A DNA stretch of 64,000 nt from Thermodesulfobacteriota bacterium (GTDB lineage Bacteria; Desulfobacterota; Desulfobacteria; Desulfobacterales; C00003060), in contig JAXHVD010000017.1 of assembly GCA_034189385.1 (NCBI GenBank), positions 1-64,000 of the forward strand. Reading direction: 5' to 3'. Made by a program: the position numbers and the translations under genes. Of the stretch, positions 1-64,000 are shown piece after piece. Below the pieces are notes generated by a model that saw nothing but the letters and a program-made list of their open reading frames with translations, did not search any database and was not told the origin of the DNA. Positions within the stretch are counted from its first letter, which is position 1. Every line of letters starts with the position of its first letter.

Positions 1-309
1 AATAGATCCAGAGGCGGCAGGGCCCTATGGCCCTGCCGTCACTGTTGTAAGACCTGTTGAACCTTCTCCCCATACCCCCGGCCGTTGGCCATACCCTGGC
101 CCCTATCCAATCCCACTGGCACTTGGCATCACACCTGTGGTATCTTTTTGTCTGCGGGTTGGATGCTGCTATCGCAAAATGGGCTGTATGCGATTACATT
201 ATGCAGTGACGTTCAGACGTTCTGATAGTCTATTTCTGAATAGACACTTTCCGGATAGGGCGAATCGTTTCTCTTCGGCCTCCAATGCCTTTAGTCGCTG
301 TGCAAAAAC

Positions 310-521
310 GATGGAATCGTAAAAAGTACTTGTTGCTCACTTCGTGAGCATTCTTGGGATTCATTCTGCGCTTTGCTAAATCGCGGCACGAAGTGAAGCT
401 TTGCGCTATACTCTCCGCCGCGGCGGATCAAACAGTTCGCGATTTTGACGCTTCGCTTATCATGAATTTTGTCCCAAGAATGCTCAATGTCGTTCGCAAA
501 AGACTTTTTACAAGGCCTTCA
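310..521. mobile_element. MITE-like non-autonomous element, family A (cgtaaaaagt...actttttac ends)
   Basis: Imperfect terminal inverted repeats gatggaatcgtaaaaagt / actttttacaaggccttca; internal gtgagcatt...aatgctcaatgtcg shared with 41249-41461 and 53175-53378. Confidence 0.65.
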
Positions 522-614
522 AAGATGGTGGATAGAAATGGCTGTATGCCTGCTAAGAGGCTTTGCCTCAATTTTTAAACGTTACCCACTATTCGTTGTG
601 CTGAAACAGAAAAG

Positions 615-1040
615 ATGATCAAGATCACGTCCACGATTTCCCTTGCTGAGAAGGAGGTCCAGGAGGTTTTCATCCGTGGCTCTGGCCCTGGGGGGCAGAA
701 TGTGAACAAGGTTGCCACGGCCGTGCAGCTCCGCTTTGATGTGGGCAAGTCCCCCTCCCTGCCCGATGACGTTCGCAAGCGCCTGATCCGCCTGGCCGGC
801 AGGCGGATGACGGAAGGTGGCGTTTTGATTATTGAGGCACGGCGATTCCGTAGGCAGGAGCAGAATCGTCAGGACGCCATGGATCGGCTCGTCCGATTGA
901 TCCGCAGGGCTGCAGAAAGACCCAAAGCGCGCCGCAAGACAAGGCCCACCCTTGAATCAAAGAGGCGACGGTTGGAGGCCAAGCGCCGGCGTGCGGAAAC
1001 GAAGCGGATGCGACGGTCTGTTCGGCACGCCTTTTCATAG
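615..1040 (+). CDS. arfB: Alternative ribosome rescue peptidyl-tRNA hydrolase ArfB (YaeJ)
   Basis: SGPGGQNVNKV GGQ motif, basic C-terminal tail, 141 aa. Confidence 0.95.
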   Translation: MIKITSTISLAEKEVQEVFIRGSGPGGQNVNKVATAVQLRFDVGKSPSLPDDVRKRLIRLAGRRMTEGGVLIIEARRFRRQEQNRQDAMDRLVRLIRRAAERPKARRKTRPTLESKRRRLEAKRRRAETKRMRRSVRHAFS

Positions 1041-1172
1041 AGTGTGGTTTTCTGTTGTGCCCTATACCAAAATGTTGTTTAATGGGATGCAAAGCTACAT
1101 AAGTGTCGTTTGCAGGCTGTTCAAGTTCGGGGCACAAGCCATAACCCTTTAAGATCATTGTAATATATTTTT

Positions 1173-1188
1173 TGGCCCAATACTTGCT
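1173..1188 (+). promoter_or_regulatory. sigma54 (-24/-12) promoter of glnA
   Basis: TGGCCC-AATAC-TTGCT matches TGGCAC-N5-TTGCW, about 60 nt upstream of glnA. Confidence 0.8.
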
Positions 1189-1248
1189 GAAGTCTGACCA
1201 AAAGTTGTCTTGGGCAAATGACCAATGAATAAAAAGGAGGATGAGCAG

Positions 1249-2577
1249 ATGATTTGCAAGACCGAACAAGACGTTTTTGACATTGTAAAGGACACGGAGG
1301 TCAGCTTCATTCAGTTTTGGTTTACAGACGTATTGGGCATCTTGAAGAGCTTTGCCGTCACGCCCTCTGAACTGGAAGAAGGCATGACAGAAGGCATGGG
1401 CTTTGATGGCTCTTCTATTGCAGGCTTTGCCCGTATTGAAGAGAGTGACATGATTGCCAAACCTGACCCCACGACCTTTCAGTTCCTGCCATGGAGACCA
1501 GGAGACAAGCCTGTGGCCAGGATGTTCTGTGACATCCTGCAGCCTGACGGCAGCCCTTATGAGGCTGATCCTCGGTATGTGTTAAAGCGGGTGCTGAAAA
1601 AGGCGGCAGACCAGGGATACACCTATTATGTGGGTCCGGAGCTGGAGTTCTTCTACTTTGAGAGCAACGAGGCGCCCAAGATCATTGACAGGGGCGGGTA
1701 TTTTGACACGAGGCCGTTGGATTTAGGCAGTGACTTGAGAAGAGAGACGATCTTTGCCCTTCAGGACATGGGGGTACAGATAGAATACAGCCACCATGAA
1801 GTGGCCCCGAGCCAGCATGAGATTGACATGCGTTATGACGAAGGCTTGAAGATGGCCGACAAGACCCAGACCCTCAGGATCGTGGTCAAAGAGATTGCCA
1901 GGCAACAGGGGCGATACGCCACCTTTATGCCCAAACCCATGTTTGGAGAGAACGGCAGCGGCATGCATACCCATCAGTCTTTGTTTCAGGGAGAGAAGAA
2001 CGCCTTTTTTGACGCCAACGACCGGTACCACCTTTCTAAGGTAGGCAAGTCCTATATCGCCGGCATCATGCGACATGCCAGGGAAATGGCGGCTGTGACC
2101 AACCAGTGGGTCAACTCCTACAAACGGCTGGTGCCCGGTTACGAGGCACCGGTCTATGTTTCTTGGGCCAGGCGCAACCGATCTGCCATGGTTCGTGTGC
2201 CCATGTATAAGCCCGGCAAGGAGATGGCCACGCGTATTGAGTTTCGCTCCCCTGATCCTGCCTGTAATCCCTACCTGGCCTTTGCAGTGATGCTGGCGGC
2301 TGGGTTGAGGGGGGTCGAAGAGGACTACTCCCTGCCCGAACCGATTGAGGAGGACATCTATGAGATGGATGGGGAGGCAAGAAAGAAGGCAGGCATTGAT
2401 TCCTTGCCAGGCAACCTCTTTGAGGCCATTCAGGCCATAGAGACGAGCGAACTGGTGCGCGAGACCCTGGGTGATCATATCTTCAACAAGTTCATTGAAA
2501 ACAAGAAGATTGAGTGGGACAAGTATCGCACCCATGTCAGCCAGTATGAGATTGATAAATACCTTCCCATCATGTAA
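1249..2577 (+). CDS. glnA: Glutamine synthetase type I
   Basis: FDGSSI, GPELEFF, HHEVAPSQHEI, NGSGMHTHQS, RIEFRSPDPACNPYL motifs; AGGAGG 8 nt before ATG 1249 (ORF track starts at 1225). Confidence 0.96.
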   Translation: MICKTEQDVFDIVKDTEVSFIQFWFTDVLGILKSFAVTPSELEEGMTEGMGFDGSSIAGFARIEESDMIAKPDPTTFQFLPWRPGDKPVARMFCDILQPDGSPYEADPRYVLKRVLKKAADQGYTYYVGPELEFFYFESNEAPKIIDRGGYFDTRPLDLGSDLRRETIFALQDMGVQIEYSHHEVAPSQHEIDMRYDEGLKMADKTQTLRIVVKEIARQQGRYATFMPKPMFGENGSGMHTHQSLFQGEKNAFFDANDRYHLSKVGKSYIAGIMRHAREMAAVTNQWVNSYKRLVPGYEAPVYVSWARRNRSAMVRVPMYKPGKEMATRIEFRSPDPACNPYLAFAVMLAAGLRGVEEDYSLPEPIEEDIYEMDGEARKKAGIDSLPGNLFEAIQAIETSELVRETLGDHIFNKFIENKKIEWDKYRTHVSQYEIDKYLPIM

Positions 2578-2743
2578 GAAGCTCAAGGGGAGTAGAGGCA
2601 CGGCAGCATCACGCAGGTTCATGGTTGGAGTCTGCGTGGAATAAGAGAAGGCTACTCCAGACAGATGAGCCCATGACACTGCCTGTGGAACCTGTGGTTT
2701 TCAGAAACTGGGAATCCCTTCTCTTCAGGGATAGGATGACAAC

Positions 2744-2781
2744 AGGAGGTCCGCCTAACATTGGCGGACCTCTTTTGTTTT
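2744..2781 (+). terminator. Rho-independent terminator downstream of glnA
   Basis: gaggtccgcc-taacatt-ggcggacctc stem followed by ttttgtttt. Confidence 0.8.
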
Positions 2782-2828
2782 ATGACGCTACCTCTGCCGG
2801 CAGTTAAGAAAGGTACTATCTGAGGGCA

Positions 2829-4490
2829 ATGAAAATCGCTTTGGCGCAGATGAATCCCACCATCGGGGATTTTGAACACAACACGGAAAAGATGATGGGA
2901 TTCATAGAGAAGGCCAAGGGCCTTTCCTGTGACCTGATCGTCTTTTCTGAGCTGGTGATCTCGGGATACCCTCCACGGGATTTTCTGGAAAGGCAAGAAT
3001 TTGTGCAGGAGAATTTGAGCCATCTGCGAAGACTGGTGGACTCTGTGACAGGCATTGGCGTCATATGCGGGTTTGTGGATGAGAACCCCGATGACGAGGG
3101 CAACTCTCTTTACAACTCGGCAGTCCTTTTTGATACAGGGAAGATCCTCCACCAGACCCACAAAAGGCTACTTCCCGATTATGACATCTTTGACGAAAGA
3201 AGGTACTTCGAGCCGGGCAAGGAATGGTCTCCCTTTTCATACAAGGGATCTACCATAGGGCTGACCATTTGCGAGGACATTTGGAACGACAGCGACTTCT
3301 TGCCAAAACGCCTTTTTCCCCGGAGGCTCTATCCTATCGACCCAGTGGCAGGGATGATCAAGAAAGGGGCTGATCTGATCATCAACATGTCGGCCTCTCC
3401 CTTCTATGCAGGTAAAAGGAAGCTCCGCTGGGACATGCTCGGCAACATGGCCAAGAAATACAGGATACCCTTTTTTTATGTCAATCAAGTGGGCGGCAAT
3501 GACAGTGTGGTATTTGACGGTGAAAGCATGGCCTTTGATGCAAAGGGGCAGATAGCGGCCCGTGCCCTGGATTTTGAAGAGGATATGGTCCTTTTTGACA
3601 CTGCGACTCAAAAAGGTGATCTCCACCCGGTCAGTGACACAGAGGTTGAGTCTGTCTTTAAGGCCCTGATCATGGGAACCAGAGACTACGTGCAAAAATG
3701 CGGATTTTCCGAAGCGGTTATTGGATTGAGCGGTGGGATCGATTCGGCACTCACTGCCTGTATCGCTGTAGAGGCCTTGGGCAAGGAAAAGGTGAAGGGC
3801 GTCTTCATGCCCTCTCAATACACATCCCAGGCAAGCCGCGAAGACACGACCCTGCTGGCGCAGAACCTGGGGATGGAACTCACCCGTGTACCCATTTCGA
3901 AGATATTTGAGTCGTTTCTCCAGGAATTGCCCCCGGCATTCAACAACGTGGCCACGGAAATCACCGGCCAGAACATCCAGGCTCGCATCCGAGGGGTTCT
4001 CCTCATGGCTTTTTGCAATAGATACGGAGCCCTTCTTCTTTCAACAGGAAACAAATCCGAATTGGCAGTGGGCTATTGTACATTATATGGTGACATGAGT
4101 GGGGGGCTGGCCGTGATTTCCGATGTTCCCAAGGCCATGGTCTATGAACTGGCCCACTTCATCAATAGAGACCAAGAAATCATTCCTGAGCGAATACTTC
4201 AGAAACCACCTTCTGCGGAACTGAAACCTGGGCAAGTGGACCAAGACGACCTCCCTCCCTATGACCTACTCGACGGGATATCCAAGGCATATATTGAGGA
4301 GAATAGAGGGGCCGATGACATCGTTGCCATGGGCTTTGCCCCTGCAGTGGTCAAGGAGACCATCCGCCGTATTAATCGCAGCGAGTACAAACGTCATCAG
4401 GCGCCTCCGGGCTTAAAAGTCACTTCAAAGTCCTTCGGCTATGGGAGAAGATATCCTATAGCCCAAAAATTCTCCGCCCCCGGTGACTAG
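2829..4490 (+). CDS. nadE: Glutamine-dependent NAD+ synthetase
   Basis: N-terminal nitrilase domain (FSEL, KRLL, ICEDIW) plus GLSGGIDS, NIQARIR, TGNKSE, PPSAEL. Confidence 0.95.
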   Translation: MKIALAQMNPTIGDFEHNTEKMMGFIEKAKGLSCDLIVFSELVISGYPPRDFLERQEFVQENLSHLRRLVDSVTGIGVICGFVDENPDDEGNSLYNSAVLFDTGKILHQTHKRLLPDYDIFDERRYFEPGKEWSPFSYKGSTIGLTICEDIWNDSDFLPKRLFPRRLYPIDPVAGMIKKGADLIINMSASPFYAGKRKLRWDMLGNMAKKYRIPFFYVNQVGGNDSVVFDGESMAFDAKGQIAARALDFEEDMVLFDTATQKGDLHPVSDTEVESVFKALIMGTRDYVQKCGFSEAVIGLSGGIDSALTACIAVEALGKEKVKGVFMPSQYTSQASREDTTLLAQNLGMELTRVPISKIFESFLQELPPAFNNVATEITGQNIQARIRGVLLMAFCNRYGALLLSTGNKSELAVGYCTLYGDMSGGLAVISDVPKAMVYELAHFINRDQEIIPERILQKPPSAELKPGQVDQDDLPPYDLLDGISKAYIEENRGADDIVAMGFAPAVVKETIRRINRSEYKRHQAPPGLKVTSKSFGYGRRYPIAQKFSAPGD

Positions 4491-4630
4491 CGGGCTGTTG
4501 AAAAACGTCACGAGCGCGGTCAAGACAAGGCAAAATCCGACGAAAAAGCGCAGTTTATGTGTAATAAATGAGTATTTTGAGGAGGATTTTAACGCCGTAT
4601 TGTCAAGCGCAGTAGTTTTTCAACAGCCTG
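4491..4630. mobile_element. 140-bp MITE with 16-bp TIRs, flanked by CTAG
   Basis: cgggctgttgaaaaac ... gtttttcaacagcctg (15/16 inverted match); CTAG at 4487-4490 and 4631-4634. Confidence 0.8.
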
Positions 4631-4896
4631 CTAGAGACGATTTCATTTCTTCCCCCCGCTCTCGGTGTCCTGTCTCAGAAGTTCTTTTCAAAAAAGGACT
4701 GTTGCCATCAAGCTATTTTCCGGGCCCCGTGAGCATTTCTGGTGCATGACACCAGCCGCAGAATCATGAGAGGGATAGTTGGTCAATTGAGCGGCACACA
4801 AATGTGGGAAAGAAGGTCATTTTCAAACAAAAATGTAACTTCGGTACGGTCCGCGGCAAAGACTCTTTGGACAACCTTTTGTCTTTATGGTAGATA

Positions 4897-5039
4897 TTAA
4901 ACCAAATAAGCGAGCGCATTCCCCGTAGATTCCTGCGGGGTTAGGGAGCGTATAGTTAAGCAAACAACAACCTTACGGTGAACATTCCCCGTGGGTTCTG
5001 CCCGTTGGCAGTGCTTCGCAGCCCACGGGGAGGGTTCAA
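4897..5039. repeat. Dispersed hairpin repeat family B (long form)
   Basis: taagcgagcgcattccc + GC-rich hairpins + ttcaa end; relatives at 33485, 41576 and 45402. Confidence 0.7.
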
Positions 5040-5160
5040 TTGGCACGGTGTTTGCCAACTACGATGGAACGAGCCCTTTGCGATCATCAAGGGAAAGGGC
5101 CACAATGCGTTGTCACCAGGTCCATTGTTTCTTAGCAACCCTGTTGGAAAAGAGAGAAAG

Positions 5161-6291
5161 ATGTGCCGTCTCATAGCAATTACGAGTGAAACCCCCCTTT
5201 CTCCTATGAAAGCCATTGAGGCTCTAGATGTCATGAAGGAAGGGCACGATGGTTCGGGAGTGGGCCTATTTCTCACCGACTTGGGGGGCCATTTTGGGGA
5301 GTTGGACGGGGAACCCATCCTTTCCGGTATCTTCACAAACGCCGGCATGAAACGCTTGGATGGATTCATGATGGAGGTCGGCTTTTTGACCAAATATAAG
5401 CTCTCTATCAAAGTCCCGAAAACCCCTCCGCAGGGTGTGCCCAAGCGGGATGTGTACCTGATTCGTGCCTACGAATACCCCGAGACCTGGGAGGGCCTGA
5501 GCGAAGAGGAGATTCAACAGCGCATGATGGAGATCCGGCTCCAGCTTCGACAAATGGGGGAAGCGGATCATGACATGATCGTATTTAGTTTCTGGCCCGA
5601 TGTCATCATGATCAAGGAGATAGGAGAACCTCTGGCAGTGGCAGAATATCTTCAGTTGGATCGACCTGAACTGGAGGCCGGCATCATCATGGCGCAGGGG
5701 CGGCAAAACACAAACTATGCCATCAACCTTTATGCCTGCCATCCCTTCTTTATTCAAGGCATGGCCACCATGACCAACGGAGAGAACACCGCCTTTGTGC
5801 CCATTAGAGAATATCTCATGTCTTACGGCTTTCCCGGCTATATGGGTTACCAATCAGATTCAGAGGTCTTTGCCCATATTCTCCATTTTATTCAAACCCG
5901 CCTCGGGCTGGGGATTGAAGCTTACAAGCACGTGATGACGCCACTGGGAGACGAGGACCTGAAGAACCATCCGAACGGGCCCTTCTTGGGGCATCTGAAA
6001 CATACCTGCCGCAGGCTCATCATTGACGGTCCGAACTGCGTGATCGGCTGTCTTCGTGACAAGACGCTTTTTGTGGTGCAAGACCGAAAAAAGCTTCGAC
6101 CGGGAGTGGTGGGAGGTCGACCAGGCTGCTATGCCATTGCATCGGAGATATGCGGGCTGGACGCAGCCATTCCTGATAGAGACCGAACCAAGGACTTCCA
6201 ACCCATGTACTTGGATACGGCACTCATAGCCTCTGACCGCCAGGAGATCACTGTATGTCGTCAAACGGACGAATTGCCCCTTCCACACTGA
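5161..6291 (+). CDS. Class II glutamine amidotransferase (glutamate synthase amidotransferase subunit, GltB1-like)
   Basis: MCRL N-terminal Cys nucleophile at 5161; QGRQNTN, CHPFF, NGE, SDSE, DRKKLRP motifs. Confidence 0.9.
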   Translation: MCRLIAITSETPLSPMKAIEALDVMKEGHDGSGVGLFLTDLGGHFGELDGEPILSGIFTNAGMKRLDGFMMEVGFLTKYKLSIKVPKTPPQGVPKRDVYLIRAYEYPETWEGLSEEEIQQRMMEIRLQLRQMGEADHDMIVFSFWPDVIMIKEIGEPLAVAEYLQLDRPELEAGIIMAQGRQNTNYAINLYACHPFFIQGMATMTNGENTAFVPIREYLMSYGFPGYMGYQSDSEVFAHILHFIQTRLGLGIEAYKHVMTPLGDEDLKNHPNGPFLGHLKHTCRRLIIDGPNCVIGCLRDKTLFVVQDRKKLRPGVVGGRPGCYAIASEICGLDAAIPDRDRTKDFQPMYLDTALIASDRQEITVCRQTDELPLPH

Positions 6292-7889
6292 GTGTGAAGG
6301 ATCTGCCCTGGCAGATTCACTGGGACAAAGACAAGTGCACCCTTTGCGGGCGTTGCACGGCTGTCTGTCCGGTCCATGCCATTGAACTGGGCGTTTTCCG
6401 CAAACGTCTGGTGCAGACTTCTGTCAACCTCAAGGAGGCGCCCTCGAACGTCCATGAGGTCTTTCATGGTATTCGGCAGAAGACGGACCCCGCCTATGCC
6501 TGTGTAGGATGCGCCATGTGTTCTCTGGTCTGTCCAAACGATTGCATCATGCCCTACAGAAGTGATGAGGCAGACAAGCTCAGATATCATGTCAACCGGG
6601 GCGGGCAGCCGCGCCGTCGTGGAGGACGAAGAAACGTTCCAGGCGGCATCCTTGATCAGATTAAATTCATCCGCATCTCCATGTTGACCGATCCCGCACT
6701 GGACGCGGGGCGCCACGAATTTGAACTCCGTACTCTCTTGGGACGGATCCTCCCTCCGGAAGAGAACCTGCGACTGGTCCGGGAGGAGGGCTGGATCCCG
6801 CCTATTCGAGAGATATACCCCTTGATGATTGGAGCCATGTCCTTTGGGGCCCTTTCGCCGACCATGTGGGAGGGGCTGCAAATGGGCGTGGCCTATCTAA
6901 ATGAAGAACTGGGCATGCCGGTTTGTATGTGTACGGGTGAAGGCGGCTGCCCCCCGCGGCTTCTCCGATCACGATTCTTGAAATATGTCATTTTGCAGAT
7001 CGCAAGCGGCTATTTTGGATGGGACGAGATCATCCGTGCCATACCCGAGATGAAGGAGGACCCCTGTGCCATTGAAATCAAATACGGCCAGGGGGCCAAG
7101 CCCGGTGACGGTGGATTACTCATGTGGCACAAGGTCAATAAGCTCATTGCCACTGTCCGCGGGGTGCCGACGGGCATTAACCTGCCCAGTCCGCCCACCC
7201 ATCAGACCAAGTATTCCATAGAGGAATCGGTGGCCAAGATGATCCAGTCCATGTATATGGCCTGGGGCTTTCGGGTGCCCGTCTATCCCAAGATATCAGC
7301 CACGACCACAGCCCTGGCGGTGCTCAACAACCTGACCCGGAACCCCTATGCGGCCGCCCTGGCTATTGACGGGGAAGACGGCGGCACGGGGGCGGCTTAC
7401 AATGTTTCCATGGATCACATGGGACATCCCATAGCGAGCAACCTTCGCGACTGCTATCTGAATCTGGCCAAACTGGGCATGCAGAACGAGATCCCTCTGT
7501 TTGCCGGAGGCGGCGTGGGTAAAAGCGGCAATCTGGCCGCCAACGCAGCAGCCCTCATCATGTTGGGGGCAAGCGGCGTCCAGATCGGTAAGTATATCAT
7601 GCAGGCGGCAGCCGGTTGCCTTGGCTCGGAATCTGATAGGTGCAATATCTGCAACATTGGACTTTGTCCAAAAGGAATTACCTCACAGGACCCCAGGCTG
7701 TACAGGCGCCTGGATCCAGAGCAGGTGGCTGAGCGGGTAGTAGATGTTTTTCTTGCCTTTGATATTGAGCTCAAGAAGATCATGGCGCCCCTGGGTCGTT
7801 CCACCTCCCTTCCCATCGGCATGTCTGACGCCATTGGCATTAGTGATCGAAGCGCTGCAGATCGCCTTGAGATCAAGTATGTGGTGTGA
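6255..7889 (+). CDS. Glutamate synthase FMN-binding subunit with N-terminal 2x[4Fe-4S] ferredoxin (GltB2-like)
   Basis: Two CxxCxxCxxxCP motifs; MSFGALS, TGEGG, QIASG, EIKYGQGAKPGDGG, CxxxxxCPxGITSQ. Confidence 0.92.
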   Translation: MSSNGRIAPSTLSVKDLPWQIHWDKDKCTLCGRCTAVCPVHAIELGVFRKRLVQTSVNLKEAPSNVHEVFHGIRQKTDPAYACVGCAMCSLVCPNDCIMPYRSDEADKLRYHVNRGGQPRRRGGRRNVPGGILDQIKFIRISMLTDPALDAGRHEFELRTLLGRILPPEENLRLVREEGWIPPIREIYPLMIGAMSFGALSPTMWEGLQMGVAYLNEELGMPVCMCTGEGGCPPRLLRSRFLKYVILQIASGYFGWDEIIRAIPEMKEDPCAIEIKYGQGAKPGDGGLLMWHKVNKLIATVRGVPTGINLPSPPTHQTKYSIEESVAKMIQSMYMAWGFRVPVYPKISATTTALAVLNNLTRNPYAAALAIDGEDGGTGAAYNVSMDHMGHPIASNLRDCYLNLAKLGMQNEIPLFAGGGVGKSGNLAANAAALIMLGASGVQIGKYIMQAAAGCLGSESDRCNICNIGLCPKGITSQDPRLYRRLDPEQVAERVVDVFLAFDIELKKIMAPLGRSTSLPIGMSDAIGISDRSAADRLEIKYVV

Positions 7890-7948
7890 AGGATGAGTCG
7901 GTTCTGCCTACTAGGTTTTTGAAGCGTTACAAGGATTGCGGACGTCAC

Positions 7949-10279
7949 ATGGAAAGACACCAACCATATTGGATACCGGGCATGGAAGAGGGGCGCCGTT
8001 TGGAATCCCGTGTCTTAGAAGAGCATATCCAGGAGGCCGTGGGGGCAGGACGTCGGTTCTTGAAAGTAAAGGCCCACGGCCAACATGGCATTGGAGGTCG
8101 GTTATGGCGGGCAGCCGGTGAAACCGTGCGTATAGAAGTACATGGGACTTGTGGTCAGCGCGTTGGTTCCATGGGGTTTCCCAATACGTGCATTGAAATC
8201 ATGGGGCCGGCATCTGACGATGTGGGGTGGCTCAATGCCGGTGCGGAGATCGTCGTTCACGGCCATGGGAGCAATGGGGTTGGCAATGCCATGGCCCAGG
8301 GAAAGATCTATGTGGCTGGGAACGTGGGCGCCCGCGCCATGACTATGACCAAGCACAATCCGCGTTTTGATCCCCCCGAACTCTGGGTCCTGGGATCTGT
8401 GGGCGATTACTTTGCTGAATTCATGGCAGGGGGGATTGCCGTTGTCTGCGGTCACCAAGCCCAAGATCCATCCAATGTGCTGGGTTACCGTCCCTGCGTG
8501 GGCATGGTGGGGGGCAAGGTCTTCTTTCGGGGTCCTCATAAGGGATTCAGTGGAGTTGACGCAAAGCTAGTGCCCATTGAGGATAAGGACTGGCAGTGGC
8601 TGGAAGAACACCTGAAGGTCTTTTTGGAAAAAACCCATTCCGGGCAGCTCCTGGGCGAGATATCTGATCGGGCTCAGTGGCAGTTGCTCGTGGCCAGGAG
8701 TCCCTTGGAGCGAGGAGGCCGCAGGAGACGCTCCATGGGTGCCTTTTGCCGCGAAGTCTGGGACAATGAGTTGGGGACCGGCGGATTGATCGGAGATGTG
8801 ACCGATCTTGACCGGAGCCCTATTCCTGTCATCACAAGTGGCATCCTTCGCCGTTATGTACCTGTGTGGGAGAACCGGAAGTACGTCTCTCCTTGCGAGG
8901 CTACCTGTCCCACAGGGATACCGGTCCAGGAGCGGTGGCGTCTCATTCGTGAGGGTAGGGTCGATGAAGCGGTGGACATGGCCCTGGCCTATACCCCTTT
9001 TCCTGCCACTGTGTGCGGATACCTGTGCCCTAACCTGTGTATGCAAGGCTGCTCTCGGCACACGGCCAACATGGTCCCCGTGAACATGAAGACCTTGGGC
9101 CGGGCCAGCATTGATGCAAAGATGCCTGAATTACCGCCCCTGACAGGCAAAAGGATTGCAGTGGTGGGAGGGGGCCCCGCAGGTATCTCAGTGGCCTGGC
9201 AACTGCGGAGGCAAGGCCATGAGGCCGTGATCTTTGATATGGAAGAGACCCTGGGTGGCAAGATGGCATCTGCTATACCCAAGAGTCGCATCCCGGAAGA
9301 GGTTGTGAGCGCCGAGTTGGAGCGGGTGAAAAAGGTCCTACCCCACGTCCATCTTCAGCAGCGCCTTACCCGAGAAGACTTCGAGCAGTTGAAAGTGGAT
9401 TATGATTTTGTTGTCATTGCTGTTGGGGCCCAGAAGCCACGACTTCTCGACGTGCCGGGCAAGGAGAGGATGATCGCCGCTATTGACTTCTTGCGGCGCA
9501 GCAGACAAGACGGCGCCCAGGTCGGAAAGCGGCTGGTGATCATCGGTGCAGGTAACGTGGGCTGTGATGTAGCCACTGAGGCCCATCGAATGGGGGCTGA
9601 GGAGATCACGCTCATACATTACAGAAGGCCACCGGCTTCTGGTGAAGAGAAGGAGGCGGCGGAGGCGATCGGGGCGACATTCCGCTGGCCTTGCGTGACC
9701 AAGGCCATCACAGAACAGGGTGTAGAGCTTGCTACGGGAGAAGTGATTGCAGCAGAAACGGTTGTTGCCGCCACGGGCCATGAGCCAGATGTGGGTTTTC
9801 TCCCGGAGACCGTTGCCCTGGAGCGGGGCTTTGTTCAAGCAAACGCCTTCTTTCAGACGACAGACCCTCAGGTCTTTGCCATCGGCGACGTGGTGAAATT
9901 GGGTTTTCTCACCGATGCTATTGGTGCTGGCAGGAAGGCGGCCGGGGCCATCACTGATATTCTGGCAGGTAAACGGCCTCGGGGCGACATGGGCCAGATG
10001 GTAGATTATGATCGCATCAGGCTGGAGTATTTCGACCCCAGGTTCATGGAGTTTGACGACATACACCAATGTGCCGAAAACTGCTCTTCATGCGGGACCT
10101 GTCGGGACTGCGGGATTTGTATCGCCATATGTCCCCAGGGGGCCATCTCCCGAAAAGGAAATGGCGGCGGGGACTTTGAGATGGTCGTGGACCCGGAAAG
10201 ATGTATCGGTTGCGGGTTCTGCGCTGGTGCTTGCCCTTGCGGCATCTGGAGCCTTGTGGAAAACGAACCGATGGGGTAG
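7949..10279 (+). CDS. GXGXG (GltB3) domain fused to GltD-like FAD/NAD(P)H oxidoreductase and C-terminal ferredoxin
   Basis: GXGXG beta-helix repeats (AEFMAGG), PCEATCP, GGGPAG, GAGNVG, FAIGD, two C-terminal 4Fe-4S motifs; alternative start 7886. Confidence 0.88.
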   Translation: MERHQPYWIPGMEEGRRLESRVLEEHIQEAVGAGRRFLKVKAHGQHGIGGRLWRAAGETVRIEVHGTCGQRVGSMGFPNTCIEIMGPASDDVGWLNAGAEIVVHGHGSNGVGNAMAQGKIYVAGNVGARAMTMTKHNPRFDPPELWVLGSVGDYFAEFMAGGIAVVCGHQAQDPSNVLGYRPCVGMVGGKVFFRGPHKGFSGVDAKLVPIEDKDWQWLEEHLKVFLEKTHSGQLLGEISDRAQWQLLVARSPLERGGRRRRSMGAFCREVWDNELGTGGLIGDVTDLDRSPIPVITSGILRRYVPVWENRKYVSPCEATCPTGIPVQERWRLIREGRVDEAVDMALAYTPFPATVCGYLCPNLCMQGCSRHTANMVPVNMKTLGRASIDAKMPELPPLTGKRIAVVGGGPAGISVAWQLRRQGHEAVIFDMEETLGGKMASAIPKSRIPEEVVSAELERVKKVLPHVHLQQRLTREDFEQLKVDYDFVVIAVGAQKPRLLDVPGKERMIAAIDFLRRSRQDGAQVGKRLVIIGAGNVGCDVATEAHRMGAEEITLIHYRRPPASGEEKEAAEAIGATFRWPCVTKAITEQGVELATGEVIAAETVVAATGHEPDVGFLPETVALERGFVQANAFFQTTDPQVFAIGDVVKLGFLTDAIGAGRKAAGAITDILAGKRPRGDMGQMVDYDRIRLEYFDPRFMEFDDIHQCAENCSSCGTCRDCGICIAICPQGAISRKGNGGGDFEMVVDPERCIGCGFCAGACPCGIWSLVENEPMG

Positions 10280-10345
10280 GAGCGCCAGGCTCAGTCTTGT
10301 CTAGCTGAAGGAACTTGCCTCAACTCTTAAACGTTACCAAGCACA

Positions 10346-11557
10346 TCAAAAACCAGTAAGGCTATTGGCCCAGGCCAAGGCATCCATGTGATGACCGGGC
10401 AGCTGTGCTTCGTCCAGACCTAAAGTGCCCGCTATCTCTGAAACCCCGTCCCAATCTCCTCTCTCGTAGCAGGCGACCAGTGCTAGGTAGTCTTTTAATT
10501 CCCCTGTGCCTTCCACTAGGGCGCCCTTAATCCTTTCAGACAGGGGCAGATGCCCCATGAGATGGGCCATTGAATCATCCAGGATGGCATCGATGAGTGA
10601 AAAGAGTCCGAGGGTGAAGAGTTCAGAAGGGTCTGCCCGGGAGGGGGTCGCCTTTGCTATTAGCTCACAGAATCTGGCCCTAGCAGTGGAGGCGCGAACC
10701 AGCTCCGCAGGCTTTTCTTTGCCCAGCATGGCCATGGCTATGAGGGAGAGAAACCGCCTGATGCCATTCTCTCCGAGCAAGGAAATGGCTTGTTTGATGG
10801 AAGAAATGTCGCTGACAATGCCGAAATAGGCTGAATTGATGTAACGTAGCAGCTTATAGGGGATGGCCACATCCCGCTTCATGATCTTTTCAACCTTTTC
10901 AAATCTAAAATCCCTCTTATTGACCTCCGCCATGATCTGAAGGAGATTCAGTTGGGTGCTTGAAATATCTTTTTCCTTGATTATCTCCGGTTTGCTAAAA
11001 AAGTAGCCCTGAAAATAGTCAAAGCCCATCTCAAGGGCCTTTTGAAATTCCTCATAGGTCTCTACCTTCTCAGCCAAATAATGGATGTTGCAGCCCGACA
11101 TCTTTTTCATATGGCCTGCCATTTGCTCAAAGGAGATGGCATTCAAGTCGAACTTGATAATATCTGCCAGACGGATCAGGGGTTTCAATTCTGACCTATA
11201 AAAAAAATCGTCGAGGGCAATGTGATAGCCTTGTCGGACAATCTCCTCAGAGATCGCGATGACCTCTTCTGTGGCTTCCACATCTTCTAAGATCTCCACA
11301 ACCAGCCTTTCATGAGGAAACATGAGCGGCACCTGCTTTATCAACAGATCCTTGGTAAAATTGATGAATGCCTTTTTCCTTCCTGCAATCTTCTCGATGC
11401 CGATCGTAATAAAGGTATTGACCAGGAGCTCGGACGTGGCAGTGTCTCCGTCTATGTCTGGGAAGTAGTTGGACATGCCGCCTCTGAAGAGAAGCTCATA
11501 TCCAAAAAGCCTTTTGTCCCTCCTAAAAATGGGCTGTCTTGCTACATATATATCCAT
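10346..11557 (-). CDS. EAL/HDOD domain protein (YuxH/PdeH-like)
   Basis: YVARQPIF, YELLFR, FINF, ALDDF, AEKVET, FQGYFFSKP followed by HDOD (GLFSLIDAIL); start at MDIYV. Confidence 0.9.
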   Translation of the reverse strand: MDIYVARQPIFRRDKRLFGYELLFRGGMSNYFPDIDGDTATSELLVNTFITIGIEKIAGRKKAFINFTKDLLIKQVPLMFPHERLVVEILEDVEATEEVIAISEEIVRQGYHIALDDFFYRSELKPLIRLADIIKFDLNAISFEQMAGHMKKMSGCNIHYLAEKVETYEEFQKALEMGFDYFQGYFFSKPEIIKEKDISSTQLNLLQIMAEVNKRDFRFEKVEKIMKRDVAIPYKLLRYINSAYFGIVSDISSIKQAISLLGENGIRRFLSLIAMAMLGKEKPAELVRASTARARFCELIAKATPSRADPSELFTLGLFSLIDAILDDSMAHLMGHLPLSERIKGALVEGTGELKDYLALVACYERGDWDGVSEIAGTLGLDEAQLPGHHMDALAWANSLTGF

Positions 11558-11974
11558 AAAGAGCCTTCTTGTTTCGGTTCCAGTGATGGATACTCTGTGT
11601 CTCTTAAAGGTCTCCCTTGATCCCACACCCCAGTGGAGCCCAAACAAGGCGATAGTCCCACCCAAGACTACTTTGAGCGGCCGTGGCAACGGGTTTTGCC
11701 AAAAAAATCTTCAAACAAACGGCAAAGATCTGGCGTTGAACTAAAAAGAAGTTGAGAATATACAGTATCATCTTCTTGCTGTTTGGAAACATACGAGGTT
11801 TTAATGAGAAACTCCCGATACTGTCAACTTTTTGGTGTAAATCCCTCTTGAGCGAGATTCACACAGAAGATTTTATACTACCAAAGTTCAAGGATAGTTC
11901 AAAAACCTGATAAAAGCAAACGAGAAGAGGTCTGGCAAAGGTCTCGAATTGCTCGTTTCAGTCTCCAGCCTGAA

Positions 11975-12628
11975 TCACGATTCCAAAGAGGTGATTCCTT
12001 TTCGGATGGCGTATTTCGTAAGCTCGGCAGTGGTGTGAATATCCAGCTTTCGCTTGATGTTTCGGCGATGGCACTCTACGGTCCTAATGCTCATGCCGAG
12101 GCAAGAAGCTATTTGCGTGGAGGTCTTCCCCTCGGCCACAAGCTGGAGGATATCCCGTTCCCTGCCTTTTGGGACAGGGGAAGACAACGGGTCTCCCCTT
12201 GACACCCGCCCTACATATTCCTCGACCAGAGTCTTTGATATGGCAGGGCTGATACAGGTCTCGCCAGCCACGACGGCGCGGACGGCGAGCGTCAACTCCT
12301 GGGCAGTACAATCTGTGGTCAGGTAGCCCGACGCGCCCGCCGTAAGCACCCCCCCTACGAACTTCCTATCCCTGTGCATGGACAAGATCAGGACCTTGAC
12401 AAGAGGACATAGGGTCTTAATGCGGCGGGTCGCGTCGATGCCGTCTCGGCTGTCTGTGGCGATATCCATGACCACGACGTCCGGGGTGAGTTCCTGGGCC
12501 AGTTTCACCGCGCTGTCCCCGTTAGCTACTTCAGCCACAATCTCCATCTGTTTTTCCTTCTCAAGCAAGGAACGGACAGCCTCGCGGAAAATCTTGTGGT
12601 CGTCTGACAGCAGAATCTTTATGCTCAT
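11975..12628 (-). CDS. NarL/FixJ-family response regulator (REC + LuxR HTH)
   Basis: SDDH, VVMDI, ILSMH, GKTSTQIA...SIRTVECHRRNIKRKL. Confidence 0.92.
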   Translation of the reverse strand: MSIKILLSDDHKIFREAVRSLLEKEKQMEIVAEVANGDSAVKLAQELTPDVVVMDIATDSRDGIDATRRIKTLCPLVKVLILSMHRDRKFVGGVLTAGASGYLTTDCTAQELTLAVRAVVAGETCISPAISKTLVEEYVGRVSRGDPLSSPVPKGRERDILQLVAEGKTSTQIASCLGMSIRTVECHRRNIKRKLDIHTTAELTKYAIRKGITSLES

Positions 12629-12648
12629 GTCCCTTCTACCTCCGCTGC

Positions 12649-13383
12649 TTATCCGTGGCCCGTGAGGGGTGCCGCTAGGGTGACGCGAGTGCCGTGGCCT
12701 GGCCTGGAGTCCACCTTAAGGCAGCCCCCCAATGGCTGAAATTGCTCTTTGATCCCAAAAAGGCCATAACCGTCGGTCTTGCCCGCAGCGGAGATTGTCT
12801 CTTTTGGATCAAATCCCCTACCGTCATCTTCCACCTCAATGCAAATCTGATCCCCATCTCTTGTCATCGATACAGTGGCACTGCCAGCCCGAGCATGCTG
12901 GACTGTGTTTTTCAACAACTCTCGCACTGCCCGATACAACAGGACACGAAGGTCATCCCTTAAAGGCTTTGGCTTGCCGTCATCGCTAACACGGATTGCT
13001 ATTCCGTGCCGCTCCTCGGTCTGTTGGGTGAGCGACTCCACAGCCGGCACAAATCCCAACTCATAGAGAACGGGAGAGGCAATCTCAGAAATCAGCTGGC
13101 GGGTCTCCTGGATCGTCTCATCAATCAGTGCGATGACGTCGCAAGTCTTCTTGGCAGCCTCGCCAGAGGATGTGGCGGATTTGACGATTCCCAGATTTAT
13201 CTTGGCAATAGCCAAGTTCTGGATGATATGGTCATGGACTTCCACGGCAATGCGGTGGCGTTCCCGCTCTTCGGCCAAGGCCAATAACGACGTCAGGGAA
13301 CGCAGTTTTTGATAGATCAGGCGATCGTCCTCAGCCCCAATTTGGTCGGCGGTTCTCTGTTGAAGTCGTCTATGTGGTCTCAT
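12649..13383 (-). CDS. HisKA_3 sensor histidine kinase, no obvious input domain
   Basis: EERERHRIAVEVHD H-box, ELLKNTVQHA, EDDGRGFD, GYGLFGI, PGHGT. Confidence 0.9.
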   Translation of the reverse strand: MRPHRRLQQRTADQIGAEDDRLIYQKLRSLTSLLALAEERERHRIAVEVHDHIIQNLAIAKINLGIVKSATSSGEAAKKTCDVIALIDETIQETRQLISEIASPVLYELGFVPAVESLTQQTEERHGIAIRVSDDGKPKPLRDDLRVLLYRAVRELLKNTVQHARAGSATVSMTRDGDQICIEVEDDGRGFDPKETISAAGKTDGYGLFGIKEQFQPLGGCLKVDSRPGHGTRVTLAAPLTGHG

Positions 13384-13570
13384 GCCTTTTCCCGCGCCTT
13401 TCTCTGTCTGCCCCCCCGTGCTGCTCGGGGCCAGTGCTGGGGGTTACCTGTGCTCGGTCAAGCCGTGCCGGCAAAAGCGACCTTCCTAACAGTCTCACTT
13501 TATTTCGTCCCAGAAAACCTGGTCCTTTGGGCCAGGTCAGAGTAAACTGGCTTTGCCAAATATCGTTAAT

Positions 13571-13698
13571 AGTGCCTAAAGTTTTAAGTGCACTAACGTG
13601 CGCTAAAGTTAAGGAATTCTGCCAATTATATAAAAGAATGGAGCGAAGCGACTTCCACAAGTTTAGGCACTTTAGCTCACTTCAGGCACTTTGAACTT
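13571..13698. repeat. Short palindromic repeat patch (agtgcctaaagt / tttaggcact units)
   Basis: agtgcctaaagtt...gctaaagtt on the left, inverted tttaggcactttagctcacttcaggcacttt on the right. Confidence 0.5.
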
Positions 13699-13709
13699 GT
13701 CCAGTATTC

Positions 13710-13732
13710 AGAAAACAGCCCCTTTCAGGGGC
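13710..13732 (-). terminator. Rho-independent terminator (minus strand)
   Basis: Minus strand gcccct-gaa-aggggc followed by tgttttct. Confidence 0.6.
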
Positions 13733-13939
13733 AAATCAACGCCTGGTCCTTCGGGCCAGGATTCTTTACGTCTGAGGACAGGCCTTTAGGTGGCCGCCCT
13801 GTCTGGTGAACTGATTGTCTGTCCAATCTGCTCTCCCGTTGTGGCAATTCTCAGGTAGATGGTCCTCCAGTGCCCATGCCCCACTGCTTCAGGTCCCCAC
13901 GTGGGAGCGATGAGGGGGCAGGGCATAAGGCACAAAGTA
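13710..13939 (-). ncRNA. Candidate sigma54-dependent small RNA (~230 nt)
   Basis: Lies between a consensus sigma54 promoter (13950-13965) and a terminator; the only sizeable ORF (46 aa, 13786-13926) lacks an RBS. Confidence 0.45.
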
Positions 13940-13949
13940 TATTTAAAAA

Positions 13950-13965
13950 CGCAACAGCTATGCCA
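13950..13965 (-). promoter_or_regulatory. sigma54 (-24/-12) promoter
   Basis: Minus strand TGGCAT-AGCTG-TTGCG. Confidence 0.8.
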
Positions 13966-14041
13966 AGAGAGGTCTCATAGAACAGATGTGTAACAGGCCG
14001 TAATGTATGCACAAAGGTTTTGGGGAGGGGGGCCGGGTAAT

Positions 14042-14070
14042 TTCTACTGTAACAAAATGTTACAGTAGAA
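14042..14070. promoter_or_regulatory. Perfect palindrome, candidate enhancer (UAS) or autoregulatory operator
   Basis: ttctactgtaaca-aaa-tgttacagtagaa, 13-bp arms, centred about 117 nt upstream of the predicted sigma54 start; related half-sites at 13989 and 14092. Confidence 0.7.
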
Positions 14071-14267
14071 GGCTTTTCGCGACTCTTTTGGTGTCACATT
14101 TTTACACACTTTCATGCCGGTCCTGGGTCGGAGTCAGGGATGACCGCTCCAGACTCCCTTCTTTGTCTGGAGTCCCGGTCGGGCAAGGATCATCCACGAA
14201 GGCCCACACAGGAAGGGGAAATACCCCTAGACAGGATCAGCTTTCTTTGGTATGAATACAAAGTATT

Positions 14268-15632
14268 ATGGGCTCTGCAAAGATCCTTCTGGTAGACGAT
14301 GATGAGGCCTTCCTAGAGCTTTTCGCTTTCATGGCGTCGGCCCCCCCCCTGGATATAGAGATCGTTCCTTGCCCATCTGCCCAAAAGGCCTTGGACCTCT
14401 TAAAGGAGGGGCCCATAGACCTGGTTGTTTCAGATGTGCAGATGCCCGGCATGACAGGGATCGAGCTTTTTCGCCAGGCCCAAGACCTCTACCCTGAGAT
14501 CCCTGTCATCCTGATGACCGCCTTCGGCTCCACGCAGGAGGCCATAGAAGCGGTCAAGGAAGGGGCCTTCCACTACTTTGAAAAGCCCATAAACGACAAG
14601 TTGGACCTCTTTTGGACGACCATTCGGGAGGCCTTGGCCAAGAGGGAGATGGCCAACCGACTGGCATCGCTTCAGAGAGAAAAGTCTCTTTGCGCGGAGA
14701 TGCCCTCGGACATCGTCGGTCAGTCTGAGGCCATCAAGGAGGTGGTCAGGTCGTTGACGGAAGTATCAAAGCTCCCGGTCACCGTCCTTATCCAGGGCGA
14801 AACAGGCACCGGCAAAGAGCTTGTGGCCAGGGCCATTCATCGGCTGAGCGAGAGGAAGGCGAAGCCCTTTTTTGCCGTGAGCTGCAACGAGTTTGCCGCA
14901 GGCATCTTGGAAAGTGAGTTGTTCGGTCACGAAAGGGGGGCCTTTACGGGCGCCATCGGTCGAAAGCGGGGTCTTTTTGAACTGGCCCACAAGGGAACCC
15001 TTTTTTTGGATGAGATTGGAGAGGCCCCCCCTTTTTTTCAGTCCAAGCTTTTGAGGGTGGTGGAAAGCAAGACCTTTCTGCGCGTCGGGGGAACCTTTCC
15101 CATCCACTCGGACTTTCGCTTGCTCACGGCTACCAACCGGGACCTGGAGAAAGAGGTGGCCCAAGGGGGCTTTCGCCAGGATCTTTTTCACCGGCTGAAT
15201 CTTTACACCATTCAAATGCCGCCCTTACGGAACAGAAAAGAAGACATCCCGCTCATTGCAGAATACTATCTAAAGAGATTTGCCCTGGCCTATCGCCGTC
15301 CCATCTCAAGTATCTCCACGAACGCCTTGCTCTATCTCAGGGATTACGATTGGCCGGGCAATGTCCGTGAGCTCATCAACGTGGTGGAACGGGCGGTGAT
15401 CACCTGCAAAGAAGAGATGATCACCACCAAAGACTTCCCCTTTGAGGCGGGCGAATACCGAGAGACTTCTGATCTGAACCTAAGGGATGTTGAAAAACTC
15501 TGTATCAGGATGGCCCTCACGCGGACGGGGAACAACAAGTCCCAGGCCGCTGAGCTTCTGGGCATCACCCGCAAAACCCTTATTGAGAAGGCAAGGAGCT
15601 TTGGATTAGATGAGACGGCAGATCATGGATAG
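14268..15632 (+). CDS. NtrC-family sigma54-dependent response regulator
   Basis: REC (LVDDD, SDVQMP, FEKP), GETGTGKE, GAFTGA, LFLDEI, WPGNVREL, Fis-type HTH. Confidence 0.95.
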   Translation: MGSAKILLVDDDEAFLELFAFMASAPPLDIEIVPCPSAQKALDLLKEGPIDLVVSDVQMPGMTGIELFRQAQDLYPEIPVILMTAFGSTQEAIEAVKEGAFHYFEKPINDKLDLFWTTIREALAKREMANRLASLQREKSLCAEMPSDIVGQSEAIKEVVRSLTEVSKLPVTVLIQGETGTGKELVARAIHRLSERKAKPFFAVSCNEFAAGILESELFGHERGAFTGAIGRKRGLFELAHKGTLFLDEIGEAPPFFQSKLLRVVESKTFLRVGGTFPIHSDFRLLTATNRDLEKEVAQGGFRQDLFHRLNLYTIQMPPLRNRKEDIPLIAEYYLKRFALAYRRPISSISTNALLYLRDYDWPGNVRELINVVERAVITCKEEMITTKDFPFEAGEYRETSDLNLRDVEKLCIRMALTRTGNNKSQAAELLGITRKTLIEKARSFGLDETADHG

Positions 15633-17457
15633 GGTGTGTATTTTTTGTGTGTGCCTGTTGGCCCTTTCTTCTTCTCCTGTTTGGGCCCTGGAAGGCGATG
15701 GGCCCAGCCAGGCCTACCGGCTGGAAGAGGTGGTGGTGACAGCCACCCGTGTGGAAACCCCTGAAGAAGAGGTGGCGGCAAATGTAACGGTCGTCACAAG
15801 CGATGACATCAAAAAGATGCCCGTTTCCAGTGTGGGCGAGGTGCTCCAATACGTGCCCGACACCTATGTGGAGTTTAATGGCGGCCTGGGGAGCCAGGCC
15901 ACGGCCACGATCCAGGGCTCGCAGCTCCACCAGGTGGCCGTCTATCAGGACGGCGTTCCCCTGAACCAGTTGGCCAATCCCCTCACTGACCTTTCCTATG
16001 TCCCTGTGGATATGATCGACCGGATCGAGGTCTATAAAGGGGCGGCTTCCTCTGCCTGGGGGTCTGCCTTGGGCGGCGTGATCAACATCATCACCAAAGA
16101 ACCGGATCCCAAGAAACCCTTTGAAGGCGACTTAAGAAGCTCCTACGGGGAGCATGCCACCTTCAAAAACCGGGCCACCGTCAGTGGCAGCGGGGGCCGT
16201 TTGGGCTGCCTCCTTTCTATGACCCATGAGCAGAGCGACGGTTTCATGACACATTCGGAGTATGACCAGTTGGCGCTCTATGGCAAGATCAACTATGAAC
16301 TGGGTGAGACAAGCCGCCTGAACCTGGTGTACAGCTACGACAGAGGGACCAATAGCGATCCCATGCCATATGAGCCTGACTTCTGGGATGACATCTACCG
16401 CAAACGGATCTATCAACGGCTCCTCTTTGAGACCACCCTTGCCGATGGTCTGGACCTGACCCTTGAGGGCCGGCATCATCGATTCGTGAGCATCATCGAG
16501 GATGTGTATAGCCACTACAGGGAGCTCTATCACGATTACGAGGATGAGCTCTTTGGCGCGAGCGCCCGCGTGAGTCACCACGTCCATGATTGGAACAGGT
16601 TCAATCTCGGATTTGATGGGGATTGGGGCACCTATGATTTTCTCACTCCATTCGTAGATTATGACGCCAGAGAGGAAAACTGGGCCCTCTATGCCAATGA
16701 CACCCTGAGCCTTGGGGATTTCTCTTTGAACGTGGGCGTCCGGTACGATGAGCATAGCGATTTTGGCTCTGAACTCAGCCCGTCCGCCGGGCTGGTTTAT
16801 CGTGTCTTGGGAGAAAAAGCCCTTATCCGAGGCCAGGTTTCCAAGGGCTTTTCAGCCCCTCCTGCCGTGTGGCGGGACATACCTGTCTATGGAAACGAGG
16901 ACCTCGAGCCCGAGGTGGCCATCAACTATCAAGGTGGGGTTGAGGCCAGCCCTTTTCCGTTCCTGAGGCTGGAGTTGAACGTCTTTCGGGCAAATGTGGA
17001 CGATCTCATCCGCTACGACTGGGATGCCGAGAAGTTTGAAAACATCGCAGAGGTGACGCGGGAAGGGATAGAAGGAAGCATCTCTTTAAGCTTTGATATG
17101 GGACTGACCCTCTCCTTTGGCGGCAGCTTCATTGATGTCGTGGACGACGAAACCGATGAAGTGATTAAAGACATCCCAAGACGGCTCTATACCTGCTCGG
17201 CCTCCTATGCCAATGATTGGATGAGCCACTCTGTGGTGGGAAGTTATGTGTATCACAATTCTTCCTACCCTGAGACAAAGGACAAGGTCTTTCTCTTTGA
17301 CTATCTCCTCAAGCTCAAGCTTCCCTCTTCCGATCGATTTGACGAGCTCACCCTCTTTGCGGCCGTGCACAACCTTGGCAACACGAACTACCTCTATCGT
17401 GCGGTCTGGCCCCAACCTGGCCGCTGGTTTGAGGGCGGGATAAGCGTTGCGTTCTAG
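15625..17457 (+). CDS. TonB-dependent outer membrane receptor
   Basis: Signal peptide, EEVVVTATR TonB box, RIEVYKGAASSAWG...GGVINIITK plug, C-terminal Phe; overlaps the regulator stop codon. Confidence 0.93.
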   Translation: MDRVCIFCVCLLALSSSPVWALEGDGPSQAYRLEEVVVTATRVETPEEEVAANVTVVTSDDIKKMPVSSVGEVLQYVPDTYVEFNGGLGSQATATIQGSQLHQVAVYQDGVPLNQLANPLTDLSYVPVDMIDRIEVYKGAASSAWGSALGGVINIITKEPDPKKPFEGDLRSSYGEHATFKNRATVSGSGGRLGCLLSMTHEQSDGFMTHSEYDQLALYGKINYELGETSRLNLVYSYDRGTNSDPMPYEPDFWDDIYRKRIYQRLLFETTLADGLDLTLEGRHHRFVSIIEDVYSHYRELYHDYEDELFGASARVSHHVHDWNRFNLGFDGDWGTYDFLTPFVDYDAREENWALYANDTLSLGDFSLNVGVRYDEHSDFGSELSPSAGLVYRVLGEKALIRGQVSKGFSAPPAVWRDIPVYGNEDLEPEVAINYQGGVEASPFPFLRLELNVFRANVDDLIRYDWDAEKFENIAEVTREGIEGSISLSFDMGLTLSFGGSFIDVVDDETDEVIKDIPRRLYTCSASYANDWMSHSVVGSYVYHNSSYPETKDKVFLFDYLLKLKLPSSDRFDELTLFAAVHNLGNTNYLYRAVWPQPGRWFEGGISVAF

Positions 17458-17489
17458 CATCCCTGTTCAGATAGCCTTTCCCAGTTGAA

Positions 17490-17655
17490 TCCCTCAGGAT
17501 CCATTGCCCGCGGCTTGCCGCGTGTCCGTCATTCCGGCCCACGCCGGAATCCAGAAAACCAGACTGGATGCCGGATCAAGTCCGGCATGACATATGATAC
17601 CCCGCTGCTTGCGGCGGGGTAGTTTATTCCCTCAGGATCCATTGCCCGCGGCTTG
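17490..17655. repeat. REP-like composite: palindromic elements between 28-bp direct repeats
   Basis: tccctcaggatccattgcccgcggcttg at 17490-17517 and 17628-17655; gtcattccggc...ccggcatgac (17528-17591) and ccccgctgcttgcggcgggg hairpin inside. Confidence 0.7.
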
Positions 17656-17724
17656 ACTTCGACGAAGAATGTGACTAAGGCTCGCTCGAATGCAATGAGA
17701 AAGTTGGTTTCTTCAATTTTCGCG

Positions 17725-18909
17725 TTAGTAATACTTCCTGGTCGTTATAACGCCTGCTGATACCATAAGCGCTGAGGCCGTAAAGAACAGGGATTGGGGA
17801 CTCCATATTCTCAGCACCATAGCGCTCCCGAATATGGAACCCAAATAGCAAAGTCCCCTGTAGGTGGATAACACAGAAATGGTCTTCCCTATGCACGCCT
17901 TTGGGCTATATTTCTGGATAAGGCTCTCCAAGAAGACATGCATGAATGTGAATCCGCAGCCAAGCAGAGACATGAGCAGGGCGATCTGGACCAAAGTCCT
18001 TAGTTGAGACAGGGTGGCTATGGCCCCCGCCAGGAGCAGAAAGTTGAAGGAAAGCAGGGTCCGACGTCGGACGGCTGACCCGTATCTGGGCAACAGAAAG
18101 GTAGACACACAGGCACCTGCCTGGAATGCGGACAGCAATAGTCCCCAATCAGCAATATCTTTTCCCAACTGAGTCTTGCAGAGGACAGGCACGCCAAGAT
18201 ACAACATGCCTCCACCTGCAAGGACAAATCCAAAGGTGGCGAAACATGCCTTGAGCTTGGGGTTGCCCCTGAAAGGCTCCATGAAATCAACAACCAACGG
18301 CCGAAGCCCGTGCCTGCGAAACGGGCCATAAACTGATCTTTCGGTCCCTGAGACAGTGTCGGGAAGTCTCCAAACAAGAAAAGCTGAAAGTGTGAACAGA
18401 AGCCCACCGAACCCCAAAGACATTGCCGGGCCGGTCTCCAAGACAATGCAACTGATAAGCAAAGGGCCCAATATGCGGCCGGCCAGAGATACCCTCTCGT
18501 TGACGGCGTTGAAGGGGATGAGTTCGTCTTTGGGTATGAGCACGGGTACAAGGGAAAGGCGCCCTATATAGAAAAACAAAGAACCGATAATGAGAAGAAG
18601 ATAGACAGTAAAGACAAGGTAGCGGGATGATACAAAGACAAGGGCGCCTACCAACAGGCACTTGCCACCGCTTACCAAGAATAGCCATGTCTTTGCCCCA
18701 ACGCGGTCAATCCATAGACCTGCCAGGGGGCTTAAACAGACGGAAGGGGCCTGTTCAATCAGACACATGGCCAGTAGATTTGACAGGCCTTTCTCTCCCT
18801 TGAAGAACAGCAGGTCCAGCAGGGTGAAACCTACAAACTGGTTTCCCAGATCTGACAGAAGGTCGGCCAATATGATTAATGCTTTGGTGGGAATGCCGGG
18901 TCTTTTCAT
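17725..18909 (-). CDS. MFS transporter (drug/peptide exporter-like)
   Basis: About 12 hydrophobic segments, AGLWIDRVG motif A; ATGA overlap with the radical SAM gene. Confidence 0.88.
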   Translation of the reverse strand: MKRPGIPTKALIILADLLSDLGNQFVGFTLLDLLFFKGEKGLSNLLAMCLIEQAPSVCLSPLAGLWIDRVGAKTWLFLVSGGKCLLVGALVFVSSRYLVFTVYLLLIIGSLFFYIGRLSLVPVLIPKDELIPFNAVNERVSLAGRILGPLLISCIVLETGPAMSLGFGGLLFTLSAFLVWRLPDTVSGTERSVYGPFRRHGLRPLVVDFMEPFRGNPKLKACFATFGFVLAGGGMLYLGVPVLCKTQLGKDIADWGLLLSAFQAGACVSTFLLPRYGSAVRRRTLLSFNFLLLAGAIATLSQLRTLVQIALLMSLLGCGFTFMHVFLESLIQKYSPKACIGKTISVLSTYRGLCYLGSIFGSAMVLRIWSPQSLFFTASALMVSAGVITTRKYY

Positions 18910-20222
18910 GCTGCATCTTTAAGGCCCGTGAACGAATGCTCAAGGCATGTGGCTTCGGCCTTCTCTCGGATGTATTCTTCCAGGAGAAGACGATAGGTGT
19001 CATAATGACAGTCGGCCCCGCCAAAATCATTCTGGTTGGTGAGGGCCTGAAGACGGCAGCCACCCATGCAGGTGGGGAGCAGTTCGCACTCTTTTAGGCA
19101 CCTATCTGGCAAGGCTCTCTTGAGAAGCTGGGACTCTGCAACGAAATCAATACCAGTGTTAACATGGCCGTAGGCCATCTCGGAACCTTGAAGGGATGGG
19201 CAGGGAATGATGGAACCGTCCGTGTCAAAGACGAATCGGGACCGAAAGTCGGCCATGCAGGTGTTGAGGGGGGCCTCACTATTTATGGGATAGCCCCGTT
19301 GGCCAGCCTCTCGGTTCAGGTAGAGAAATATGTTGGGATCGCCCATTCCTGAATTATAGAGATTCCTTCTTCTCCTCGGCAGGATTGGAGTGAAGGCGAT
19401 GTTATCAATGCCGATGTTTCTTTCAGCCATATCGTCAAGCATCTCTGGAACCCTCAAATAATCAAGGGCTCCACTGTCATACTGGCACTCCACGCTGATG
19501 GGGACCATGCCAGAAATAGCTTGCAGGTTTTCCATAATCAACTCGTAGGTCTTGCCGTTATGTTTCGAAGGCCTCAGGGCATCATGAACAGGGGCAGGCC
19601 CGGCCAGGCTGACGCGGATGCCGGTGAGCCCTACCTTCTTCATGTCCGAGATGACAGCTGGCCTCACGAGCGTGCCATTAGTCGTTATGACAAAGCCGTA
19701 GTCAATGCCCTTCCCCATGCAGTAAAAGAAACGTCTCGCAACGCTTTCCATGATGATCTTTGAATTAAGCAGCGGTTCACCACCCAGGTAGTCATCCTCC
19801 ACCTTTTGGGGGCCCTTTTCCTCCATGGTCTCAATATAGAACTGATCCATGGCTAAGGCTGTCCCGCTGGACATGTCTTTGGCTTCAGGGTCAAGGATGC
19901 AGTAGCGACATCGGTTGTTACACTTCCGCGTGACCAGAACCTTGGATTTTAGCGTACTGAAATGATGGACGTGTTGTTGTTTCCAGTTTTCAAACACCGT
20001 GGTTTCGTCCACACCGTCTTTCACCAGGAATCCCTGCTCATGAAGCAGATCGGTGGTAGCAGAATCGGCCGGTGCTATTGGATCGCTGAGTGCATAGGCC
20101 CAAGTCTTTTCCAGTATGAGAATAAAGGCTCCTGTCATGGTCTGGTAGAGGGCGACGATCTCCTGCCCTTTGTTCTCAACTGGAACAGCCACAGTGAATC
20201 TGGATTTTTTGAGAGAAAACAT
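18906..20222 (-). CDS. Radical SAM/SPASM-domain peptide maturase
   Basis: CNNRCRYC, LGGEPLL, TTNG, SPASM cysteines (CMAD...PCP...CLKECELLPTCMGGC...DC); AAGGAG before ATG 20222 (ORF track starts at 20279). Confidence 0.9.
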   Translation of the reverse strand: MFSLKKSRFTVAVPVENKGQEIVALYQTMTGAFILILEKTWAYALSDPIAPADSATTDLLHEQGFLVKDGVDETTVFENWKQQHVHHFSTLKSKVLVTRKCNNRCRYCILDPEAKDMSSGTALAMDQFYIETMEEKGPQKVEDDYLGGEPLLNSKIIMESVARRFFYCMGKGIDYGFVITTNGTLVRPAVISDMKKVGLTGIRVSLAGPAPVHDALRPSKHNGKTYELIMENLQAISGMVPISVECQYDSGALDYLRVPEMLDDMAERNIGIDNIAFTPILPRRRRNLYNSGMGDPNIFLYLNREAGQRGYPINSEAPLNTCMADFRSRFVFDTDGSIIPCPSLQGSEMAYGHVNTGIDFVAESQLLKRALPDRCLKECELLPTCMGGCRLQALTNQNDFGGADCHYDTYRLLLEEYIREKAEATCLEHSFTGLKDAA

Positions 20223-20304
20223 GATGTAGTCTCCTTTATTGAGATGTCTTAGGTAAGCGGAGCTGTCCTGCGCAGACAAGTCTCACCTCGTTTCAGGAAT
20301 TACA

Positions 20305-20329
20305 TCCCCCTCCCACGAGGGGAGGGGGA
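20305..20329. terminator. Strong stem-loop between precursor and maturase
   Basis: tccccctccc-acgag-gggaggggga 10-bp stem, no clear U-tract. Confidence 0.5.
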
Positions 20330-20396
20330 ATGCCTGAACTCCTGGGTGTTCAAGGCTGTCTCTCCAAGAATCGCTCAGCTCAAAGTTGTACGTTAG

Positions 20397-20486
20397 CTAG
20401 TTCCGGGCGTTTGGACCAATAGCACAGCAACTCAGCGCTGACTTCTTGACTCTGTATGTCCCCTTCCTAATGACGGTAACTTTCAT
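20397..20486 (-). CDS. Putative RiPP precursor peptide, 29 aa: MKVTVIRKGTYRVKKSALSCCAIGPNARN
   Basis: Hand-translated; AAGGAGGT RBS at 20493-20500; directly upstream of the rSAM/SPASM gene on the same strand; Cys-Cys in the C-terminal half. Confidence 0.85.
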   Translation of the reverse strand: MKVTVIRKGTYRVKKSALSCCAIGPNARN

Positions 20487-21045
20487 CACTCTACCTCCTT
20501 TCTCAAAAGATTTATTGCCATTGCGCGCTTGGCTGGTGACCAATCAACATCACGATGTATGCCATGATTGGCATTTCATCAAAAAAACCCTATTTAGTTG
20601 ATATTGCTTATGCGAATGGCATGAATCAGGTGATGGGCCAGCCTTTCACGGGATCGAAAGTTGGAACTTCGGAAGGTAAGTTCGAAAAGGCGTGCTACAA
20701 GTTCAGACTTGTCGGGATGCGATCGGGCCAAGTGATGGCCTGCAGCTGCCTTTCAGAGAAGGACCCTTAAAGGGCGGGATGCCAGTTCGCAGCACGTTTG
20801 AGGGCGCCGGCCTGACATTATACTATTTTGTGCCAGCAAAGCGATTAACAACGCCTGAAGCGGGTGACTGGACTGAACAAGAATCAACTTCTTTCAGGCG
20901 TTACATTTTCAACGCTCCAGGCTCTGGATCGTTTTACTCACCCGGTTTCAGCAGGCAAAGGCCGTTATCAGCAAGACGATACCCAAGGAGTATTGACGGG
21001 GAACAGAGGATAGCACGAGATGGATTATCTAAACTTGCCCACGAG

Positions 21046-22620
21046 CTAATTCGGATTCAAGGAGACATGTCTCAGGTTGTAGATTCCTTCGTATGTTAGA
21101 GAGAATGGCAGGGTCAGTCTAAACCGTTTAGACATAATATTGATGGCCTTCTTATGGAATAAAAAAGTACCGGGTTGGAGCGAGCTGACTAAGGCGTCTG
21201 TCTGATAAAGGAGCTGCTTCTGTTTTAGCGGGTCCTTTTCATCAATGGCCTCACAGAGAAGATGAGTCACCCCGGGATGGTCGAAACAACCGGCGTCAGA
21301 CCCTTTGTTAAGAGACATACACCATTGATTTCTTAAGTACTCGGGATTACGATAAGCACCCCTAAAATCCGTTATTACAGCCTGAAACGAAGTGTTTGCA
21401 ACGTAGCGCTTTTTAAGCTCTAAGAACGGAAGCGATTCTACTTGCGCGATGATGCCAAGATCATTCAGGCAAAGTCTTATGTATTCAGCCACCTTCTTTT
21501 CGATTTGGCCTTGTTCAAAGACGAGGATAGTGAATTCAAAACGTTTTCCGTCCTTAACAAGATGGCGACCTGCCTCATCATAAGACCAGCCCGCTTCTTT
21601 CAGGAGCTTCAATCCCTGTTGCGGTTCATACCGGATGGGCATGACTTCAGGGTTGTGAAAAGGAGAATCCACACCCATGGGGCCCTCGGCAACAATTCCA
21701 AGGCCTTTAAGGATTTTTTCTACGATGTATTTCCTATCAATGGCAAGGGAGAGAGCCATCCGAGCACTTGTAGCCGAGAAGAGGGGATCCGTTGTATTGT
21801 AAAGGAGGATTGTGTAATGAGGCAGAGGGTAGGTTTCAAAGTAATACCTTTTTTCATACTGATGGGTGATTTCATAGTTTTTTGGAGAGATCTCATGGCC
21901 TACGTCGGTCTTACCTGAAAGGAGTCTTGTCCACGTTTGTTCTTTGTCCGGCTGAAAATGGAAGATAACCCCGTCCAATGCAGGGCGGCCTCGAAAGTAG
22001 TCTTCATTGGCTACAAGGCCCACTTCGCTGCCGCCTTTTCTATATTGAAATCTGAACGGACCAGAGCCAACAGGGTGATTATAATAATCTATCTTACCAT
22101 TGTTCGATTGGTGGACAACCGGCATGTCCCACGTCTTAAAAAGAAAGTCTGGTTCGTCTCTCGTCAGAACCATACTGAGAGCTGTATCCGACAAGAGGGA
22201 AATCTTTTCAACCAAAGATAAGAGAGAAGGATGATGCTTCTTAAGCACCGTCTGAAACGAATACTGCACATCCTTTGAAGTCACAGGTTCTTTGTTGTGG
22301 AATAGAGCATTTTCTCGGAGGTGGATGGTCCAGGTAAGACCCTTTGAATCATAGCTCCACTTGGAGGCGAGATCCGCCTCTATTTTTCCATGGCAGTTCG
22401 GAACAACTAGAAAACCGTATAGTAAAGGGAAGACGTGGTTTGAACCGGAGAATTCAAATCGTGCAGGATCCAAAGAGTCAAAAGGGGCGTTGACATCATA
22501 GTGAAGTATATTCTCGTTTCCAGGTGTTTCCACTGTAGTAAGAACACCTGGTCCTTCGCAGGAGACACAAAGGGTGGCAAGGAGAACGGCAATCACGGCC
22601 CATAGGGGGAATCTGTGCAT
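21046..22620 (-). CDS. OppA/DppA-family (SBP family 5) peptide-binding lipoprotein
   Basis: Lipobox-like LCVSC, SLDP, WTIHLR..FH..PVTSKDVQYSF, PVGSGPF, RMALSLAIDR; no permease or ATPase adjacent; alternative start 22704. Confidence 0.88.
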   Translation of the reverse strand: MHRFPLWAVIAVLLATLCVSCEGPGVLTTVETPGNENILHYDVNAPFDSLDPARFEFSGSNHVFPLLYGFLVVPNCHGKIEADLASKWSYDSKGLTWTIHLRENALFHNKEPVTSKDVQYSFQTVLKKHHPSLLSLVEKISLLSDTALSMVLTRDEPDFLFKTWDMPVVHQSNNGKIDYYNHPVGSGPFRFQYRKGGSEVGLVANEDYFRGRPALDGVIFHFQPDKEQTWTRLLSGKTDVGHEISPKNYEITHQYEKRYYFETYPLPHYTILLYNTTDPLFSATSARMALSLAIDRKYIVEKILKGLGIVAEGPMGVDSPFHNPEVMPIRYEPQQGLKLLKEAGWSYDEAGRHLVKDGKRFEFTILVFEQGQIEKKVAEYIRLCLNDLGIIAQVESLPFLELKKRYVANTSFQAVITDFRGAYRNPEYLRNQWCMSLNKGSDAGCFDHPGVTHLLCEAIDEKDPLKQKQLLYQTDALVSSLQPGTFLFHKKAINIMSKRFRLTLPFSLTYEGIYNLRHVSLNPN

Positions 22621-22913
22621 TGATGACAAGAATACCTCAGAGAGTTTGTATCTGGATTGATTGGCCTTTTTCCCATTATGCACACAGATATCGTTTTTTT
22701 TCAAGACTGAGAGGTGCCTGCTGTTCCGTGTCGGCCTGGTGCGCCACGTTCTCGTCTCGATTGGTCGCTATGAGGCGTTCACGGGGTCAGGGGGTGAGGG
22801 CTTGAGCGGATGGTCGAAGGTGGCGAATAGGGCTTCCCTTTACAAAGGGGAAAAAACCTCCTATGTTGCGGGCCAACATGCCCCTTGACGCTCTTCTTAT
22901 ATAGCGGCCTGTC

Positions 22914-24656
22914 ATGAAAAAGAGGAAAAGACTATTTCACAGGTATCTCTTGTTTGTATTGCCCCTGGTGATCCTGTCGGTAATGATCACAGGGGGCGCC
23001 CTTTCCTGGATCTGCTATCGACACTTCCAAGAGACGATCAACAGCAGTTACAAAAATATCATTAGAGGCTCTGCCGGCGAGATCGGCCTTTTTATGAAAG
23101 ATGCCCAAAAGGGACTGGAAGGGCTAGCCTGGGTGATCGCTGCTACCAAACTGGACCCCTGGCAAAAAGAGATGGCCCTTGCAGCCTTTCATCATACGGC
23201 AGAAGAGTTCATGTTCCTCTCCCTGGTCTCCCCGGAAGGGGAAGATCTCCTGACTAGCGGCTGGCAAGGAAACGACGTGGCCTATGTTCGGTCCGAAATA
23301 TTCCAAGAAGCGCTGCAAGGCGAGAGAGGCATTTCCGATGTGATGGTGGCACAGAGGGACATCCCCTACGTCTATTTGGCCGTTCCCATATTACACCTGG
23401 GCGCAGTCAAGGAGGTCCTATGGGGTCAACTGAATCTGAAGTCCGTATGGGACGTGTTAGAGGGGATCAAGGTGGGCGCCACGGGCCGGGTGTCTATCTT
23501 GGATTTGTCGGGGCGCTTGATCGGAGACGTGGAAATGTCGAGGGTGGTGAAGCCGACTTGGCCTCAACGGCAGGAGATTCTTGAAGCGTTGCAAGACACT
23601 CATGAGCCCCTGGCATGGATGGAAGAGGAAGACCACTCGAGTTTTTATTGCCTTGGCTACCGAATTCCCAATCTAGATTGGATCATTGTCCTGAGGCAAC
23701 GTTGCGCGGAGACCTATGCCTATTTGTACAAGAGCATCCTTTGGGGGGCCCTGATCACAGCGGCCATCTGCCTCGCAGCGGTCCTTGCAGGGTGGAATCG
23801 GGTGGAGCACTTCTTGGCGCCCATCCAGACCCTTCACGGCCAGGTGCAAAGGATAGGTGGGGGTGATCTCGACCAGAGGGTCTCTGTTGACACGGGCGAT
23901 GAGATCGGCGATCTGGCCGAAGCCTTCAATGATATGACCGATTCGCTCAAGAGACTCATTGAGCGGGAAGTGGCCTCGGCCAAGGAGCTGGCCCATGCCA
24001 AGAACCTGGCTGTCCTGGGCTCGACTTCGAGCAAGGTCACCCATGAGGTGGGAAATCTCCTAAACAATGTGGGCCTGACCCTTTCCATTCTTAAGAATGA
24101 AGGACTCAGCCCAGGAGGAGAAAACGCCCTTCACATATTGGAGAAAGACTCGGCCCGCGTGAAAGAGTTCATCGCCAATTTTCTGCAATTTGCGAAAACA
24201 CCGGAGCTGCACCTGGAGAGGAGACCCTTGGAAGGGATACTGCGCGAAGTCCTCTTTCTCTACCAAGGAGGAAGCGAGAAAGGGGCCATCGAACTGGAGC
24301 TGGATTGGCCGCCCGACCTGCCCCCTGTCCTTATGGATCAGGGGCTCATGTACCAGGTCTTTCACAATCTGGTAAAGAACGGCATGGAGGCCATGGGCGA
24401 TTCAGGCAAGATCGAGATCACAGGAAGGGTTGACGGAGAACATCTGGTTGTTGTCTTAAAAGACACGGGGCCGGGCATGGGGCCGGAGGTTCTGGAGCAG
24501 ATCTTTGATCCCTTTTACACCACCAAAGGGAAAAAAGGCACGGGCCTCGGCCTTTCCATCGTGAAGACTATTGTACAGGCCCATCGCGGCACCATCGAAT
24601 GCCAGAGTCAGTTGGGCAGCGGAACGACCTTTATCGTTCGTCTGCCATTGCAGTAG
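22914..24656 (+). CDS. Membrane sensor histidine kinase (Cache-HAMP-HisKA-HATPase)
   Basis: Two TM helices, DEIGDLAEAFNDM HAMP, THEVGN H-box, NLVKNG, DTGPG, FYTTK, GTGLGL. Confidence 0.93.
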   Translation: MKKRKRLFHRYLLFVLPLVILSVMITGGALSWICYRHFQETINSSYKNIIRGSAGEIGLFMKDAQKGLEGLAWVIAATKLDPWQKEMALAAFHHTAEEFMFLSLVSPEGEDLLTSGWQGNDVAYVRSEIFQEALQGERGISDVMVAQRDIPYVYLAVPILHLGAVKEVLWGQLNLKSVWDVLEGIKVGATGRVSILDLSGRLIGDVEMSRVVKPTWPQRQEILEALQDTHEPLAWMEEEDHSSFYCLGYRIPNLDWIIVLRQRCAETYAYLYKSILWGALITAAICLAAVLAGWNRVEHFLAPIQTLHGQVQRIGGGDLDQRVSVDTGDEIGDLAEAFNDMTDSLKRLIEREVASAKELAHAKNLAVLGSTSSKVTHEVGNLLNNVGLTLSILKNEGLSPGGENALHILEKDSARVKEFIANFLQFAKTPELHLERRPLEGILREVLFLYQGGSEKGAIELELDWPPDLPPVLMDQGLMYQVFHNLVKNGMEAMGDSGKIEITGRVDGEHLVVVLKDTGPGMGPEVLEQIFDPFYTTKGKKGTGLGLSIVKTIVQAHRGTIECQSQLGSGTTFIVRLPLQ

Positions 24657-24835
24657 CGCTCCACCGACTCATGGGGCAGATTGTAGAAATAAGAATTCAC
24701 CGCGCAGAGTCTATTTTTCTAGATCATCTTCCGACTAGTTGTAGCTCATGAAGGCAAGTCAAGTGAACAATCTTCAAGTGAATAGGTGTGGTTTCAAAGG
24801 GTGCAAGGGTTCAAGGTGCCGAGGGTTCAAGTGAA

Positions 24836-25207
24836 ATGCTGAAGAATTACAAAGAGTTGACTGTCTGGCAAAAGTCATATGAGCTTTGTCTGAAAGTATA
24901 TAGAATAACGGCACAATTCCCAAATGAAGAAAGATACGGTCTCACCTCACAGATAAGAAGATCTGCTGTCTCTATTCCTTCTAATATCGCAGAAGGATAT
25001 GGAAGAAAGACAATCGTTGATTATATTAGGATGCTTTACATCTCTTACGGTTCCGTTTGTGAACTGGAAACCCAGATATTGTTAGCTGGAGATTTAGGCT
25101 ACATTGAAAAAGGCACATTGGGTAGAGCAAAAAAGGACGTTGCAGAAACCGAAAGAATGTTAAAGGCGTTGATAAAATCGTTAGAAAACAAATCCTTGAA
25201 TCCTTGA
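24836..25207 (+). CDS. Four-helix bundle protein (23S rRNA intervening-sequence protein family)
   Basis: YKELTVWQKS, FPNEERYGLTSQIRRSAVSIPSNIAEG, GSVCELETQ. Confidence 0.92.
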   Translation: MLKNYKELTVWQKSYELCLKVYRITAQFPNEERYGLTSQIRRSAVSIPSNIAEGYGRKTIVDYIRMLYISYGSVCELETQILLAGDLGYIEKGTLGRAKKDVAETERMLKALIKSLENKSLNP

Positions 25208-25388
25208 CCCCTTGAGTCCTTGGACCCTTTTCTCCAACTAGATCGGAGAAGAACCATTTCACTTTTTGTCCTTCGCGTCTCAAGCGAGTGAATGCGAGCG
25301 GGCGGTGAGTCCATGCAGAGATGTCAATGATGGTATTGGCAAGTACCCCCTGCCGGCGTCATGAGGGGCCTTGCTATGTGCGTGGCCC

Positions 25389-26462
25389 TTACCGGGGCTG
25401 AAGATGAAGGTGCTCATAGAGTTTGTTGAAGTCAAAGGCTTGATTTACTAACTCCATGGCCCGATCTATCTTTTGCTTCTCTTCCAGACGGAACCTTCCC
25501 ACCATGGCCTCCACGTTTTTGGCCACAGAGTACGTATCCTCCCTGGCCACGAGGATCGGCACACCCTTTGCCTCGCCCCTGGCGATGATGGTGTCATTAG
25601 GGTAGAGGTTCCCGGAGAGTATAAGGCACCGGACATCGTTTTCTATGGCCACCAGTTGAATGTCTGTCCTGTCCCCTCCCACGATGACGGCCGAGTTGGG
25701 GCTTTTGAGCAGATACGTGATAAACTTATCCACCTGCATGCCGCCGACCAGGAAATTCTCAACCAAGGCTTTGAGCCCGTCCTTTCCACAGACGACGTCG
25801 GCCCCCAGATGGTCTACCAGGTCCCTCACCGCCATGGCCCCCAACAAGGTGTCGGCAGGCAGGGAGCCGAATACCTCTATCCCCTTTCGCTGCAGAAAGG
25901 GGGAGACGAATTCCTTGATCGCCTCCAGGTCCACGGCCTCTACCCTGTTAAATACCACCCCCAGCATGGGACTGCCCAGGACCTTCTTCAACTCCATGAC
26001 AAAGTCGACACAGAAATCACATTCATACTTTTCAACAAAGAGGGCCTGGGCGTCCAAGGCCTTGATAAGCTGGAGGCCCGACAAGTCGAAGGAACTCCCC
26101 TCGCTGAAATTGCTGTCCGAACTTACCACCACCAGATCCTTGTTTGCCGATATTCTCTTGAAGGCCCCTTCTACCTTTTCCTGCAATCCTCTCACATCCT
26201 CTTCAAAGTTCTGCATGATCAGGTCCTGGGTGATGATGACCGGGCATACGTCTTCAATGGCATCTTCTAGTTGAAAGAGGCGATGAGTGAGCCATGCGCC
26301 TTCATCGGTGACAGTGTTTTCCACCTTTGCGGGAAGGTGTCCCACCGGCTTGAAATAACCCACGTTGAAGCCGTCTTTTCTGAGCCGGTCGATCAAGCCA
26401 ATGGTTAGGAGATTCTTGCCGGCGCCCCTCTGGATGGACGTCACGTATAAGGGGATCATCAT
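25389..26462 (-). CDS. Phosphotransacetylase N-terminal-like (BioD/AAA_26 + DRTGG) protein
   Basis: GAGKN, GYFKPVG, IVGGDRTDIQL, LILSGNL. Confidence 0.88.
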   Translation of the reverse strand: MMIPLYVTSIQRGAGKNLLTIGLIDRLRKDGFNVGYFKPVGHLPAKVENTVTDEGAWLTHRLFQLEDAIEDVCPVIITQDLIMQNFEEDVRGLQEKVEGAFKRISANKDLVVVSSDSNFSEGSSFDLSGLQLIKALDAQALFVEKYECDFCVDFVMELKKVLGSPMLGVVFNRVEAVDLEAIKEFVSPFLQRKGIEVFGSLPADTLLGAMAVRDLVDHLGADVVCGKDGLKALVENFLVGGMQVDKFITYLLKSPNSAVIVGGDRTDIQLVAIENDVRCLILSGNLYPNDTIIARGEAKGVPILVAREDTYSVAKNVEAMVGRFRLEEKQKIDRAMELVNQAFDFNKLYEHLHLQPR

Positions 26463-26759
26463 GGCCTCCTCTCTTGCATATCCACAACAGCCATATCATG
26501 GGACAGGATACTGGAGATGGCATCGTTCTCTTAAAAAGCCAGAACATCGTTCCACAGCAGAGCAGAGTGTACCGCAAAAGGCCGTCTCCTGCAATCCAAA
26601 GGGCGAAGATGGTATTGCCTTGAGTTTTTTCGCGCCTTTAAGTAAGTTCGTGGCAATTCCGGACTTGCCGGCTTCCTTCTAAAACCTCTGCCGGCAATCA
26701 CAACGGCCATGAGGGGGAGATGGAGATGAGCCGTGGGTCCAGGAAAGGGACTGGCCATC

Positions 26760-27209
26760 ATGACAGGACGTGAATACCCTGAAAGCCCCCAGACTGCCGT
26801 GGGGGCCATTGTTGTGAAAGATGAAAAGGTGCTAATGGTCAAACGGGTCCACGCGCCGGGGAAGGGGTTATGGGCCATCCCCGGCGGTGGCGTGAAGCTG
26901 GGTGAGACCCTGGAAGAGGCAGCCGAGCGCGAGGTCAAGGAAGAAACAGGAATCGTGATTCGAGCCAGAGGCCCTGTATATACCTTTGATCTTATTGAGC
27001 GCGATGCGGCCGGCCGGATCCGGTTTCACTATGTGATTGTCGACCTTTTGGCCGATTATGTAAGGGGCCAGCCCAGGCCCCGTGATGATGCCTCCGAGGC
27101 CCGCTGGGTTGGGGCCGAGGAACTGGATGGTCTGCCGGCCAGTGACACGACAAAGGATCTCCTTAAGAGGCTGACAGACCTGGACCAGTTCTTCTTGACG
27201 GTTTCGTGA
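26760..27209 (+). CDS. NUDIX hydrolase
   Basis: GGGVKLGETLEEAAEREVKEETG Nudix box. Confidence 0.92.
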   Translation: MTGREYPESPQTAVGAIVVKDEKVLMVKRVHAPGKGLWAIPGGGVKLGETLEEAAEREVKEETGIVIRARGPVYTFDLIERDAAGRIRFHYVIVDLLADYVRGQPRPRDDASEARWVGAEELDGLPASDTTKDLLKRLTDLDQFFLTVS

Positions 27210-27284
27210 GAAGCTTCTCCCCTTGGTTCGGGCAACAGCCCGTCTTGTTTTGACACCTCACTCTCTTTCTGCTAGACACCCCTC

Positions 27285-30281
27285 ATGCCAAGTCGTCTGG
27301 AAATCACCCTACAGCCCGAGCTCTTTGACGCAGAGGGTGCTGCCATTTGCCGCAAGGCGAATGACTATTTCGGGTACCGTATCGCGTCCGTTCGCACGGT
27401 GCACATCCTGACCATTGATGTGGCACTGGAGAACCAGCAGCTCGAGTCTATCCAACAAGAGGCCTTTACCAACCCGGTGGTTCAGGTTTCGTCTTATGAT
27501 CCCCTTGACATCGATTTTGATTGGAGTCTCTGGATCGGCTACCGGCCTGGGGTGCGGGACAATCCTGGAAGTACGGCCGTAGAGGCCATTGAGGATCTCC
27601 TGGGGATCCGCCTGAAACCCCATGAGGGGGTGTACACCTCAAAGCGCTACTGCCTAAAGGGGGGCGATCTGGCCTTTGAGGATGCCGATCGGATTGCCCG
27701 GGAACTTCTGGCCAATGACATTATTCAACAGTGGAAGGTGTTTTCCAGAGAGGGCTGGGATCCCAAGCAAGGGGTGGGCATCATCATCCCCAAGGTAAGA
27801 CTGGATCACAACCCTGAAGTGGCAGTGATTCCCATTGATACTGATGAAACCCTCATGAGGGTCAGCAAGGAACGGAGTCTGGCCTTACATCCCAATGATA
27901 TCCCAACGATTCGCGCCTACTTCTTGAGAGCGGATGTCCTTGAGCAGCGCCGAGCCGTCCAGCTTTCAGACCCCACCGATGTAGAGCTGGAATATATCTC
28001 CCAGGCCAGGAGCGATCACTGCAACCACAACACCTTCAAAGGCCTGTTTCACTACCGGGACCTGGCCACCGGTGAAACCCAGGTGGCCGATGACCTCTTT
28101 GCTACTTGTATCGAGGCCCCCACCTTGGCCATCAAGGAGAAAAAGCCCTGGGTCGTTTCCGTTCTCTGGGACAATGCAGGGGTGGGCCGCTTTAACGATG
28201 ACTACTACTATGTGATTACAGGAGAGACGCACAATTCTCCGTCCAACATGGAGGCCTATGGCGGTGCCATTACAGGGATCGTAGGGGTCTATCGAGACCC
28301 CATGGGCACGGGCAAGGGCTCCAGGCTGATCATGGGGATGTACGGCTATTGCGTGGGCCCTCGAGAATACCGGGGAGAGCTCAAGCCGCGCCTTCACCCA
28401 AAGCGCTTGCTAGACGGGGTGATAGAAGGGGTCCGGGATGGGGGCAACAAGAGCGGCATTCCTACCCCTTATGGCCAGGTGTGGTTTCACGAGGGATATC
28501 TCGGCAAGTGCCTGGTCTTTGTGACGGCCATGGGCCTCATGCCTGCACAGGTTCGAGGGGCGCCTTGCGAGGAAAAGACGACATCTCCTGGCGACCTGGT
28601 CGTCATGTGTGGCGGCAGAGTGGGAAAGGATGGGATCCACGGCGTAACAGCGGCCTCTGAAGGCTTTTCAGCCGAAACCCCTGCCGGCCATGTCCAGATT
28701 GGGGACCCCTATACCCAGAAGAAGATGCAGGACTTTCTCTTAGAGGCGAGAGACGAGGGCCTTGTTGCCTTTATCACGGACAATGGCGGTGGCGGGCTTT
28801 CATCGTCTATAGGCGAATCGGCCCGGTTCAGCAACGGGTGCATCATTGAATTGGACAAGGTCCCCCTCAAATACGAGGGGCTGGACCACTGGGAAATCTG
28901 GGTCTCTGAGTCTCAGGAACGCATGACCATTGCCATCAAAGAAGAAGATCACGACCGCTTCATGGCCCTTTCCAAGAAACATGCCGTGGAAAGTACGGTC
29001 ATCGGTCGCTATACAGATACAGGCAAACTGCACATTACGTACCATGGTAAGACCTGTGCCTATGTGGATCTTGATTTACTGACTTCCCAGTTTCCACAGT
29101 GGACCTTTGAGGCCGAATGGACCCCTCCTGCCCTCCGGGGGCTTTCAGAGCCTGTCCTTTCAGAACCAGAAGATCCGTCCCAGGTGCTTCTGGATCTCCT
29201 TTCCCGGCCCAACATCTGTTCCAAAGAATGGATCGTCCGGCAATATGACCATGAAGTCCAGGGCACCAGCGTGATCAAGCCCCTGTTGGGAAAGGACCGG
29301 GATGTAAACAGCGATGCCGTTGTCATCCGTCCTGTCCTGGACTCCCTTCAAGGGCTTGCCGCGTCCCAGGCCCTGCTGCCCACCTATTCTGAGATTGACA
29401 CCTATCACATGGTTGCCTGTGTCATGGACGAGGCCGTGCGGCGTGTGGTGGCCGTGGGTGGGGACCCAGATCGTCTGGCAGGGGTGGACAACTTCTGCTG
29501 GCCCTCTGTCCAGCATGACCCCAAAGAGAACCCTGATGGCAAGTACAAGGCCGCCCAACTGGTAAGAGCCAACTGGGCCCTGAGGGATCTCTGCCAGGCC
29601 TATGAGATCCCGCTCCTTTCAGGAAAAGACAGCATGTATGTGGACGGACACCTCAAGGGGCGATACGGCGAGACCCACAAGGTCTCTGCCCTTCCCACGC
29701 TGCAGTTTTCTTGTACCACCGTCGTTGAAGACATTACCCGGTGCACGACCATGGATGCCAAGTTTGCCGGAGACCTGGTCTATCTATTGGGGGAGACGGG
29801 AAACGAACTGGGCGCTTCTGAGTATTACGAACACCTTGGCTACGTGGGGCTCCATGTGCCCAAGGTGACCCCTGGGGCATTCATGACATTGTATCGGGCC
29901 GTGGCTTCGGCCATCAAGGAAGACCTGGTAGCGTCTTGCCACGGGATCTATCGTGGGGGGCTGGCCATCCATCTGGCCATGGTGGCCATGGCAGGGGGCC
30001 TGGGCATGACCATTGACCTTTCCAAGGTCCCCAGAAGGGATGCTGACCAGGACCAGGTGCTCCTCTATTCAGAGACGCCTGGTCGGTTCATTGTGACGAT
30101 CGATCCAAGGGATCAATCGTCCTTTGAATCCTTTGTAGGGACCCTTCCTCATGCCTGTATCGGGACGGTGTCTGAAGGGCCGGATCTCTCGGTCAAGGGC
30201 CTGAAAGGGGGCCCCCTCATCTCGGTACCAGTGGCCGCATTGAAGGCGGCCTGGAAGGGGCCTTTTGGAGGGCTTATATGA
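27285..30281 (+). CDS. purL: Phosphoribosylformylglycinamidine synthase PurL (with PurS-like N-terminus)
   Basis: SDHCNH, ETHNSPS, GGRVGKDGIHG, VQIGDP, DNGGGG, SESQERM, QYDHEV, SGKDS. Confidence 0.95.
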   Translation: MPSRLEITLQPELFDAEGAAICRKANDYFGYRIASVRTVHILTIDVALENQQLESIQQEAFTNPVVQVSSYDPLDIDFDWSLWIGYRPGVRDNPGSTAVEAIEDLLGIRLKPHEGVYTSKRYCLKGGDLAFEDADRIARELLANDIIQQWKVFSREGWDPKQGVGIIIPKVRLDHNPEVAVIPIDTDETLMRVSKERSLALHPNDIPTIRAYFLRADVLEQRRAVQLSDPTDVELEYISQARSDHCNHNTFKGLFHYRDLATGETQVADDLFATCIEAPTLAIKEKKPWVVSVLWDNAGVGRFNDDYYYVITGETHNSPSNMEAYGGAITGIVGVYRDPMGTGKGSRLIMGMYGYCVGPREYRGELKPRLHPKRLLDGVIEGVRDGGNKSGIPTPYGQVWFHEGYLGKCLVFVTAMGLMPAQVRGAPCEEKTTSPGDLVVMCGGRVGKDGIHGVTAASEGFSAETPAGHVQIGDPYTQKKMQDFLLEARDEGLVAFITDNGGGGLSSSIGESARFSNGCIIELDKVPLKYEGLDHWEIWVSESQERMTIAIKEEDHDRFMALSKKHAVESTVIGRYTDTGKLHITYHGKTCAYVDLDLLTSQFPQWTFEAEWTPPALRGLSEPVLSEPEDPSQVLLDLLSRPNICSKEWIVRQYDHEVQGTSVIKPLLGKDRDVNSDAVVIRPVLDSLQGLAASQALLPTYSEIDTYHMVACVMDEAVRRVVAVGGDPDRLAGVDNFCWPSVQHDPKENPDGKYKAAQLVRANWALRDLCQAYEIPLLSGKDSMYVDGHLKGRYGETHKVSALPTLQFSCTTVVEDITRCTTMDAKFAGDLVYLLGETGNELGASEYYEHLGYVGLHVPKVTPGAFMTLYRAVASAIKEDLVASCHGIYRGGLAIHLAMVAMAGGLGMTIDLSKVPRRDADQDQVLLYSETPGRFIVTIDPRDQSSFESFVGTLPHACIGTVSEGPDLSVKGLKGGPLISVPVAALKAAWKGPFGGLI

Positions 30282-31132
30282 CCGGGCCTCAAGCCAAGGA
30301 AAGAGAGATCCGGGCCGTGGTGCTGACTGGCTATGGCCTGAACTGCGACCGTGAGACGGCCTATGCCTTTGAATTGGCAGGGGCCGTGGCCCACCGCGTG
30401 CATATGAACACCCTCATTGCAGGAGAGGTGCTCCTTTCAGACTATGATATCCTGGCCTTTGATGGGGGCTTTAGCTGGGGAGACGATCACGGGGCCGGGG
30501 TCTTAGAAGCGGTCCGCTTCCGGTCCAATATGGGCGAGGCCCTGCACCGCTTCATCGAAGAGGGTAAACTGGTTATAGGAATCTGCAATGGCTTCCAGGC
30601 CATCGTGAACATGGGGTTGCTGCCCGGCTTTGACAAAGACTACCATACACGGCACGTGGCTTTGACTTCTAATGATTGCGGAAATTTTAGAGATGACTGG
30701 GTCACCCTTGTGGGAAATGCAGATTCTCCTTGCGTCTTCACCAAGGGGATTGCGTCTTTGGAGATCCCTGTCCGCCATGGGGAGGGAAAACTCTACGCTC
30801 CCCCTGAGGTGATAGGGCGCTTGACGGCGCAACAGCAGGTGGTGCTGCAATATGCCACACCCCAAGGGGAGTTGGCCAAGGGGCGATTTCCTTACAATCC
30901 AAACGGGTCTGTTGAGGATATCGCTGGCATATGTGACCCCACGGGCCGTATCTTCGGCCTCATGCCCCACCCCGAGGCCTTTACCCACTGGACAAATCAT
31001 CCGGATTGGACCCGCACCAAGGCGATCTTGAAGCGCAAAGGGCACCCCATGCCGTCGGGGCCGTCGGAACCCACGCTGGGCATCAAGATCTTCAAGAACG
31101 CCGTTGACTACATGCGAGAAGCCTGTGGTTGA
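30278..31132 (+). CDS. purQ: FGAM synthase glutaminase subunit PurQ
   Basis: GGFSWGD, GICNGFQ, HGEG, NPNGS, GLMPHPE. Confidence 0.95.
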   Translation: MTGPQAKEREIRAVVLTGYGLNCDRETAYAFELAGAVAHRVHMNTLIAGEVLLSDYDILAFDGGFSWGDDHGAGVLEAVRFRSNMGEALHRFIEEGKLVIGICNGFQAIVNMGLLPGFDKDYHTRHVALTSNDCGNFRDDWVTLVGNADSPCVFTKGIASLEIPVRHGEGKLYAPPEVIGRLTAQQQVVLQYATPQGELAKGRFPYNPNGSVEDIAGICDPTGRIFGLMPHPEAFTHWTNHPDWTRTKAILKRKGHPMPSGPSEPTLGIKIFKNAVDYMREACG

Positions 31133-31171
31133 GGACGACGTACTCATAGGGCAAATTGCAAAAACAAACGT

Positions 31172-31504
31172 TCACCGCAAAGACGCAAAGAGCGCAGAGA
31201 TCATCCTTTGGATGGCTTCGGCCCCGTCCACGGCAGAGGTGATGAAGGCATCGGCATCGTGGCCAAGTCTTCCCTTGTAGCGGGCCTCCACGAATTTGAG
31301 GTAGATCATGACCTGGTCCAGGGGCGGTTGTAGATCATTGGCCATGGCATGGGCCCACTTCTTGAGGGTCTTATTTTCTTGCTCAAGTTGGAGGACACGC
31401 TCTTTTTCTCTTTCCAAGGCTCTCTTGTGATCAAGAAGCAGCTCTTCTAGCGCCTCGACCCGCTCTTCTAGCTTTTCGTAAGTGGGCTTTCCGTCCATGG
31501 GCAT
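31172..31504 (-). CDS. Small coiled-coil + degenerate HisKA (DHp) protein, no ATPase domain
   Basis: KPTYEKLEERV coiled coil; AMANDLQPPL...RYKGRL..DADAFI..AVDGA resembles the SHDLQEPL DHp, with His replaced by Asn. Confidence 0.65.
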   Translation of the reverse strand: MPMDGKPTYEKLEERVEALEELLLDHKRALEREKERVLQLEQENKTLKKWAHAMANDLQPPLDQVMIYLKFVEARYKGRLGHDADAFITSAVDGAEAIQRMISALFASLR

Positions 31505-31562
31505 CTCCTCGGGACATTACCTTTTCCTCTTGCTGGAATCACTAGCTTACGTCTCGTACCAT

Positions 31563-32227
31563 GATCAACGATTTGAAGTAAGGTAAAAGCGTAGGGAGGT
31601 TTGTGGAGGGGCAGAGCAGTGGTTTGGGTGGTTTCTGGGCCATGGGAAGGTCGGGATAGGGAGACTCGCTTCACTGCGGCCTCCAATGCCTTTTGTAGCC
31701 GTCCGAAGCTGGGTAAGAGGCAATGGCTGTAGGCCCCTGTTGAGATATGTTCAGCGAATCTCCCCATCCCTTTGTTGCGGAATAAAGATCAACGATTTGA
31801 AGTGATCTAAAAATGTGGCGAGGTTTGAGGGGGGGGCAGAGCAGTGGTTTGGGTGGTTTCTGGGCCATGGAAAGGTCGGGATAGGGAGACTCGCTTCACT
31901 GCGGCCTCCAATGCCTTTTGTAGCCGTCCGAAGCTGGGTAAGAGGCAATGGCTGTAGGCCCCTGTTGAGATATGTCCAGCGAATCTCCCCATCCCTTTGT
32001 TGCGGAATAAAGATCAACGATTTGAAGTGATCTAAAAATGTGGCGAGGTTTGAGGGGGGGGCAGAGCAGTGGTTTGGGTGGTTTCTGGGCCATGGAAAGG
32101 TCGGGATGGGGGCATGCGCTTCACTTTGGCCTCCAATGCCTATAGTAGCTACGGAAAGATGGTAGGTGGCAATGGCTGTAGGCCCCTGTTGAGATATGTC
32201 CAGCGAATCTCCCCATCCCTTTGTTGC
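31563..32227 (+). repeat. Tandem array of three ~225-bp structured repeats (family C)
   Basis: Units start at 31563, 31787 and 32012; each has a gggatRgggagactcgct...agcgaatctccccatccc inverted repeat (left arm diverged in unit 3). Confidence 0.95.
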
Positions 32228-32311
32228 TAGATAGTGGGGTCCAGGTCTTGATACACTTGCTATCGTTAGACAGGAGGGGCGCCAAAATGGGTTTGCTTGC
32301 CGGGGGGGCCA

Positions 32312-33454
32312 TCAAGGGGACCGCATTCGAAACTGCTGGAGAACGTGATGAAAGGCCTCTAGATGAAGGGGGTTCTCTTGGCTCCAGAAGAGATGGGTGG
32401 GGCATTTGCAATCTGATGACCCGAAGCCGGCTGGACCCTGCTCCATGACGGTGGAAAGGGCCTCAGCGATATGACACTCAAGCCTTTGGGAGGACCGCAC
32501 AGGGATGGGGACGACGCTCTCCGCCTCCTGGGTAAGATAATCGATGTGCCAATGGCGACGCTTTTGTCTCCTTGTATGTCTTGCCACGCGGGCCGAGAGG
32601 TGTTTCATGGCAGAGCCCACATAGACATAGTAGCCTTTTGAAAACCGCGCCCTTTTTAAATGCCCAACCTGAAGGCTCTTCTCTTTTTTCCATTTTAGAA
32701 CCAACAGGTAGCTTCCCCTGTCTTGGACCTCTTCGTTCAAATACTGCCACGGGATATCCAACACCCTTATATCTTTTCTGAGGGTCAGGTCCTTTTTCCA
32801 GCCGATGGCCACGGGCAAGATACGGACATCCTTTCGCACCTTGAGCAAGGCTGCGCTGAATGCAAGGTCTGTATGAAAGTCCGGCATGAACCATTTCACG
32901 TGGGGATAGTGGACCAGAAAAAGGACCACTGTGGGGACCTTGTTGCGGGCCATCTTGGCAAGTTCAAGGAGGTGCCTTTTGCCACGCTCCGTCACAGCGT
33001 CTGGAAACATGGCTACATTGTTTCCAAAGAGGGTGCACGATTTGACCTCTAAATAGAGATCCCGGCCTTTTTCACGGAGAAGAAAATCGAACCGGCTCCT
33101 GCCCACAGGGACCTCTGCCTGGACAACGCGGGTCCCCTTTAGAGGGGGGATCAGCTGCTTTTCGAGAAGACGGCCGGCCACCTCGTTGGTGGCATGGGTG
33201 TGGAGAAAGATGGGACATCCCTCGCGCTCTACGGCCAGGACCGTATACTTGGTCTTCCGAGTTGAGGGGCCTGCCTCTGTTAACCCATTCACTGGTTGAA
33301 GATAGAGGACGGCACCGGGCAAGAGGAGCTCCCAGAGGCGGCCCGGGTTGGGGAGGTAAGCATTGATGTGGCCTCGTCCGTGGGCCACACATTGAACTAG
33401 AAATCGGTTGGGCCGTGCAAGGAATTGTCCTTTGAAGACGCCGTGAAATTTCAA
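32312..33454 (-). CDS. sfsA: SfsA nuclease fused to a DUF123/GIY-YIG-like domain
   Basis: RPNRF, NPGRL, SRFDF, EVKSCT, FPDAVTERGKRHL; C-terminal GYYVYVGSA...RVARH...WHIDYL...GFGSSDCKCPTHL. Confidence 0.9.
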   Translation of the reverse strand: MKFHGVFKGQFLARPNRFLVQCVAHGRGHINAYLPNPGRLWELLLPGAVLYLQPVNGLTEAGPSTRKTKYTVLAVEREGCPIFLHTHATNEVAGRLLEKQLIPPLKGTRVVQAEVPVGRSRFDFLLREKGRDLYLEVKSCTLFGNNVAMFPDAVTERGKRHLLELAKMARNKVPTVVLFLVHYPHVKWFMPDFHTDLAFSAALLKVRKDVRILPVAIGWKKDLTLRKDIRVLDIPWQYLNEEVQDRGSYLLVLKWKKEKSLQVGHLKRARFSKGYYVYVGSAMKHLSARVARHTRRQKRRHWHIDYLTQEAESVVPIPVRSSQRLECHIAEALSTVMEQGPAGFGSSDCKCPTHLFWSQENPLHLEAFHHVLQQFRMRSP

Positions 33455-33484
33455 ATAACCGTTTCTCCCGTCATCTGCTCCTTT

Positions 33485-33535
33485 TTGAACCGATTAAGCG
33501 AGCGCATTCCCTGCAGATTGCTGCAGGGTCTTCAA
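33485..33535. repeat. Repeat family B (short form)
   Basis: ttgaaccgattaagcgagcgcattccctgcagattgctgcagggtcttcaa. Confidence 0.8.
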
Positions 33536-33664
33536 AGGCCCCGTACTCTACAAATGATGCCAAAACAACCTCATTCTCTTTGACGGCCCTCCCTCCCGCC
33601 GTTGCCTGCCACGGACCAGACAGGTTGGCCCCTGGCTCCATAGGCCATTACCCGCATGAAGCCC

Positions 33665-34420
33665 TTACTTGCCCTTGTCCATGTCCCCCTTTTTGGAGTC
33701 ATGACCCGAGTCTGGAAATGCAGGGTGAGACTCAAGAGTCTTCTGCAAGCCCTTTAACTCCCTTAGCAGTAACCGATATTCGGCAATCAATTCTTCCGGC
33801 TCTGAGTCTCTGCTTTTTTCGGCCAGCCTATTTATAACAACTACAGCCCGCTTCGCTCCAACAATGGAGGCGCTTTGAGAGAATTCGCTCAGATCTTCAG
33901 GAGGCAGTGTGGGATTGTTCTGATCTATTTGTTGCTCTAGCAGAGCGGTCTTCTGACACAAAAGGGTATGGAATGTCTGGAGAATCTCCTCGTAAGAGTC
34001 GCGATCCAGACCGAATTCCGCCATTACTCGATCCTGATCATCAAGAACCGGGCTCTCCTGCTTTAGGGCTTTGGCTACCTCTTTTTGCAGCGCCTTTGCA
34101 TTCACCGGCTTAATAAGATAGTATCGACATCCCATGGCAATAGCCTTCTTTACTGTTTTGGCATCTGCAAGAGAGCTACACATGATCACGGGGAGATTGT
34201 TCCACTCCGGCGTTTGTTTAATCCTTGAAAGGAGTTCCAGCCCATCCATCTCCGGCATCATGATGTCCATGATCACGAGTTGAATCTCAGAATGAAGGCC
34301 CAGATGTTCTAAAGCCTGTTTTCCATTCTTTGCCACAATGGTCTGGTAGTCCCATTTTTTAAGATTACCCTCCAGCACCTTTGCGACCAGTTCGTTGTCA
34401 TCGACGATGAGTATGCTCAT
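33665..34420 (-). CDS. Response regulator with C-terminal HPt-like helical domain
   Basis: ILIVDD, MDIMMPEMDG, YLIKP; AGGAGG RBS; C-terminal region HPt-like but lacking the His. Confidence 0.85.
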   Translation of the reverse strand: MSILIVDDNELVAKVLEGNLKKWDYQTIVAKNGKQALEHLGLHSEIQLVIMDIMMPEMDGLELLSRIKQTPEWNNLPVIMCSSLADAKTVKKAIAMGCRYYLIKPVNAKALQKEVAKALKQESPVLDDQDRVMAEFGLDRDSYEEILQTFHTLLCQKTALLEQQIDQNNPTLPPEDLSEFSQSASIVGAKRAVVVINRLAEKSRDSEPEELIAEYRLLLRELKGLQKTLESHPAFPDSGHDSKKGDMDKGK

Positions 34421-34506
34421 GGATCCTCCTTGGAAGCTCTTTGCCCTGTGTTCAAAAGACCTGTCTATTTCTATAAAACCCCGTGCTCTGGGCGGAGGGC
34501 TTGACT

Positions 34507-34983
34507 TTACGCCAATCGCTTTACCAACTTCCCGACCATCTTGCCGTACGCCACACACTCATCATGAACCTCTTGATCGGGCGCCCCTACAGAGACAGGA
34601 CCGTAATGGTTCCCCTTTTGTACCCCCGGGATGATCATGCCGTGGATCAACAACCCCTGCAAGATGCTCATGATGGTGGTTTCGTTGCCACCGCCAATCA
34701 TTCCTGATGACGTAAAGGCCCCGCCAACTTTTCCCACCAGCTTTCCGTAGCATTGAATACTCTTGTCCATCAACTCCTTTGTTTCCCTTGCCATGACACC
34801 GAAATAGGTGGGACTGCCCATGATGATGCCGTCAGAGGAACGGAGGTCTGAAATGGTGGTATCCTGCACCCTTTTAAGGTCCACCGTGACGTCTTGCAAG
34901 GAATTTACCCCGTCCCGGATGCTTTCAGCCATGGCCTTGGTATTTCCCGATTTTGAAAAATAGCTAATCAGTACTTTTGCCAT
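34507..34983 (-). CDS. Flavodoxin-like WrbA-family NAD(P)H oxidoreductase
   Basis: YFSKSGNT, GSPTYFG, GKVGGAFTSSG...GGNET. Confidence 0.9.
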   Translation of the reverse strand: MAKVLISYFSKSGNTKAMAESIRDGVNSLQDVTVDLKRVQDTTISDLRSSDGIIMGSPTYFGVMARETKELMDKSIQCYGKLVGKVGGAFTSSGMIGGGNETTIMSILQGLLIHGMIIPGVQKGNHYGPVSVGAPDQEVHDECVAYGKMVGKLVKRLA

Positions 34984-35562
34984 TTTTTGCCTCCCCTCTT
35001 TGATGAAATCGTAGAAAGCCTGAGAACACCATTTATTGCGAATCCGTCAAGGTCCTTGCCCCGACGCCTGGACGCAAAGGTTGGAGGGTCAACATCACCC
35101 TAATCAAAAGATAGACAAAGATCGGCCACTTGGTTAAGTATTGCAAGAGATATTTCGCTTTCTGGATCTATCTGTTTAGTTACGATCTAAGCCCACCGCT
35201 TTTAGCGGTGGACCCGTAGAGGTTCTACCGATCCGGGGTGTGTGAGAACATACATTTGTTCATTTTGCGGCTTGCGCCTTGAGAAGAGCACTTTGCTCGG
35301 CCCAAAGAAAACGAACCAAAAGAAAGGGCGCCCTGTCCCTTGGTCCTTCGGACTGCCCTGTGCTTCTGGAACAGGCCGGGCGCGCGAAAACTCCCCCGAC
35401 TTTCGTCGGGGTCAGACAGTTCGCACGCCTGATCGGCCGGATTCTGCGATGCTCGGCTGCGGGACAATGGGTTTGCCAGGTCCGGTGAAATAGTCGTTCT
35501 GATATAGGCCCCCCTTTGGGGGGCTTCCTGAGGCCGCCTGCTCTGCAGGCGGAGACTCACTG

Positions 35563-36690
35563 ATGACCTCAAGAAAAGAAAAGACAAATGCTCTTCAAGA
35601 GGCCCTGGAGCGCCGCATCCTTCACGGGCTGGCCTGGGAATGGAAGACAGCGCTTTGGGTGTTGGGCGCCTCTCACAAGAGCTTGATGCGGATGCCTTTG
35701 TTCAGCCTCAGGGACATGACAAAGAGACTCGGTTGTTGGTCCGGTGATAGGCGGGAGATATGTCTGAGTCGCGCTCTTGTGCTCAACCATTCCTGGGACG
35801 CCGTTCGTGAGGTTCTTCTTCATGAGATGGCCCATCAGTTCGCAGACGAGGCCTTAGGCGCTCCTCAAGAGCCGCCCCATGGTCCCATGTTCCTTAGGGC
35901 CTGTCATCTTCTCAGGGCCAATCCAAGGGCCTCGGGCAGATACAGGCCTCTTGATGAGCGCCTCTCTCGGGAATTGCCAAGCCAGGAAGACAAGATCATG
36001 GTTCGGGTGAAGAAGCTCATGGCCCTGGCAGAGAGTAAAAACCAACATGAAGCAGAGTTAGCCATGGCAAAGGCCCACGAGCTGATTGGCAAGTACAACC
36101 TGAAACTCCTGACCCATAGTGAAGACAGGGATTTCACCAGCGTCTTTGTGGGCAAGCCCGCGCTGCGTCGTTTCCGGGAAGACTACCACCTCGCCCGTTT
36201 GTTGCAGGACTACTACTTTGTCTATGGCCTGTGGGTGCCGGCCTATGTCCTGGAAAAGGGGAAAATGGGCCGTGTCCTGGAGATCAGCGGAACCCTCCAG
36301 AACACGAAGATAGCCAGTTATATCCACGAGTTTGTCCAGCACTATGTGGATAGCCAGTGGGAAACATACAATGAAGACAAGGCATTGAATCGGTATCGAA
36401 AGACAGACTTTGCCGTAGGGATCATAGAGGGGTTTCGCTCCAAACTGAAACAGCAGGTCAAGGGGAAGAAACAGGTCACAGCGCAACGAGGGCTTATCAA
36501 GCTTGAGGACCCCCTGCTCCTGGCCTATGCGGCCTATCGGTATCCCCACACGACAAACTTCAAGAGGGAGGGGTCCAGTCAAGATGATGATGTCTTAAGA
36601 GACGGGATGAAAGTGGGCAGAAAGATGGTTATTTCCAAAGGGATTACGGAAAAGGCTAAGAGCAAGAGACTTCTTTTGGAAAAACTGTAA
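35563..36690 (+). CDS. SprT-like metalloprotease + DUF2786-like protein
   Basis: VLLHEMAHQ...HGPMF; VKKLMALAES.NQHEAELAMAKAHELI. Confidence 0.82.
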   Translation: MTSRKEKTNALQEALERRILHGLAWEWKTALWVLGASHKSLMRMPLFSLRDMTKRLGCWSGDRREICLSRALVLNHSWDAVREVLLHEMAHQFADEALGAPQEPPHGPMFLRACHLLRANPRASGRYRPLDERLSRELPSQEDKIMVRVKKLMALAESKNQHEAELAMAKAHELIGKYNLKLLTHSEDRDFTSVFVGKPALRRFREDYHLARLLQDYYFVYGLWVPAYVLEKGKMGRVLEISGTLQNTKIASYIHEFVQHYVDSQWETYNEDKALNRYRKTDFAVGIIEGFRSKLKQQVKGKKQVTAQRGLIKLEDPLLLAYAAYRYPHTTNFKREGSSQDDDVLRDGMKVGRKMVISKGITEKAKSKRLLLEKL

Positions 36691-36954
36691 GCCTTGAGAT
36701 GCGAGACCTTTTCACAACCCCTTCTCACTTGGTTCTGTGAGCGTCTTGATGGCCCAAGGCGCCCCGCATTCGCTCTTGGAGCTACAGCATTGCCTCGCCA
36801 TTTATTCCTGTAGCGAGCTACAGGCTATTCTGACAAAGGCGAATAAACTGAGAAGGCTCTACTCCGCAAGCAAGAAGGAGTGGAGCCTTCTTAGACTGGC
36901 ACTGCTGCGGCGATGATGCGCATTTGGTGCCAGCCGTTTTATTGCCCAGACGGG

Positions 36955-37053
36955 TCAACCCATCATGGTGACAAATACGATCAATATGATGATGCCAACA
37001 ACACCGCATACGATCCAAACAGATAAGAGTTGCTTCCAGTCCCGCTCAGCCAT
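36955..37053 (-). CDS. Small single-TM protein, 32 aa: MAERDWKQLLSVWIVCGVVGIIILIVFVTMMG
   Basis: Hand-translated; AAGGAGGT RBS at 37063-37070; one long hydrophobic helix. Confidence 0.65.
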   Translation of the reverse strand: MAERDWKQLLSVWIVCGVVGIIILIVFVTMMG

Positions 37054-37364
37054 TCTCAGAACACCTCCTTCCTGGACACGTCTGTACACTACTCTTCAAG
37101 GGCGGAAGGTCTTGGCAGTCGAAAGGCTCCCGTCGGCGGAGTGGCGTACTTACTGCATTCGGTCTAACTGGTGATGGTCCCTTTAGGGCACGGTCGATTT
37201 CGGGCAGAGGCTAGCGGCAGTGCAGATTTTTGTCAAGTCTTTCTATAGGATAACGGGTCGTTGGAGGAGGCCATAGGTGGGACTCCCCAACCAGGACATG
37301 GCCCGCAACGCTTGCCAAGGCCCTCCTTCTATGCCATGGCAAGGCCTTGTATAGGTCTTCGGCA

Positions 37365-37871
37365 TCAAGGGGCCATATAGACCCCTCTTCGTATCCTCTT
37401 GATTTTTCCCTGTTTGAATGCCTTGGAGACAATATTTCTCACCTTGTTTTGATCATACCCTGTCTTCTGTGTCAGGGTGGAAATATCAATCCCTTTCTTG
37501 GACCTCTTAATGAGCTTAATGACCTGGTCCGTGGCCGTCATGGACGCGCCCTTCTTTGGAGCCGCCTTGCCGACAGCAGGCCTCTTTGCTGGGGCCTTTG
37601 TCCCTGCCTTGCGCCTGACGCCTTGTTTCTTTACCTTCTTTTCCTTTTCGAGGGCCTCAACTGTCTTGGCCAGCTTCTCCATTTGGCGTGTCAAGCCTTT
37701 CAAGGCCTCAGCCGCCCGCTGTGCCGGGGATTTCAATTTAATGGCAGCCTGGGCGTGCTCAAGCCCCTCAACGGCCGTCCTTGTCAGTTGGGAGGTGAGG
37801 TTTCCGATTCTTTTTGAGAGTGTCTTGAACTCACTGGTCACAGCCCGCACGTCGTTTCTGAACTGTCTCAT
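37365..37871 (-). CDS. Basic histone-like protein (coiled coil, Lys/Ala linker, C-terminal winged-helix-like)
   Basis: KAPAKRPAVGKAAPKK linker; TATDQVIKLIKRSKKGIDISTL..KTG....VRNIV....KQGKIKR..RGVY. Confidence 0.7.
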   Translation of the reverse strand: MRQFRNDVRAVTSEFKTLSKRIGNLTSQLTRTAVEGLEHAQAAIKLKSPAQRAAEALKGLTRQMEKLAKTVEALEKEKKVKKQGVRRKAGTKAPAKRPAVGKAAPKKGASMTATDQVIKLIKRSKKGIDISTLTQKTGYDQNKVRNIVSKAFKQGKIKRIRRGVYMAP

Positions 37872-37897
37872 GGATCCTTTTCCCCCTGTTCTTGGAT

Positions 37898-38176
37898 CTA
37901 ACGGTGGTCCACCCGCTCTTTTAATTCTTTGCCACACTTGAAAAAGGGGAGCTTTTTGGCTGGCACCTCGATGGGTTCCCCTGTCTTGGGGTTTCTCCCC
38001 GTATAAGCTTCATAATCCTTTACATAGATGCTGAATAGGCCCCTGATTTCAACCCTGTCTCCAGAGACAAGGGTCTGCGCCATGTTGTCAAAAAAAGACT
38101 CCACAATCCATTCGGCCATGCTTTTGGATAGGCCACTTTCCCTTGCCAACGCCTCTGAAAGCCCTGTCCTGTTCAT
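37898..38176 (-). CDS. Integration host factor / HU family protein (IHF beta-like)
   Basis: GDRVEIRGL, GRNPKTGE, KLPFFKCGKELKERV. Confidence 0.92.
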   Translation of the reverse strand: MNRTGLSEALARESGLSKSMAEWIVESFFDNMAQTLVSGDRVEIRGLFSIYVKDYEAYTGRNPKTGEPIEVPAKKLPFFKCGKELKERVDHR

Positions 38177-38421
38177 GATGCCCTCCGATAATTAAGGTTA
38201 AATCAGTTACATATAAAATCAGCGCAAGAATGTCAAGGCGCCTGAGGCACAGTAAGGCTTGTTCGGAGCCTTTTCACCTTGCCGGCGCTGTAGATTAACC
38301 ATTTGAAATTGCCATCTTTAGCCTTTCCAGGGGAGATGGAAAAACAACCTCTCAAAAGGTTTCAAAGAAATGTTGGTTTGGGCAAAAGGCCGTCCAGGTG
38401 GCTGCCCGAAGAAAAGATTCG

Positions 38422-38885
38422 AGCGAATCTCCCCATCCCTCTTTTGCGGAATAAAGATCAACAATTTGAAGTGATCTAAAAATGTGGCGAGGTTTGAGGG
38501 GGGGCAGAGCAGTGGTTTGGGCGGTTTCTGTGCAATGGAAAGGTCGGGATGGGGAGACTCGCTTCACTTCGGCCTCCAATGCCTTTTGTAGCCGTCCGAA
38601 ACTGATAGCTTGCAATGGCTGTACGCCTTCATTCAGCGAATCTTCCCATCCCTCTTTTGCCCAATCAAGATCAACGATTTGAAGTAAGGTAGGAGCGTAG
38701 GGGGGGTCGCAAAAAGGCAGAGTAGTGGTTTGGGCGGTTTCTGTGCAATGGAAAGGTCGGGATGGGGAGACTCGCTTCACTACGGCCTCCAATGCCTTTC
38801 GCAGCTGTCCGAAGCTGGGTAAGAGGCAATGGCTGTAGGCCCCTGTTGAGATATGTCCAGCGAATCTCCCCATCCCTCTTTTGCC
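38422..38885 (+). repeat. Tandem array of family C repeats (about two units plus a partial)
   Basis: Same unit as 31563-32227, same orientation. Confidence 0.92.
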
Positions 38886-39102
38886 AAATCTGAGGGCTAC
38901 AAGTCTTGACGGCCTACTTTTAGTGGAAACGAGGGGTCAGCCTTTTTTCAAGCCGCAGGCGCAAATTTGAGCAGGAATTTTCTAATCTTTTTTAGGTCCT
39001 TAAACAAGAAGCTCACGGGGAAGCCGAAGGGTGGGGCTTGGCTCGAAAAAGTAAGTGAGTGCCCATCCCCGAACGTCCAAGAAGGAAGTGGGCACTGGCG
39101 AC

Positions 39103-39245
39103 AGTTTCCAATTCAGAAATGAGCAGTTTTTCGCAAGATCAAGAAAATCAACGGATTGCGCGGAGGCGTACCGAGGTACGTCGCACAAGCGATCCGGCAG
39201 ATTGACGCCGAGATTGCGGAAAAGGGCCCTTTATGGATGGAAACT
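39103..39245. mobile_element. MITE-like palindromic element downstream of tRNA-Phe
   Basis: Ends agtttcca / tggaaact; nested internal inverted repeats (ttttcgcaa/ttgcggaaaa, cggattgc/gcgatccg, cgtac/gtacg). Confidence 0.55.
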
Positions 39246-39296
39246 AGTGAGAAAGAGTTGTAAAGGGGTCTCTAAGTAGGAAAAGGCAGAGACTTG

Positions 39297-39372
<76 letters not shown>

Positions 39373-39390
39373 ACCCAAGTGGGGAACTCT

Positions 39391-40170
39391 TTATTGGAAG
39401 CCCCTGTTCTTGTCAATCCTTTTTTGGTCACCTCCAAGGTCCCCAAGCACATGCTGGAGAATGGCGCACGCGGCCATCGCCGCTGTGTCTGCCTTCAACG
39501 TTCTTGGCCCAAGGGAGACAGGAATGAAGCCGGCATCAGTGGCCGAGTTTACCTCTTTGTCTGTGAAACCGCCTTCCGGTCCTATGAGTGCCAGGACCTT
39601 GCGCACCTTTTCCAAGGCCCAAGAAGACGACTCTGATCTGCTGTTGGTCTCGGTGTTGTGAAAGATGATTTTCAAATCATAGGCCTCCCGGGCTGAGATG
39701 AGCTCCTGGAAGGAGACTATCTGGCCAATATCCGGTGCCTTGGATCGGCCGCACTGTTTCAGGGCCTCCCTGGCAATGGTTTCCCATCGCCGCCGTCTCT
39801 CGGCCAGGGGCCCGGGCCTGGGCCGGGGCACACTCCGTTCAGCCATAAAGGGGATGAACCGCGAGGCCCCCAATTCGGTCAACTGCCTGACCATGCGATC
39901 CATCTTTCTGGCCTTCAAAAAGCCCTGTCCCATGGTGATCTTGAGATGTGATTCCGAGATGTCAGGGAATTGGTCCAAGAGCAAAAAGGTGATGGCCCGT
40001 GGGGTGCTCCCGGTGATGCGGGCACGGTATTGCCATCCCTGGCCGTCAAAGAGTGAAACCTCGTCACCAGGTCCCAGTCTCAAGACCGTCCTGATATGCC
40101 TCACATCTGCTCCCTCAAGGACCAGTCTGTCCTGACGGATCTGCGTTCTGTCAATGAAAAAGCGTCTCAT
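39391..40170 (-). CDS. rsmE: 16S rRNA m3U1498 methyltransferase RsmE
   Basis: HIRTVLRL, TELG, EALKQCGR, IGPEGGF, SLGPRTLKADTA. Confidence 0.95.
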   Translation of the reverse strand: MRRFFIDRTQIRQDRLVLEGADVRHIRTVLRLGPGDEVSLFDGQGWQYRARITGSTPRAITFLLLDQFPDISESHLKITMGQGFLKARKMDRMVRQLTELGASRFIPFMAERSVPRPRPGPLAERRRRWETIAREALKQCGRSKAPDIGQIVSFQELISAREAYDLKIIFHNTETNSRSESSSWALEKVRKVLALIGPEGGFTDKEVNSATDAGFIPVSLGPRTLKADTAAMAACAILQHVLGDLGGDQKRIDKNRGFQ

Positions 40171-40452
40171 GATGTGGCTCTTCCCGTTGTTCGATGGGCC
40201 AGGCCATTTATATTATGGATTATGTTATATTTCAAGGAGATGTAGCGATGGCGCCCCTGCTGACAGCAAAGAGGCCATGGCGCCAAAGGGGACTAGGGCC
40301 CGTTTCTTGCTGTCACGGGTGGCCTCACAAAGGTCTTGACATATAGGAACGAGTCGTGATATTTTTATTAAGGAAATCAAAGACTAGAGGAATTTGACTT
40401 TTCGCGGCATTGACCTTGTCCACGTGCCACCCAAATCAAAAAGGATCTGACC

Positions 40453-41220
40453 ATGGACACCGAAGAAAAAGACAAAGAGCTTCGCACATCGCAAGAGACC
40501 AGCCCATCGGAAGAGATTGACGATATGCAAGACGTCCTGGACCTGCTTGATGGCACCCCGGAAGAGGATGAAGGGGTTGGGGCAATGGACAGGATAGAGG
40601 AGAAGCTGGACGCAGAAGAGGGTGAAGAAGACCTTATTGATCTGATCGACATGGTCGACGAGGTGCCCCCAGAGGACAGGGCCCAGGATATCCCCATTGA
40701 GACCCTTGAGGGGGAACCTGAGGAGCCCCTCTCACTGGAGCTTGAGACGCCGGCAGAAGAGGAAATCCTCGACTTGGTCGATGAGGTGCAGGCGGAACCT
40801 GAGTCCACAGACGAGATCATTGACCTTGCAGGTGTGGTGGAAGACCAGGACCAAGGGGCCCAGGCCGAGGCGACGTTGGGTTATTCCGATGCCGACTTTG
40901 ACCTAGAGGCGTCCGAAGATGAGAGCAGGCTTTCAGAGGATTTAGGGATAAAGATGCCTGAAGCGCCCCTTGACGTTTTTGTTGCCGAGGAGCCAACGGA
41001 GCCATCTCCCGTCCAAGAGCCTATGTCAGGGGAGGCTCTCCAGCCCACTGATGAGATGCTGGCATCGATAGTGGCGGAAAGGTTATCTGACGAAAGGATA
41101 GAAGAAATCATCACACGGGTGGCCAAGGAGACCATGGAGAAAAAGGCCGAACGCATCCTCCTTGAGGCGGCCCAGGAGGCTATTGCAAAGAGGATAGAAA
41201 AACTGAAGCAAGCCCTTTAG
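40453..41220 (+). CDS. Highly acidic disordered protein with C-terminal amphipathic helices (PopZ/RomR-C-like)
   Basis: E/D/P-rich body with repeated (I/L)DL motifs; C-terminal IEEIITRVAKE...EAIAKRIEKLK; directly upstream of valS. Confidence 0.7.
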   Translation: MDTEEKDKELRTSQETSPSEEIDDMQDVLDLLDGTPEEDEGVGAMDRIEEKLDAEEGEEDLIDLIDMVDEVPPEDRAQDIPIETLEGEPEEPLSLELETPAEEEILDLVDEVQAEPESTDEIIDLAGVVEDQDQGAQAEATLGYSDADFDLEASEDESRLSEDLGIKMPEAPLDVFVAEEPTEPSPVQEPMSGEALQPTDEMLASIVAERLSDERIEEIITRVAKETMEKKAERILLEAAQEAIAKRIEKLKQAL

Positions 41221-41248
41221 GGGGGGCAATTTTTGGGAAACAGACTAT

Positions 41249-41461
41249 TGTTGAAATCGTAAAAAGTTCCTTTCGCTCTCTCCGTGAGCATTTGCGCCTG
41301 TGGGCTTGAGTAAAGAGGGGCGCACTTAGAATATTCGGCTAAAATGCTAAAACTCGGGCTAACGCCCTCAAACAGTTAGCATTTCTTAACGCCGAACATC
41401 CCAAGTGCTTTTTCCCAAAATGCTCAATGTCGTTTGCAAAAGACTTTTTACGAAACCGTCA
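41249..41461. mobile_element. MITE-like element, family A
   Basis: gaaatcgtaaaaagt ... actttttacgaaaccgtca; shares internal motifs with 310-521. Confidence 0.65.
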
Positions 41462-41575
41462 CTATTGAGTTATTCAGGGGATTAAGATATTAATCCCCTT
41501 TTTAGTTGTGCGCTCGGCAGGGCGCACCCGATTGGAATGCCTTTGCTTGTGGGTAAAAGGGGTTTCAATGGGGCG

Positions 41576-41742
41576 TTGAACCGATTAAGCGAGCGCATTC
41601 CCCGTAGGTTCCGCCTGACGGCAGTGGTTCTGCGCGTTGGCAGTGCTAGCGCGGCGCGGGCTGCGGGGTTAGCGAGCGTATATAAAATGAGACATATTCC
41701 TTACGGTCGAAGATTCCCTGCAGCTTGCTGCAGGGTCTTCAA
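41576..41742. repeat. Repeat family B (long form)
   Basis: ttgaaccgattaagcgagcgcattccc ... ccctgcagcttgctgcagggtcttcaa. Confidence 0.8.
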
Positions 41743-41852
41743 AGGAATTTCGGTTTGGGCAAGGGCCCGTTAAAAACGTGTGAGAAAAGAGGCTCTTTCT
41801 TGCATCATGGAATTCTGTGGTGCACGGGGGCCAAGGCTAGGAGTGAAATCGG

Positions 41853-44561
41853 ATGAGTTCAGACACGGTGCTAAAGAAGGGCTACGAACCACAGGAGGTG
41901 GAGAGGCGCTGGTACGCATACTGGGAAAAGGAAGGGCTTTTTGCGGCCAAGGATGACAGTAGCGAGAAGCCTTTTTCCATTGTCATCCCGCCCCCGAATG
42001 TGACGGGGGTGCTGCACATGGGCCATGCCCACAACAACACGCTTCAGGATATCCTTTGTCGGTACCGACGTATGCAGGGCTACAATGTGCTGTGGATGCC
42101 AGGTACGGACCATGCAGGGATTGCCACCCAGAACGTGGTAGAGAAGGGCTTGGCCCAAGAGGGGATGACCCGCCACAGTGTGGGGCGGGAGGAATTCATC
42201 GAGCGGGTGTGGCAATGGCGGCGGGAATATGGCGGCCTGATTATTAAGCAGCTCAAGCGCCTCGGGGCCTCCTGCGATTGGGACCGGGAACGTTTCACCA
42301 TGGACGAAGGCCTGTCTCGCGCCGTAAGGACGGTCTTTGTGAGACTCTACGAGGAGGGCCTGATCTATCGGGGAGACTATATCATTAATTGGTGCCCCCG
42401 CTGTCAGACGGCCCTGTCAGACTTGGAGGTAAGTCACGAGGATCACAACGGTCACCTCTATTATATCAGGTACCCCCTTGAAGACGGCAAAGGCGGCGTG
42501 GTCGTGGCCACGACCAGGCCCGAGACCATGCTGGGAGACACAGCGGTGGCCGTCAATCCCAGCGATGAGCGCCACAGCAGCCTTCATGGAAAGCGGGTGA
42601 TCTTGCCGCTGATGAATCGCAAGATTCCCGTGATCCTAGAGGAATATGTGGATACCAAGTTTGGAACCGGTGCCCTGAAGATCACGCCGGCCCACGATCC
42701 AAACGATTTCGAAATAGGTCAGCGCCATCACCTGGAGACTGTCACCGTCATTGGGGGCGATGGCCGCATGAACGCCCAGGCCGGCCCTTTTAAAGGGCAA
42801 GATCGGTTTGAATGTCGGGAAAGGGTATTGGAGGCCCTGAAGGCGGAAGGCCTCCTTGAAAAGATAGAGCCCTATCAGCACAGTGTGGGGCACTGCTATC
42901 GCTGTAGAACGACAGTGGAGCCCTATCTTTCCAAGCAATGGTTTGTCAAGGTAAAGCCCTTGGCAGAGGAGGCTATTGCTGCCGTCAAGGCCGGTGACAC
43001 CCGCATCATACCGGACATCTGGACAAATACCTTCTTTGAGTGGATGAACAACATCAGGGATTGGTGCATTTCCAGACAGATCTGGTGGGGACATCGCATA
43101 CCGGCCTGGACCTGCCAGGGGTGCGGCAAGATGATCGTGGCCATGGAAGCCCCGGAGGCGTGCCCTGACTGTAAGGGGACGGCCCTTATCCAGGAGACCG
43201 ATGTCCTGGATACGTGGTTCAGTTCAGCCTTATGGCCCTTTTCCACGATGGGGTGGCCAGACCATACCCAGACCGTGAAGACCTTTTACCCCACCTCTGT
43301 CCTGGTGACCGGCTTTGACATCCTTTTCTTCTGGGTGGCCCGAATGATGATGATGGGACTCCATTTCATGAAGGAAGTCCCCTTCAGGGATGTCTATATC
43401 CATGCCCTGGTCCGCGATGCCGAGGGGAAGAAGATGAGCAAGTCAAAGGGAAACGTCATTGATCCCCTCTACGTGATTGACGAATTCGGCACCGATGCCT
43501 TCCGGTTTACCCTGGCCGCCTTTGCCGCCCAGGGGCGCGATATCAAGCTCTCTGAAGACCGCATAGAAGGGTACCGTCACTTCATCAACAAGCTCTGGAA
43601 TGCTTTCCGCTTTTCTCTGATGCACCTGAAGGATTTTGATCCCCATTCCATGGACGGAAGGGGCAACCATCTCTCCCTGGCAGACAGGTGGATCCTCAGC
43701 CGGCTGGAGGGGGTCATTGAGGCCGTGACGACGGCCATCGAAGGGTACAAGTTCAATGAGGCGGCCAGTGCCCTCTATCGATTCGTGTGGCATGAATTCT
43801 GCGATTGGTACCTGGAAATCATTAAACCGGTGTTGTACGGAGAACCTGATGAGGATGGCACGGGCCCTGGAAAGGATAGGGGTCCAGGATCCTCCCCATA
43901 TGAAGCCACGCGATCCGTGCTCTGGTCCGTTCTCAACGAAACGGTCCGTCTCCTGCACCCACTTATTCCATTTGTGACAGAAGAGCTCTGGCACAAGCTC
44001 CCTGGGACCCAAGGCTCTGTCATGAAGGCCCCGTTCCCCGTGGCCTCCAAGGATCGTCGGGATGGTGAGGCAGAAGCAACGGTGGATCTTCTCAAGGGGA
44101 TCACCAGCGGCATTCGAAACATTAGGGGCGAGATGAACGTTCCACCGGCGCGGGTGGTGGACGTGATGGTGCAGTCGGCAGACCAGGAGGTGGGTCAGAT
44201 CCTCGAGCAATATGGCGACATCGTCATCAATCTGGCCAAGCTGGCCAGCCTGAAGGTAACGGCGCCAGGAGAGCGGCCTCCCTTTTGCGCGGCCTCTGTC
44301 TTTGGTGACAGCACCATTTTTGTTTCTTTAAAGGACATCATTGATTTTGAGGCGGAAGAGGCCCGCCTGGACAAAGAGATCAACAAGATCGACAAAGAGC
44401 TTGGCGGTGTTGGCAAGAAGCTGGGTAACCAAGACTTCTTAAGCAAGGCCCCTGAGAAGGTTGTGGAAGGGGTGCGGGCAAAGCAGGGGAGACTGGCAGA
44501 AAAAAAGAAGAAGTTAGAGGCTCAACTAGAGGCTGTGAGGCAAGTAGCGGGAAATGGATAG
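41853..44561 (+). CDS. valS: Valine--tRNA ligase
   Basis: PPPNVTGVLHMGH, DHAGIATQ, ATTRPET, DWCISRQIWWGH, KMSKS, C-terminal coiled coil. Confidence 0.98.
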   Translation: MSSDTVLKKGYEPQEVERRWYAYWEKEGLFAAKDDSSEKPFSIVIPPPNVTGVLHMGHAHNNTLQDILCRYRRMQGYNVLWMPGTDHAGIATQNVVEKGLAQEGMTRHSVGREEFIERVWQWRREYGGLIIKQLKRLGASCDWDRERFTMDEGLSRAVRTVFVRLYEEGLIYRGDYIINWCPRCQTALSDLEVSHEDHNGHLYYIRYPLEDGKGGVVVATTRPETMLGDTAVAVNPSDERHSSLHGKRVILPLMNRKIPVILEEYVDTKFGTGALKITPAHDPNDFEIGQRHHLETVTVIGGDGRMNAQAGPFKGQDRFECRERVLEALKAEGLLEKIEPYQHSVGHCYRCRTTVEPYLSKQWFVKVKPLAEEAIAAVKAGDTRIIPDIWTNTFFEWMNNIRDWCISRQIWWGHRIPAWTCQGCGKMIVAMEAPEACPDCKGTALIQETDVLDTWFSSALWPFSTMGWPDHTQTVKTFYPTSVLVTGFDILFFWVARMMMMGLHFMKEVPFRDVYIHALVRDAEGKKMSKSKGNVIDPLYVIDEFGTDAFRFTLAAFAAQGRDIKLSEDRIEGYRHFINKLWNAFRFSLMHLKDFDPHSMDGRGNHLSLADRWILSRLEGVIEAVTTAIEGYKFNEAASALYRFVWHEFCDWYLEIIKPVLYGEPDEDGTGPGKDRGPGSSPYEATRSVLWSVLNETVRLLHPLIPFVTEELWHKLPGTQGSVMKAPFPVASKDRRDGEAEATVDLLKGITSGIRNIRGEMNVPPARVVDVMVQSADQEVGQILEQYGDIVINLAKLASLKVTAPGERPPFCAASVFGDSTIFVSLKDIIDFEAEEARLDKEINKIDKELGGVGKKLGNQDFLSKAPEKVVEGVRAKQGRLAEKKKKLEAQLEAVRQVAGNG

Positions 44562-45288
44562 GCTGAGACCGATTCCCCCTTTCAGGTACGGAGCCAGGGT
44601 GGTCCTGGCTCTGGTGGTGGGGCTTTTGACGGCAAACGCCTATTGGACGGTCAGGCACTTTGCGGCCGAGGCCTACTGCAATACCGTTACCAATTCCACC
44701 CTGAACAGAGACCAGGATCCAGCCTTGGAAGAGATCCATGGGGCCCTTTCGTGGGACAGTGAGAATGCAAAGTACTGGTATAGACTGGCACGAAAGCTGT
44801 GGGGCATTCGCAGCAGCAGCCAGGGGGCGTTGAGTAGTGAGGAGAGCTACGAGAAGCAGCTTGAAATCGTAAAGGCCCTGGAAGAGGCCGTGCAATTGAA
44901 TCCTTTTGACGCCCAGTGCCACGTGCTGCTGGGGTGGGAATATAGCTATTTGTGGCAAGATCCCGATTATCACAACAAGTGGCTCACTGCGGCTGACCGA
45001 TCTATGGAAAGGGCCGCATTTTTTGCCGGAGAGAGCGACCCACATCTTCATATAAATATTGGCAATTACTGGATTATGCGTTCAAAAACCGCCCTTCCTT
45101 CCGACTCCCGATGGGGGGCCGCCTGGACCCAGGCCCGGCGCCACTATGGAAAGGCCCTGAGCCTGGGAAAGACAAAGGCCGTAAGGGATGAAATAGAGGC
45201 CTTTGTGTGGAAGTTCTATCCCGATGAAGCGATGCTCCGGGACGTTATCCTTTCAACCATGGCTGAAGAAGAATCGCACGGCAGATGA
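44554..45288 (+). CDS. Membrane-anchored TPR-like protein
   Basis: N-terminal TM helix, TPR-like ALEEAVQLNPFDAQCHVLLG; overlaps the valS stop. Confidence 0.65.
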   Translation: MDRLRPIPPFRYGARVVLALVVGLLTANAYWTVRHFAAEAYCNTVTNSTLNRDQDPALEEIHGALSWDSENAKYWYRLARKLWGIRSSSQGALSSEESYEKQLEIVKALEEAVQLNPFDAQCHVLLGWEYSYLWQDPDYHNKWLTAADRSMERAAFFAGESDPHLHINIGNYWIMRSKTALPSDSRWGAAWTQARRHYGKALSLGKTKAVRDEIEAFVWKFYPDEAMLRDVILSTMAEEESHGR

Positions 45289-45401
45289 AGATGCAAGGGG
45301 CATAGCATCTCTCCAGAAAGGCTCCGTTCCTCCCTCCTTTTCCCCCAAAGATACCCCTTCCGCCTGCCATGGGGTCTCCCGTGGTCCGGCGGCCTCCTGG
45401 G

Positions 45402-45452
45402 TTGAACCGATTAAGCGAGCGCATTCCCTGCAGCCTGCTGCCGGGTCTTCAA
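45402..45452. repeat. Repeat family B (short form)
   Basis: ttgaaccgattaagcgagcgcattccctgcagcctgctgccgggtcttcaa. Confidence 0.8.
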
Positions 45453-45598
45453 AAAAAGCCTTGACATTTTTCATTGATTGACTCTACATATTGGGGCCAA
45501 ATATCCAGAGAATACTATATATAGAAAGAATGAGGGATTTCACGACCCCTTTGAGAGCAGACGCCATCGATAGGTAATCGATTGGAGGGAGCTCGATC

Positions 45599-46075
45599 AT
45601 GCTGATGAGATGCAACATAGCGCTTGGTCTTTTTGTCATTGTTGGTCTGCTCATGGCGGCGACACACACCTTTGGAGCTGAGCCGGTCCGGTGTTTGGAG
45701 GCGATAGACGAAGCAGAGACTGTGGCAAAGAAGGCCGCCGAGTCCGGCCAAAAAGCCATGGAAGCCGTGGAAGTGGCAAGGGCGGAAGGGACCTTGGAGG
45801 CTGCGAGAAAGGCCAGGAAGGCCGCTCACGCCACAAGAGATGCCGCTAAAGAGGCCCGTGACGTGGCCAGCCATGCCAGATCCATGGGGTGCTTGGGGGC
45901 TGCAGAGAGGGCCGAAGGGGCAGCCAGGGAGGCGGACAGGGTTGCCAAAGAGGCAGAAGAAGACGTTGCGAGAATCGTCAAGCTCCTTGAGGGCCTCAAG
46001 CCGGTATTCCTGGATCCAGGGACCTCGGAAGCGGAAAGATACCAGCAGGAAAAGGAAGTGAGCCCTTCTCAATGA
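45599..46075 (+). CDS. Secreted Ala/Glu-rich helical protein ending EVSPSQ
   Basis: GGAGGGAG RBS, signal peptide (TFGA), low-complexity helix. Confidence 0.75.
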   Translation: MLMRCNIALGLFVIVGLLMAATHTFGAEPVRCLEAIDEAETVAKKAAESGQKAMEAVEVARAEGTLEAARKARKAAHATRDAAKEARDVASHARSMGCLGAAERAEGAAREADRVAKEAEEDVARIVKLLEGLKPVFLDPGTSEAERYQQEKEVSPSQ

Positions 46076-46185
46076 TGGTTTCGGAAGGCGTCTGTTTTGC
46101 TCCCAACCTGAGCATTTGCGCTTGCGGGCTTGAAAAGAGATGGGCGGACTGAATCGTTCGCAAAAGGTTTTTAACGAGACGGTCA
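46073..46185. mobile_element. Degenerate family A MITE
   Basis: tgatggtttcg ... tcgttcgcaaaaggtttttaacgagacggtca; tgagcatttgcg..tg.gggcttga shared with the 41249 copy. Confidence 0.5.
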
Positions 46186-46230
46186 ATGATAGATGAGAAA
46201 GAAAAAAGATCTGCTCAAAGGAGCCACATC

Positions 46231-47526
46231 ATGAAGAGGATCATTGCCATTTGCTTGCCCGCAGCCCTCCTTCTCTTTCTGGCAGCCTTTGTCATGGCCG
46301 AAGCGATCAACATCCATGTGGGCAGGTTGCACAACATCCCTCTCTCGGCCCACCAGCAACGGCGCGCCGAGGCCGGCAGGATTCACGTGGGCGACCTGAA
46401 GATCGTTCCCAGGCTGACTGTAGGCACGGTGTACGATGACAACGTCTTTTTAGGTAACGGGAGCAATAGCCCCGCGGAAAAGGAATCCTCCGACTGGGTG
46501 TTGCGTCTCATGCCTGGGTTGCTCCTGGACCAAAGCTTCGGCCCAAGGGGGCGTTTCAGGCTCGGCTACCGGGGCGATCTGGCCTATTACGACGATCACA
46601 GCAGAAACGACTGGCAAACCCATGAAGGGCTCTTTGATCTCGACTATCGTTCGCCAGGGGGGCTGATCGTCCGTGCCATCAACGTTTACACCGATGCGGA
46701 AGACCCCTACACCTCGGAAAACGAATACAAACTGGGCCGGAAGATTAAGCGGTGGCATAACAATCTGAAAACCAAAGTGGGTTTTGATTTTAGAAATCGG
46801 TTTAAGTTCCTGGCCTTCTACAACTATTACAAACAGGACTATGATCACAAAGAAGACTTTACCCAGAACTACGATTCCGATGAATTTGGTGCTGGCCTTG
46901 AGATGAAATTACTCCCCAAGACCTGGGGTTTTGTCAGGTATCACTACGGTGAGCGGGACTACTATACGCACAGAGAAGGCGTGACAGAAGACAATGACTC
47001 AGATTTTTCCTGGCACCGGATGAATGCTGGTCTCACATGGGAGCCTGGCGCCAAACTGAGTGGCGAGTTGAACGTTGGCTATCAGTGGAAGGACTATGAC
47101 AACAAGGGCAATAAGGACGGCTATGTCTACGATGATAGAAACACGTGGATTGCATCCACGGTGATATCCTACAAACCTGCCCTCACAAGGGTTCTCTCTC
47201 TGAGTATGATGAGGGCCCTGAAAGAGGTCGGTTCCATCACCGATGAGTATTATGAGGACACGGGAGTTGGCTTAAGCCTGCAGCAGGTGTTTCTGGATAA
47301 GTTCACGCTCTTTGTGGGCACGACCTTAAGCCAAAACGACTATAATGTCTTTGACGATAGATCTAGAAGGGATGACAATTATAAGGTCAACGTGGGCCTT
47401 GACTACGACATCCAAGATTGGCTCCGTGGCGGCCTGTCCTACAGCTATTGGAGAAAGGATTCAGACATCACGAAATATGACTTCACCGATAATCGGTTTA
47501 TGGCCAAACTAGACATCGTGTACTAG
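46231..47526 (+). CDS. Outer membrane beta-barrel protein (polysaccharide export-associated, BBP2-like)
   Basis: Signal peptide, YDDNVF, alternating aromatic strands, C-terminal DNRFMAKLDIVY; precedes wza. Confidence 0.82.
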   Translation: MKRIIAICLPAALLLFLAAFVMAEAINIHVGRLHNIPLSAHQQRRAEAGRIHVGDLKIVPRLTVGTVYDDNVFLGNGSNSPAEKESSDWVLRLMPGLLLDQSFGPRGRFRLGYRGDLAYYDDHSRNDWQTHEGLFDLDYRSPGGLIVRAINVYTDAEDPYTSENEYKLGRKIKRWHNNLKTKVGFDFRNRFKFLAFYNYYKQDYDHKEDFTQNYDSDEFGAGLEMKLLPKTWGFVRYHYGERDYYTHREGVTEDNDSDFSWHRMNAGLTWEPGAKLSGELNVGYQWKDYDNKGNKDGYVYDDRNTWIASTVISYKPALTRVLSLSMMRALKEVGSITDEYYEDTGVGLSLQQVFLDKFTLFVGTTLSQNDYNVFDDRSRRDDNYKVNVGLDYDIQDWLRGGLSYSYWRKDSDITKYDFTDNRFMAKLDIVY

Positions 47527-47751
47527 GGGCCGGTGACGTTTACCCACTATCTTTGAACATGCACTTCATGCCGCGGGAAAACCAAGGACGTGGCCTGTGC
47601 ACCGTGTTCCGGGCAAGGGAGAAGACATTTGGCAAAGGGCCTGTGGAAGAGGCGACAGGGCTGTGAGACAAATCGATAAAGGGGTCCAGGGCCCCTTTTT
47701 TTCATGTGAACCTGCCCTTTTGTCTGGAGGCGGAGGAGAGAAAGAGCTTTT

Positions 47752-48810
47752 ATGACGTACCTTAGACTGATTGCCTGGTTGGCCGTTGCTGCAGTCTCCA
47801 TGTCCGTGAGTGCCTGTGGCGGGGGAGAAGTGGTAAGAGTGACCACCCTCCACGACAGCCGCCTTGAGGGCATGGTGGGGGCGGAAGAACGGGCCAAAAT
47901 CGCGGAGCTGAAAAAGTCCGGGCAGACCCAACAGGGTATTGACGCTGGTTTGAGCAACGTGATAGAGGCGACGCCCCATTTCTCTGTGTCCGAATACCTG
48001 GCCCAGCACCCAGAGGCCAGAGGCGCTGTGGGGGGCGACTACCTGGTGGGAGGATACGATGTGCTGAGCATCACGGTCTATGAAGAGAGCGACCTCTCCA
48101 AAGAGGCGGTCCGTGTTTCAGAGGACGGATACATCTCTTTTCCCCTTATAGGACGCATCAAGGTAGATGGCCTGGCCACATCGGACATAGAAAAGGTGAT
48201 ATCCCGCAAATTGGCCGAAGAGGAGTATCTCTTAGAGGCCCATGTCTCTGTGTTGGTGACGGAGTACAACAGCAAGGGTTTCCTGGTCCTGGGGGCCGTC
48301 AAGACCCCTGGTTCCTATTCCCTGCAGGCCAAGGAATGCGTCTTAGACGCTATTTCAAGGGCAGGGGGTATTGACTCTGAACACGCCGGCAAGCGGGCCG
48401 TCATCGTGCGTTCAGAGGGTCTGAAGGGGGCCCAGGAGCGCAAAGTCGTCATCGACATAGATCTTCAGGGCCTCTTAAAAGGGAGGGATCAGATCTCCAA
48501 CATATGTCTTGCCGATAAGGATGTCCTTTTCGTGCCCACGGCCGAGCATTTTTACATCATCGGTCAGGTGAACAAGCCTGCCTCTTATACCATGCCGGAA
48601 GGTGAGATCACGTTGGTGGAGGCCATTGGCATGGCTGGCGGGTTCACCCGGATCGCGGCCCGAAACCGCACCCGCATCATCCGTGTAGAAGAGGGGGCTG
48701 AAAAGGTCATTGAAGTGCAGGTGGATGCCATCACCAAAGCGGGAAGAAAGATCCAGGATGTGGTGATCCGACCCAATGACGTCATCGTGGTTCCAGAGAG
48801 CTTTTTCTAA
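47752..48810 (+). CDS. Polysaccharide export (OPX/Wza-like) lipoprotein with two SLBB domains
   Basis: VSAC lipobox, YLVGGYDVLSITVY...VSEDGYISFPLIG, GAVKTPG, AIGMAGG, VPESFF end. Confidence 0.88.
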   Translation: MTYLRLIAWLAVAAVSMSVSACGGGEVVRVTTLHDSRLEGMVGAEERAKIAELKKSGQTQQGIDAGLSNVIEATPHFSVSEYLAQHPEARGAVGGDYLVGGYDVLSITVYEESDLSKEAVRVSEDGYISFPLIGRIKVDGLATSDIEKVISRKLAEEEYLLEAHVSVLVTEYNSKGFLVLGAVKTPGSYSLQAKECVLDAISRAGGIDSEHAGKRAVIVRSEGLKGAQERKVVIDIDLQGLLKGRDQISNICLADKDVLFVPTAEHFYIIGQVNKPASYTMPEGEITLVEAIGMAGGFTRIAARNRTRIIRVEEGAEKVIEVQVDAITKAGRKIQDVVIRPNDVIVVPESFF

Positions 48811-48946
48811 TTAGCGAACTAGCGAATTAGCTCACTAGCTGGTAAGCCGATAAGCTGGTAAGCCGATAAGCTCATTAGCTCATTAGCTTACTAGCTTACT
48901 AGCTCACTAGCTCAACAGCTCAACAGCTCAACAGCTCAACAGCTCA
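48811..48946. repeat. Degenerate 8-bp tandem repeat, 17 units (nnagctca-like)
   Basis: ttagcgaa ctagcgaa ttagctca ... acagctca x4 fills almost the whole wza-wzc spacer. Confidence 0.9.
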
Positions 48947-48952
48947 ACTGAT

Positions 48953-51238
48953 ATGGAACAGCACTTGGAAGAGCATATAGACCTTCGTGATTACCTGCGC
49001 GTGATTCTGAAACGCCGATGGACCGTGATGACGGTTTTCGTCATCATCTTGATCAGCGTTGCCATCTACACCTTCACGGCCACACCGATATACCAGGCCA
49101 CCACCCGCTTGGTCATTGAGAGAGAAAACCCGAATGTGGTTTCTGTTGAAGAGGTCATGGCCGTTGATGCATCGGGCACCGACTATTACCAGACCCAGTA
49201 CAAGATTGTTGAAAGCCGTACCGTGGCCCGCGAGGTAATCAGACGGCTGAACCTGGAAAACAGTGAGGAGTTTTTCCCCACGCCCAAGGACGATCTCTTG
49301 TCTAGCCTGAAACGGTCTGTCGTGGAGACCGTGGCCTCCTGGAAGGAATCGATCACCTCTTTGCTTAAGATAGAAGAAGAGAAAGGGGCCGACGGTTCGG
49401 AAGCATATGCGCCCGATACTGCCCTGGTGTCCGATTTCATTGATAGGATTACTGTTGGTCCCATTCGCAACAGCCGTCTTGTAGACGTGAGCTTCCGGGC
49501 AGCGGACCCTGTGCTGGCCACCAAGATCGTCAACACCCTGGCCAGGGCCTATATAGACCAAAACCTGGAGACCAAGCTCGTGGCCGTGCAGAATGCAGGC
49601 AAATGGCTCCACACGAGAATCGACGAGGAGCGCGAAAAGGTGGAAAAGGCCGAGGAGTTGCTCCTTCAATACAAAGAGACACACGGCATTGTGACGGATT
49701 TTTCAAGCGATGTGGAGCAGGTGACGGCGCAGAAGCTTGCACAGCTCAACTCCCAGGTGGTCCAGGCAGAATCCAGGCGCGTGGAAGCTGAAACCCGCTA
49801 CAACCAGGCCCTTGCCCTGGTGGGCTCTCCTGACATGCTGGATTCCATCCCAGAAGTGCTCAACAACGAGTTGATCCGGCAAATCAAATCCATGGAGGTC
49901 GACCTATACAAGCGGATGTCGGAGCTTTCTAAGAAATATGGGCAGAAACACCCTCAAATGTTGGCCATCGAATCGGAGCTCCAGACCCTTCAGAAACGAA
50001 AGGCCCAAGAGGTGGATCGCGTCATCAACTCCTTGCGGAACGAGTACAGGGTGACACTGGCAAAGGAGAAGTCCTTAAAAGAGGCCCTGAACAAACAGAA
50101 GAAGGAGGCCCTCGACCTGAACCAAAAGGCCATCAAGTACGGGGTGCTCCGACGGGAAGCAGACAGTGCCAGGCATATGTACGAAGTGTTGATCAAGCGC
50201 TTTAAGGAGACGAGCCTTACAGAAGATATGAAGACCGGCAACATCAGGGTCATAGACAGGGCAGAGGTGCCGTCTTTCCCTGTAACACCCAGAAAAAAGC
50301 TGAACCTTCTCATGGCTGTCACGCTAGGTCTCTTTGCGGGCATCGGCCTGGCCTTCTTCTTTGAATACCTGGATAACACCATCAAGGTTCCGGAAGATGT
50401 GAAACGACATCTTAAGATCCCTTATCTGGGCCCCGTTCCGCTTTTTGAAGTAAACGGCCAAGGCAAACAAGACGGCACAAGACCTGAACTGGTTACGGTC
50501 CTTGCCCCCAAGTCCACGGCCAGCGAATCCTATCGCGGCATCCGCACCAGCATCCTGTTCTCTTCTGCTGAATCATCTCCTCAGGTCATCCTCGTGAGTA
50601 GTGTGGGACCTGCGGAAGGAAAGACCATTACCACTGCAAACCTGGCCATCACCATGGCCCAGTACGGGAGCAAGGTCATTGTCCTGGATTGCGACATGCG
50701 CAAGCCTAGGATGGACCAAATCCTGGGCGTGCCCAGGAATGAAGGGATGTCCAATCTTCTTGTGGGAAGCAATGCCAACATCCTTCGCACGGGCGTTCCC
50801 AACCTAGACGTCATCCCGGCAGGCCCTATTCCACCAAACCCATCGGAGATATTGGGCTCTGCCCGCATGGCCCACTTGTTGGGGACATTGCGTAAACGTT
50901 ACACCCGCGTTCTGATCGACTCTCCGCCTTCCACGGCCGTCACCGATGCCGTGGCCCTCTCAAAATCGGTAGATGGTATTATCCTCGTCATTCGTGCCGG
51001 GACGACGACAAGAGAAATGGCAAAAAACGGCGTGGCCCAGTTTGACGCCGTCGGGGCCCCCATGCTTGGTGTGGTCTTAAACGGTGTAGGCGTTGGGAGG
51101 GATAGTTATTATTACTATCAGTATTCTTACGACTATTATGGCGATGACGGAGACAAGAGGAGAAGGCCCCGCAGCAAGAAGACCCCCATGGGCCTAGAGG
51201 GCGACGACAAGGCCCCGCCGACGAGATTGGATGTTTAG
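48953..51238 (+). CDS. wzc: Wzc-type polysaccharide co-polymerase / BY tyrosine kinase
   Basis: IDLRDYL, PIYQAT, KHPQ, two TMs, SESYRGIRT, AEGKT, DCDMR, IDSPP, C-terminal Tyr cluster. Confidence 0.92.
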   Translation: MEQHLEEHIDLRDYLRVILKRRWTVMTVFVIILISVAIYTFTATPIYQATTRLVIERENPNVVSVEEVMAVDASGTDYYQTQYKIVESRTVAREVIRRLNLENSEEFFPTPKDDLLSSLKRSVVETVASWKESITSLLKIEEEKGADGSEAYAPDTALVSDFIDRITVGPIRNSRLVDVSFRAADPVLATKIVNTLARAYIDQNLETKLVAVQNAGKWLHTRIDEEREKVEKAEELLLQYKETHGIVTDFSSDVEQVTAQKLAQLNSQVVQAESRRVEAETRYNQALALVGSPDMLDSIPEVLNNELIRQIKSMEVDLYKRMSELSKKYGQKHPQMLAIESELQTLQKRKAQEVDRVINSLRNEYRVTLAKEKSLKEALNKQKKEALDLNQKAIKYGVLRREADSARHMYEVLIKRFKETSLTEDMKTGNIRVIDRAEVPSFPVTPRKKLNLLMAVTLGLFAGIGLAFFFEYLDNTIKVPEDVKRHLKIPYLGPVPLFEVNGQGKQDGTRPELVTVLAPKSTASESYRGIRTSILFSSAESSPQVILVSSVGPAEGKTITTANLAITMAQYGSKVIVLDCDMRKPRMDQILGVPRNEGMSNLLVGSNANILRTGVPNLDVIPAGPIPPNPSEILGSARMAHLLGTLRKRYTRVLIDSPPSTAVTDAVALSKSVDGIILVIRAGTTTREMAKNGVAQFDAVGAPMLGVVLNGVGVGRDSYYYYQYSYDYYGDDGDKRRRPRSKKTPMGLEGDDKAPPTRLDV

Positions 51239-51393
51239 GCAAGGGAGGCGCAATGAGATCACAACCGGCTCTTTGCGATTCTGAGAGCAAAAGATCCCTT
51301 AGAGAGAGGGTGGTGCCCGATACCAGTATGCCACAGATCATGCAAAGCCGGTTGCCATGAAATCCCCAGTCCCAGAAGTCTGAGAGCGCCCCG

Positions 51394-52182
51394 GTGATCG
51401 ACCTGCATTGCCATATCCTTCCTGGTGTGGATGATGGATCCCGCTCCCTGAAAGAAAGCCTGGCCATGGCACAGATGGCTGTCAGAGACGGTATCCACAC
51501 GATTGTGGCCACGGCCCATACCCTCAATGGTATCTACGTCAACCCCATTAACAAGGTTGTGTCATGGGCCCATGCCCTTGAAAAGGCCTTTGCCAAGAAT
51601 GGCATTTCGCTTCGACTCTTCGCTGGTTCTGAGGTGCACATATGTCCCCATATGGTAGAGCAGATTAAAAAGGGGACGGCCGGCACCATCAACAGGGGGG
51701 GGAAGTATCTGTTGCTGGAACTCCCTTCACAGAGCATTCCCGGTGGTGTGAAGGAAGAGATTTTTTCTCTGAAGTTAAATGGCATTACGCCGATCATCGC
51801 CCATCCGGAACGCAATGCCCTCATACGGAGGGATTCGAATATCCTGTATGAACTGATTGGCATGGGGGCACTCAGTCAGGTGACGGCCATGAGCGTGACC
51901 GGAGGCTTTGGCGTAGCCGTGAGGCAGTCGGCTGAAACCCTGTTGAGGCAGCGGATGTGTCACGTCATTGCAAGCGATGCCCATTCTGCCGTCGCCCGCC
52001 CCCCGGTCTTGTCAGAGGCCGTGGAGGATGCAGCGGACATACTGGGCAGCTATGAGGAGGCAGCGCGCATGGTCACAGATGTGCCGGCTGCCATTGTTTC
52101 GGGCAGGGTCCCAGAGATTGCAGAACCAAGGCCGGCCCGAAGCAGGGTTCCCTTCTACAAGAGGTGGTTCAAGAAGTCCTGA
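51394..52182 (+). CDS. CpsB/CapC-type PHP-family protein tyrosine phosphatase
   Basis: IDLHCHILPGVDDG, ATAH, IAHPERN, IASDAH. Confidence 0.92.
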   Translation: MIDLHCHILPGVDDGSRSLKESLAMAQMAVRDGIHTIVATAHTLNGIYVNPINKVVSWAHALEKAFAKNGISLRLFAGSEVHICPHMVEQIKKGTAGTINRGGKYLLLELPSQSIPGGVKEEIFSLKLNGITPIIAHPERNALIRRDSNILYELIGMGALSQVTAMSVTGGFGVAVRQSAETLLRQRMCHVIASDAHSAVARPPVLSEAVEDAADILGSYEEAARMVTDVPAAIVSGRVPEIAEPRPARSRVPFYKRWFKKS

Positions 52183-52315
52183 GAATGCCGAGTCAACACC
52201 ATCAGGTCGTGGCCGTGGGCGTCTACAATGGACGTTGGAAAGAGTTACGCAAAGTCTTGGTGTGTGAAGGTTCTAGAAGATGGCTCTTTGGCCGGTGCAC
52301 GAAAGGAGGTTCATG

Positions 52316-53143
52316 ATGAAGGTTCGTACCATCGGTTTGTTCGTGGCCTACGTCCTCTTCACGTCGACAGTTTTTCTTGCGGCATCTTTGCCCTGTGCTG
52401 CCCTGACAGCGGCTGAGGTGGAAAACCAGGTCAAGGCAGCCATGGGCACCGGCACTGCGGCAAGAGATGCAGTGAAATCAGCTGTTGCCGGTGCCATTGC
52501 AGAAGGGATGTCAGTAAAAGAGGCGGCTCGAGCCGCCGCAAAGGGTGCCGTTGAAGCGGCGTCGGCCATGGGGCGGGACATCCACCCGGCCATCAAGGGT
52601 GCTGTCATGGGGGCAGCCGCGGGGGCTGCTGCTACTGGGCTCGATACGAATGGGGCCATTGAGGGTGCCTCAGAGGGGGGCATCATGGCAGTTGCGGCAG
52701 CCGGTGCAGATGTCCGAATTGCCGCGCAAGCTGCTGTGTGCGGGGCGGTGTTGATTGCCGCGGAACAAGGGCGCAACACCACTGCCGCTCTTTCCAGCGC
52801 TGTGAACGGTCTGTTGAGCGGTTCCATCGGCTCCAAGCTGGGCCCTGAGCAGACAGAAGGCACGGTCTATGGTGCCGCCCAGGGGGCCAGAGTTGCGGCT
52901 GCGGCCACGGGCCAGGACAGGGCGGCTCTTTTCAGTGCATTGACAGACAGTGTGTCCCGAGCTGCAGAGGCCCACGGGCTTCCTCCCGGCACCTTGATTG
53001 GTGCTGCAAGGGGCGGTATGGCCGACAGGGGCCCGTGCGCCGGTTGCCCGACGCCCAGGGCAGTGGAAAGGCCGGCGGCAATACCTTCCGTTGCTCCCGA
53101 TGCGGTGGAACCGGTCCCTGACCCGACGGCAAGTCCCATCTAG
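52316..53143 (+). CDS. Secreted Ala/Gly-rich repeat protein ending PTASPI
   Basis: AGGAGGT RBS, signal peptide, repeated A/G helical units, Pro-rich tail. Confidence 0.78.
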   Translation: MKVRTIGLFVAYVLFTSTVFLAASLPCAALTAAEVENQVKAAMGTGTAARDAVKSAVAGAIAEGMSVKEAARAAAKGAVEAASAMGRDIHPAIKGAVMGAAAGAAATGLDTNGAIEGASEGGIMAVAAAGADVRIAAQAAVCGAVLIAAEQGRNTTAALSSAVNGLLSGSIGSKLGPEQTEGTVYGAAQGARVAAAATGQDRAALFSALTDSVSRAAEAHGLPPGTLIGAARGGMADRGPCAGCPTPRAVERPAAIPSVAPDAVEPVPDPTASPI

Positions 53144-53174
53144 CGTCGTGTCTCTAAAAACTAGAGTGCCGCCA

Positions 53175-53378
53175 TGAAGCCGTTTTCCTGGCTCCGTGAG
53201 CATTTTCGGGACTGCGCTGAGCCGAATCATGCACGAAGTGGCTCTTTTCAAGCCGTCAGGCGCAACCATTAGCGCTATAACTTTGCGCTGCGGCGGATCA
53301 AAGAGTTTATGATTCTTAGCGCTTCACGCAGCTGACGTCTGATTCCGAAAATACTCAATGTCGCACGTAAAGGGCTTT
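53175..53378. repeat. Family A-related structured element
   Basis: cgtgagcatt..., gcacgaagtg, gcgctata, gcggcggatcaaa, ctcaatgtcg shared with 310-521. Confidence 0.55.
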
Positions 53379-53528
53379 GGGCCGCACAGGGACCAATGAC
53401 ACTTATTTCTGGTTCATGACACTAGGGCCGTGTCTTGGCAAGGGGTCAGATAAGTAAAAGAGCTCACAGAACTAAGTGAAAAGGGGTTGTGCGAAGCTCT
53501 CATGTTAAAGAGGGGAGGAGATATTGAA

Positions 53529-54773
53529 ATGCTGAATCCAGCTTGCATCCAGAGTCCAGATCTTGAACGCCTAAACACCAGAAGGGGGCCACACAAATGC
53601 TTTTTCTTTGGCATTCTTCTTCTGCTTTTAGGCTGTCCGGCCGCCTTTGCTGCTGTTGAAACGGATATCGTGTTCTCACTCGATACAGAAGAGCAGTATA
53701 GCGACAATTATTACAGACGGGGGAGCAAGGAGATAGAGGTGTACACCACCGTCATCAGACCAGCCATCACCGGTAAGGCCTGGACGGGTCGGAGTTCCTT
53801 TCTTTTTTCCTATGCGCCTACCTTAAATTACTACCACGATGACAGCTCCAGGGTACGTGCCTCTGACGATGATTTTGTGGGACACGAGCTGGAGCTTGCG
53901 GCAGAAACCACATTGTTTGAGCGCCTGGGGTTTACCCTCACAGAGAGGTTTCAGCGCACCAGGGAGCCGGGGGCCTTCGACGCCCTGCTCGAGGCTGAGG
54001 CAGACAGGGAAGAGTACAAAGTCAATCGGATAGGTCCCTTCCTGACCTATGATTTTGCAGAGAAGTTTACGGCCATTGTTGGCTATCAAAACGAGTTCTA
54101 CGATTACGAGGACTCCGAGGATTCTGATGAGCACCGGGGGGTTTTCACCCTCAGGTACCACTTGGATGATCGGAATTCCATTGAAGTGGAGGACCAGTAC
54201 TGGAAAAGGCTCTATGACGATACTCCTGACTATACCTCGAACCAGGTCAAGCTTATCTTCAGGAGGGAACTGAGCGATTTTCTCAAGTGTGAGATCGGCG
54301 GGGGCTACCACGATCGGGAGTTTGAATCAGGAGCTGAAAACGTGGAAGACTTCCACAGTTTTATCTACAGGGTGGCCCTAACGGGCGAGTCTGATGTAAG
54401 CCGGGTCTTTCTCAGCTACCGACGAAACCTAAACGACGTATCCCTGGGAACCTCGTACTTTGATGCGCACAGGCTTACACTGGACCTAGAGCACACTGTC
54501 TTTGACAGGCTGAGAGGCATTCTGGGGGGATATTACCAGGATAACGATTATGACACCTGGACCGGCGTGACTTCTGGCGGGAACTTGGATCTGCGGGAAG
54601 ACGAAATTTGGAGCGGTCACCTTGGCGTCAGATACTGGTTTGCCGACTGGATATCTGCCGGGCTCCACTATGAGTACACGGACAGAGATTCCAATATCGC
54701 GGGGGAAAGCTATACGGAAAACAGGGTCTTTGGAAATATCAGGTTTGAATACAGCACAGCCAAAAGGCTGTAG
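53529..54773 (+). CDS. Outer membrane beta-barrel protein (BBP2-like), second copy
   Basis: GGAGGAG RBS, YSDNYY, RDSN...YTENRV C-terminal strands. Confidence 0.82.
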   Translation: MLNPACIQSPDLERLNTRRGPHKCFFFGILLLLLGCPAAFAAVETDIVFSLDTEEQYSDNYYRRGSKEIEVYTTVIRPAITGKAWTGRSSFLFSYAPTLNYYHDDSSRVRASDDDFVGHELELAAETTLFERLGFTLTERFQRTREPGAFDALLEAEADREEYKVNRIGPFLTYDFAEKFTAIVGYQNEFYDYEDSEDSDEHRGVFTLRYHLDDRNSIEVEDQYWKRLYDDTPDYTSNQVKLIFRRELSDFLKCEIGGGYHDREFESGAENVEDFHSFIYRVALTGESDVSRVFLSYRRNLNDVSLGTSYFDAHRLTLDLEHTVFDRLRGILGGYYQDNDYDTWTGVTSGGNLDLREDEIWSGHLGVRYWFADWISAGLHYEYTDRDSNIAGESYTENRVFGNIRFEYSTAKRL

Positions 54774-54814
54774 CAGGTTGAGCGAAACGATGGGGGCTGA
54801 GGTGCCGGAGATTC

Positions 54815-55747
54815 ATGGGAAGTAGAAGCAGGCCCAGAGGAGGAGGTCGTTGGCGGGGTGCCTTGATCCTGCTGTCGATCTTTATGGTATGTGGCTTGGC
54901 CACACCGGCCCTTGCTCAGAAAGGAAAATACGTGTTGGGCATCGGTGATAGGCTCTCCTTTCTCCTCTATGCCGGTGGCGAGAGCCAGCTTGAAAGCAAA
55001 GGCCCCATCATGCTCACCATCTCCGAAGAGGGCACGGTGACGCTCCCCTTTCTGGGAAAGGTCCAGGCAGACGGTTTGACCGTTGACCTGCTGACTCAGG
55101 AGATCACGGCGGGCCTGGCCGCCGATTACTTCGTTGATCCTCAGGTTATTTTATCGGTGGTAGATTATCGGAGTAAGAGGGTCTATATCCTGGGCGAGGT
55201 AAAGTCCCCTGGGTCCTACGGTATGGAGCGGGAAAATCCCACCCTCATTGAATTGATATCCATGGCCGGCGGGGCCACTGAGAGGAGGGGTAAGAAGGCC
55301 TTTGTGCTCCGAGGGGCATACGACCATGTGGCCGCCGGAGGCGAGATTGACGAACTGGTAGAAAAAAGGGACCCCATGGCGGTGGACCTGCAACGGCTCC
55401 TGGAAAGGGGAGATCTCACTGCCAACGTCCGGCTTGAGCCCGATGACGTGGTCTATATCCCGCCCAGGGCCTTTGTGGACATTGCCCAGTCCAAGATATA
55501 CGTCATGGGACACGTGAAAAACCCCGGTGTCTATGAATTCCAAGATGGAATTACAGCCTTAAACGCCTGTCTCCTGGCAGGAGGGTTTGCCAAGTTTGCT
55601 GCCGCCAACCGGGCCACCGTGACCCGTGACAACGGGGAAAAGAAGACCGTCATCAAGATTGACCTGAACGATGTCAAGCACGGCAAGGCCGACGATATGG
55701 TGCTCAAACCCGGCGATCGGGTCTATGTCCCTAAGTCGTGGCTGTAG
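54815..55747 (+). CDS. Polysaccharide export (OPX/Wza-like) protein, second copy
   Basis: YVLGIGD, GTVTLPFLG, GEVKSPG, AGG, LKPGDRVYVPKS. Confidence 0.88.
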   Translation: MGSRSRPRGGGRWRGALILLSIFMVCGLATPALAQKGKYVLGIGDRLSFLLYAGGESQLESKGPIMLTISEEGTVTLPFLGKVQADGLTVDLLTQEITAGLAADYFVDPQVILSVVDYRSKRVYILGEVKSPGSYGMERENPTLIELISMAGGATERRGKKAFVLRGAYDHVAAGGEIDELVEKRDPMAVDLQRLLERGDLTANVRLEPDDVVYIPPRAFVDIAQSKIYVMGHVKNPGVYEFQDGITALNACLLAGGFAKFAAANRATVTRDNGEKKTVIKIDLNDVKHGKADDMVLKPGDRVYVPKSWL

Positions 55748-55749
55748 TG

Positions 55750-57258
55750 ATGATGGAACCACACCTTTCAGACATTGACGAACACGTCCACCTTTCCGAC
55801 TACCTCTATGTGGTGAGGAGGCGCAAGGGGGTCATCGTGGCCTTCATGGTCATCTTGGTGACCCTGGTGGCTGTCGTCACCTTTACCATGACGCCTACCT
55901 ATAAGGCCACGGCCCGGATGGTCATTGACAAAGAGTCCAAGAAATCGCCGCTCACGGGAGAACAGCTCGACTATGAATCCTACGCCTCAGAAAGCCTCAC
56001 CTTTCAAACCCATTTCAAGCTGATCAAGAGCCGACCGGTGCTGTCCAAGGTCTATGAGGTCCTCAACCTGGCAGACAGGATGGACCAAGATGGATCGGCC
56101 GGCGCCGTGGCCACCTTTGTGGGCAGCGTTGGCCGCAACCTGAAGAAGCTGGTCCTCCTTTTTCAAGGCAGATCATCTGACTCAAGGCAGCCCAAGGAGG
56201 AAGCCCACGACATCGACCCCGTGGCTGTCTTGGACCAAAAGATTGACGTAGAGCAGGTGCGAAACACGCGGTTGGTGTTGGTCAGCGCCCAAGACCAGGA
56301 CCCTGCCATGGCCCAGGCCATGGCCAACACGGTCTGCAATGCCTATATCCAATACAACATGGACCTGCGCCTTGAGGCGACACAGGGGGTACTCTCGTGG
56401 CTGGCAGACGAGATGGGCAAAATGAAGGAGAAGCTGGAAGAATCAGAGGCCCGGTTTCTGGCCTTTAAAGAGCGGGAGAAGATATTCTCCATTGCAGGCA
56501 AGCAGAAGGTCCACACCCAGAAGATCGGCGAGATCAACACCTCCTATATCAACACCAGATCCAGCCGTGTGGACATAGAGGCAAGGATAGCAGAGCTGGA
56601 AAGAATCCTTGCCAGCGATGCCCTCGTGGAGTTTCCTCCGGCCTTTGCCAGGAACGAGCTGCTCAGCTCCCTGTACGAAGAACAGGCCCTCCTTGCCATT
56701 GAACTGAAGAAGAATCAAAGGGTGTACAAGGCCAAGCATCCCCAGATTGTCAAGATCACCACCAAGTTGGACCAGATAAAGAAACGCTTTCGCACAGAGC
56801 TCCAAAAGGTGCTGTTGAGTTTGCAGTCAGAGCATGCGGTCCTGGCAACAAGGGAAGAGGCCCTTCAGGAGGCCTTGGAGAAGTATGAAAATGACGCCCT
56901 TGAGACCAACAAGAAGGAGGCAGAGTACGCTATCCTGGAAAGAGAGGTCAAGACCAACAAAGAGCTCTACAACGTCATGTCCACCAAGGTGAAGGAGTCT
57001 ATGATATCCCAAGGGATCGAGACGGTGAATATCCGCCTGGCCGAACCGGCATCACGGCCGGCCAGCCCATTTAAGCCAAAGAAGATGCTCAACATCCTCC
57101 TGGCCATCCTGGGCAGTCTCATGGGGGGCATAGGCCTTGCCTTCTTTCTGGAATACCTGGATCAGACGGTGAAGACCCCAGACGACCTCGAGAACCACTT
57201 CAGACTCCCTGTGCTGGCCGTGGTTCAGGATGTATCCACCAATGGAGTGGCAAAATGA
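55750..57258 (+). CDS. GumC/Wzc N-terminal chain-length determinant (no kinase domain)
   Basis: HLSDYL, PTYKAT, KHPQ, PFKPKK + TM, FFLEYLD. Confidence 0.9.
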   Translation: MMEPHLSDIDEHVHLSDYLYVVRRRKGVIVAFMVILVTLVAVVTFTMTPTYKATARMVIDKESKKSPLTGEQLDYESYASESLTFQTHFKLIKSRPVLSKVYEVLNLADRMDQDGSAGAVATFVGSVGRNLKKLVLLFQGRSSDSRQPKEEAHDIDPVAVLDQKIDVEQVRNTRLVLVSAQDQDPAMAQAMANTVCNAYIQYNMDLRLEATQGVLSWLADEMGKMKEKLEESEARFLAFKEREKIFSIAGKQKVHTQKIGEINTSYINTRSSRVDIEARIAELERILASDALVEFPPAFARNELLSSLYEEQALLAIELKKNQRVYKAKHPQIVKITTKLDQIKKRFRTELQKVLLSLQSEHAVLATREEALQEALEKYENDALETNKKEAEYAILEREVKTNKELYNVMSTKVKESMISQGIETVNIRLAEPASRPASPFKPKKMLNILLAILGSLMGGIGLAFFLEYLDQTVKTPDDLENHFRLPVLAVVQDVSTNGVAK

Positions 57259-58703
57259 AGACCCCCGTCCTTTCCGAAAAAGGGGCCCCTAGGGCAAAAG
57301 GGGTCAACGGTCCGTCAGTGGCCCGCCATGGCATGCGTTTGCAGTTGACCGAGGCTTTTCAAGCGCTTAAGGCCAAGGCCCGTCTTCCAAGCTCCAAGGA
57401 GTCGCCTTCTAAGGGTCAGACGGCCAAGCGCCCGGCAGTGCCCCGACATGGGGATTTTAGTCTCATTTCTCCTTTTACAGAGTCCTTTAACACGCTGAGG
57501 GCCAATATCCGTCTCGCCAGGCTGGACAGTCCTGGAAAGGCCTTCCTGGTTACGGGAGCAGCCCCCCAGGAGGGAAAGACCACCGTTGCCGTGAACTTTG
57601 CCGAGTCCCTGGCCTTTGCAGGCCAAAAGGTGCTCCTCATCGAGGGGGACCTGAGGCTGGCGCGGTTTCATCACCTCTTTGGCACAGACCCCAAAAAGGG
57701 GCTTTCCAGTCTTTTGTCTGAGACCTTTAACATCCCTGTGGAAAAGGGGTCTCTGGGCAGCGTGACCCTGGGCGACCTCATGACCCTGATCGACCTTCAG
57801 GAGATGACGGGCGCACTGACCATTACGGACAATGGCGATGCCTATCGATTCACCTTTGAGCTGGGAAGACTGGTTTCCTCTGCCTGGAAGCAGAGGCCCA
57901 GGGAAAAGCACCTTGTCGCCACCCTTGTCAAGAGCGGCAGCCTCACCGTGGATCAGGCCCGAGAGGCCATGAACAGGGCCCGCCAGTTCGGCCAGCGGCT
58001 GCCCCTTGCCTTGCTCAACATGCGTGTCCTGAGTGCCGACCATCTAAAGGGGCCGCTGCGTCTTCAAATCCTGGACACCCTTGGCCAGGCTGTGAATCTT
58101 TCCCGAGCCGAGTACAGGTTTCAGAAAACCTCGCACGTGACCTACGATCGGGGGATCGTAGAGCCGATCCCCTTTAAAGAGATCCTCTCTGACGGGTTGC
58201 CCGGTCTGGCAACACGCCCCTTTATGAGCAGGCAGATCGCCGCTTCCATCACGAAAAAGACGGGGGTAAAAAACCTCCATGTCTTGCCTGCCGGCCCCAC
58301 GCCGCCCAACCCATCAGAGATGCTGGGTTCAAGGCGCATGGCCGCCCTCATGGGCATGCTCAAAGAGGCCTCAGCCTATGACGTGTTGGTGATCGACTCG
58401 CCCCCGGTGACGACGGTGAGCGATGCCTCCATCCTTTCGGTCTTTGCAGACGGCATCATCATGGTCGTCTGTGCGGGAACCCTCAACCGGGCCATGATCC
58501 ACAAGGCCGTTGACCAGCTCCAACAAGTCGACACCCCTCTTTTGGGATTTGTCTTAAACCGGATGAATCCGAAAGAAGAAGAACGCTACTACAGCCATTA
58601 TTATGGATATGGATACCACGACTACTACTACAGAGGAAAACCTAAGGAGCGGGCAGGGCAGGCCTCCGCAGTCCCATCATCTCATGACGCTTCTCAGATA
58701 TAG
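57255..58703 (+). CDS. CpsD/CapB-type BY-kinase with inserted DUF4388-like domain
   Basis: ESFNTLR, QEGKTT, EGDLR, long insert (GSL..VTLGDLM.LI.LQ..TG.L), AGPTPPNPSE, IDSPP, Tyr cluster. Confidence 0.85.
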   Translation: MKTPVLSEKGAPRAKGVNGPSVARHGMRLQLTEAFQALKAKARLPSSKESPSKGQTAKRPAVPRHGDFSLISPFTESFNTLRANIRLARLDSPGKAFLVTGAAPQEGKTTVAVNFAESLAFAGQKVLLIEGDLRLARFHHLFGTDPKKGLSSLLSETFNIPVEKGSLGSVTLGDLMTLIDLQEMTGALTITDNGDAYRFTFELGRLVSSAWKQRPREKHLVATLVKSGSLTVDQAREAMNRARQFGQRLPLALLNMRVLSADHLKGPLRLQILDTLGQAVNLSRAEYRFQKTSHVTYDRGIVEPIPFKEILSDGLPGLATRPFMSRQIAASITKKTGVKNLHVLPAGPTPPNPSEMLGSRRMAALMGMLKEASAYDVLVIDSPPVTTVSDASILSVFADGIIMVVCAGTLNRAMIHKAVDQLQQVDTPLLGFVLNRMNPKEEERYYSHYYGYGYHDYYYRGKPKERAGQASAVPSSHDASQI

Positions 58704-58745
58704 GAGCCTTGGCAGCAAGGCCACGTTTCGGGCCCTTCTCGCTGG

Positions 58746-61511
58746 GTGGGTGGAGGTTGTGGACGCGGGCCCTTTAGACAGGGAGGCGTGAGACATATCT
58801 CTAAGACCACAGCACGCGTCATCGAGACATCCCTGATCGCCCTTCTTGTTTTCACCCCCCTTGCCCGTGGTGCGGTTCAGCCCTGGGCAGTATCCATTGC
58901 CCACTTTCTCACTTTCATCATGGTCACCACCTATCTGTTGGGCGTCGTCTTTGGCGCCCAGCCCCGGCCAGGAAGAACGCCTCTTGATCTTCCCCTCGTG
59001 GCCCTTTTTCTCCTGGCCCTTTTCTCCTCTCTCTTTTCCATTGAGCGCCATAGCAGTGTGGTGGCCCTTGCACGATTGGCCCACTACGTGGCTCTCTACG
59101 TCATCGTCGTCAATACTGTCAGGCGCAGGGACCAGGTGCGGCGTCTGGCCTATACGATCGTGGCCGTAGGGAGCTTTTTGGCGCTCTTCGGCCTGATCAA
59201 GTACTTGGGAGGGCTCACGCCACCCTGGTGGGACTATGATGTTCAATCTGCCGGTCTCACAGCCACCTTTGTCAACAAGAATCACCTGGCCGGATATATG
59301 GAAATGGCCATTCCTGTGGCCGCCGGTCTCCTGTTAGCTGCAAGAAGGGGGTGGGAAAAGGCCCTGTTCGCCTTTTCTATCTTCCTCCTGTGTGTGGCCC
59401 TGACCTTGTCCCTTTCCCGCGGCGGGTGGATATCGGCAACCTTTGCCTTAGGCCTGATGTGTTGCCTTTATCTCATGAAGGCAAAGAGGCATTATAAAGG
59501 CTTGATGGTCGGCGCCGTGTCCGTGGCCACGGTGGTGGTCTTGACGGCACTTGCCAGCGCCCCTGTCGTAGGGCGGCTGGAGACATTGACACACGGGGAA
59601 GATATGGGCAAGCGCCAGGGGCGGCCGGCCCTGTGGGCCAAGACCCTGGATCTCATAGAGGATCATGCTGTGCTCGGCACTGGCCCCGGAACTTTTCCCA
59701 TTGCCTTCACGCCGTACCGGCCGGCTGGTGTAAATTCGACATACCAATACGCCCACAATGATTATCTCCATTTTGTATCAGAAACAGGCCTCTTTACCTT
59801 GGGGATCATGTTGTGGCTGGTGGCCGCTTTCTTCCCATGGGCCACAGCAAAGATCAAGGCCACAAAGAGCGAGCTGACCCTGGGCATCACCCTTGGCGCT
59901 CTTTCCGGCATGGTGGCCATCATGGTGCACAGCCTCGTGGATTTTAATCTGCACATCATGGCCAACGCTACGCTTTTTACGGTCTTGGCAGGGCTTGTCA
60001 TGTCTCCGGCCCATGGCCCTTGGACTGCTGGTCGTTCCCCTTTGCGCTTTCCACTGTCCGCCGCAACAACCATGCCTGTGGTGAAGACAGCACTCACTGT
60101 GACCATGGTGGGCCTCTTTGCCTTGGGAAGCCATTTTCTCTACCGATGGTTCATGGGGGACTACTTCATCCACCGGGCCAAGGAGTTGGAAAAGACAACA
60201 GGCTGGAACACGTCCATGGGCGCCTATGAAAAGGCCCTTCAATATGGGCCGGGCAACCCTGAGTATCACTATCTCTTCGGCAGGTTCTATCAGATGTTTG
60301 CAAAGGCAGCCAAAGATGAGGGCATCAAGGAGATGCTCTTTCAAAGGGCCTGGGCTGAACTGGAAGAGGCAAGAAAGGGGTCGCCCAGGGATGCCCGTAC
60401 CTATCTGGCCCTGGCTCAGACGTCAGAGGGCCTCGGGCGTCTGGGCCAGAGCGCGTCAACAGACTCCACAGAGACATGGTATCAAAGGGCAGTCTCCCTT
60501 TATCCACACAGCGCCCCATATCGCTATTTCCTGGCCAGGCATTACAAGAGGGCGGGAGACGTTGAAAAGGCCTTACACCACGTTTCGACCATGCTCGCAC
60601 TTGATCCCAGTGCCGACAGATACATACGGCACCATGCCTTCTGGGATGTGCCGAACATAGACAAGGCAGCAGAAAAGGCCCTGGAAAAGGCCCTGGAGAA
60701 TCCTTTTACCTGCAACGCCGCTGCCGCGGCACTGGCCGCCAGGTTGGCGGAAAAGAAGAGGTGGCTGGAGGCTGCCCAGGTATACGGACGCCAAGTCCCG
60801 GAAAGTGCCTTTGCAGACCGCAGTGGCTACTACATACAGATGGGTCGATACTTGCTCCTGGGAGGCGAAGAAAGAGCGGCTGAGGTCTATTTTTTACGGG
60901 CCCTTGAAGGGGCCTCTGATCTCTTTGCCGCGCTGAGAGGCGTGAAGACGGCATACCAGCGGGCGGAGCAATTGGACCGGCTTTCTGTCTTGTTTGAAAC
61001 CCTGAAGCAGGGTCGCCCAGAGGTGGTGGAAATCGACCTCTATTTGGCGCAGGTCTTATACGAACAGGGGCAGTACAAGGAAGCCCTCGCTTACCTTGAT
61101 GCCTTCTTAAGGGTCAAAGAGACGTCAGGGGTCGATTTTTGGATGGCCAAGACCTTGAAGGCCTTGGGAAAGGATTACAAGGCCGAAGCCTATATCAAGC
61201 AAGCGATCAGGTGGGAGCCGGAAAATGCCCAGTTCCACCACTTCTATGCCGGTCTTTTGTATGATCGAGGACGTTTTTTAGAGGCCCTTGAAGAAGCCGA
61301 CAGGGCCATTCATGCCTCCCATGGGGAGAATGCCTGGTACCTGGACCGCAAGGCCTGGATACTCTACCGCATGAAACGTTACGACGCAGCCATCAAGGCG
61401 TGGCAGCGGGCGGCCACGTTGAAACCGGCGCACAAGGCCTTCCGTCGCCAGATTGACATGGCCAAAAGAGAAGCCAATGGAGACGCTGTGAACCGGCTAT
61501 TAAGCTATTGA
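58746..61511 (+). CDS. O-antigen ligase/Wzy_C-family membrane protein with C-terminal TPR array
   Basis: TFVNKNHLAG, SLSRGG, GTGPGTF, AHNDYL..SETG, HSLVDFN, many TPRs; start uncertain (58746/58788). Confidence 0.88.
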   Translation: MGGGCGRGPFRQGGVRHISKTTARVIETSLIALLVFTPLARGAVQPWAVSIAHFLTFIMVTTYLLGVVFGAQPRPGRTPLDLPLVALFLLALFSSLFSIERHSSVVALARLAHYVALYVIVVNTVRRRDQVRRLAYTIVAVGSFLALFGLIKYLGGLTPPWWDYDVQSAGLTATFVNKNHLAGYMEMAIPVAAGLLLAARRGWEKALFAFSIFLLCVALTLSLSRGGWISATFALGLMCCLYLMKAKRHYKGLMVGAVSVATVVVLTALASAPVVGRLETLTHGEDMGKRQGRPALWAKTLDLIEDHAVLGTGPGTFPIAFTPYRPAGVNSTYQYAHNDYLHFVSETGLFTLGIMLWLVAAFFPWATAKIKATKSELTLGITLGALSGMVAIMVHSLVDFNLHIMANATLFTVLAGLVMSPAHGPWTAGRSPLRFPLSAATTMPVVKTALTVTMVGLFALGSHFLYRWFMGDYFIHRAKELEKTTGWNTSMGAYEKALQYGPGNPEYHYLFGRFYQMFAKAAKDEGIKEMLFQRAWAELEEARKGSPRDARTYLALAQTSEGLGRLGQSASTDSTETWYQRAVSLYPHSAPYRYFLARHYKRAGDVEKALHHVSTMLALDPSADRYIRHHAFWDVPNIDKAAEKALEKALENPFTCNAAAAALAARLAEKKRWLEAAQVYGRQVPESAFADRSGYYIQMGRYLLLGGEERAAEVYFLRALEGASDLFAALRGVKTAYQRAEQLDRLSVLFETLKQGRPEVVEIDLYLAQVLYEQGQYKEALAYLDAFLRVKETSGVDFWMAKTLKALGKDYKAEAYIKQAIRWEPENAQFHHFYAGLLYDRGRFLEALEEADRAIHASHGENAWYLDRKAWILYRMKRYDAAIKAWQRAATLKPAHKAFRRQIDMAKREANGDAVNRLLSY

Positions 61512-61556
61512 GCTATTGAGCTGGTAAGCTAGTGAGCTAATGAGCTGCTCAGCTGC
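61493..61556. repeat. Degenerate 8-bp tandem repeat (tgagctnn), 8 units
   Basis: taagctat tgagctat tgagctgg taagctag tgagctaa tgagctgc; reverse-complement type of 48811-48946. Confidence 0.75.
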
Positions 61557-61899
61557 AATAAAATACTGTAAAAGTTCTGCAATTATCTTGACATTTATTT
61601 AATTTTTAGCTAGTTAAAGGTCAGTTAAAATTATGATAGCTTTAATTATATATAATTAATATACATATATTGATAATAACAACGGTTTTCGCTTCCACAA
61701 ACAGTCTTTCGTAAGGGGTTGACTGGGCCGGCTCTGTGTAATCCAGGGAGCGGAGCTGTGTCTGGTCTGAGATCTTAAGGCCTCAGACCTTTACATGGGA
61801 TTCAAACAACGATACCATGGCAATGAACGTTCGAAAGAGTTATGCAAAGCTCTCGCTGTCTTGATGTGCAGGGGAGGAGGCCGGCCCCGGAAGGTTGAA

Positions 61900-62286
61900 A
61901 TGGAGCAGGCAAGAAAGAAGATCCTGAGTGATGCCTTGTCGGGTCGTGATGAAATCCTTTTCGCCCTCCTCTACGGCACGGCCGCTGAGGGCTTTCGTTT
62001 TCGCGACTTGGACATTGGGATCTTTGTGAACCGGAAGATCATACCGGCTGAAAGGGAGCTGGCATATGCCTTTGCCCTCTCAGACGAATTGGCATCCATG
62101 TCTTCATGTCCTGTGGACGTTCGCGTTATCAACGATGCCCCTCTACTCTTTCGTCGCAGTGTGAGCTGCGGGACCCCGCTGGTGGTAAACGATGAGGAGG
62201 TCTTTACCACTTTTTTGACGCGAACGTGGAGTGAGTTTCTCGATTTTCAGCCAGTGGCCATGAAATACCTGAAAGAACTGCGATGA
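61900..62286 (+). CDS. MNT (minimal nucleotidyltransferase) antitoxin, MntA-like
   Basis: LYGT(x9)DLDIGI, VDVRVINDAP; ATGA overlap with the HEPN gene. Confidence 0.85.
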   Translation: MEQARKKILSDALSGRDEILFALLYGTAAEGFRFRDLDIGIFVNRKIIPAERELAYAFALSDELASMSSCPVDVRVINDAPLLFRRSVSCGTPLVVNDEEVFTTFLTRTWSEFLDFQPVAMKYLKELR

Positions 62287-62719
62287 AAGAGGTAGATCCC
62301 ATCCGCATCAGAGATCTGCTGGGGAACATGAACGATGCGCTACGCCGCTTGCGGGAACTGGGTGATGTGCCTGAAGAAGCATTTCTTGCCGACTATCGCA
62401 ATACCGAGAGTGCGAAGTACCTGCTCATTGTTGCCATGGAAAGCGCCATCGATTCGTGCAATCATATAGTGGCGCGCAAAGGGGGAGGGCGCCGCAGGAT
62501 TATGCCGACTGCTTTACGATTCTTGCCGAGCTTAAGGTTGTTGACTCGCAACTGGCTTCACGCCTCAGGCAGATGGCACGGTTTCGAAATCTCATTGTCC
62601 ATCTTTACTGGCAGGTAGACAACCGGCGGGTTTACTCCTTGATTCGTGAGGATCTTGTCGACTTGGATCTCTTTCGCGAACAGGTCCTGGATTGGGGACA
62701 ATGGGGCAGGACACACTAG
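62283..62719 (+). pseudogene. HEPN/DUF86 toxin (HepT-like), frameshifted
   Basis: Frame 1 ...AIDSCNHIVARKG continues in another frame as GRAPQDYADCF...RFRNLIVHLY; shift at the G5 run 62481-62485. Confidence 0.85.
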
Positions 62720-62730
62720 AGGAACGGCAT

Positions 62731-62941
62731 GGCAGTGGTTAGGGCGGTTTCTGTGCAATGGAAAGGTCGGGATGGGGAGACTCGCTTCACTCCGGCCTCC
62801 AATGCCTTTCGCAGCCGTCCGAAGAGGATGGGTCGCAATGGCTGTAGGCCCCTGTTGAGATATGTCCAGCGAATCTCCCCATCCCACTTTTGTCGAATTA
62901 GGCTCAATGATTTGAAGTGACGTAAAAGTGTGGCGAGGTTT
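62731..62941 (+). repeat. Single family C repeat unit
   Basis: Same gggatggggagactcgct...agcgaatctccccatccc core and same orientation as the arrays. Confidence 0.9.
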
Positions 62942-62953
62942 CCCAAAACTACC

Positions 62954-63607
62954 ATGATTGCCAATGACAAAAACTGGATAGTCTTTCTCTTTGCCCTGGC
63001 TTTGTTGGGGGCATCCTTTTACTCCCTATGCTGGGCCCAAGGCGATCTTAACGTCACATGGGAAAAGGAGACCCTTTATTCTGCTGAAATTACCGGCGTG
63101 CCCCTGCAGCGTGTCCTTGAGCACCTGTCAGACGAAGAGGGCATGTGGTTTGAGGCTCACAAGTCTGTTGCCGCTCACAAGGTCTCTGTTCATTTCGAGG
63201 GACTTTCATTGGAGGAAGGGCTAAGACGCATCTTTGCTGGCCTCGACTATAGCCTTGAGTTTGACGGCGAGGGCAACCCAAGCGGCATCGTCATTATCGG
63301 TGAAGAGAAATCGCCTCGTGCTCGTGGAAGGGTAAAGGCCCCCACGGCCCGCCGCAGAGTTCCCGTGCGGAGCCGGAACACGACAGAGCCCATGGAACTC
63401 GATGAAGATGATGAAGACGACGAGGACGACGAGGAGAGGTCCTCCACCGTCGGGCCCTACGGGCCTGATCAGGTGCGCGTCCAAAAACGGAGAGGTGTCA
63501 TGAAGCCGCCACAGCCAGATGAATCAGCGGACGAGGAATCTCCTTACGGCCCGGGCGATGTGAACCCTGAGGGGGCAAAAAGCGCTCAGGAGAGCGAGAC
63601 GCCTTAA
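62954..63607 (+). CDS. Secreted protein with STN (secretin/TonB N-terminal)-like domain and acidic tail
   Basis: Signal peptide (CWAQ); PLQRVLEHL...VSVHFEGLSLEEGLRRI..LDY; D/E run. Confidence 0.65.
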   Translation: MIANDKNWIVFLFALALLGASFYSLCWAQGDLNVTWEKETLYSAEITGVPLQRVLEHLSDEEGMWFEAHKSVAAHKVSVHFEGLSLEEGLRRIFAGLDYSLEFDGEGNPSGIVIIGEEKSPRARGRVKAPTARRRVPVRSRNTTEPMELDEDDEDDEDDEERSSTVGPYGPDQVRVQKRRGVMKPPQPDESADEESPYGPGDVNPEGAKSAQESETP

Positions 63608-63693
63608 TCTCCTCGTGAATCTGCCTCACCCCCACCGGCCCACGGTCAGCGGCCAAATGTAAACGGTTCACCCCGTGAAATAGGGTTCTCCTT

Positions 63694-63927
63694 AATCCAG
63701 CATCAAGCATCGTAAGAGATCACCGTTCACCGACAAACATCTGCGAACCGAAGCACTGAGCCCACTAAGGACAACGGACAACCGTCAACGGTGAACGGCT
63801 ATCAGGGTAAACGATTATCCGGCATCCAGCATCCAGCATGATGTTTTGTTCCCATCAATGGTCAACGGATAACGGTCAACGTTCAACAGTGAACCTCCAT
63901 CATGGTAAACCCTTATCCGGCATCCAA
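63694..63927. repeat. Mixed 7-bp tandem repeat patches (atccagc; tcaacgg/tgaacgg)
   Basis: atccagcatcaagcatc, acaacggacaaccgtcaacggtgaacgg, atccggcatccagcatccagc, gtcaacggataacggtcaacg. Confidence 0.6.
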
Positions 63928-64000
63928 TGCCCACACCCCTAAAAAGACCCTCAGCCAAAACTGGATCATCAGCCCATGAGTGAATTAGCCTTGGATGGAG

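Follow-up and report, generated by a model that had tools for sequence, protein, structure and literature searches.

Does a short, enzymatically modified peptide serve as a signal that anaerobic Gram-negative bacteria make, take back through the outer membrane and sense? Signalling by peptides is classically a Gram-positive trait, and its rarity among diderms is usually put down to the outer membrane. The question is raised by a seven-gene block of a Thermodesulfobacteriota bacterium (C00003060; GCA_034189385.1, contig JAXHVD010000017.1) that lies within the window, the whole 64,000-nt stretch of DNA analysed here. All seven parts that the first-pass annotation had proposed for such a system are present where it had placed them, as ORF and Pfam checks confirm:

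14268..15632, plus strand: NtrC-type sigma-54 response regulator, 454 aa (receiver D56, GAFTGA, Walker A/B, Fis-type HTH; Pfam)
15610..17457, plus strand: TonB-dependent receptor, 615 aa (plug from residue 52; 23-nt overlap with the regulator)
17725..18909, minus strand: MFS transporter, 394 aa, candidate exporter (MFS_1, weak MFS_3; Pfam)
18906..20222, minus strand: RRE/radical SAM/SPASM maturase, 438 aa (TIGR04280 205.9 bits; alignment, model, fold match)
20397..20486, minus strand: precursor peptide, 29 aa, MKVTVIRKGTYRVKKSALSCCAIGPNARN (basic leader, Cys-Cys, Arg second-last)
21046..22620, minus strand: family-5 solute-binding lipoprotein, 524 aa, lipobox Cys21, candidate co-receptor (Pfam, alignment)
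22914..24656, plus strand: sensor kinase, 580 aa, with double Cache, HAMP, HisKA (His377) and HATPase (Pfam)

All seven genes hold up as real and together make up one system. That they belong together, as had been supposed, follows from synteny and from a presence/absence survey of 401 genomes of the order; chance neighbours were rejected on this co-occurrence. The maturase is found in 17 of the 401 genomes, accompanied by the kinase in all 17 and by the TonB receptor in 16, while a kinase match occurs in six and a receptor match in three of the 384 maturase-negative genomes; the sensor half of the kinase is present in 23 genomes and a receptor orthologue in 19. One genome (G629) carries two maturases and two kinases, and in six relatives all seven genes lie on a single contig, five of them co-directional and in the same order. 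Searches by back-translation recovered only one and two loci. The receiving side is also retained as a set where the synthesis genes are missing: three genomes that are 98-99% complete (G014, G051 and G134) have kinase, regulator, receptor and binding protein and no maturase of this clade. The genome of the window organism is 90% complete; one run (X2) left the MFS gene and most of the maturase without cover, and the contig joints alone were relied on, not this gap. The carriers are sulfate-reducer relatives of sediments, one of them named (Desulfobacteraceae bacterium Eth-SRB2).

The precursor ORF, which is preceded by AAGGAGGT, belongs to a Cys-Cys family kept in all 22 loci that have sequence upstream of the maturase, and this retention, together with base differences by codon position of 196/164/434 (45 pairs from 10 loci), points to conservation beyond chance. 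The core that follows Cys-Cys differs among close relatives. Both Cys codons are TGC or TGT in 22/22 precursors and no UGA occurs, so that a selenobiotic SbtA/SbtM reading was rejected. The maturase combines a CxxxCxxC motif (Cys 101, 105 and 108), SPASM cysteines (322, 341, 375, 379, 385, 389 and 405) and an N-terminal RRE, the features by which radical SAM/SPASM RiPP maturases are recognized, and all seven SPASM cysteines are conserved in the alignment. The earlier SPASM call draws no SPASM match in Pfam and is carried instead by TIGR04085, which passes at 42 bits against a cut-off of 27. Translation more likely starts at the ATG at 20222, since relatives align from there. The modelled maturase (pLDDT 92.6), whose N-terminus is formed by three strands and then helices, finds its best fold match in CteB (5WHY; E 6.5e-19, TM 0.64), a match that leaves the chemistry unfixed because TigE, anSME and SuiB follow close behind. 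The nearest maturase family is that of the geopeptides (TIGR04229 precursor, TIGR04280 maturase; a hypothetical equivalog), and membership in it was rejected, the TIGR04280 score of 205.9 bits falling short of the cut-off of 400. Members of the present clade score 177-214 bits (five members) and true members 476-571 (7/7 tested), and these scores place the maturase beside the geopeptide enzyme, in a sister clade, and not within that family. The precursor gives no TIGR04229 match at E 10 (cut-off 30 bits); the precursors of three true geopeptide loci also fail, the best at 6.9 bits, and the model therefore does not discriminate. The start of the MFS gene overlaps the maturase stop, and its product scores 71 bits with TIGR00900 and 28 bits with EntS, both below the NCBIfam cut-off.

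The receptor lacks an N-terminal signalling extension, on which ground a FecA-type transducer was rejected, and its best NCBIfam match is BtuB-like at 173 bits against a cut-off of 600. For the binding protein we take the start to be the ATG at 22620; the TTG at 22704 is set aside, since the stretch 22624-22722 is what remains, in frame, of the end of a deleted gene, to which we return below. Its best solved relative is AppA of B. subtilis (233 bits), with nickel binders next (170-190 bits), while the best NCBIfam label is that of a nickel binder (134.5 bits against 600). The description of this protein as an orphan stands: a permease lies within 2.5 kb in one of 28 loci, there on the opposite strand, convergent and unconserved, and an ordinary Opp/Dpp/Nik ABC importer was rejected because none accompanies the binding protein in the other 27, although a distant permease could still act in trans. 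The block likewise holds no permease, ATPase or peptidase gene, as had been reported, and no conserved peptidase or outer-membrane exit gene was found among 104 flanking ORFs of the 28 loci. Extra binding proteins and receptor pairs exist beyond the main cassette; two spare binding proteins adjoin an integrase-like ORF in the genome of the window organism. A complex model of the binding protein with the kinase sensor scored 0.47 against 0.00 for the best control, the runs sharing at least 81% of contacts with a partner pLDDT of at least 85. The mark used was reached by 116 of 157 solved pairs and 2 of 215 mismatched pairs; a value of 0.47 counts as weak, because 18 solved pairs and both mismatches reached the mark at 0.60 or below, and the model hints that the binding protein may contact the kinase sensor domain. 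Compared with the closest relative (L054), the binding protein is 63% and the kinase 74% identical, the other four proteins 83-90%, and the peptide cores likewise diverge more between these two organisms. The distances of the six proteins correlate, most strongly for binding protein and kinase (rho 0.90), although this congruence of trees may reflect plain descent.

Control of the block can be approached through the following elements:

11975-12628, minus strand: NarL-type regulator, downstream of the leftward box (Pfam)
12649-13383, minus strand: HisKA_3 kinase, downstream of the leftward box (Pfam)
13950..13965, minus strand: canonical sigma-54 box directed away from the regulator (the leftward box), 81 nt from the type B site
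14048..14064, no strand: perfect type B palindrome, TGTAAC-N5-GTTACA, putative regulator site (0.02 expected)
20290..20340, minus strand: stem-loop between precursor and maturase (-41 kcal/mol for 20281-20396)
20549..20564, minus strand: sigma-54 -24/-12 box of the precursor operon, GA replacing GC at -12 (pattern scan, alignment)
20658..20710, no strand: three type A palindromes, consensus AAGTTCGAACTT, 104-145 bp upstream of the box
22624..22722, minus strand: remnant (final 33 codons) of a sigma-54 activator that has no receiver and ends in a winged helix (85% identity to a relative)

The motifs of the regulator are intact and its recognition helix is conserved in 14/14 aligned orthologues. 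The type B palindrome occurs once in the genome, with a weaker second site at about 14091-14107, and recurs with at most three mismatches in 11 of 13 regulator upstream regions, being missing in two. The gap between site and box is 75-83 nt in relatives too, the usual range for Desulfovibrio activators in the available part of PMC4641369. Across loci, the divergent gene next to the regulator encodes a receiver or a kinase, that is, signalling genes and not uptake genes. In the window genome the HisKA_3 kinase and the NarL-type regulator are the likely output genes; an EAL/HDOD gene comes next (10346-11689), and the interval between the leftward box and the HisKA_3 kinase holds a 270-bp repeat (13499-13769) and no remnant receiver gene, which was sought there. 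The targets of the regulator are thus likely to be other signalling genes. We infer the pairing of both palindrome types with their proteins from co-occurrence only. A hairpin is also present in 21 relatives, no more than 70 nt from the stop codon (z -2.1 to -6.8); that of the window is further out. A sigma-70 scan returned 12 sites against 7.6 +/- 2.9 expected, a hint at most.

The precursor promoter tells of a second layer of control. A sigma-54 box precedes the precursor in 19/22 loci, compared with 56 of 1820 background upstream regions, and was not found in the upstream regions of the other three. The type A triple is found once in the genome, while single type A copies in the window (six) match the 6.4 expected by chance. 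Type A is absent from 5/5 type B genomes and present in type A genomes, which links it to the second activator and defines two wirings: type B at the precursor in five genomes, and type A with the second activator in twelve, which as kin do not count as independent cases (one genus accounts for 7 of them). An eighth gene, absent from the gene list of the first-pass annotation, is represented in the window organism by the remnant, which is 85% identical over 33 aa to the activator of a relative (E 1e-12) and whose junction is spanned by a contig of another run (X1). The intact C-terminal domain, taken from a relative, folds as a Fur-like winged helix; it gave no Foldseek match at E 0.001, while a wide search did match. 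Atlas look-ups were uninformative (0.77 for the activator C-terminus; the divergent gene a plain receiver). The type A triple is presumably the site of this deleted activator, which could also be unassembled rather than deleted, since the genome is only 90% complete. A loop from peptide to regulator, as originally envisaged, is thus backed by the five relatives with type B at the precursor promoter, where feedback would be positive, and is not supported in the window organism, because its precursor-promoter sites match the deleted second activator. Here the loop looks open, which would make this organism a probable listener, sensing more than making; it may have lost its precursor switch and only listen.

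These observations, which are those of comparative sequence analysis, make it somewhat probable that the block is a signal-and-response cassette for a peptide, found in Desulfobacterota and related as a sister to the geopeptide system. A sigma-54 promoter would drive precursor, maturase and MFS; the RRE would bind the basic leader, and the radical SAM/SPASM domain would modify the Cys-Cys core, most likely by thioether cross-links. A protease would remove the leader, the MFS protein and an outer-membrane channel would export a product of about 8-12 residues, and the TonB receptor would carry it into the periplasm, where the family-5 lipoprotein would bind it and switch the Cache kinase. The kinase would phosphorylate the NtrC-type regulator, which would then bind type B and fire the divergent sigma-54 promoter ahead of other signalling genes. 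Direct positive feedback would arise in the five genomes with type B also before the precursor, and in the twelve others the precursor promoter would work with type A sites and the second, receiver-less activator. An MFS protein alone would release the peptide into the periplasm beside its own receptor, a point against signalling.

The same genes could belong to a methanobactin-like RiPP metallophore, the Cys-Cys core becoming a metal-binding group (for example a thio-oxazole, as by SbtM) and the product being exported and returned loaded via the TonB receptor, with binding protein and kinase reporting uptake. Methanobactin operons, in the available part of PMC3621798, unite a Cys precursor, an exporter and a TonB transporter, some with a periplasmic binding protein, and SbtM of Geobacter-type bacteria is described in that of PMC9204691 as converting Cys/Sec to thio(seleno)oxazole. 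The rank of nickel binders, second to AppA among solved relatives and first in NCBIfam, and the weak likeness to EntS point the same way, as do receiver-only genomes; these, like spare receptors, are also a usual sign of siderophore piracy and to that extent speak against signalling. However, the 104 flanking ORFs include no conserved reductase, metal gene or route of import across the inner membrane, the inferred targets of the regulator are signalling genes, a search for a Fur-box-like pattern ahead of the precursor and of the regulator-receptor operon gave no match, and so variable a core is unusual for a chelator; we regard this explanation as unlikely. Of the original preference for a signal or metallophore over a toxin, the metallophore half is weakened.

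Slightly more doubtful is the proposal that the sensing unit detects another environmental ligand, its link to an unrelated RiPP operon being no more than one of regulation or of shared travel. The four receiving genes do exist without synthesis genes, and the type A lineage lacks a regulator site at the precursor promoter, but the kinase accompanies the maturase in 17/17 genomes, duplication is joint in G629, and geopeptide loci keep receptor, binding protein and kinase beside the precursor. That the sister system pairs peptide and sensor with a different binding-protein family suggests a tie between the two. A narrow-range antagonistic peptide that enters by the TonB receptor, and against which binding protein and kinase provide warning and sequestration, is improbable: thioether RiPPs are often antibacterial (PMC8326336, in its available part), spare binding proteins could sequester foreign variants, and core and receptor diverge together, but producers keep the import receptor beside the synthesis genes in 16/17 genomes and non-producers keep it as well, although a target cell should lose it, and no immunity-type gene is conserved among the 104 flanking ORFs of 28 loci.

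The signal-and-response cassette allows a wider reading, tentative and with the odds somewhat against it, in which anaerobic Gram-negatives communicate strain-specifically through a radical-SAM-cyclised peptide of variable core, a dedicated TonB receptor and a binding protein-kinase reader, with producers, switchable producers (through a slippery T-run in the dedicated winged-helix sigma-54 activator) and strains that purely listen, gathering additional receptors for peptides made by others. A limited literature search found no published description of the cassette, though the text of Haft and Basu (2011) may contain more, and no paper under 'geopeptide' or 'TIGR04280'; one of the two supplementary files of PMC10288494 contains no leader motif or model names, and PMC10553843 makes no mention of radical SAM, TonB, quorum or RiPP. 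The cassette would supply a testable role for the geopeptides, a family that databases name without assigning it a function, and a concrete route for peptide signals across the outer membrane. It brings a new clade of maturases, whose 22 natural substrates each come with a cognate binding protein, and two predicted operator sites, as well as a type of sigma-54 activator with a Fur-like winged helix, while the repeated loss of the making arm with the sensing arm kept provides a natural case for producer/listener evolution.

Among binding protein-kinase pairs, the CBP of Vibrio is of family 5, and AioX-AioS-AioR is a further example in which AioR is a sigma-54 regulator. Control of kinases by binding proteins is established for CBP-ChiS and LuxP-LuxQ (bioRxiv 2020.01.10.902320, in its available part), which share with the present system a periplasmic binding protein and a membrane kinase; the ligand here would be a modified peptide that is encoded by a gene and taken in by a TonB receptor. 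Methanobactin operons resemble the block in holding Cys precursor, exporter, TonB importer and binding protein in one locus (as far as the available source describes them), and differ in using MbnBC and not radical SAM, MATE and not MFS, and FecIR-like MbnIR and not sigma-54 two-component control; neither MbnB/MbnC nor FecIR-like control was found in the block or the 104 flanking ORFs. SbtA/SbtM, in what is available of its description, likewise has a radical SAM/SPASM peptide maturase acting on Cys in the same broad bacterial group, and no SbtM-family model is among the 25 best NCBIfam matches of the maturase. The ranthipeptide (SCIFF) maturase CteB (5WHY, 5WGG) shares RRE, radical SAM and a seven-Cys SPASM domain at 16-17% identity (TIGR03974 52 bits against 425). 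SCIFFs, which the available part of PMC8326336, citing Chen 2020, lists as clostridial quorum-sensing peptides, have six Cys, in contrast to the two adjacent Cys, diderm host and TonB import seen here. The closest parallel is the geopeptide system, in which a short Cys-Cys precursor, with a basic start, an aliphatic run then Gly, and a short tail, also lies directly upstream of an RRE/radical SAM/SPASM gene, behind a TonB receptor (7/7 true loci tested) and nearly always opposite a binding protein and kinase. The two differ in the maturase (25-31% identity, separate clades; Cx3C here and Cx2C there in SPASM), in the binding protein (family 5 against PF04392), in a Cache kinase with a separate sigma-54 regulator against a hybrid kinase, in the dedicated full MFS found here, and in the sigma-54 box before the precursor, the strict pattern of which occurs in 1/15 geopeptide-type loci.

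The first-pass annotation had described a seven-gene block at 14268..24656, encoding a sigma-54 response regulator, a TonB receptor, an MFS transporter, a radical SAM/SPASM maturase with its precursor, an OppA-like lipoprotein (a family-5 binding protein) and a Cache/HAMP kinase. Each of the seven is borne out by the list of ORFs and by scans for protein families. Regulator and receptor genes overlap in the window, as do those for the maturase and the MFS protein; the genome also encodes RpoN and has two TonB_C genes above cut-off. The synteny search that had been proposed found the full set on a single contig in six relatives, and the kinase in 17 of 17 maturase genomes. Five of these relatives (G182, G093, G783, G682 and G819) share the order regulator-receptor-binding protein-precursor-maturase-MFS-kinase on one strand, which makes the window a rearranged copy. 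G672 and G721 lack an MFS gene at their loci. For six of the proteins, pairwise distances are correlated (rho 0.54-0.90, with 9-14 genomes for each pair), which common descent can suffice to explain.

The window's precursor is a 29-codon gene downstream of a strong ribosome-binding site, and a precursor lies upstream of the maturase in all 22 loci with upstream sequence (G681, whose locus stops at a contig edge, is excluded). The family combines a leader of an aliphatic run then Gly-x-aromatic, an invariant Cys-Cys and 5-8 variable residues following it; the final pattern demanded Cys-Cys and Arg, making their invariance partly one of construction, while the first listings were unfiltered. In two sets of 401 genomes each, the maturase clade (44-87% identity) is present in 17 from the order and 3 from the phylum, the window's own included; the maturase's relatives comprise 207 proteins at E 1e-60 among 6078 candidates, the named ones belonging to Desulfobacterales and unclassified Deltaproteobacteria. 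The predicted maturase structure has an RRE-like N-terminus and matches the fold of CteB best, followed by TigE, anSME and SuiB.

That the binding protein lacks a permease, as previously claimed, holds at all but one of 28 loci (permease within 2.5 kb), and no conserved peptidase was found among 104 flanking ORFs. Its profile search places Bacillus subtilis AppA first among solved structures with nickel binders behind, and in NCBIfam a nickel binder ranks top, far under cut-off. Modelled together with the sensor domain of the kinase, the binding protein scores 0.47, whereas the best among three controls scores 0.00; contact agreement between runs is at least 81% and partner pLDDT at least 85, and the model faintly suggests that the two proteins may touch. 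Of 157 solved pairs 116 reach the mark for such models, as do 2 of the 215 mismatched ones, with 18 of the solved and both mismatched pairs at 0.60 or below. Further copies of the binding protein lie apart from the main loci:

G000:C52:533-2155 and G000:C10:641-3832, same genome as the window but beyond it, a pair of solo copies by an integrase-like ORF with similar flanks
L106:8141-11767 (G014) and L114:6927-10374 (G093), relatives, extra convergent receptor/binding-protein pairs

The solo proteins, one of which an insertion element interrupts, share 74-75% identity with the counterpart in L054, the closest relative, and about 60% with that of the window; G093's extra binding protein is in two pieces.

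Signalling by the cassette is likely, and we lean modestly towards a peptide signal system, because no cytoplasmic entry route was found, the output consists of signalling genes, five genomes carry feedback sites, and the core and receptor co-diverge. A metallophore with a sensing arm, to which the trailing nickel binders could point, would have to do without that entry route and is rather unlikely. Somewhat less probable still is a sensing unit for an unrelated ligand. Among the order's 401 genomes, 23 have the kinase sensor half, all 17 maturase-positive ones included, and 19 have the receptor, namely 16 of those 17 (the exception, G770, breaks off where its contig stops) together with G014, G051 and G134; these three, 98-99% complete, have regulator, kinase, binding protein and receptor, and the maturase of the window's clade was not found in them. 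G051 and G134 carry a true geopeptide-type locus elsewhere in the genome. The kinase stands without the other parts in G648 and G650, and G660 has a weak match. An antagonistic peptide seems very improbable.

A sigma-54 box precedes the precursor in 19/22 loci versus 56/1820 background regions, and the loci split by two upstream motifs, a palindrome in three copies (type A) versus TGTAAC-N5-GTTACA (type B). Type B precedes the precursor in G783, G182, G125, G093 and G034 (0-4 mismatches), and of 13 regions read upstream of the regulator, 11 contain it as well; the window's genome has a single occurrence. Since the regulator's recognition helix is conserved, type B is its predicted site. An outward-facing sigma-54 box lies by this site in 9 of the 13 regions, at a gap of 75-83 nt, and faces a receiver or kinase gene, in the window a HisKA_3 kinase with a NarL regulator. 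At L034, L036, L037 and L093 the divergent target is a 200-235 aa receiver family with an unnamed C-terminal part (36-49% identical). On this side the window also has:

10346-11689, EAL/HDOD gene that follows those for the HisKA_3 kinase and the NarL regulator
13499-13769, 270-bp repeat (four more genomic copies at 97-98%) separating the leftward sigma-54 box from the HisKA_3 kinase

The repeat may disturb the regulator's output. With an HDOD-like gene opposite the regulator at L116, the EAL/HDOD gene makes a c-di-GMP-related output possible.

Type A sits ahead of the precursor in the genus to which the window belongs and in some further families, together with an eighth gene for a second activator, a sigma-54 AAA+ protein without receiver whose C-terminal domain (predicted structure, pLDDT 86) folds like the Fur winged helix (Z 9.7, rmsd 2.7, 92 aligned). 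It was found in G085, G173, G485, G629 and loci L054, L075-77, L079, L083 and L098, and not in the five type B genomes (91-99% complete) nor in G672, which also has no promoter. The association (twelve versus five, omitting L055, G672, G417, G729 and the second G629 locus) gives a Fisher p of 1.6e-4, overstated because 7 of the 12 come from one genus. In 3 of 11 genes read the activator is out of frame, in both directions, at a run of 8-9 T in Walker B (L075:3973, L076:1605 and L077, from three genomes in the same genus as the window). Phase switching, decay or a mistake in assembly could each account for this. At L054:5395-6467 an XRE regulator and an IrrE-like gene, missing in the window, lie between kinase and second activator.

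The window retains the activator's last 33 codons, in frame with the binding protein:

22624..22722 (-), remnant of the second activator

No further copy of its C-terminus was found in the genome assembly (90% complete), and a contig from sequencing run X1, possibly from the source sample, crosses the deletion junction without differences. Since all three synthesis genes remain intact, as do the promoter and the type A sites, the activator could have been lost recently, or a different one could stand in for it. The region's best sigma-70-like site falls within the stub, a hint at why it was retained. In run X2, from another study and about 95-97% identical, one contig fuses 20875 to 20543, so that the type A sites and the box are missing, and another, at similar depth, joins the receptor end to a diverged binding-protein copy. 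The X2 junctions, the out-of-frame activators and the G819 maturase, frameshifted near residue 390, indicate that the making arm is lost repeatedly, and the window's strain probably listens more than it speaks.

Two further features adjoin the cassette genes in the window:

17485-17628, 144-bp palindromic repeat where the receptor and MFS genes converge, present in numerous genomic copies (27 BLAST matches for 17461-17720)
24788-25207, 139-aa ORF after the kinase with repeat-rich flanks, not at the same place in L054, which we take to resemble a four-helix-bundle protein

YcaO enzymes act in peptide modification; two congeneric genomes have a YcaO-TPR gene beside the kinase (L036:14431-16161, L093:6417-8183), which is probably genomic context.

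Checked against the geopeptide models, as had been suggested, the maturase reaches half the TIGR04280 cut-off, below membership, whereas the next clade, 25-31% identical to it, exceeds that cut-off. By this model the window's system is a non-member and the nearest sister of the geopeptide family. True geopeptide loci have receptor, precursor and maturase consecutively, facing genes for a hybrid kinase and for a binding protein of PF04392 instead of family 5; the same logic has thus been retained with two unrelated binding proteins. The cassette was not found described in the literature searched, which leaves out Haft and Basu 2011 and the bulk of subscription papers. It is a real, conserved, new variation on a known yet unstudied theme and would work like the LuxP/LuxQ and CBP/ChiS co-receptor circuits (bioRxiv 2020.01.10.902320), here fed by a RiPP.

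Follow-up and report, generated by a model that had tools for sequence, protein, structure and literature searches.

The locus described here raises two questions: whether a very short open reading frame (ORF) situated next to a radical SAM enzyme encodes a genuine RiPP precursor, and, if so, what the modified peptide would be used for. The original prediction for this 64,000-nucleotide stretch of DNA (hereafter, the window) had described a 29-aa precursor with a perfect ribosome-binding site and a 10-bp stem-loop before the maturase, without giving a strand. The ORF lies on the minus strand and has the sequence that had been reported, and both accessory elements are present (Table 1). Its product is composed of a β-strand-type leader and an invariant Gly, followed by Cys-Cys, variable residues, Pro and an xxRN tail.

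Two scans of sequence collections yielded 57 loci, 41 of them at 49-87% identity, and nine genome regions were added. Altogether 51 loci including the window were examined, of which 7 lacked the maturase 5' end or the upstream DNA, leaving 44 that could be assessed. In 43 of these (window included) an ORF encoding Cys-Cys is located within 450 nt upstream of the maturase, and in the remaining one (L009) it lies downstream of the maturase in the inverted orientation; Cys-Cys was required in this count, and an unfiltered list of every short ORF bearing a ribosome-binding site yields identical ORFs. The pattern G-x10-CC-x3/4-P-xxR is matched at all 44 loci of these close maturase relatives. A conserved leader-core peptide is thus a constant companion of the enzyme, which supports the proposal that it is the RiPP precursor for the adjoining RRE-radical SAM-SPASM protein, and the search for a G..CC..GP pattern upstream of maturase homologues, suggested together with that proposal, has given the predicted result.

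Removal of 6 duplicates left 37 distinct precursors, whose alignment has the consensus MKxIVxxKGTYxxRxSGMxCCxxGPxSRN, with the Gly and both Cys residues invariant. The Cys-Cys pair is followed by 8 or 9 residues, among which only Pro (35/37) and Arg (33/37) proved near-invariant when a conserved acceptor was sought; the intervening residues are the most variable, and every one of the 37 distinct loci has a different core. All four Cys-Cys codon pairs are used across the loci, and the changed codons in 40 close, non-independent pairs comprise 195 synonymous versus 126 non-synonymous cases. On this evidence, the 29-codon ORF is a genuine gene. Readthrough of the stop codon as selenocysteine was considered and rejected, as the precursor ends with TAA, TAG or TGA depending on the locus. 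Among 301 genomes belonging to the class, 9 were found to carry the close subfamily, the source genome being one of them, and the titled records of relatives come from Desulfobacteraceae, Syntrophobacteraceae and Deltaproteobacteria.

The 10-bp hairpin of the window is embedded in a longer imperfect stem within a spacer of 171-174 nt (folding z = -3.7 for 171 nt). Its sequence is unlike that of the usual family hairpin, and its spacer is longer (174 nt versus about 70 nt in the family). Nevertheless, a hairpin with z < -2 follows the precursor stop codon in 33 of the 37 distinct loci, so it is the position of this element that is conserved across the family, and not its sequence. In line with the original prediction, such a hairpin might help to maintain an excess of precursor mRNA. 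Two identities of the hairpin were rejected, namely a canonical terminator (the U-tract is absent and a terminator scan called none on the minus strand) and a repeated palindromic element (it occurs in a single copy in this genome).

Table 1. Genes and predicted regulatory elements of the cassette in the window
Feature	Position	Strand	Remarks
NarL/LuxR-type response regulator, predicted output gene	11975..12628	-	
HisKA_3 kinase without recognised sensor domain, predicted output gene	12649..13383	-	
Divergent sigma-54-type promoter, predicted output promoter	13950..13965	-	100 nt from T-box
T-box palindrome TGTAAC-N5-GTTACA, perfect	14048..14064	.	Only exact match in assembly; predicted response-regulator site
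NtrC-type sigma-54 response regulator	14268..15632	+	Receiver, AAA+, Fis HTH
TonB-dependent outer-membrane receptor	15610..17457	+	
MFS transporter, predicted exporter	17725..18909	-	Stop/start overlap with maturase
Radical SAM maturase	18906..20222	-	N-terminal RRE-like domain, CxxxCxxC, seven-Cys SPASM domain
Hairpin, precursor-maturase spacer	20305..20329	-	10-bp stem, 5-nt loop, no U-tract
Precursor peptide gene, 29 aa	20397..20486	-	ATG 20486 to TAG 20397
Precursor ribosome-binding site, AAGGAGGT	20493..20500	-	
Sigma-54-type (-24/-12) promoter of precursor operon, predicted	20549..20564	-	
IHF-like site between enhancer and promoter	20591..20603	-	Judged by eye, no control
Three A-boxes, predicted enhancer of second activator	20658..20710	-	AAGTT-NN-AACTT type; about -147, -125 and -106 from promoter
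Family-5 solute-binding protein, lipoprotein-like signal	21046..22620	-	Closest solved relative AppA
C-terminal stub of receiver-less sigma-54 activator	22624..22737	-	About 384 aa in relatives
Sensor kinase	22914..24656	+	dCache, HAMP, HisKA, HATPase

The maturase is best described by the NCBIfam model TIGR04280 (geopeptide maturase), which it matches over the full length with 206 bits, below the 400-bit cut-off. The corresponding precursor model, TIGR04229 (cut-off 30 bits), matches nothing in the genome and none of the 37 subfamily precursors; it does match 12 of 33 precursors from distant loci, and the subfamily precursor profile aligns with the geopeptide precursor profile (probability 81%, E 1e-5). 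As in the geopeptide system, which is annotated as a hypothetical equivalog, a short peptide of the same plan (hydrophobic strand, Gly, spacer, CC) is encoded directly upstream of a full-length homologous maturase, and the neighbours include a TonB receptor, an orphan binding protein and a HAMP kinase. On the other hand, the maturases of the two groups share only about 24-29% identity, and the subfamily is distinguished by a basic leader with near-fixed spacing, a PxxRN-type tail, a binding protein of family 5 (not PF04392), an MFS exporter and near-universal sigma-54 control with two enhancer types. Because TIGR04280 is the best model for the maturase and the profiles of the two precursor groups can be aligned, we classify the system, from these comparisons, as a sister subfamily of the geopeptide system (TIGR04229/TIGR04280) and, going by the models, not as a member of it. 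The suggestion that the peptide might belong to a new family therefore stands insofar as no existing model covers the subfamily, and fails insofar as the maturase has a named best model and the precursor profiles are related. We found no paper on the system under the geopeptide name or the TIGR accessions, and supplementary tables of genome-mining studies may list these precursors.

At the periphery of the locus set, far more distant maturases (L047, L054, L058, L059 and L061; 21-25% identity) are preceded by Cys-rich precursors of other kinds, with endings like CVVHLCGC or CxCxC. Several genomes (L143, i.e. G166:C1, as well as G255, G338 and G021) each encode two geopeptide maturases that score over the cut-off, and in L143 the set of receptor, maturase and kinase occurs twice in tandem.

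The structure model of the maturase is confident (pLDDT 90), the cysteines of its SPASM domain (C322, 341, 375, 379, 385, 389 and 405) are invariant, and its top matches in both sequence and fold are structures of CteB (5WGG, 5WHY), at 16-17% identity. According to passages of PMC6231123, enzymes whose Aux I site is open, such as CteB, have the seven-cysteine SPASM pattern. Since a seven-cysteine SPASM domain would be compatible with it, as would the closest structures, formation of a Cys thioether by the maturase is plausible by analogy. The SCIFF ranthipeptide synthases, including CteB (thermocellin), share with it the RRE, the radical SAM core and the SPASM domain with seven invariant cysteines, and parts of PMC8326336 list SCIFF peptides as quorum-sensing molecules of clostridia. 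However, SCIFF precursors have six cysteines, whereas here there are two adjacent ones and no conserved acceptor side chain, and the host is Gram-negative, with a linked chain of outer-membrane and periplasmic sensing proteins. The chemistry of the maturase on the Cys-Cys motif is undescribed in the literature searched.

The interpretation given with the original prediction is partly supported. What it missed is that the precursor and the maturase belong to a conserved export, uptake and sensing cassette under sigma-54 control. The recurring members are the sigma-54 regulator, the TonB receptor, the family-5 binding protein, the precursor, the maturase, the MFS protein and the dCache-HAMP kinase; their order is shuffled between loci, but the membership is kept. 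In the window, the block from the binding protein through the precursor and the maturase to the MFS gene is inverted with respect to the usual order, and L010 exhibits the same convergence of receptor and MFS genes. The gap at one inversion boundary (17457-17725) contains a direct repeat of about 25 nt flanking a palindromic, REP-like sequence. For counts of the cassette members, only genome loci extending at least 7 kb to either side were used, i.e. 5 close relatives and 26 distant loci. Among the former, the TonB receptor, the binding protein and the MFS protein are present in 5/5 and the kinase in 4/5; among the latter, the receptor is present in 22, the binding protein in 23 (20 of them PF04392) and the kinase in 23, and the MFS protein in none. 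The binding protein has thus mostly been swapped for another family in the distant loci. No permease or ATPase gene accompanies the family-5 binding-protein gene in the window, and an Opp-type permease was found near just 1 of 31 loci, on the opposite strand, by a test consisting of one permease query and a Pfam scan of 80 selected ORFs. The source genome has a TonB gene outside the cassette, and the ORFs scanned in the cassette loci include no conserved peptidase. Upstream in the window (1225-10279) there are genes for glutamine synthetase, an NAD synthetase-like and a glutamate synthase-like protein, as judged from the translations.

Genes for synthesis, export, a receptor kinase and a regulator are therefore linked, as in peptide quorum-sensing systems. 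Starting from what is directly established, i.e. the gene and its conservation, the existence of the cassette, the motifs of promoters and enhancers with their distribution (described below) and a truncated second activator in this assembly, we estimate a probability of about 60% that a geopeptide-like, thioether-crosslinked RiPP acts as a strain-variable cell-to-cell signal. The leader strand would bind the RRE of the maturase, a Cys residue would bind the open auxiliary cluster, and the cysteines would become linked into the short variable tail by one or two thioethers, more likely to backbone α-carbons because no acceptor side chain is conserved. An unlinked protease would remove the leader, the MFS protein would export the peptide and the TonB receptor would re-import it through the outer membrane, whereupon the peptide-loaded binding protein would activate the dCache kinase. 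Precedents exist for the individual sensing steps. Passages of PMC8050422 report that genes for binding proteins that stimulate kinases adjoin signalling genes and that a family-5 protein controls the dCache-like kinase ChiS, and parts of PMC10570129 indicate that an outer-membrane receptor, a periplasmic protein and a two-component system can together sense external nutrients. The proposed relay thus resembles CBP-ChiS and LuxP-LuxQ, where a binding protein of family 5 or another family controls a dCache-like kinase, and PahS-PahP-PahKR, where an outer-membrane receptor feeds a periplasmic protein and a two-component system; their ligands, however, are chitin sugars, AI-2 and hydrocarbons, respectively, while here the ligand is predicted to be a peptide from the same cassette.

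The control regions provide a further view of how such a circuit could be wired. In 34 of the 37 loci the precursor is preceded, at a distance of 72-124 nt, by a sigma-54-type site (GG-N-TG), compared with a mean of 0.56 and a maximum of 4 in shuffled sequences; this motif and the two enhancer motifs described below were defined after inspection of the data, and the promoter of the window was also scored leave-one-out. Among 35 candidates from distant geopeptide loci, only 11 have a similar site in front of them. Between enhancer and promoter there is an IHF-like site. The enhancers are of two types. In the clade that includes the window, A-boxes are found at about -150, -129 and -108, with the strict pattern in 14 of 34 loci (0.005 in shuffles); when the genome is scored with a matrix that leaves out the A-box site of the window, this site still ranks first, and no A-box regulon above background extends beyond the cassette in this genome. 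In the other clade, 7 of 9 loci have a T-box matching at least 9 of 12 positions at -91 to -101 relative to the precursor promoter, compared with at most 8 of 12 in the other 28 loci; in G421 and G569, sites with an exact match lie on this promoter. The split between A-boxes and T-boxes essentially represents one clade boundary rather than many independent events. L135 (11201-14462), where the family-5 binding-protein gene is duplicated in tandem, has neither enhancer type and no sigma-54 site.

In both clades, on the other hand, a T-box lies upstream of the response regulator gene, accompanied at a distance of 95-101 nt by a sigma-54 site that faces away from this gene. This arrangement was found in the window and in L123, L125, L127, L228 and L229, and is absent from L124; in L120 the T-box is present and the sequence ends before the region of the divergent promoter. 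The genes behind the divergent promoters encode receiver-domain proteins or response regulators, a hybrid kinase together with an HDOD protein, a regulator of the CsgD/VpsT-like type (below cut-off) and, in the window, a HisKA_3 kinase with a NarL-type regulator, and none among those loci is a metal-handling gene. In the window, about 570 nt with short repeated words (13383-13950) separate the divergent site from the HisKA_3 kinase gene. As the recognition helix of the response regulator is nearly identical in both clades, we infer that it is this protein that binds the T-box. Once phosphorylated, it would turn on the divergent operon of further regulators, and in the T-box clade it would probably drive both this output operon and its own signal, the T-box on the precursor promoter closing an autoinduction loop with positive feedback. 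In the clade of the window no direct feedback site of the regulator is visible on the precursor promoter, and production would run through a second, receiver-less activator and the A-boxes. The source genome contains four pairs of a T-box and a promoter: one in the cassette, two inside ORFs, and a plausible intergenic one on C56. The last (G000:C56:79717, minus strand), with 99 nt between the T-box-like and sigma-54 sites, precedes the gene of a 716-aa receiver-kinase (hybrid kinase) and may be a second target. A T-box-like and a sigma-54 site also precede genes for an HD-domain protein, a kinase and a regulator in a distant locus, just downstream of the cassette kinase (L159:11083, plus strand).

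The direction of the divergent promoter bears on a different use of the same genes, namely metallophore or cofactor scavenging, in which the Cys-Cys peptide would chelate metal outside the cell and return via the TonB receptor, and the kinase would sense the loaded form and boost the system. The precursor, exporter and TonB receptor do parallel methanobactin operons, for which passages of PMC3621798 describe a TonB receptor, an exporter and a proposed product-triggered regulation around a Cys-containing RiPP, and one may add that the Cys-Cys pair is invariant, that the best models for the receptor are BtuB-like (below cut-off) and that the relatives of the binding protein include nickel-binding proteins. 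Yet the best solved match of the binding protein is the peptide binder AppA and not NikA, a dedicated inner-membrane importer is absent, and the T-box promoter faces regulators and not the receptor operon. The only modifying enzyme in the cassette is a radical SAM protein in place of MbnBC, control is exerted by a kinase and a sigma-54 regulator instead of the FecIR type, and its predicted output consists of regulators rather than uptake genes. The tail is poor in potential ligands (His, Asp, Glu, Met and Cys together account for 16 of 306 residues). Cysteines converted to thioethers are poor metal ligands, which would hold for both cysteines here if both are so converted. No Fur-like box scoring more than 14/19 was found upstream of 43 precursors, or more than 12/19 upstream of 6 regulators, in a search without a control that used a Fur consensus and was directed at Fur as the sole metal regulator. 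We therefore regard a role in metal acquisition as unlikely, though it is the strongest of the competing readings.

If the peptide is a signal, its production in the clade of the window would depend on the second activator. In the A-box loci a sigma-54 ATPase of about 384 aa, devoid of a receiver, is encoded between the receptor and the binding protein. Its C-terminal domain is found in 5/5 A-box genomes (as a stub in the window), in 0/5 T-box genomes and in 2 of 401 genomes in a sample of the phylum; in the one new carrier, G294, the precursor is preceded by an A-box and a sigma-54 site, so that the prediction held out of sample. This domain of about 110 aa (L030:2216-2545, minus strand), found only in genomes with the cassette, has no Pfam family and falls only into unnamed Atlas clusters, its structure model is of low confidence (pLDDT 47), and it is a candidate for a new DNA-binding domain. 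Only a stub of the activator is left in the window, L021 and L023, and in L014, L019 and L120 its reading frame is lost at a run of 8-9 T just ahead of Walker B; the in-frame copies examined have runs of 1-7 T at that position. The frameshifted spans (L120:3900-4010, L014:130-250 and L019:100-200) could reflect phase variation, transcriptional slippage or assembly error. No second intact copy was found in the source assembly, which is 90% complete, and a weak match on C23 was rejected because it is antisense to another gene. With only a stub of the activator and no other copy in this assembly, the precursor copy of the window may be silent, with the sensing side intact. Against silence, the A-boxes, the promoter and the maturase are free of decay (the end branch of the maturase is 0.078, compared with 0.082 for its sister), and the truncation may itself be an assembly error. 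The odds that the source genome listens while producing little appear about even.

Repeated damage to a production activator, combined with hypervariable cores, would also fit an arms race. In such a case the peptide would be a narrow-spectrum antibacterial, with the MFS protein serving for export or immunity, the receptor being its entry gate in kin, and the sensor triggering production or defence upon contact with the peptide; many sactipeptides are antimicrobial, according to passages of PMC6231123. We consider this highly improbable, since the producer retains its own import receptor in the cassette, no conserved gene of an immunity type is present, and the predicted outputs are regulators.

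In 10 of 11 independent pairs, divergence is more rapid in the binding protein than in the maturase, and between the window and L010 its identity is 63%, compared with 87% for the maturase, 83% for the MFS protein and 92% for the receptor. In partial Mantel tests the core is linked to the binding protein (r 0.37) and to the sensor domain of the kinase (0.32), and not to the MFS protein or the kinase core; the leader is tied to the maturase and the MFS protein. In the 11 independent pairs, however, divergence of the binding protein tracks the leader (rho 0.86) no less closely than it does the core (0.76), so that exchange of a linked block explains the covariation equally well, and the substitutions in the binding protein are spread along its whole length. 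Support for co-evolution of receptor and core is therefore weak. That linkage can by itself account for the covariation of binding protein and precursor leaves room for a system in which the peptide is not the ligand at all: the receptor, binding protein and kinase would sense an unrelated external molecule, as parts of PMC10570129 describe for external nutrients and a similar set of proteins, and would control a peptide with another, possibly intracellular, role. The absence of the MFS protein from all 26 distant geopeptide loci agrees with this. Yet the association persists where genes have been reordered or another family of binding proteins has come in, and between close relatives with different cores, such as the window and L010, divergence of the binding protein is unusually rapid. 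On balance, a sensor for an unrelated ligand appears quite improbable.

If the peptide is indeed a signal, the cassette can be compared with the peptide quorum sensing of Gram-positive bacteria. Peptide quorum sensing is textbook knowledge for Gram-positive bacteria, and the agr system comprises a precursor, processing and export, a kinase, a regulator, feedback and variable cores. Parts of PMC8326336 and PMC10114670 list quorum roles for SCIFF and streptide. The cassette shares with agr and, according to these parts, SHP/Rgg-streptide a precursor, processing or export, a kinase, a regulator and variable cores, together with a feedback that is predicted for the T-box clade. Here, however, an import step through the outer membrane is needed and sigma-54 is used. 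What is new is the wiring of sigma-54, T-box and A-box around the precursor. We tentatively envisage a self-contained quorum-sensing circuit, in which a crosslinked pheromone, TonB-dependent import and a sigma-54 relay would lead to lifestyle regulators, such as the CsgD/VpsT-like one of a single genome, and in which the clade with the poly-T-prone activator would give rise to signal-negative listeners. The cis-elements make these ideas easier to test, as they comprise two named DNA boxes with two candidate activators, next to a 29-residue substrate and 37 natural core variants. If true, sulfate reducers and syntrophs with two membranes would possess a genetically complete peptide loop, and thereby a new channel of communication in the communities of sediments and digesters.
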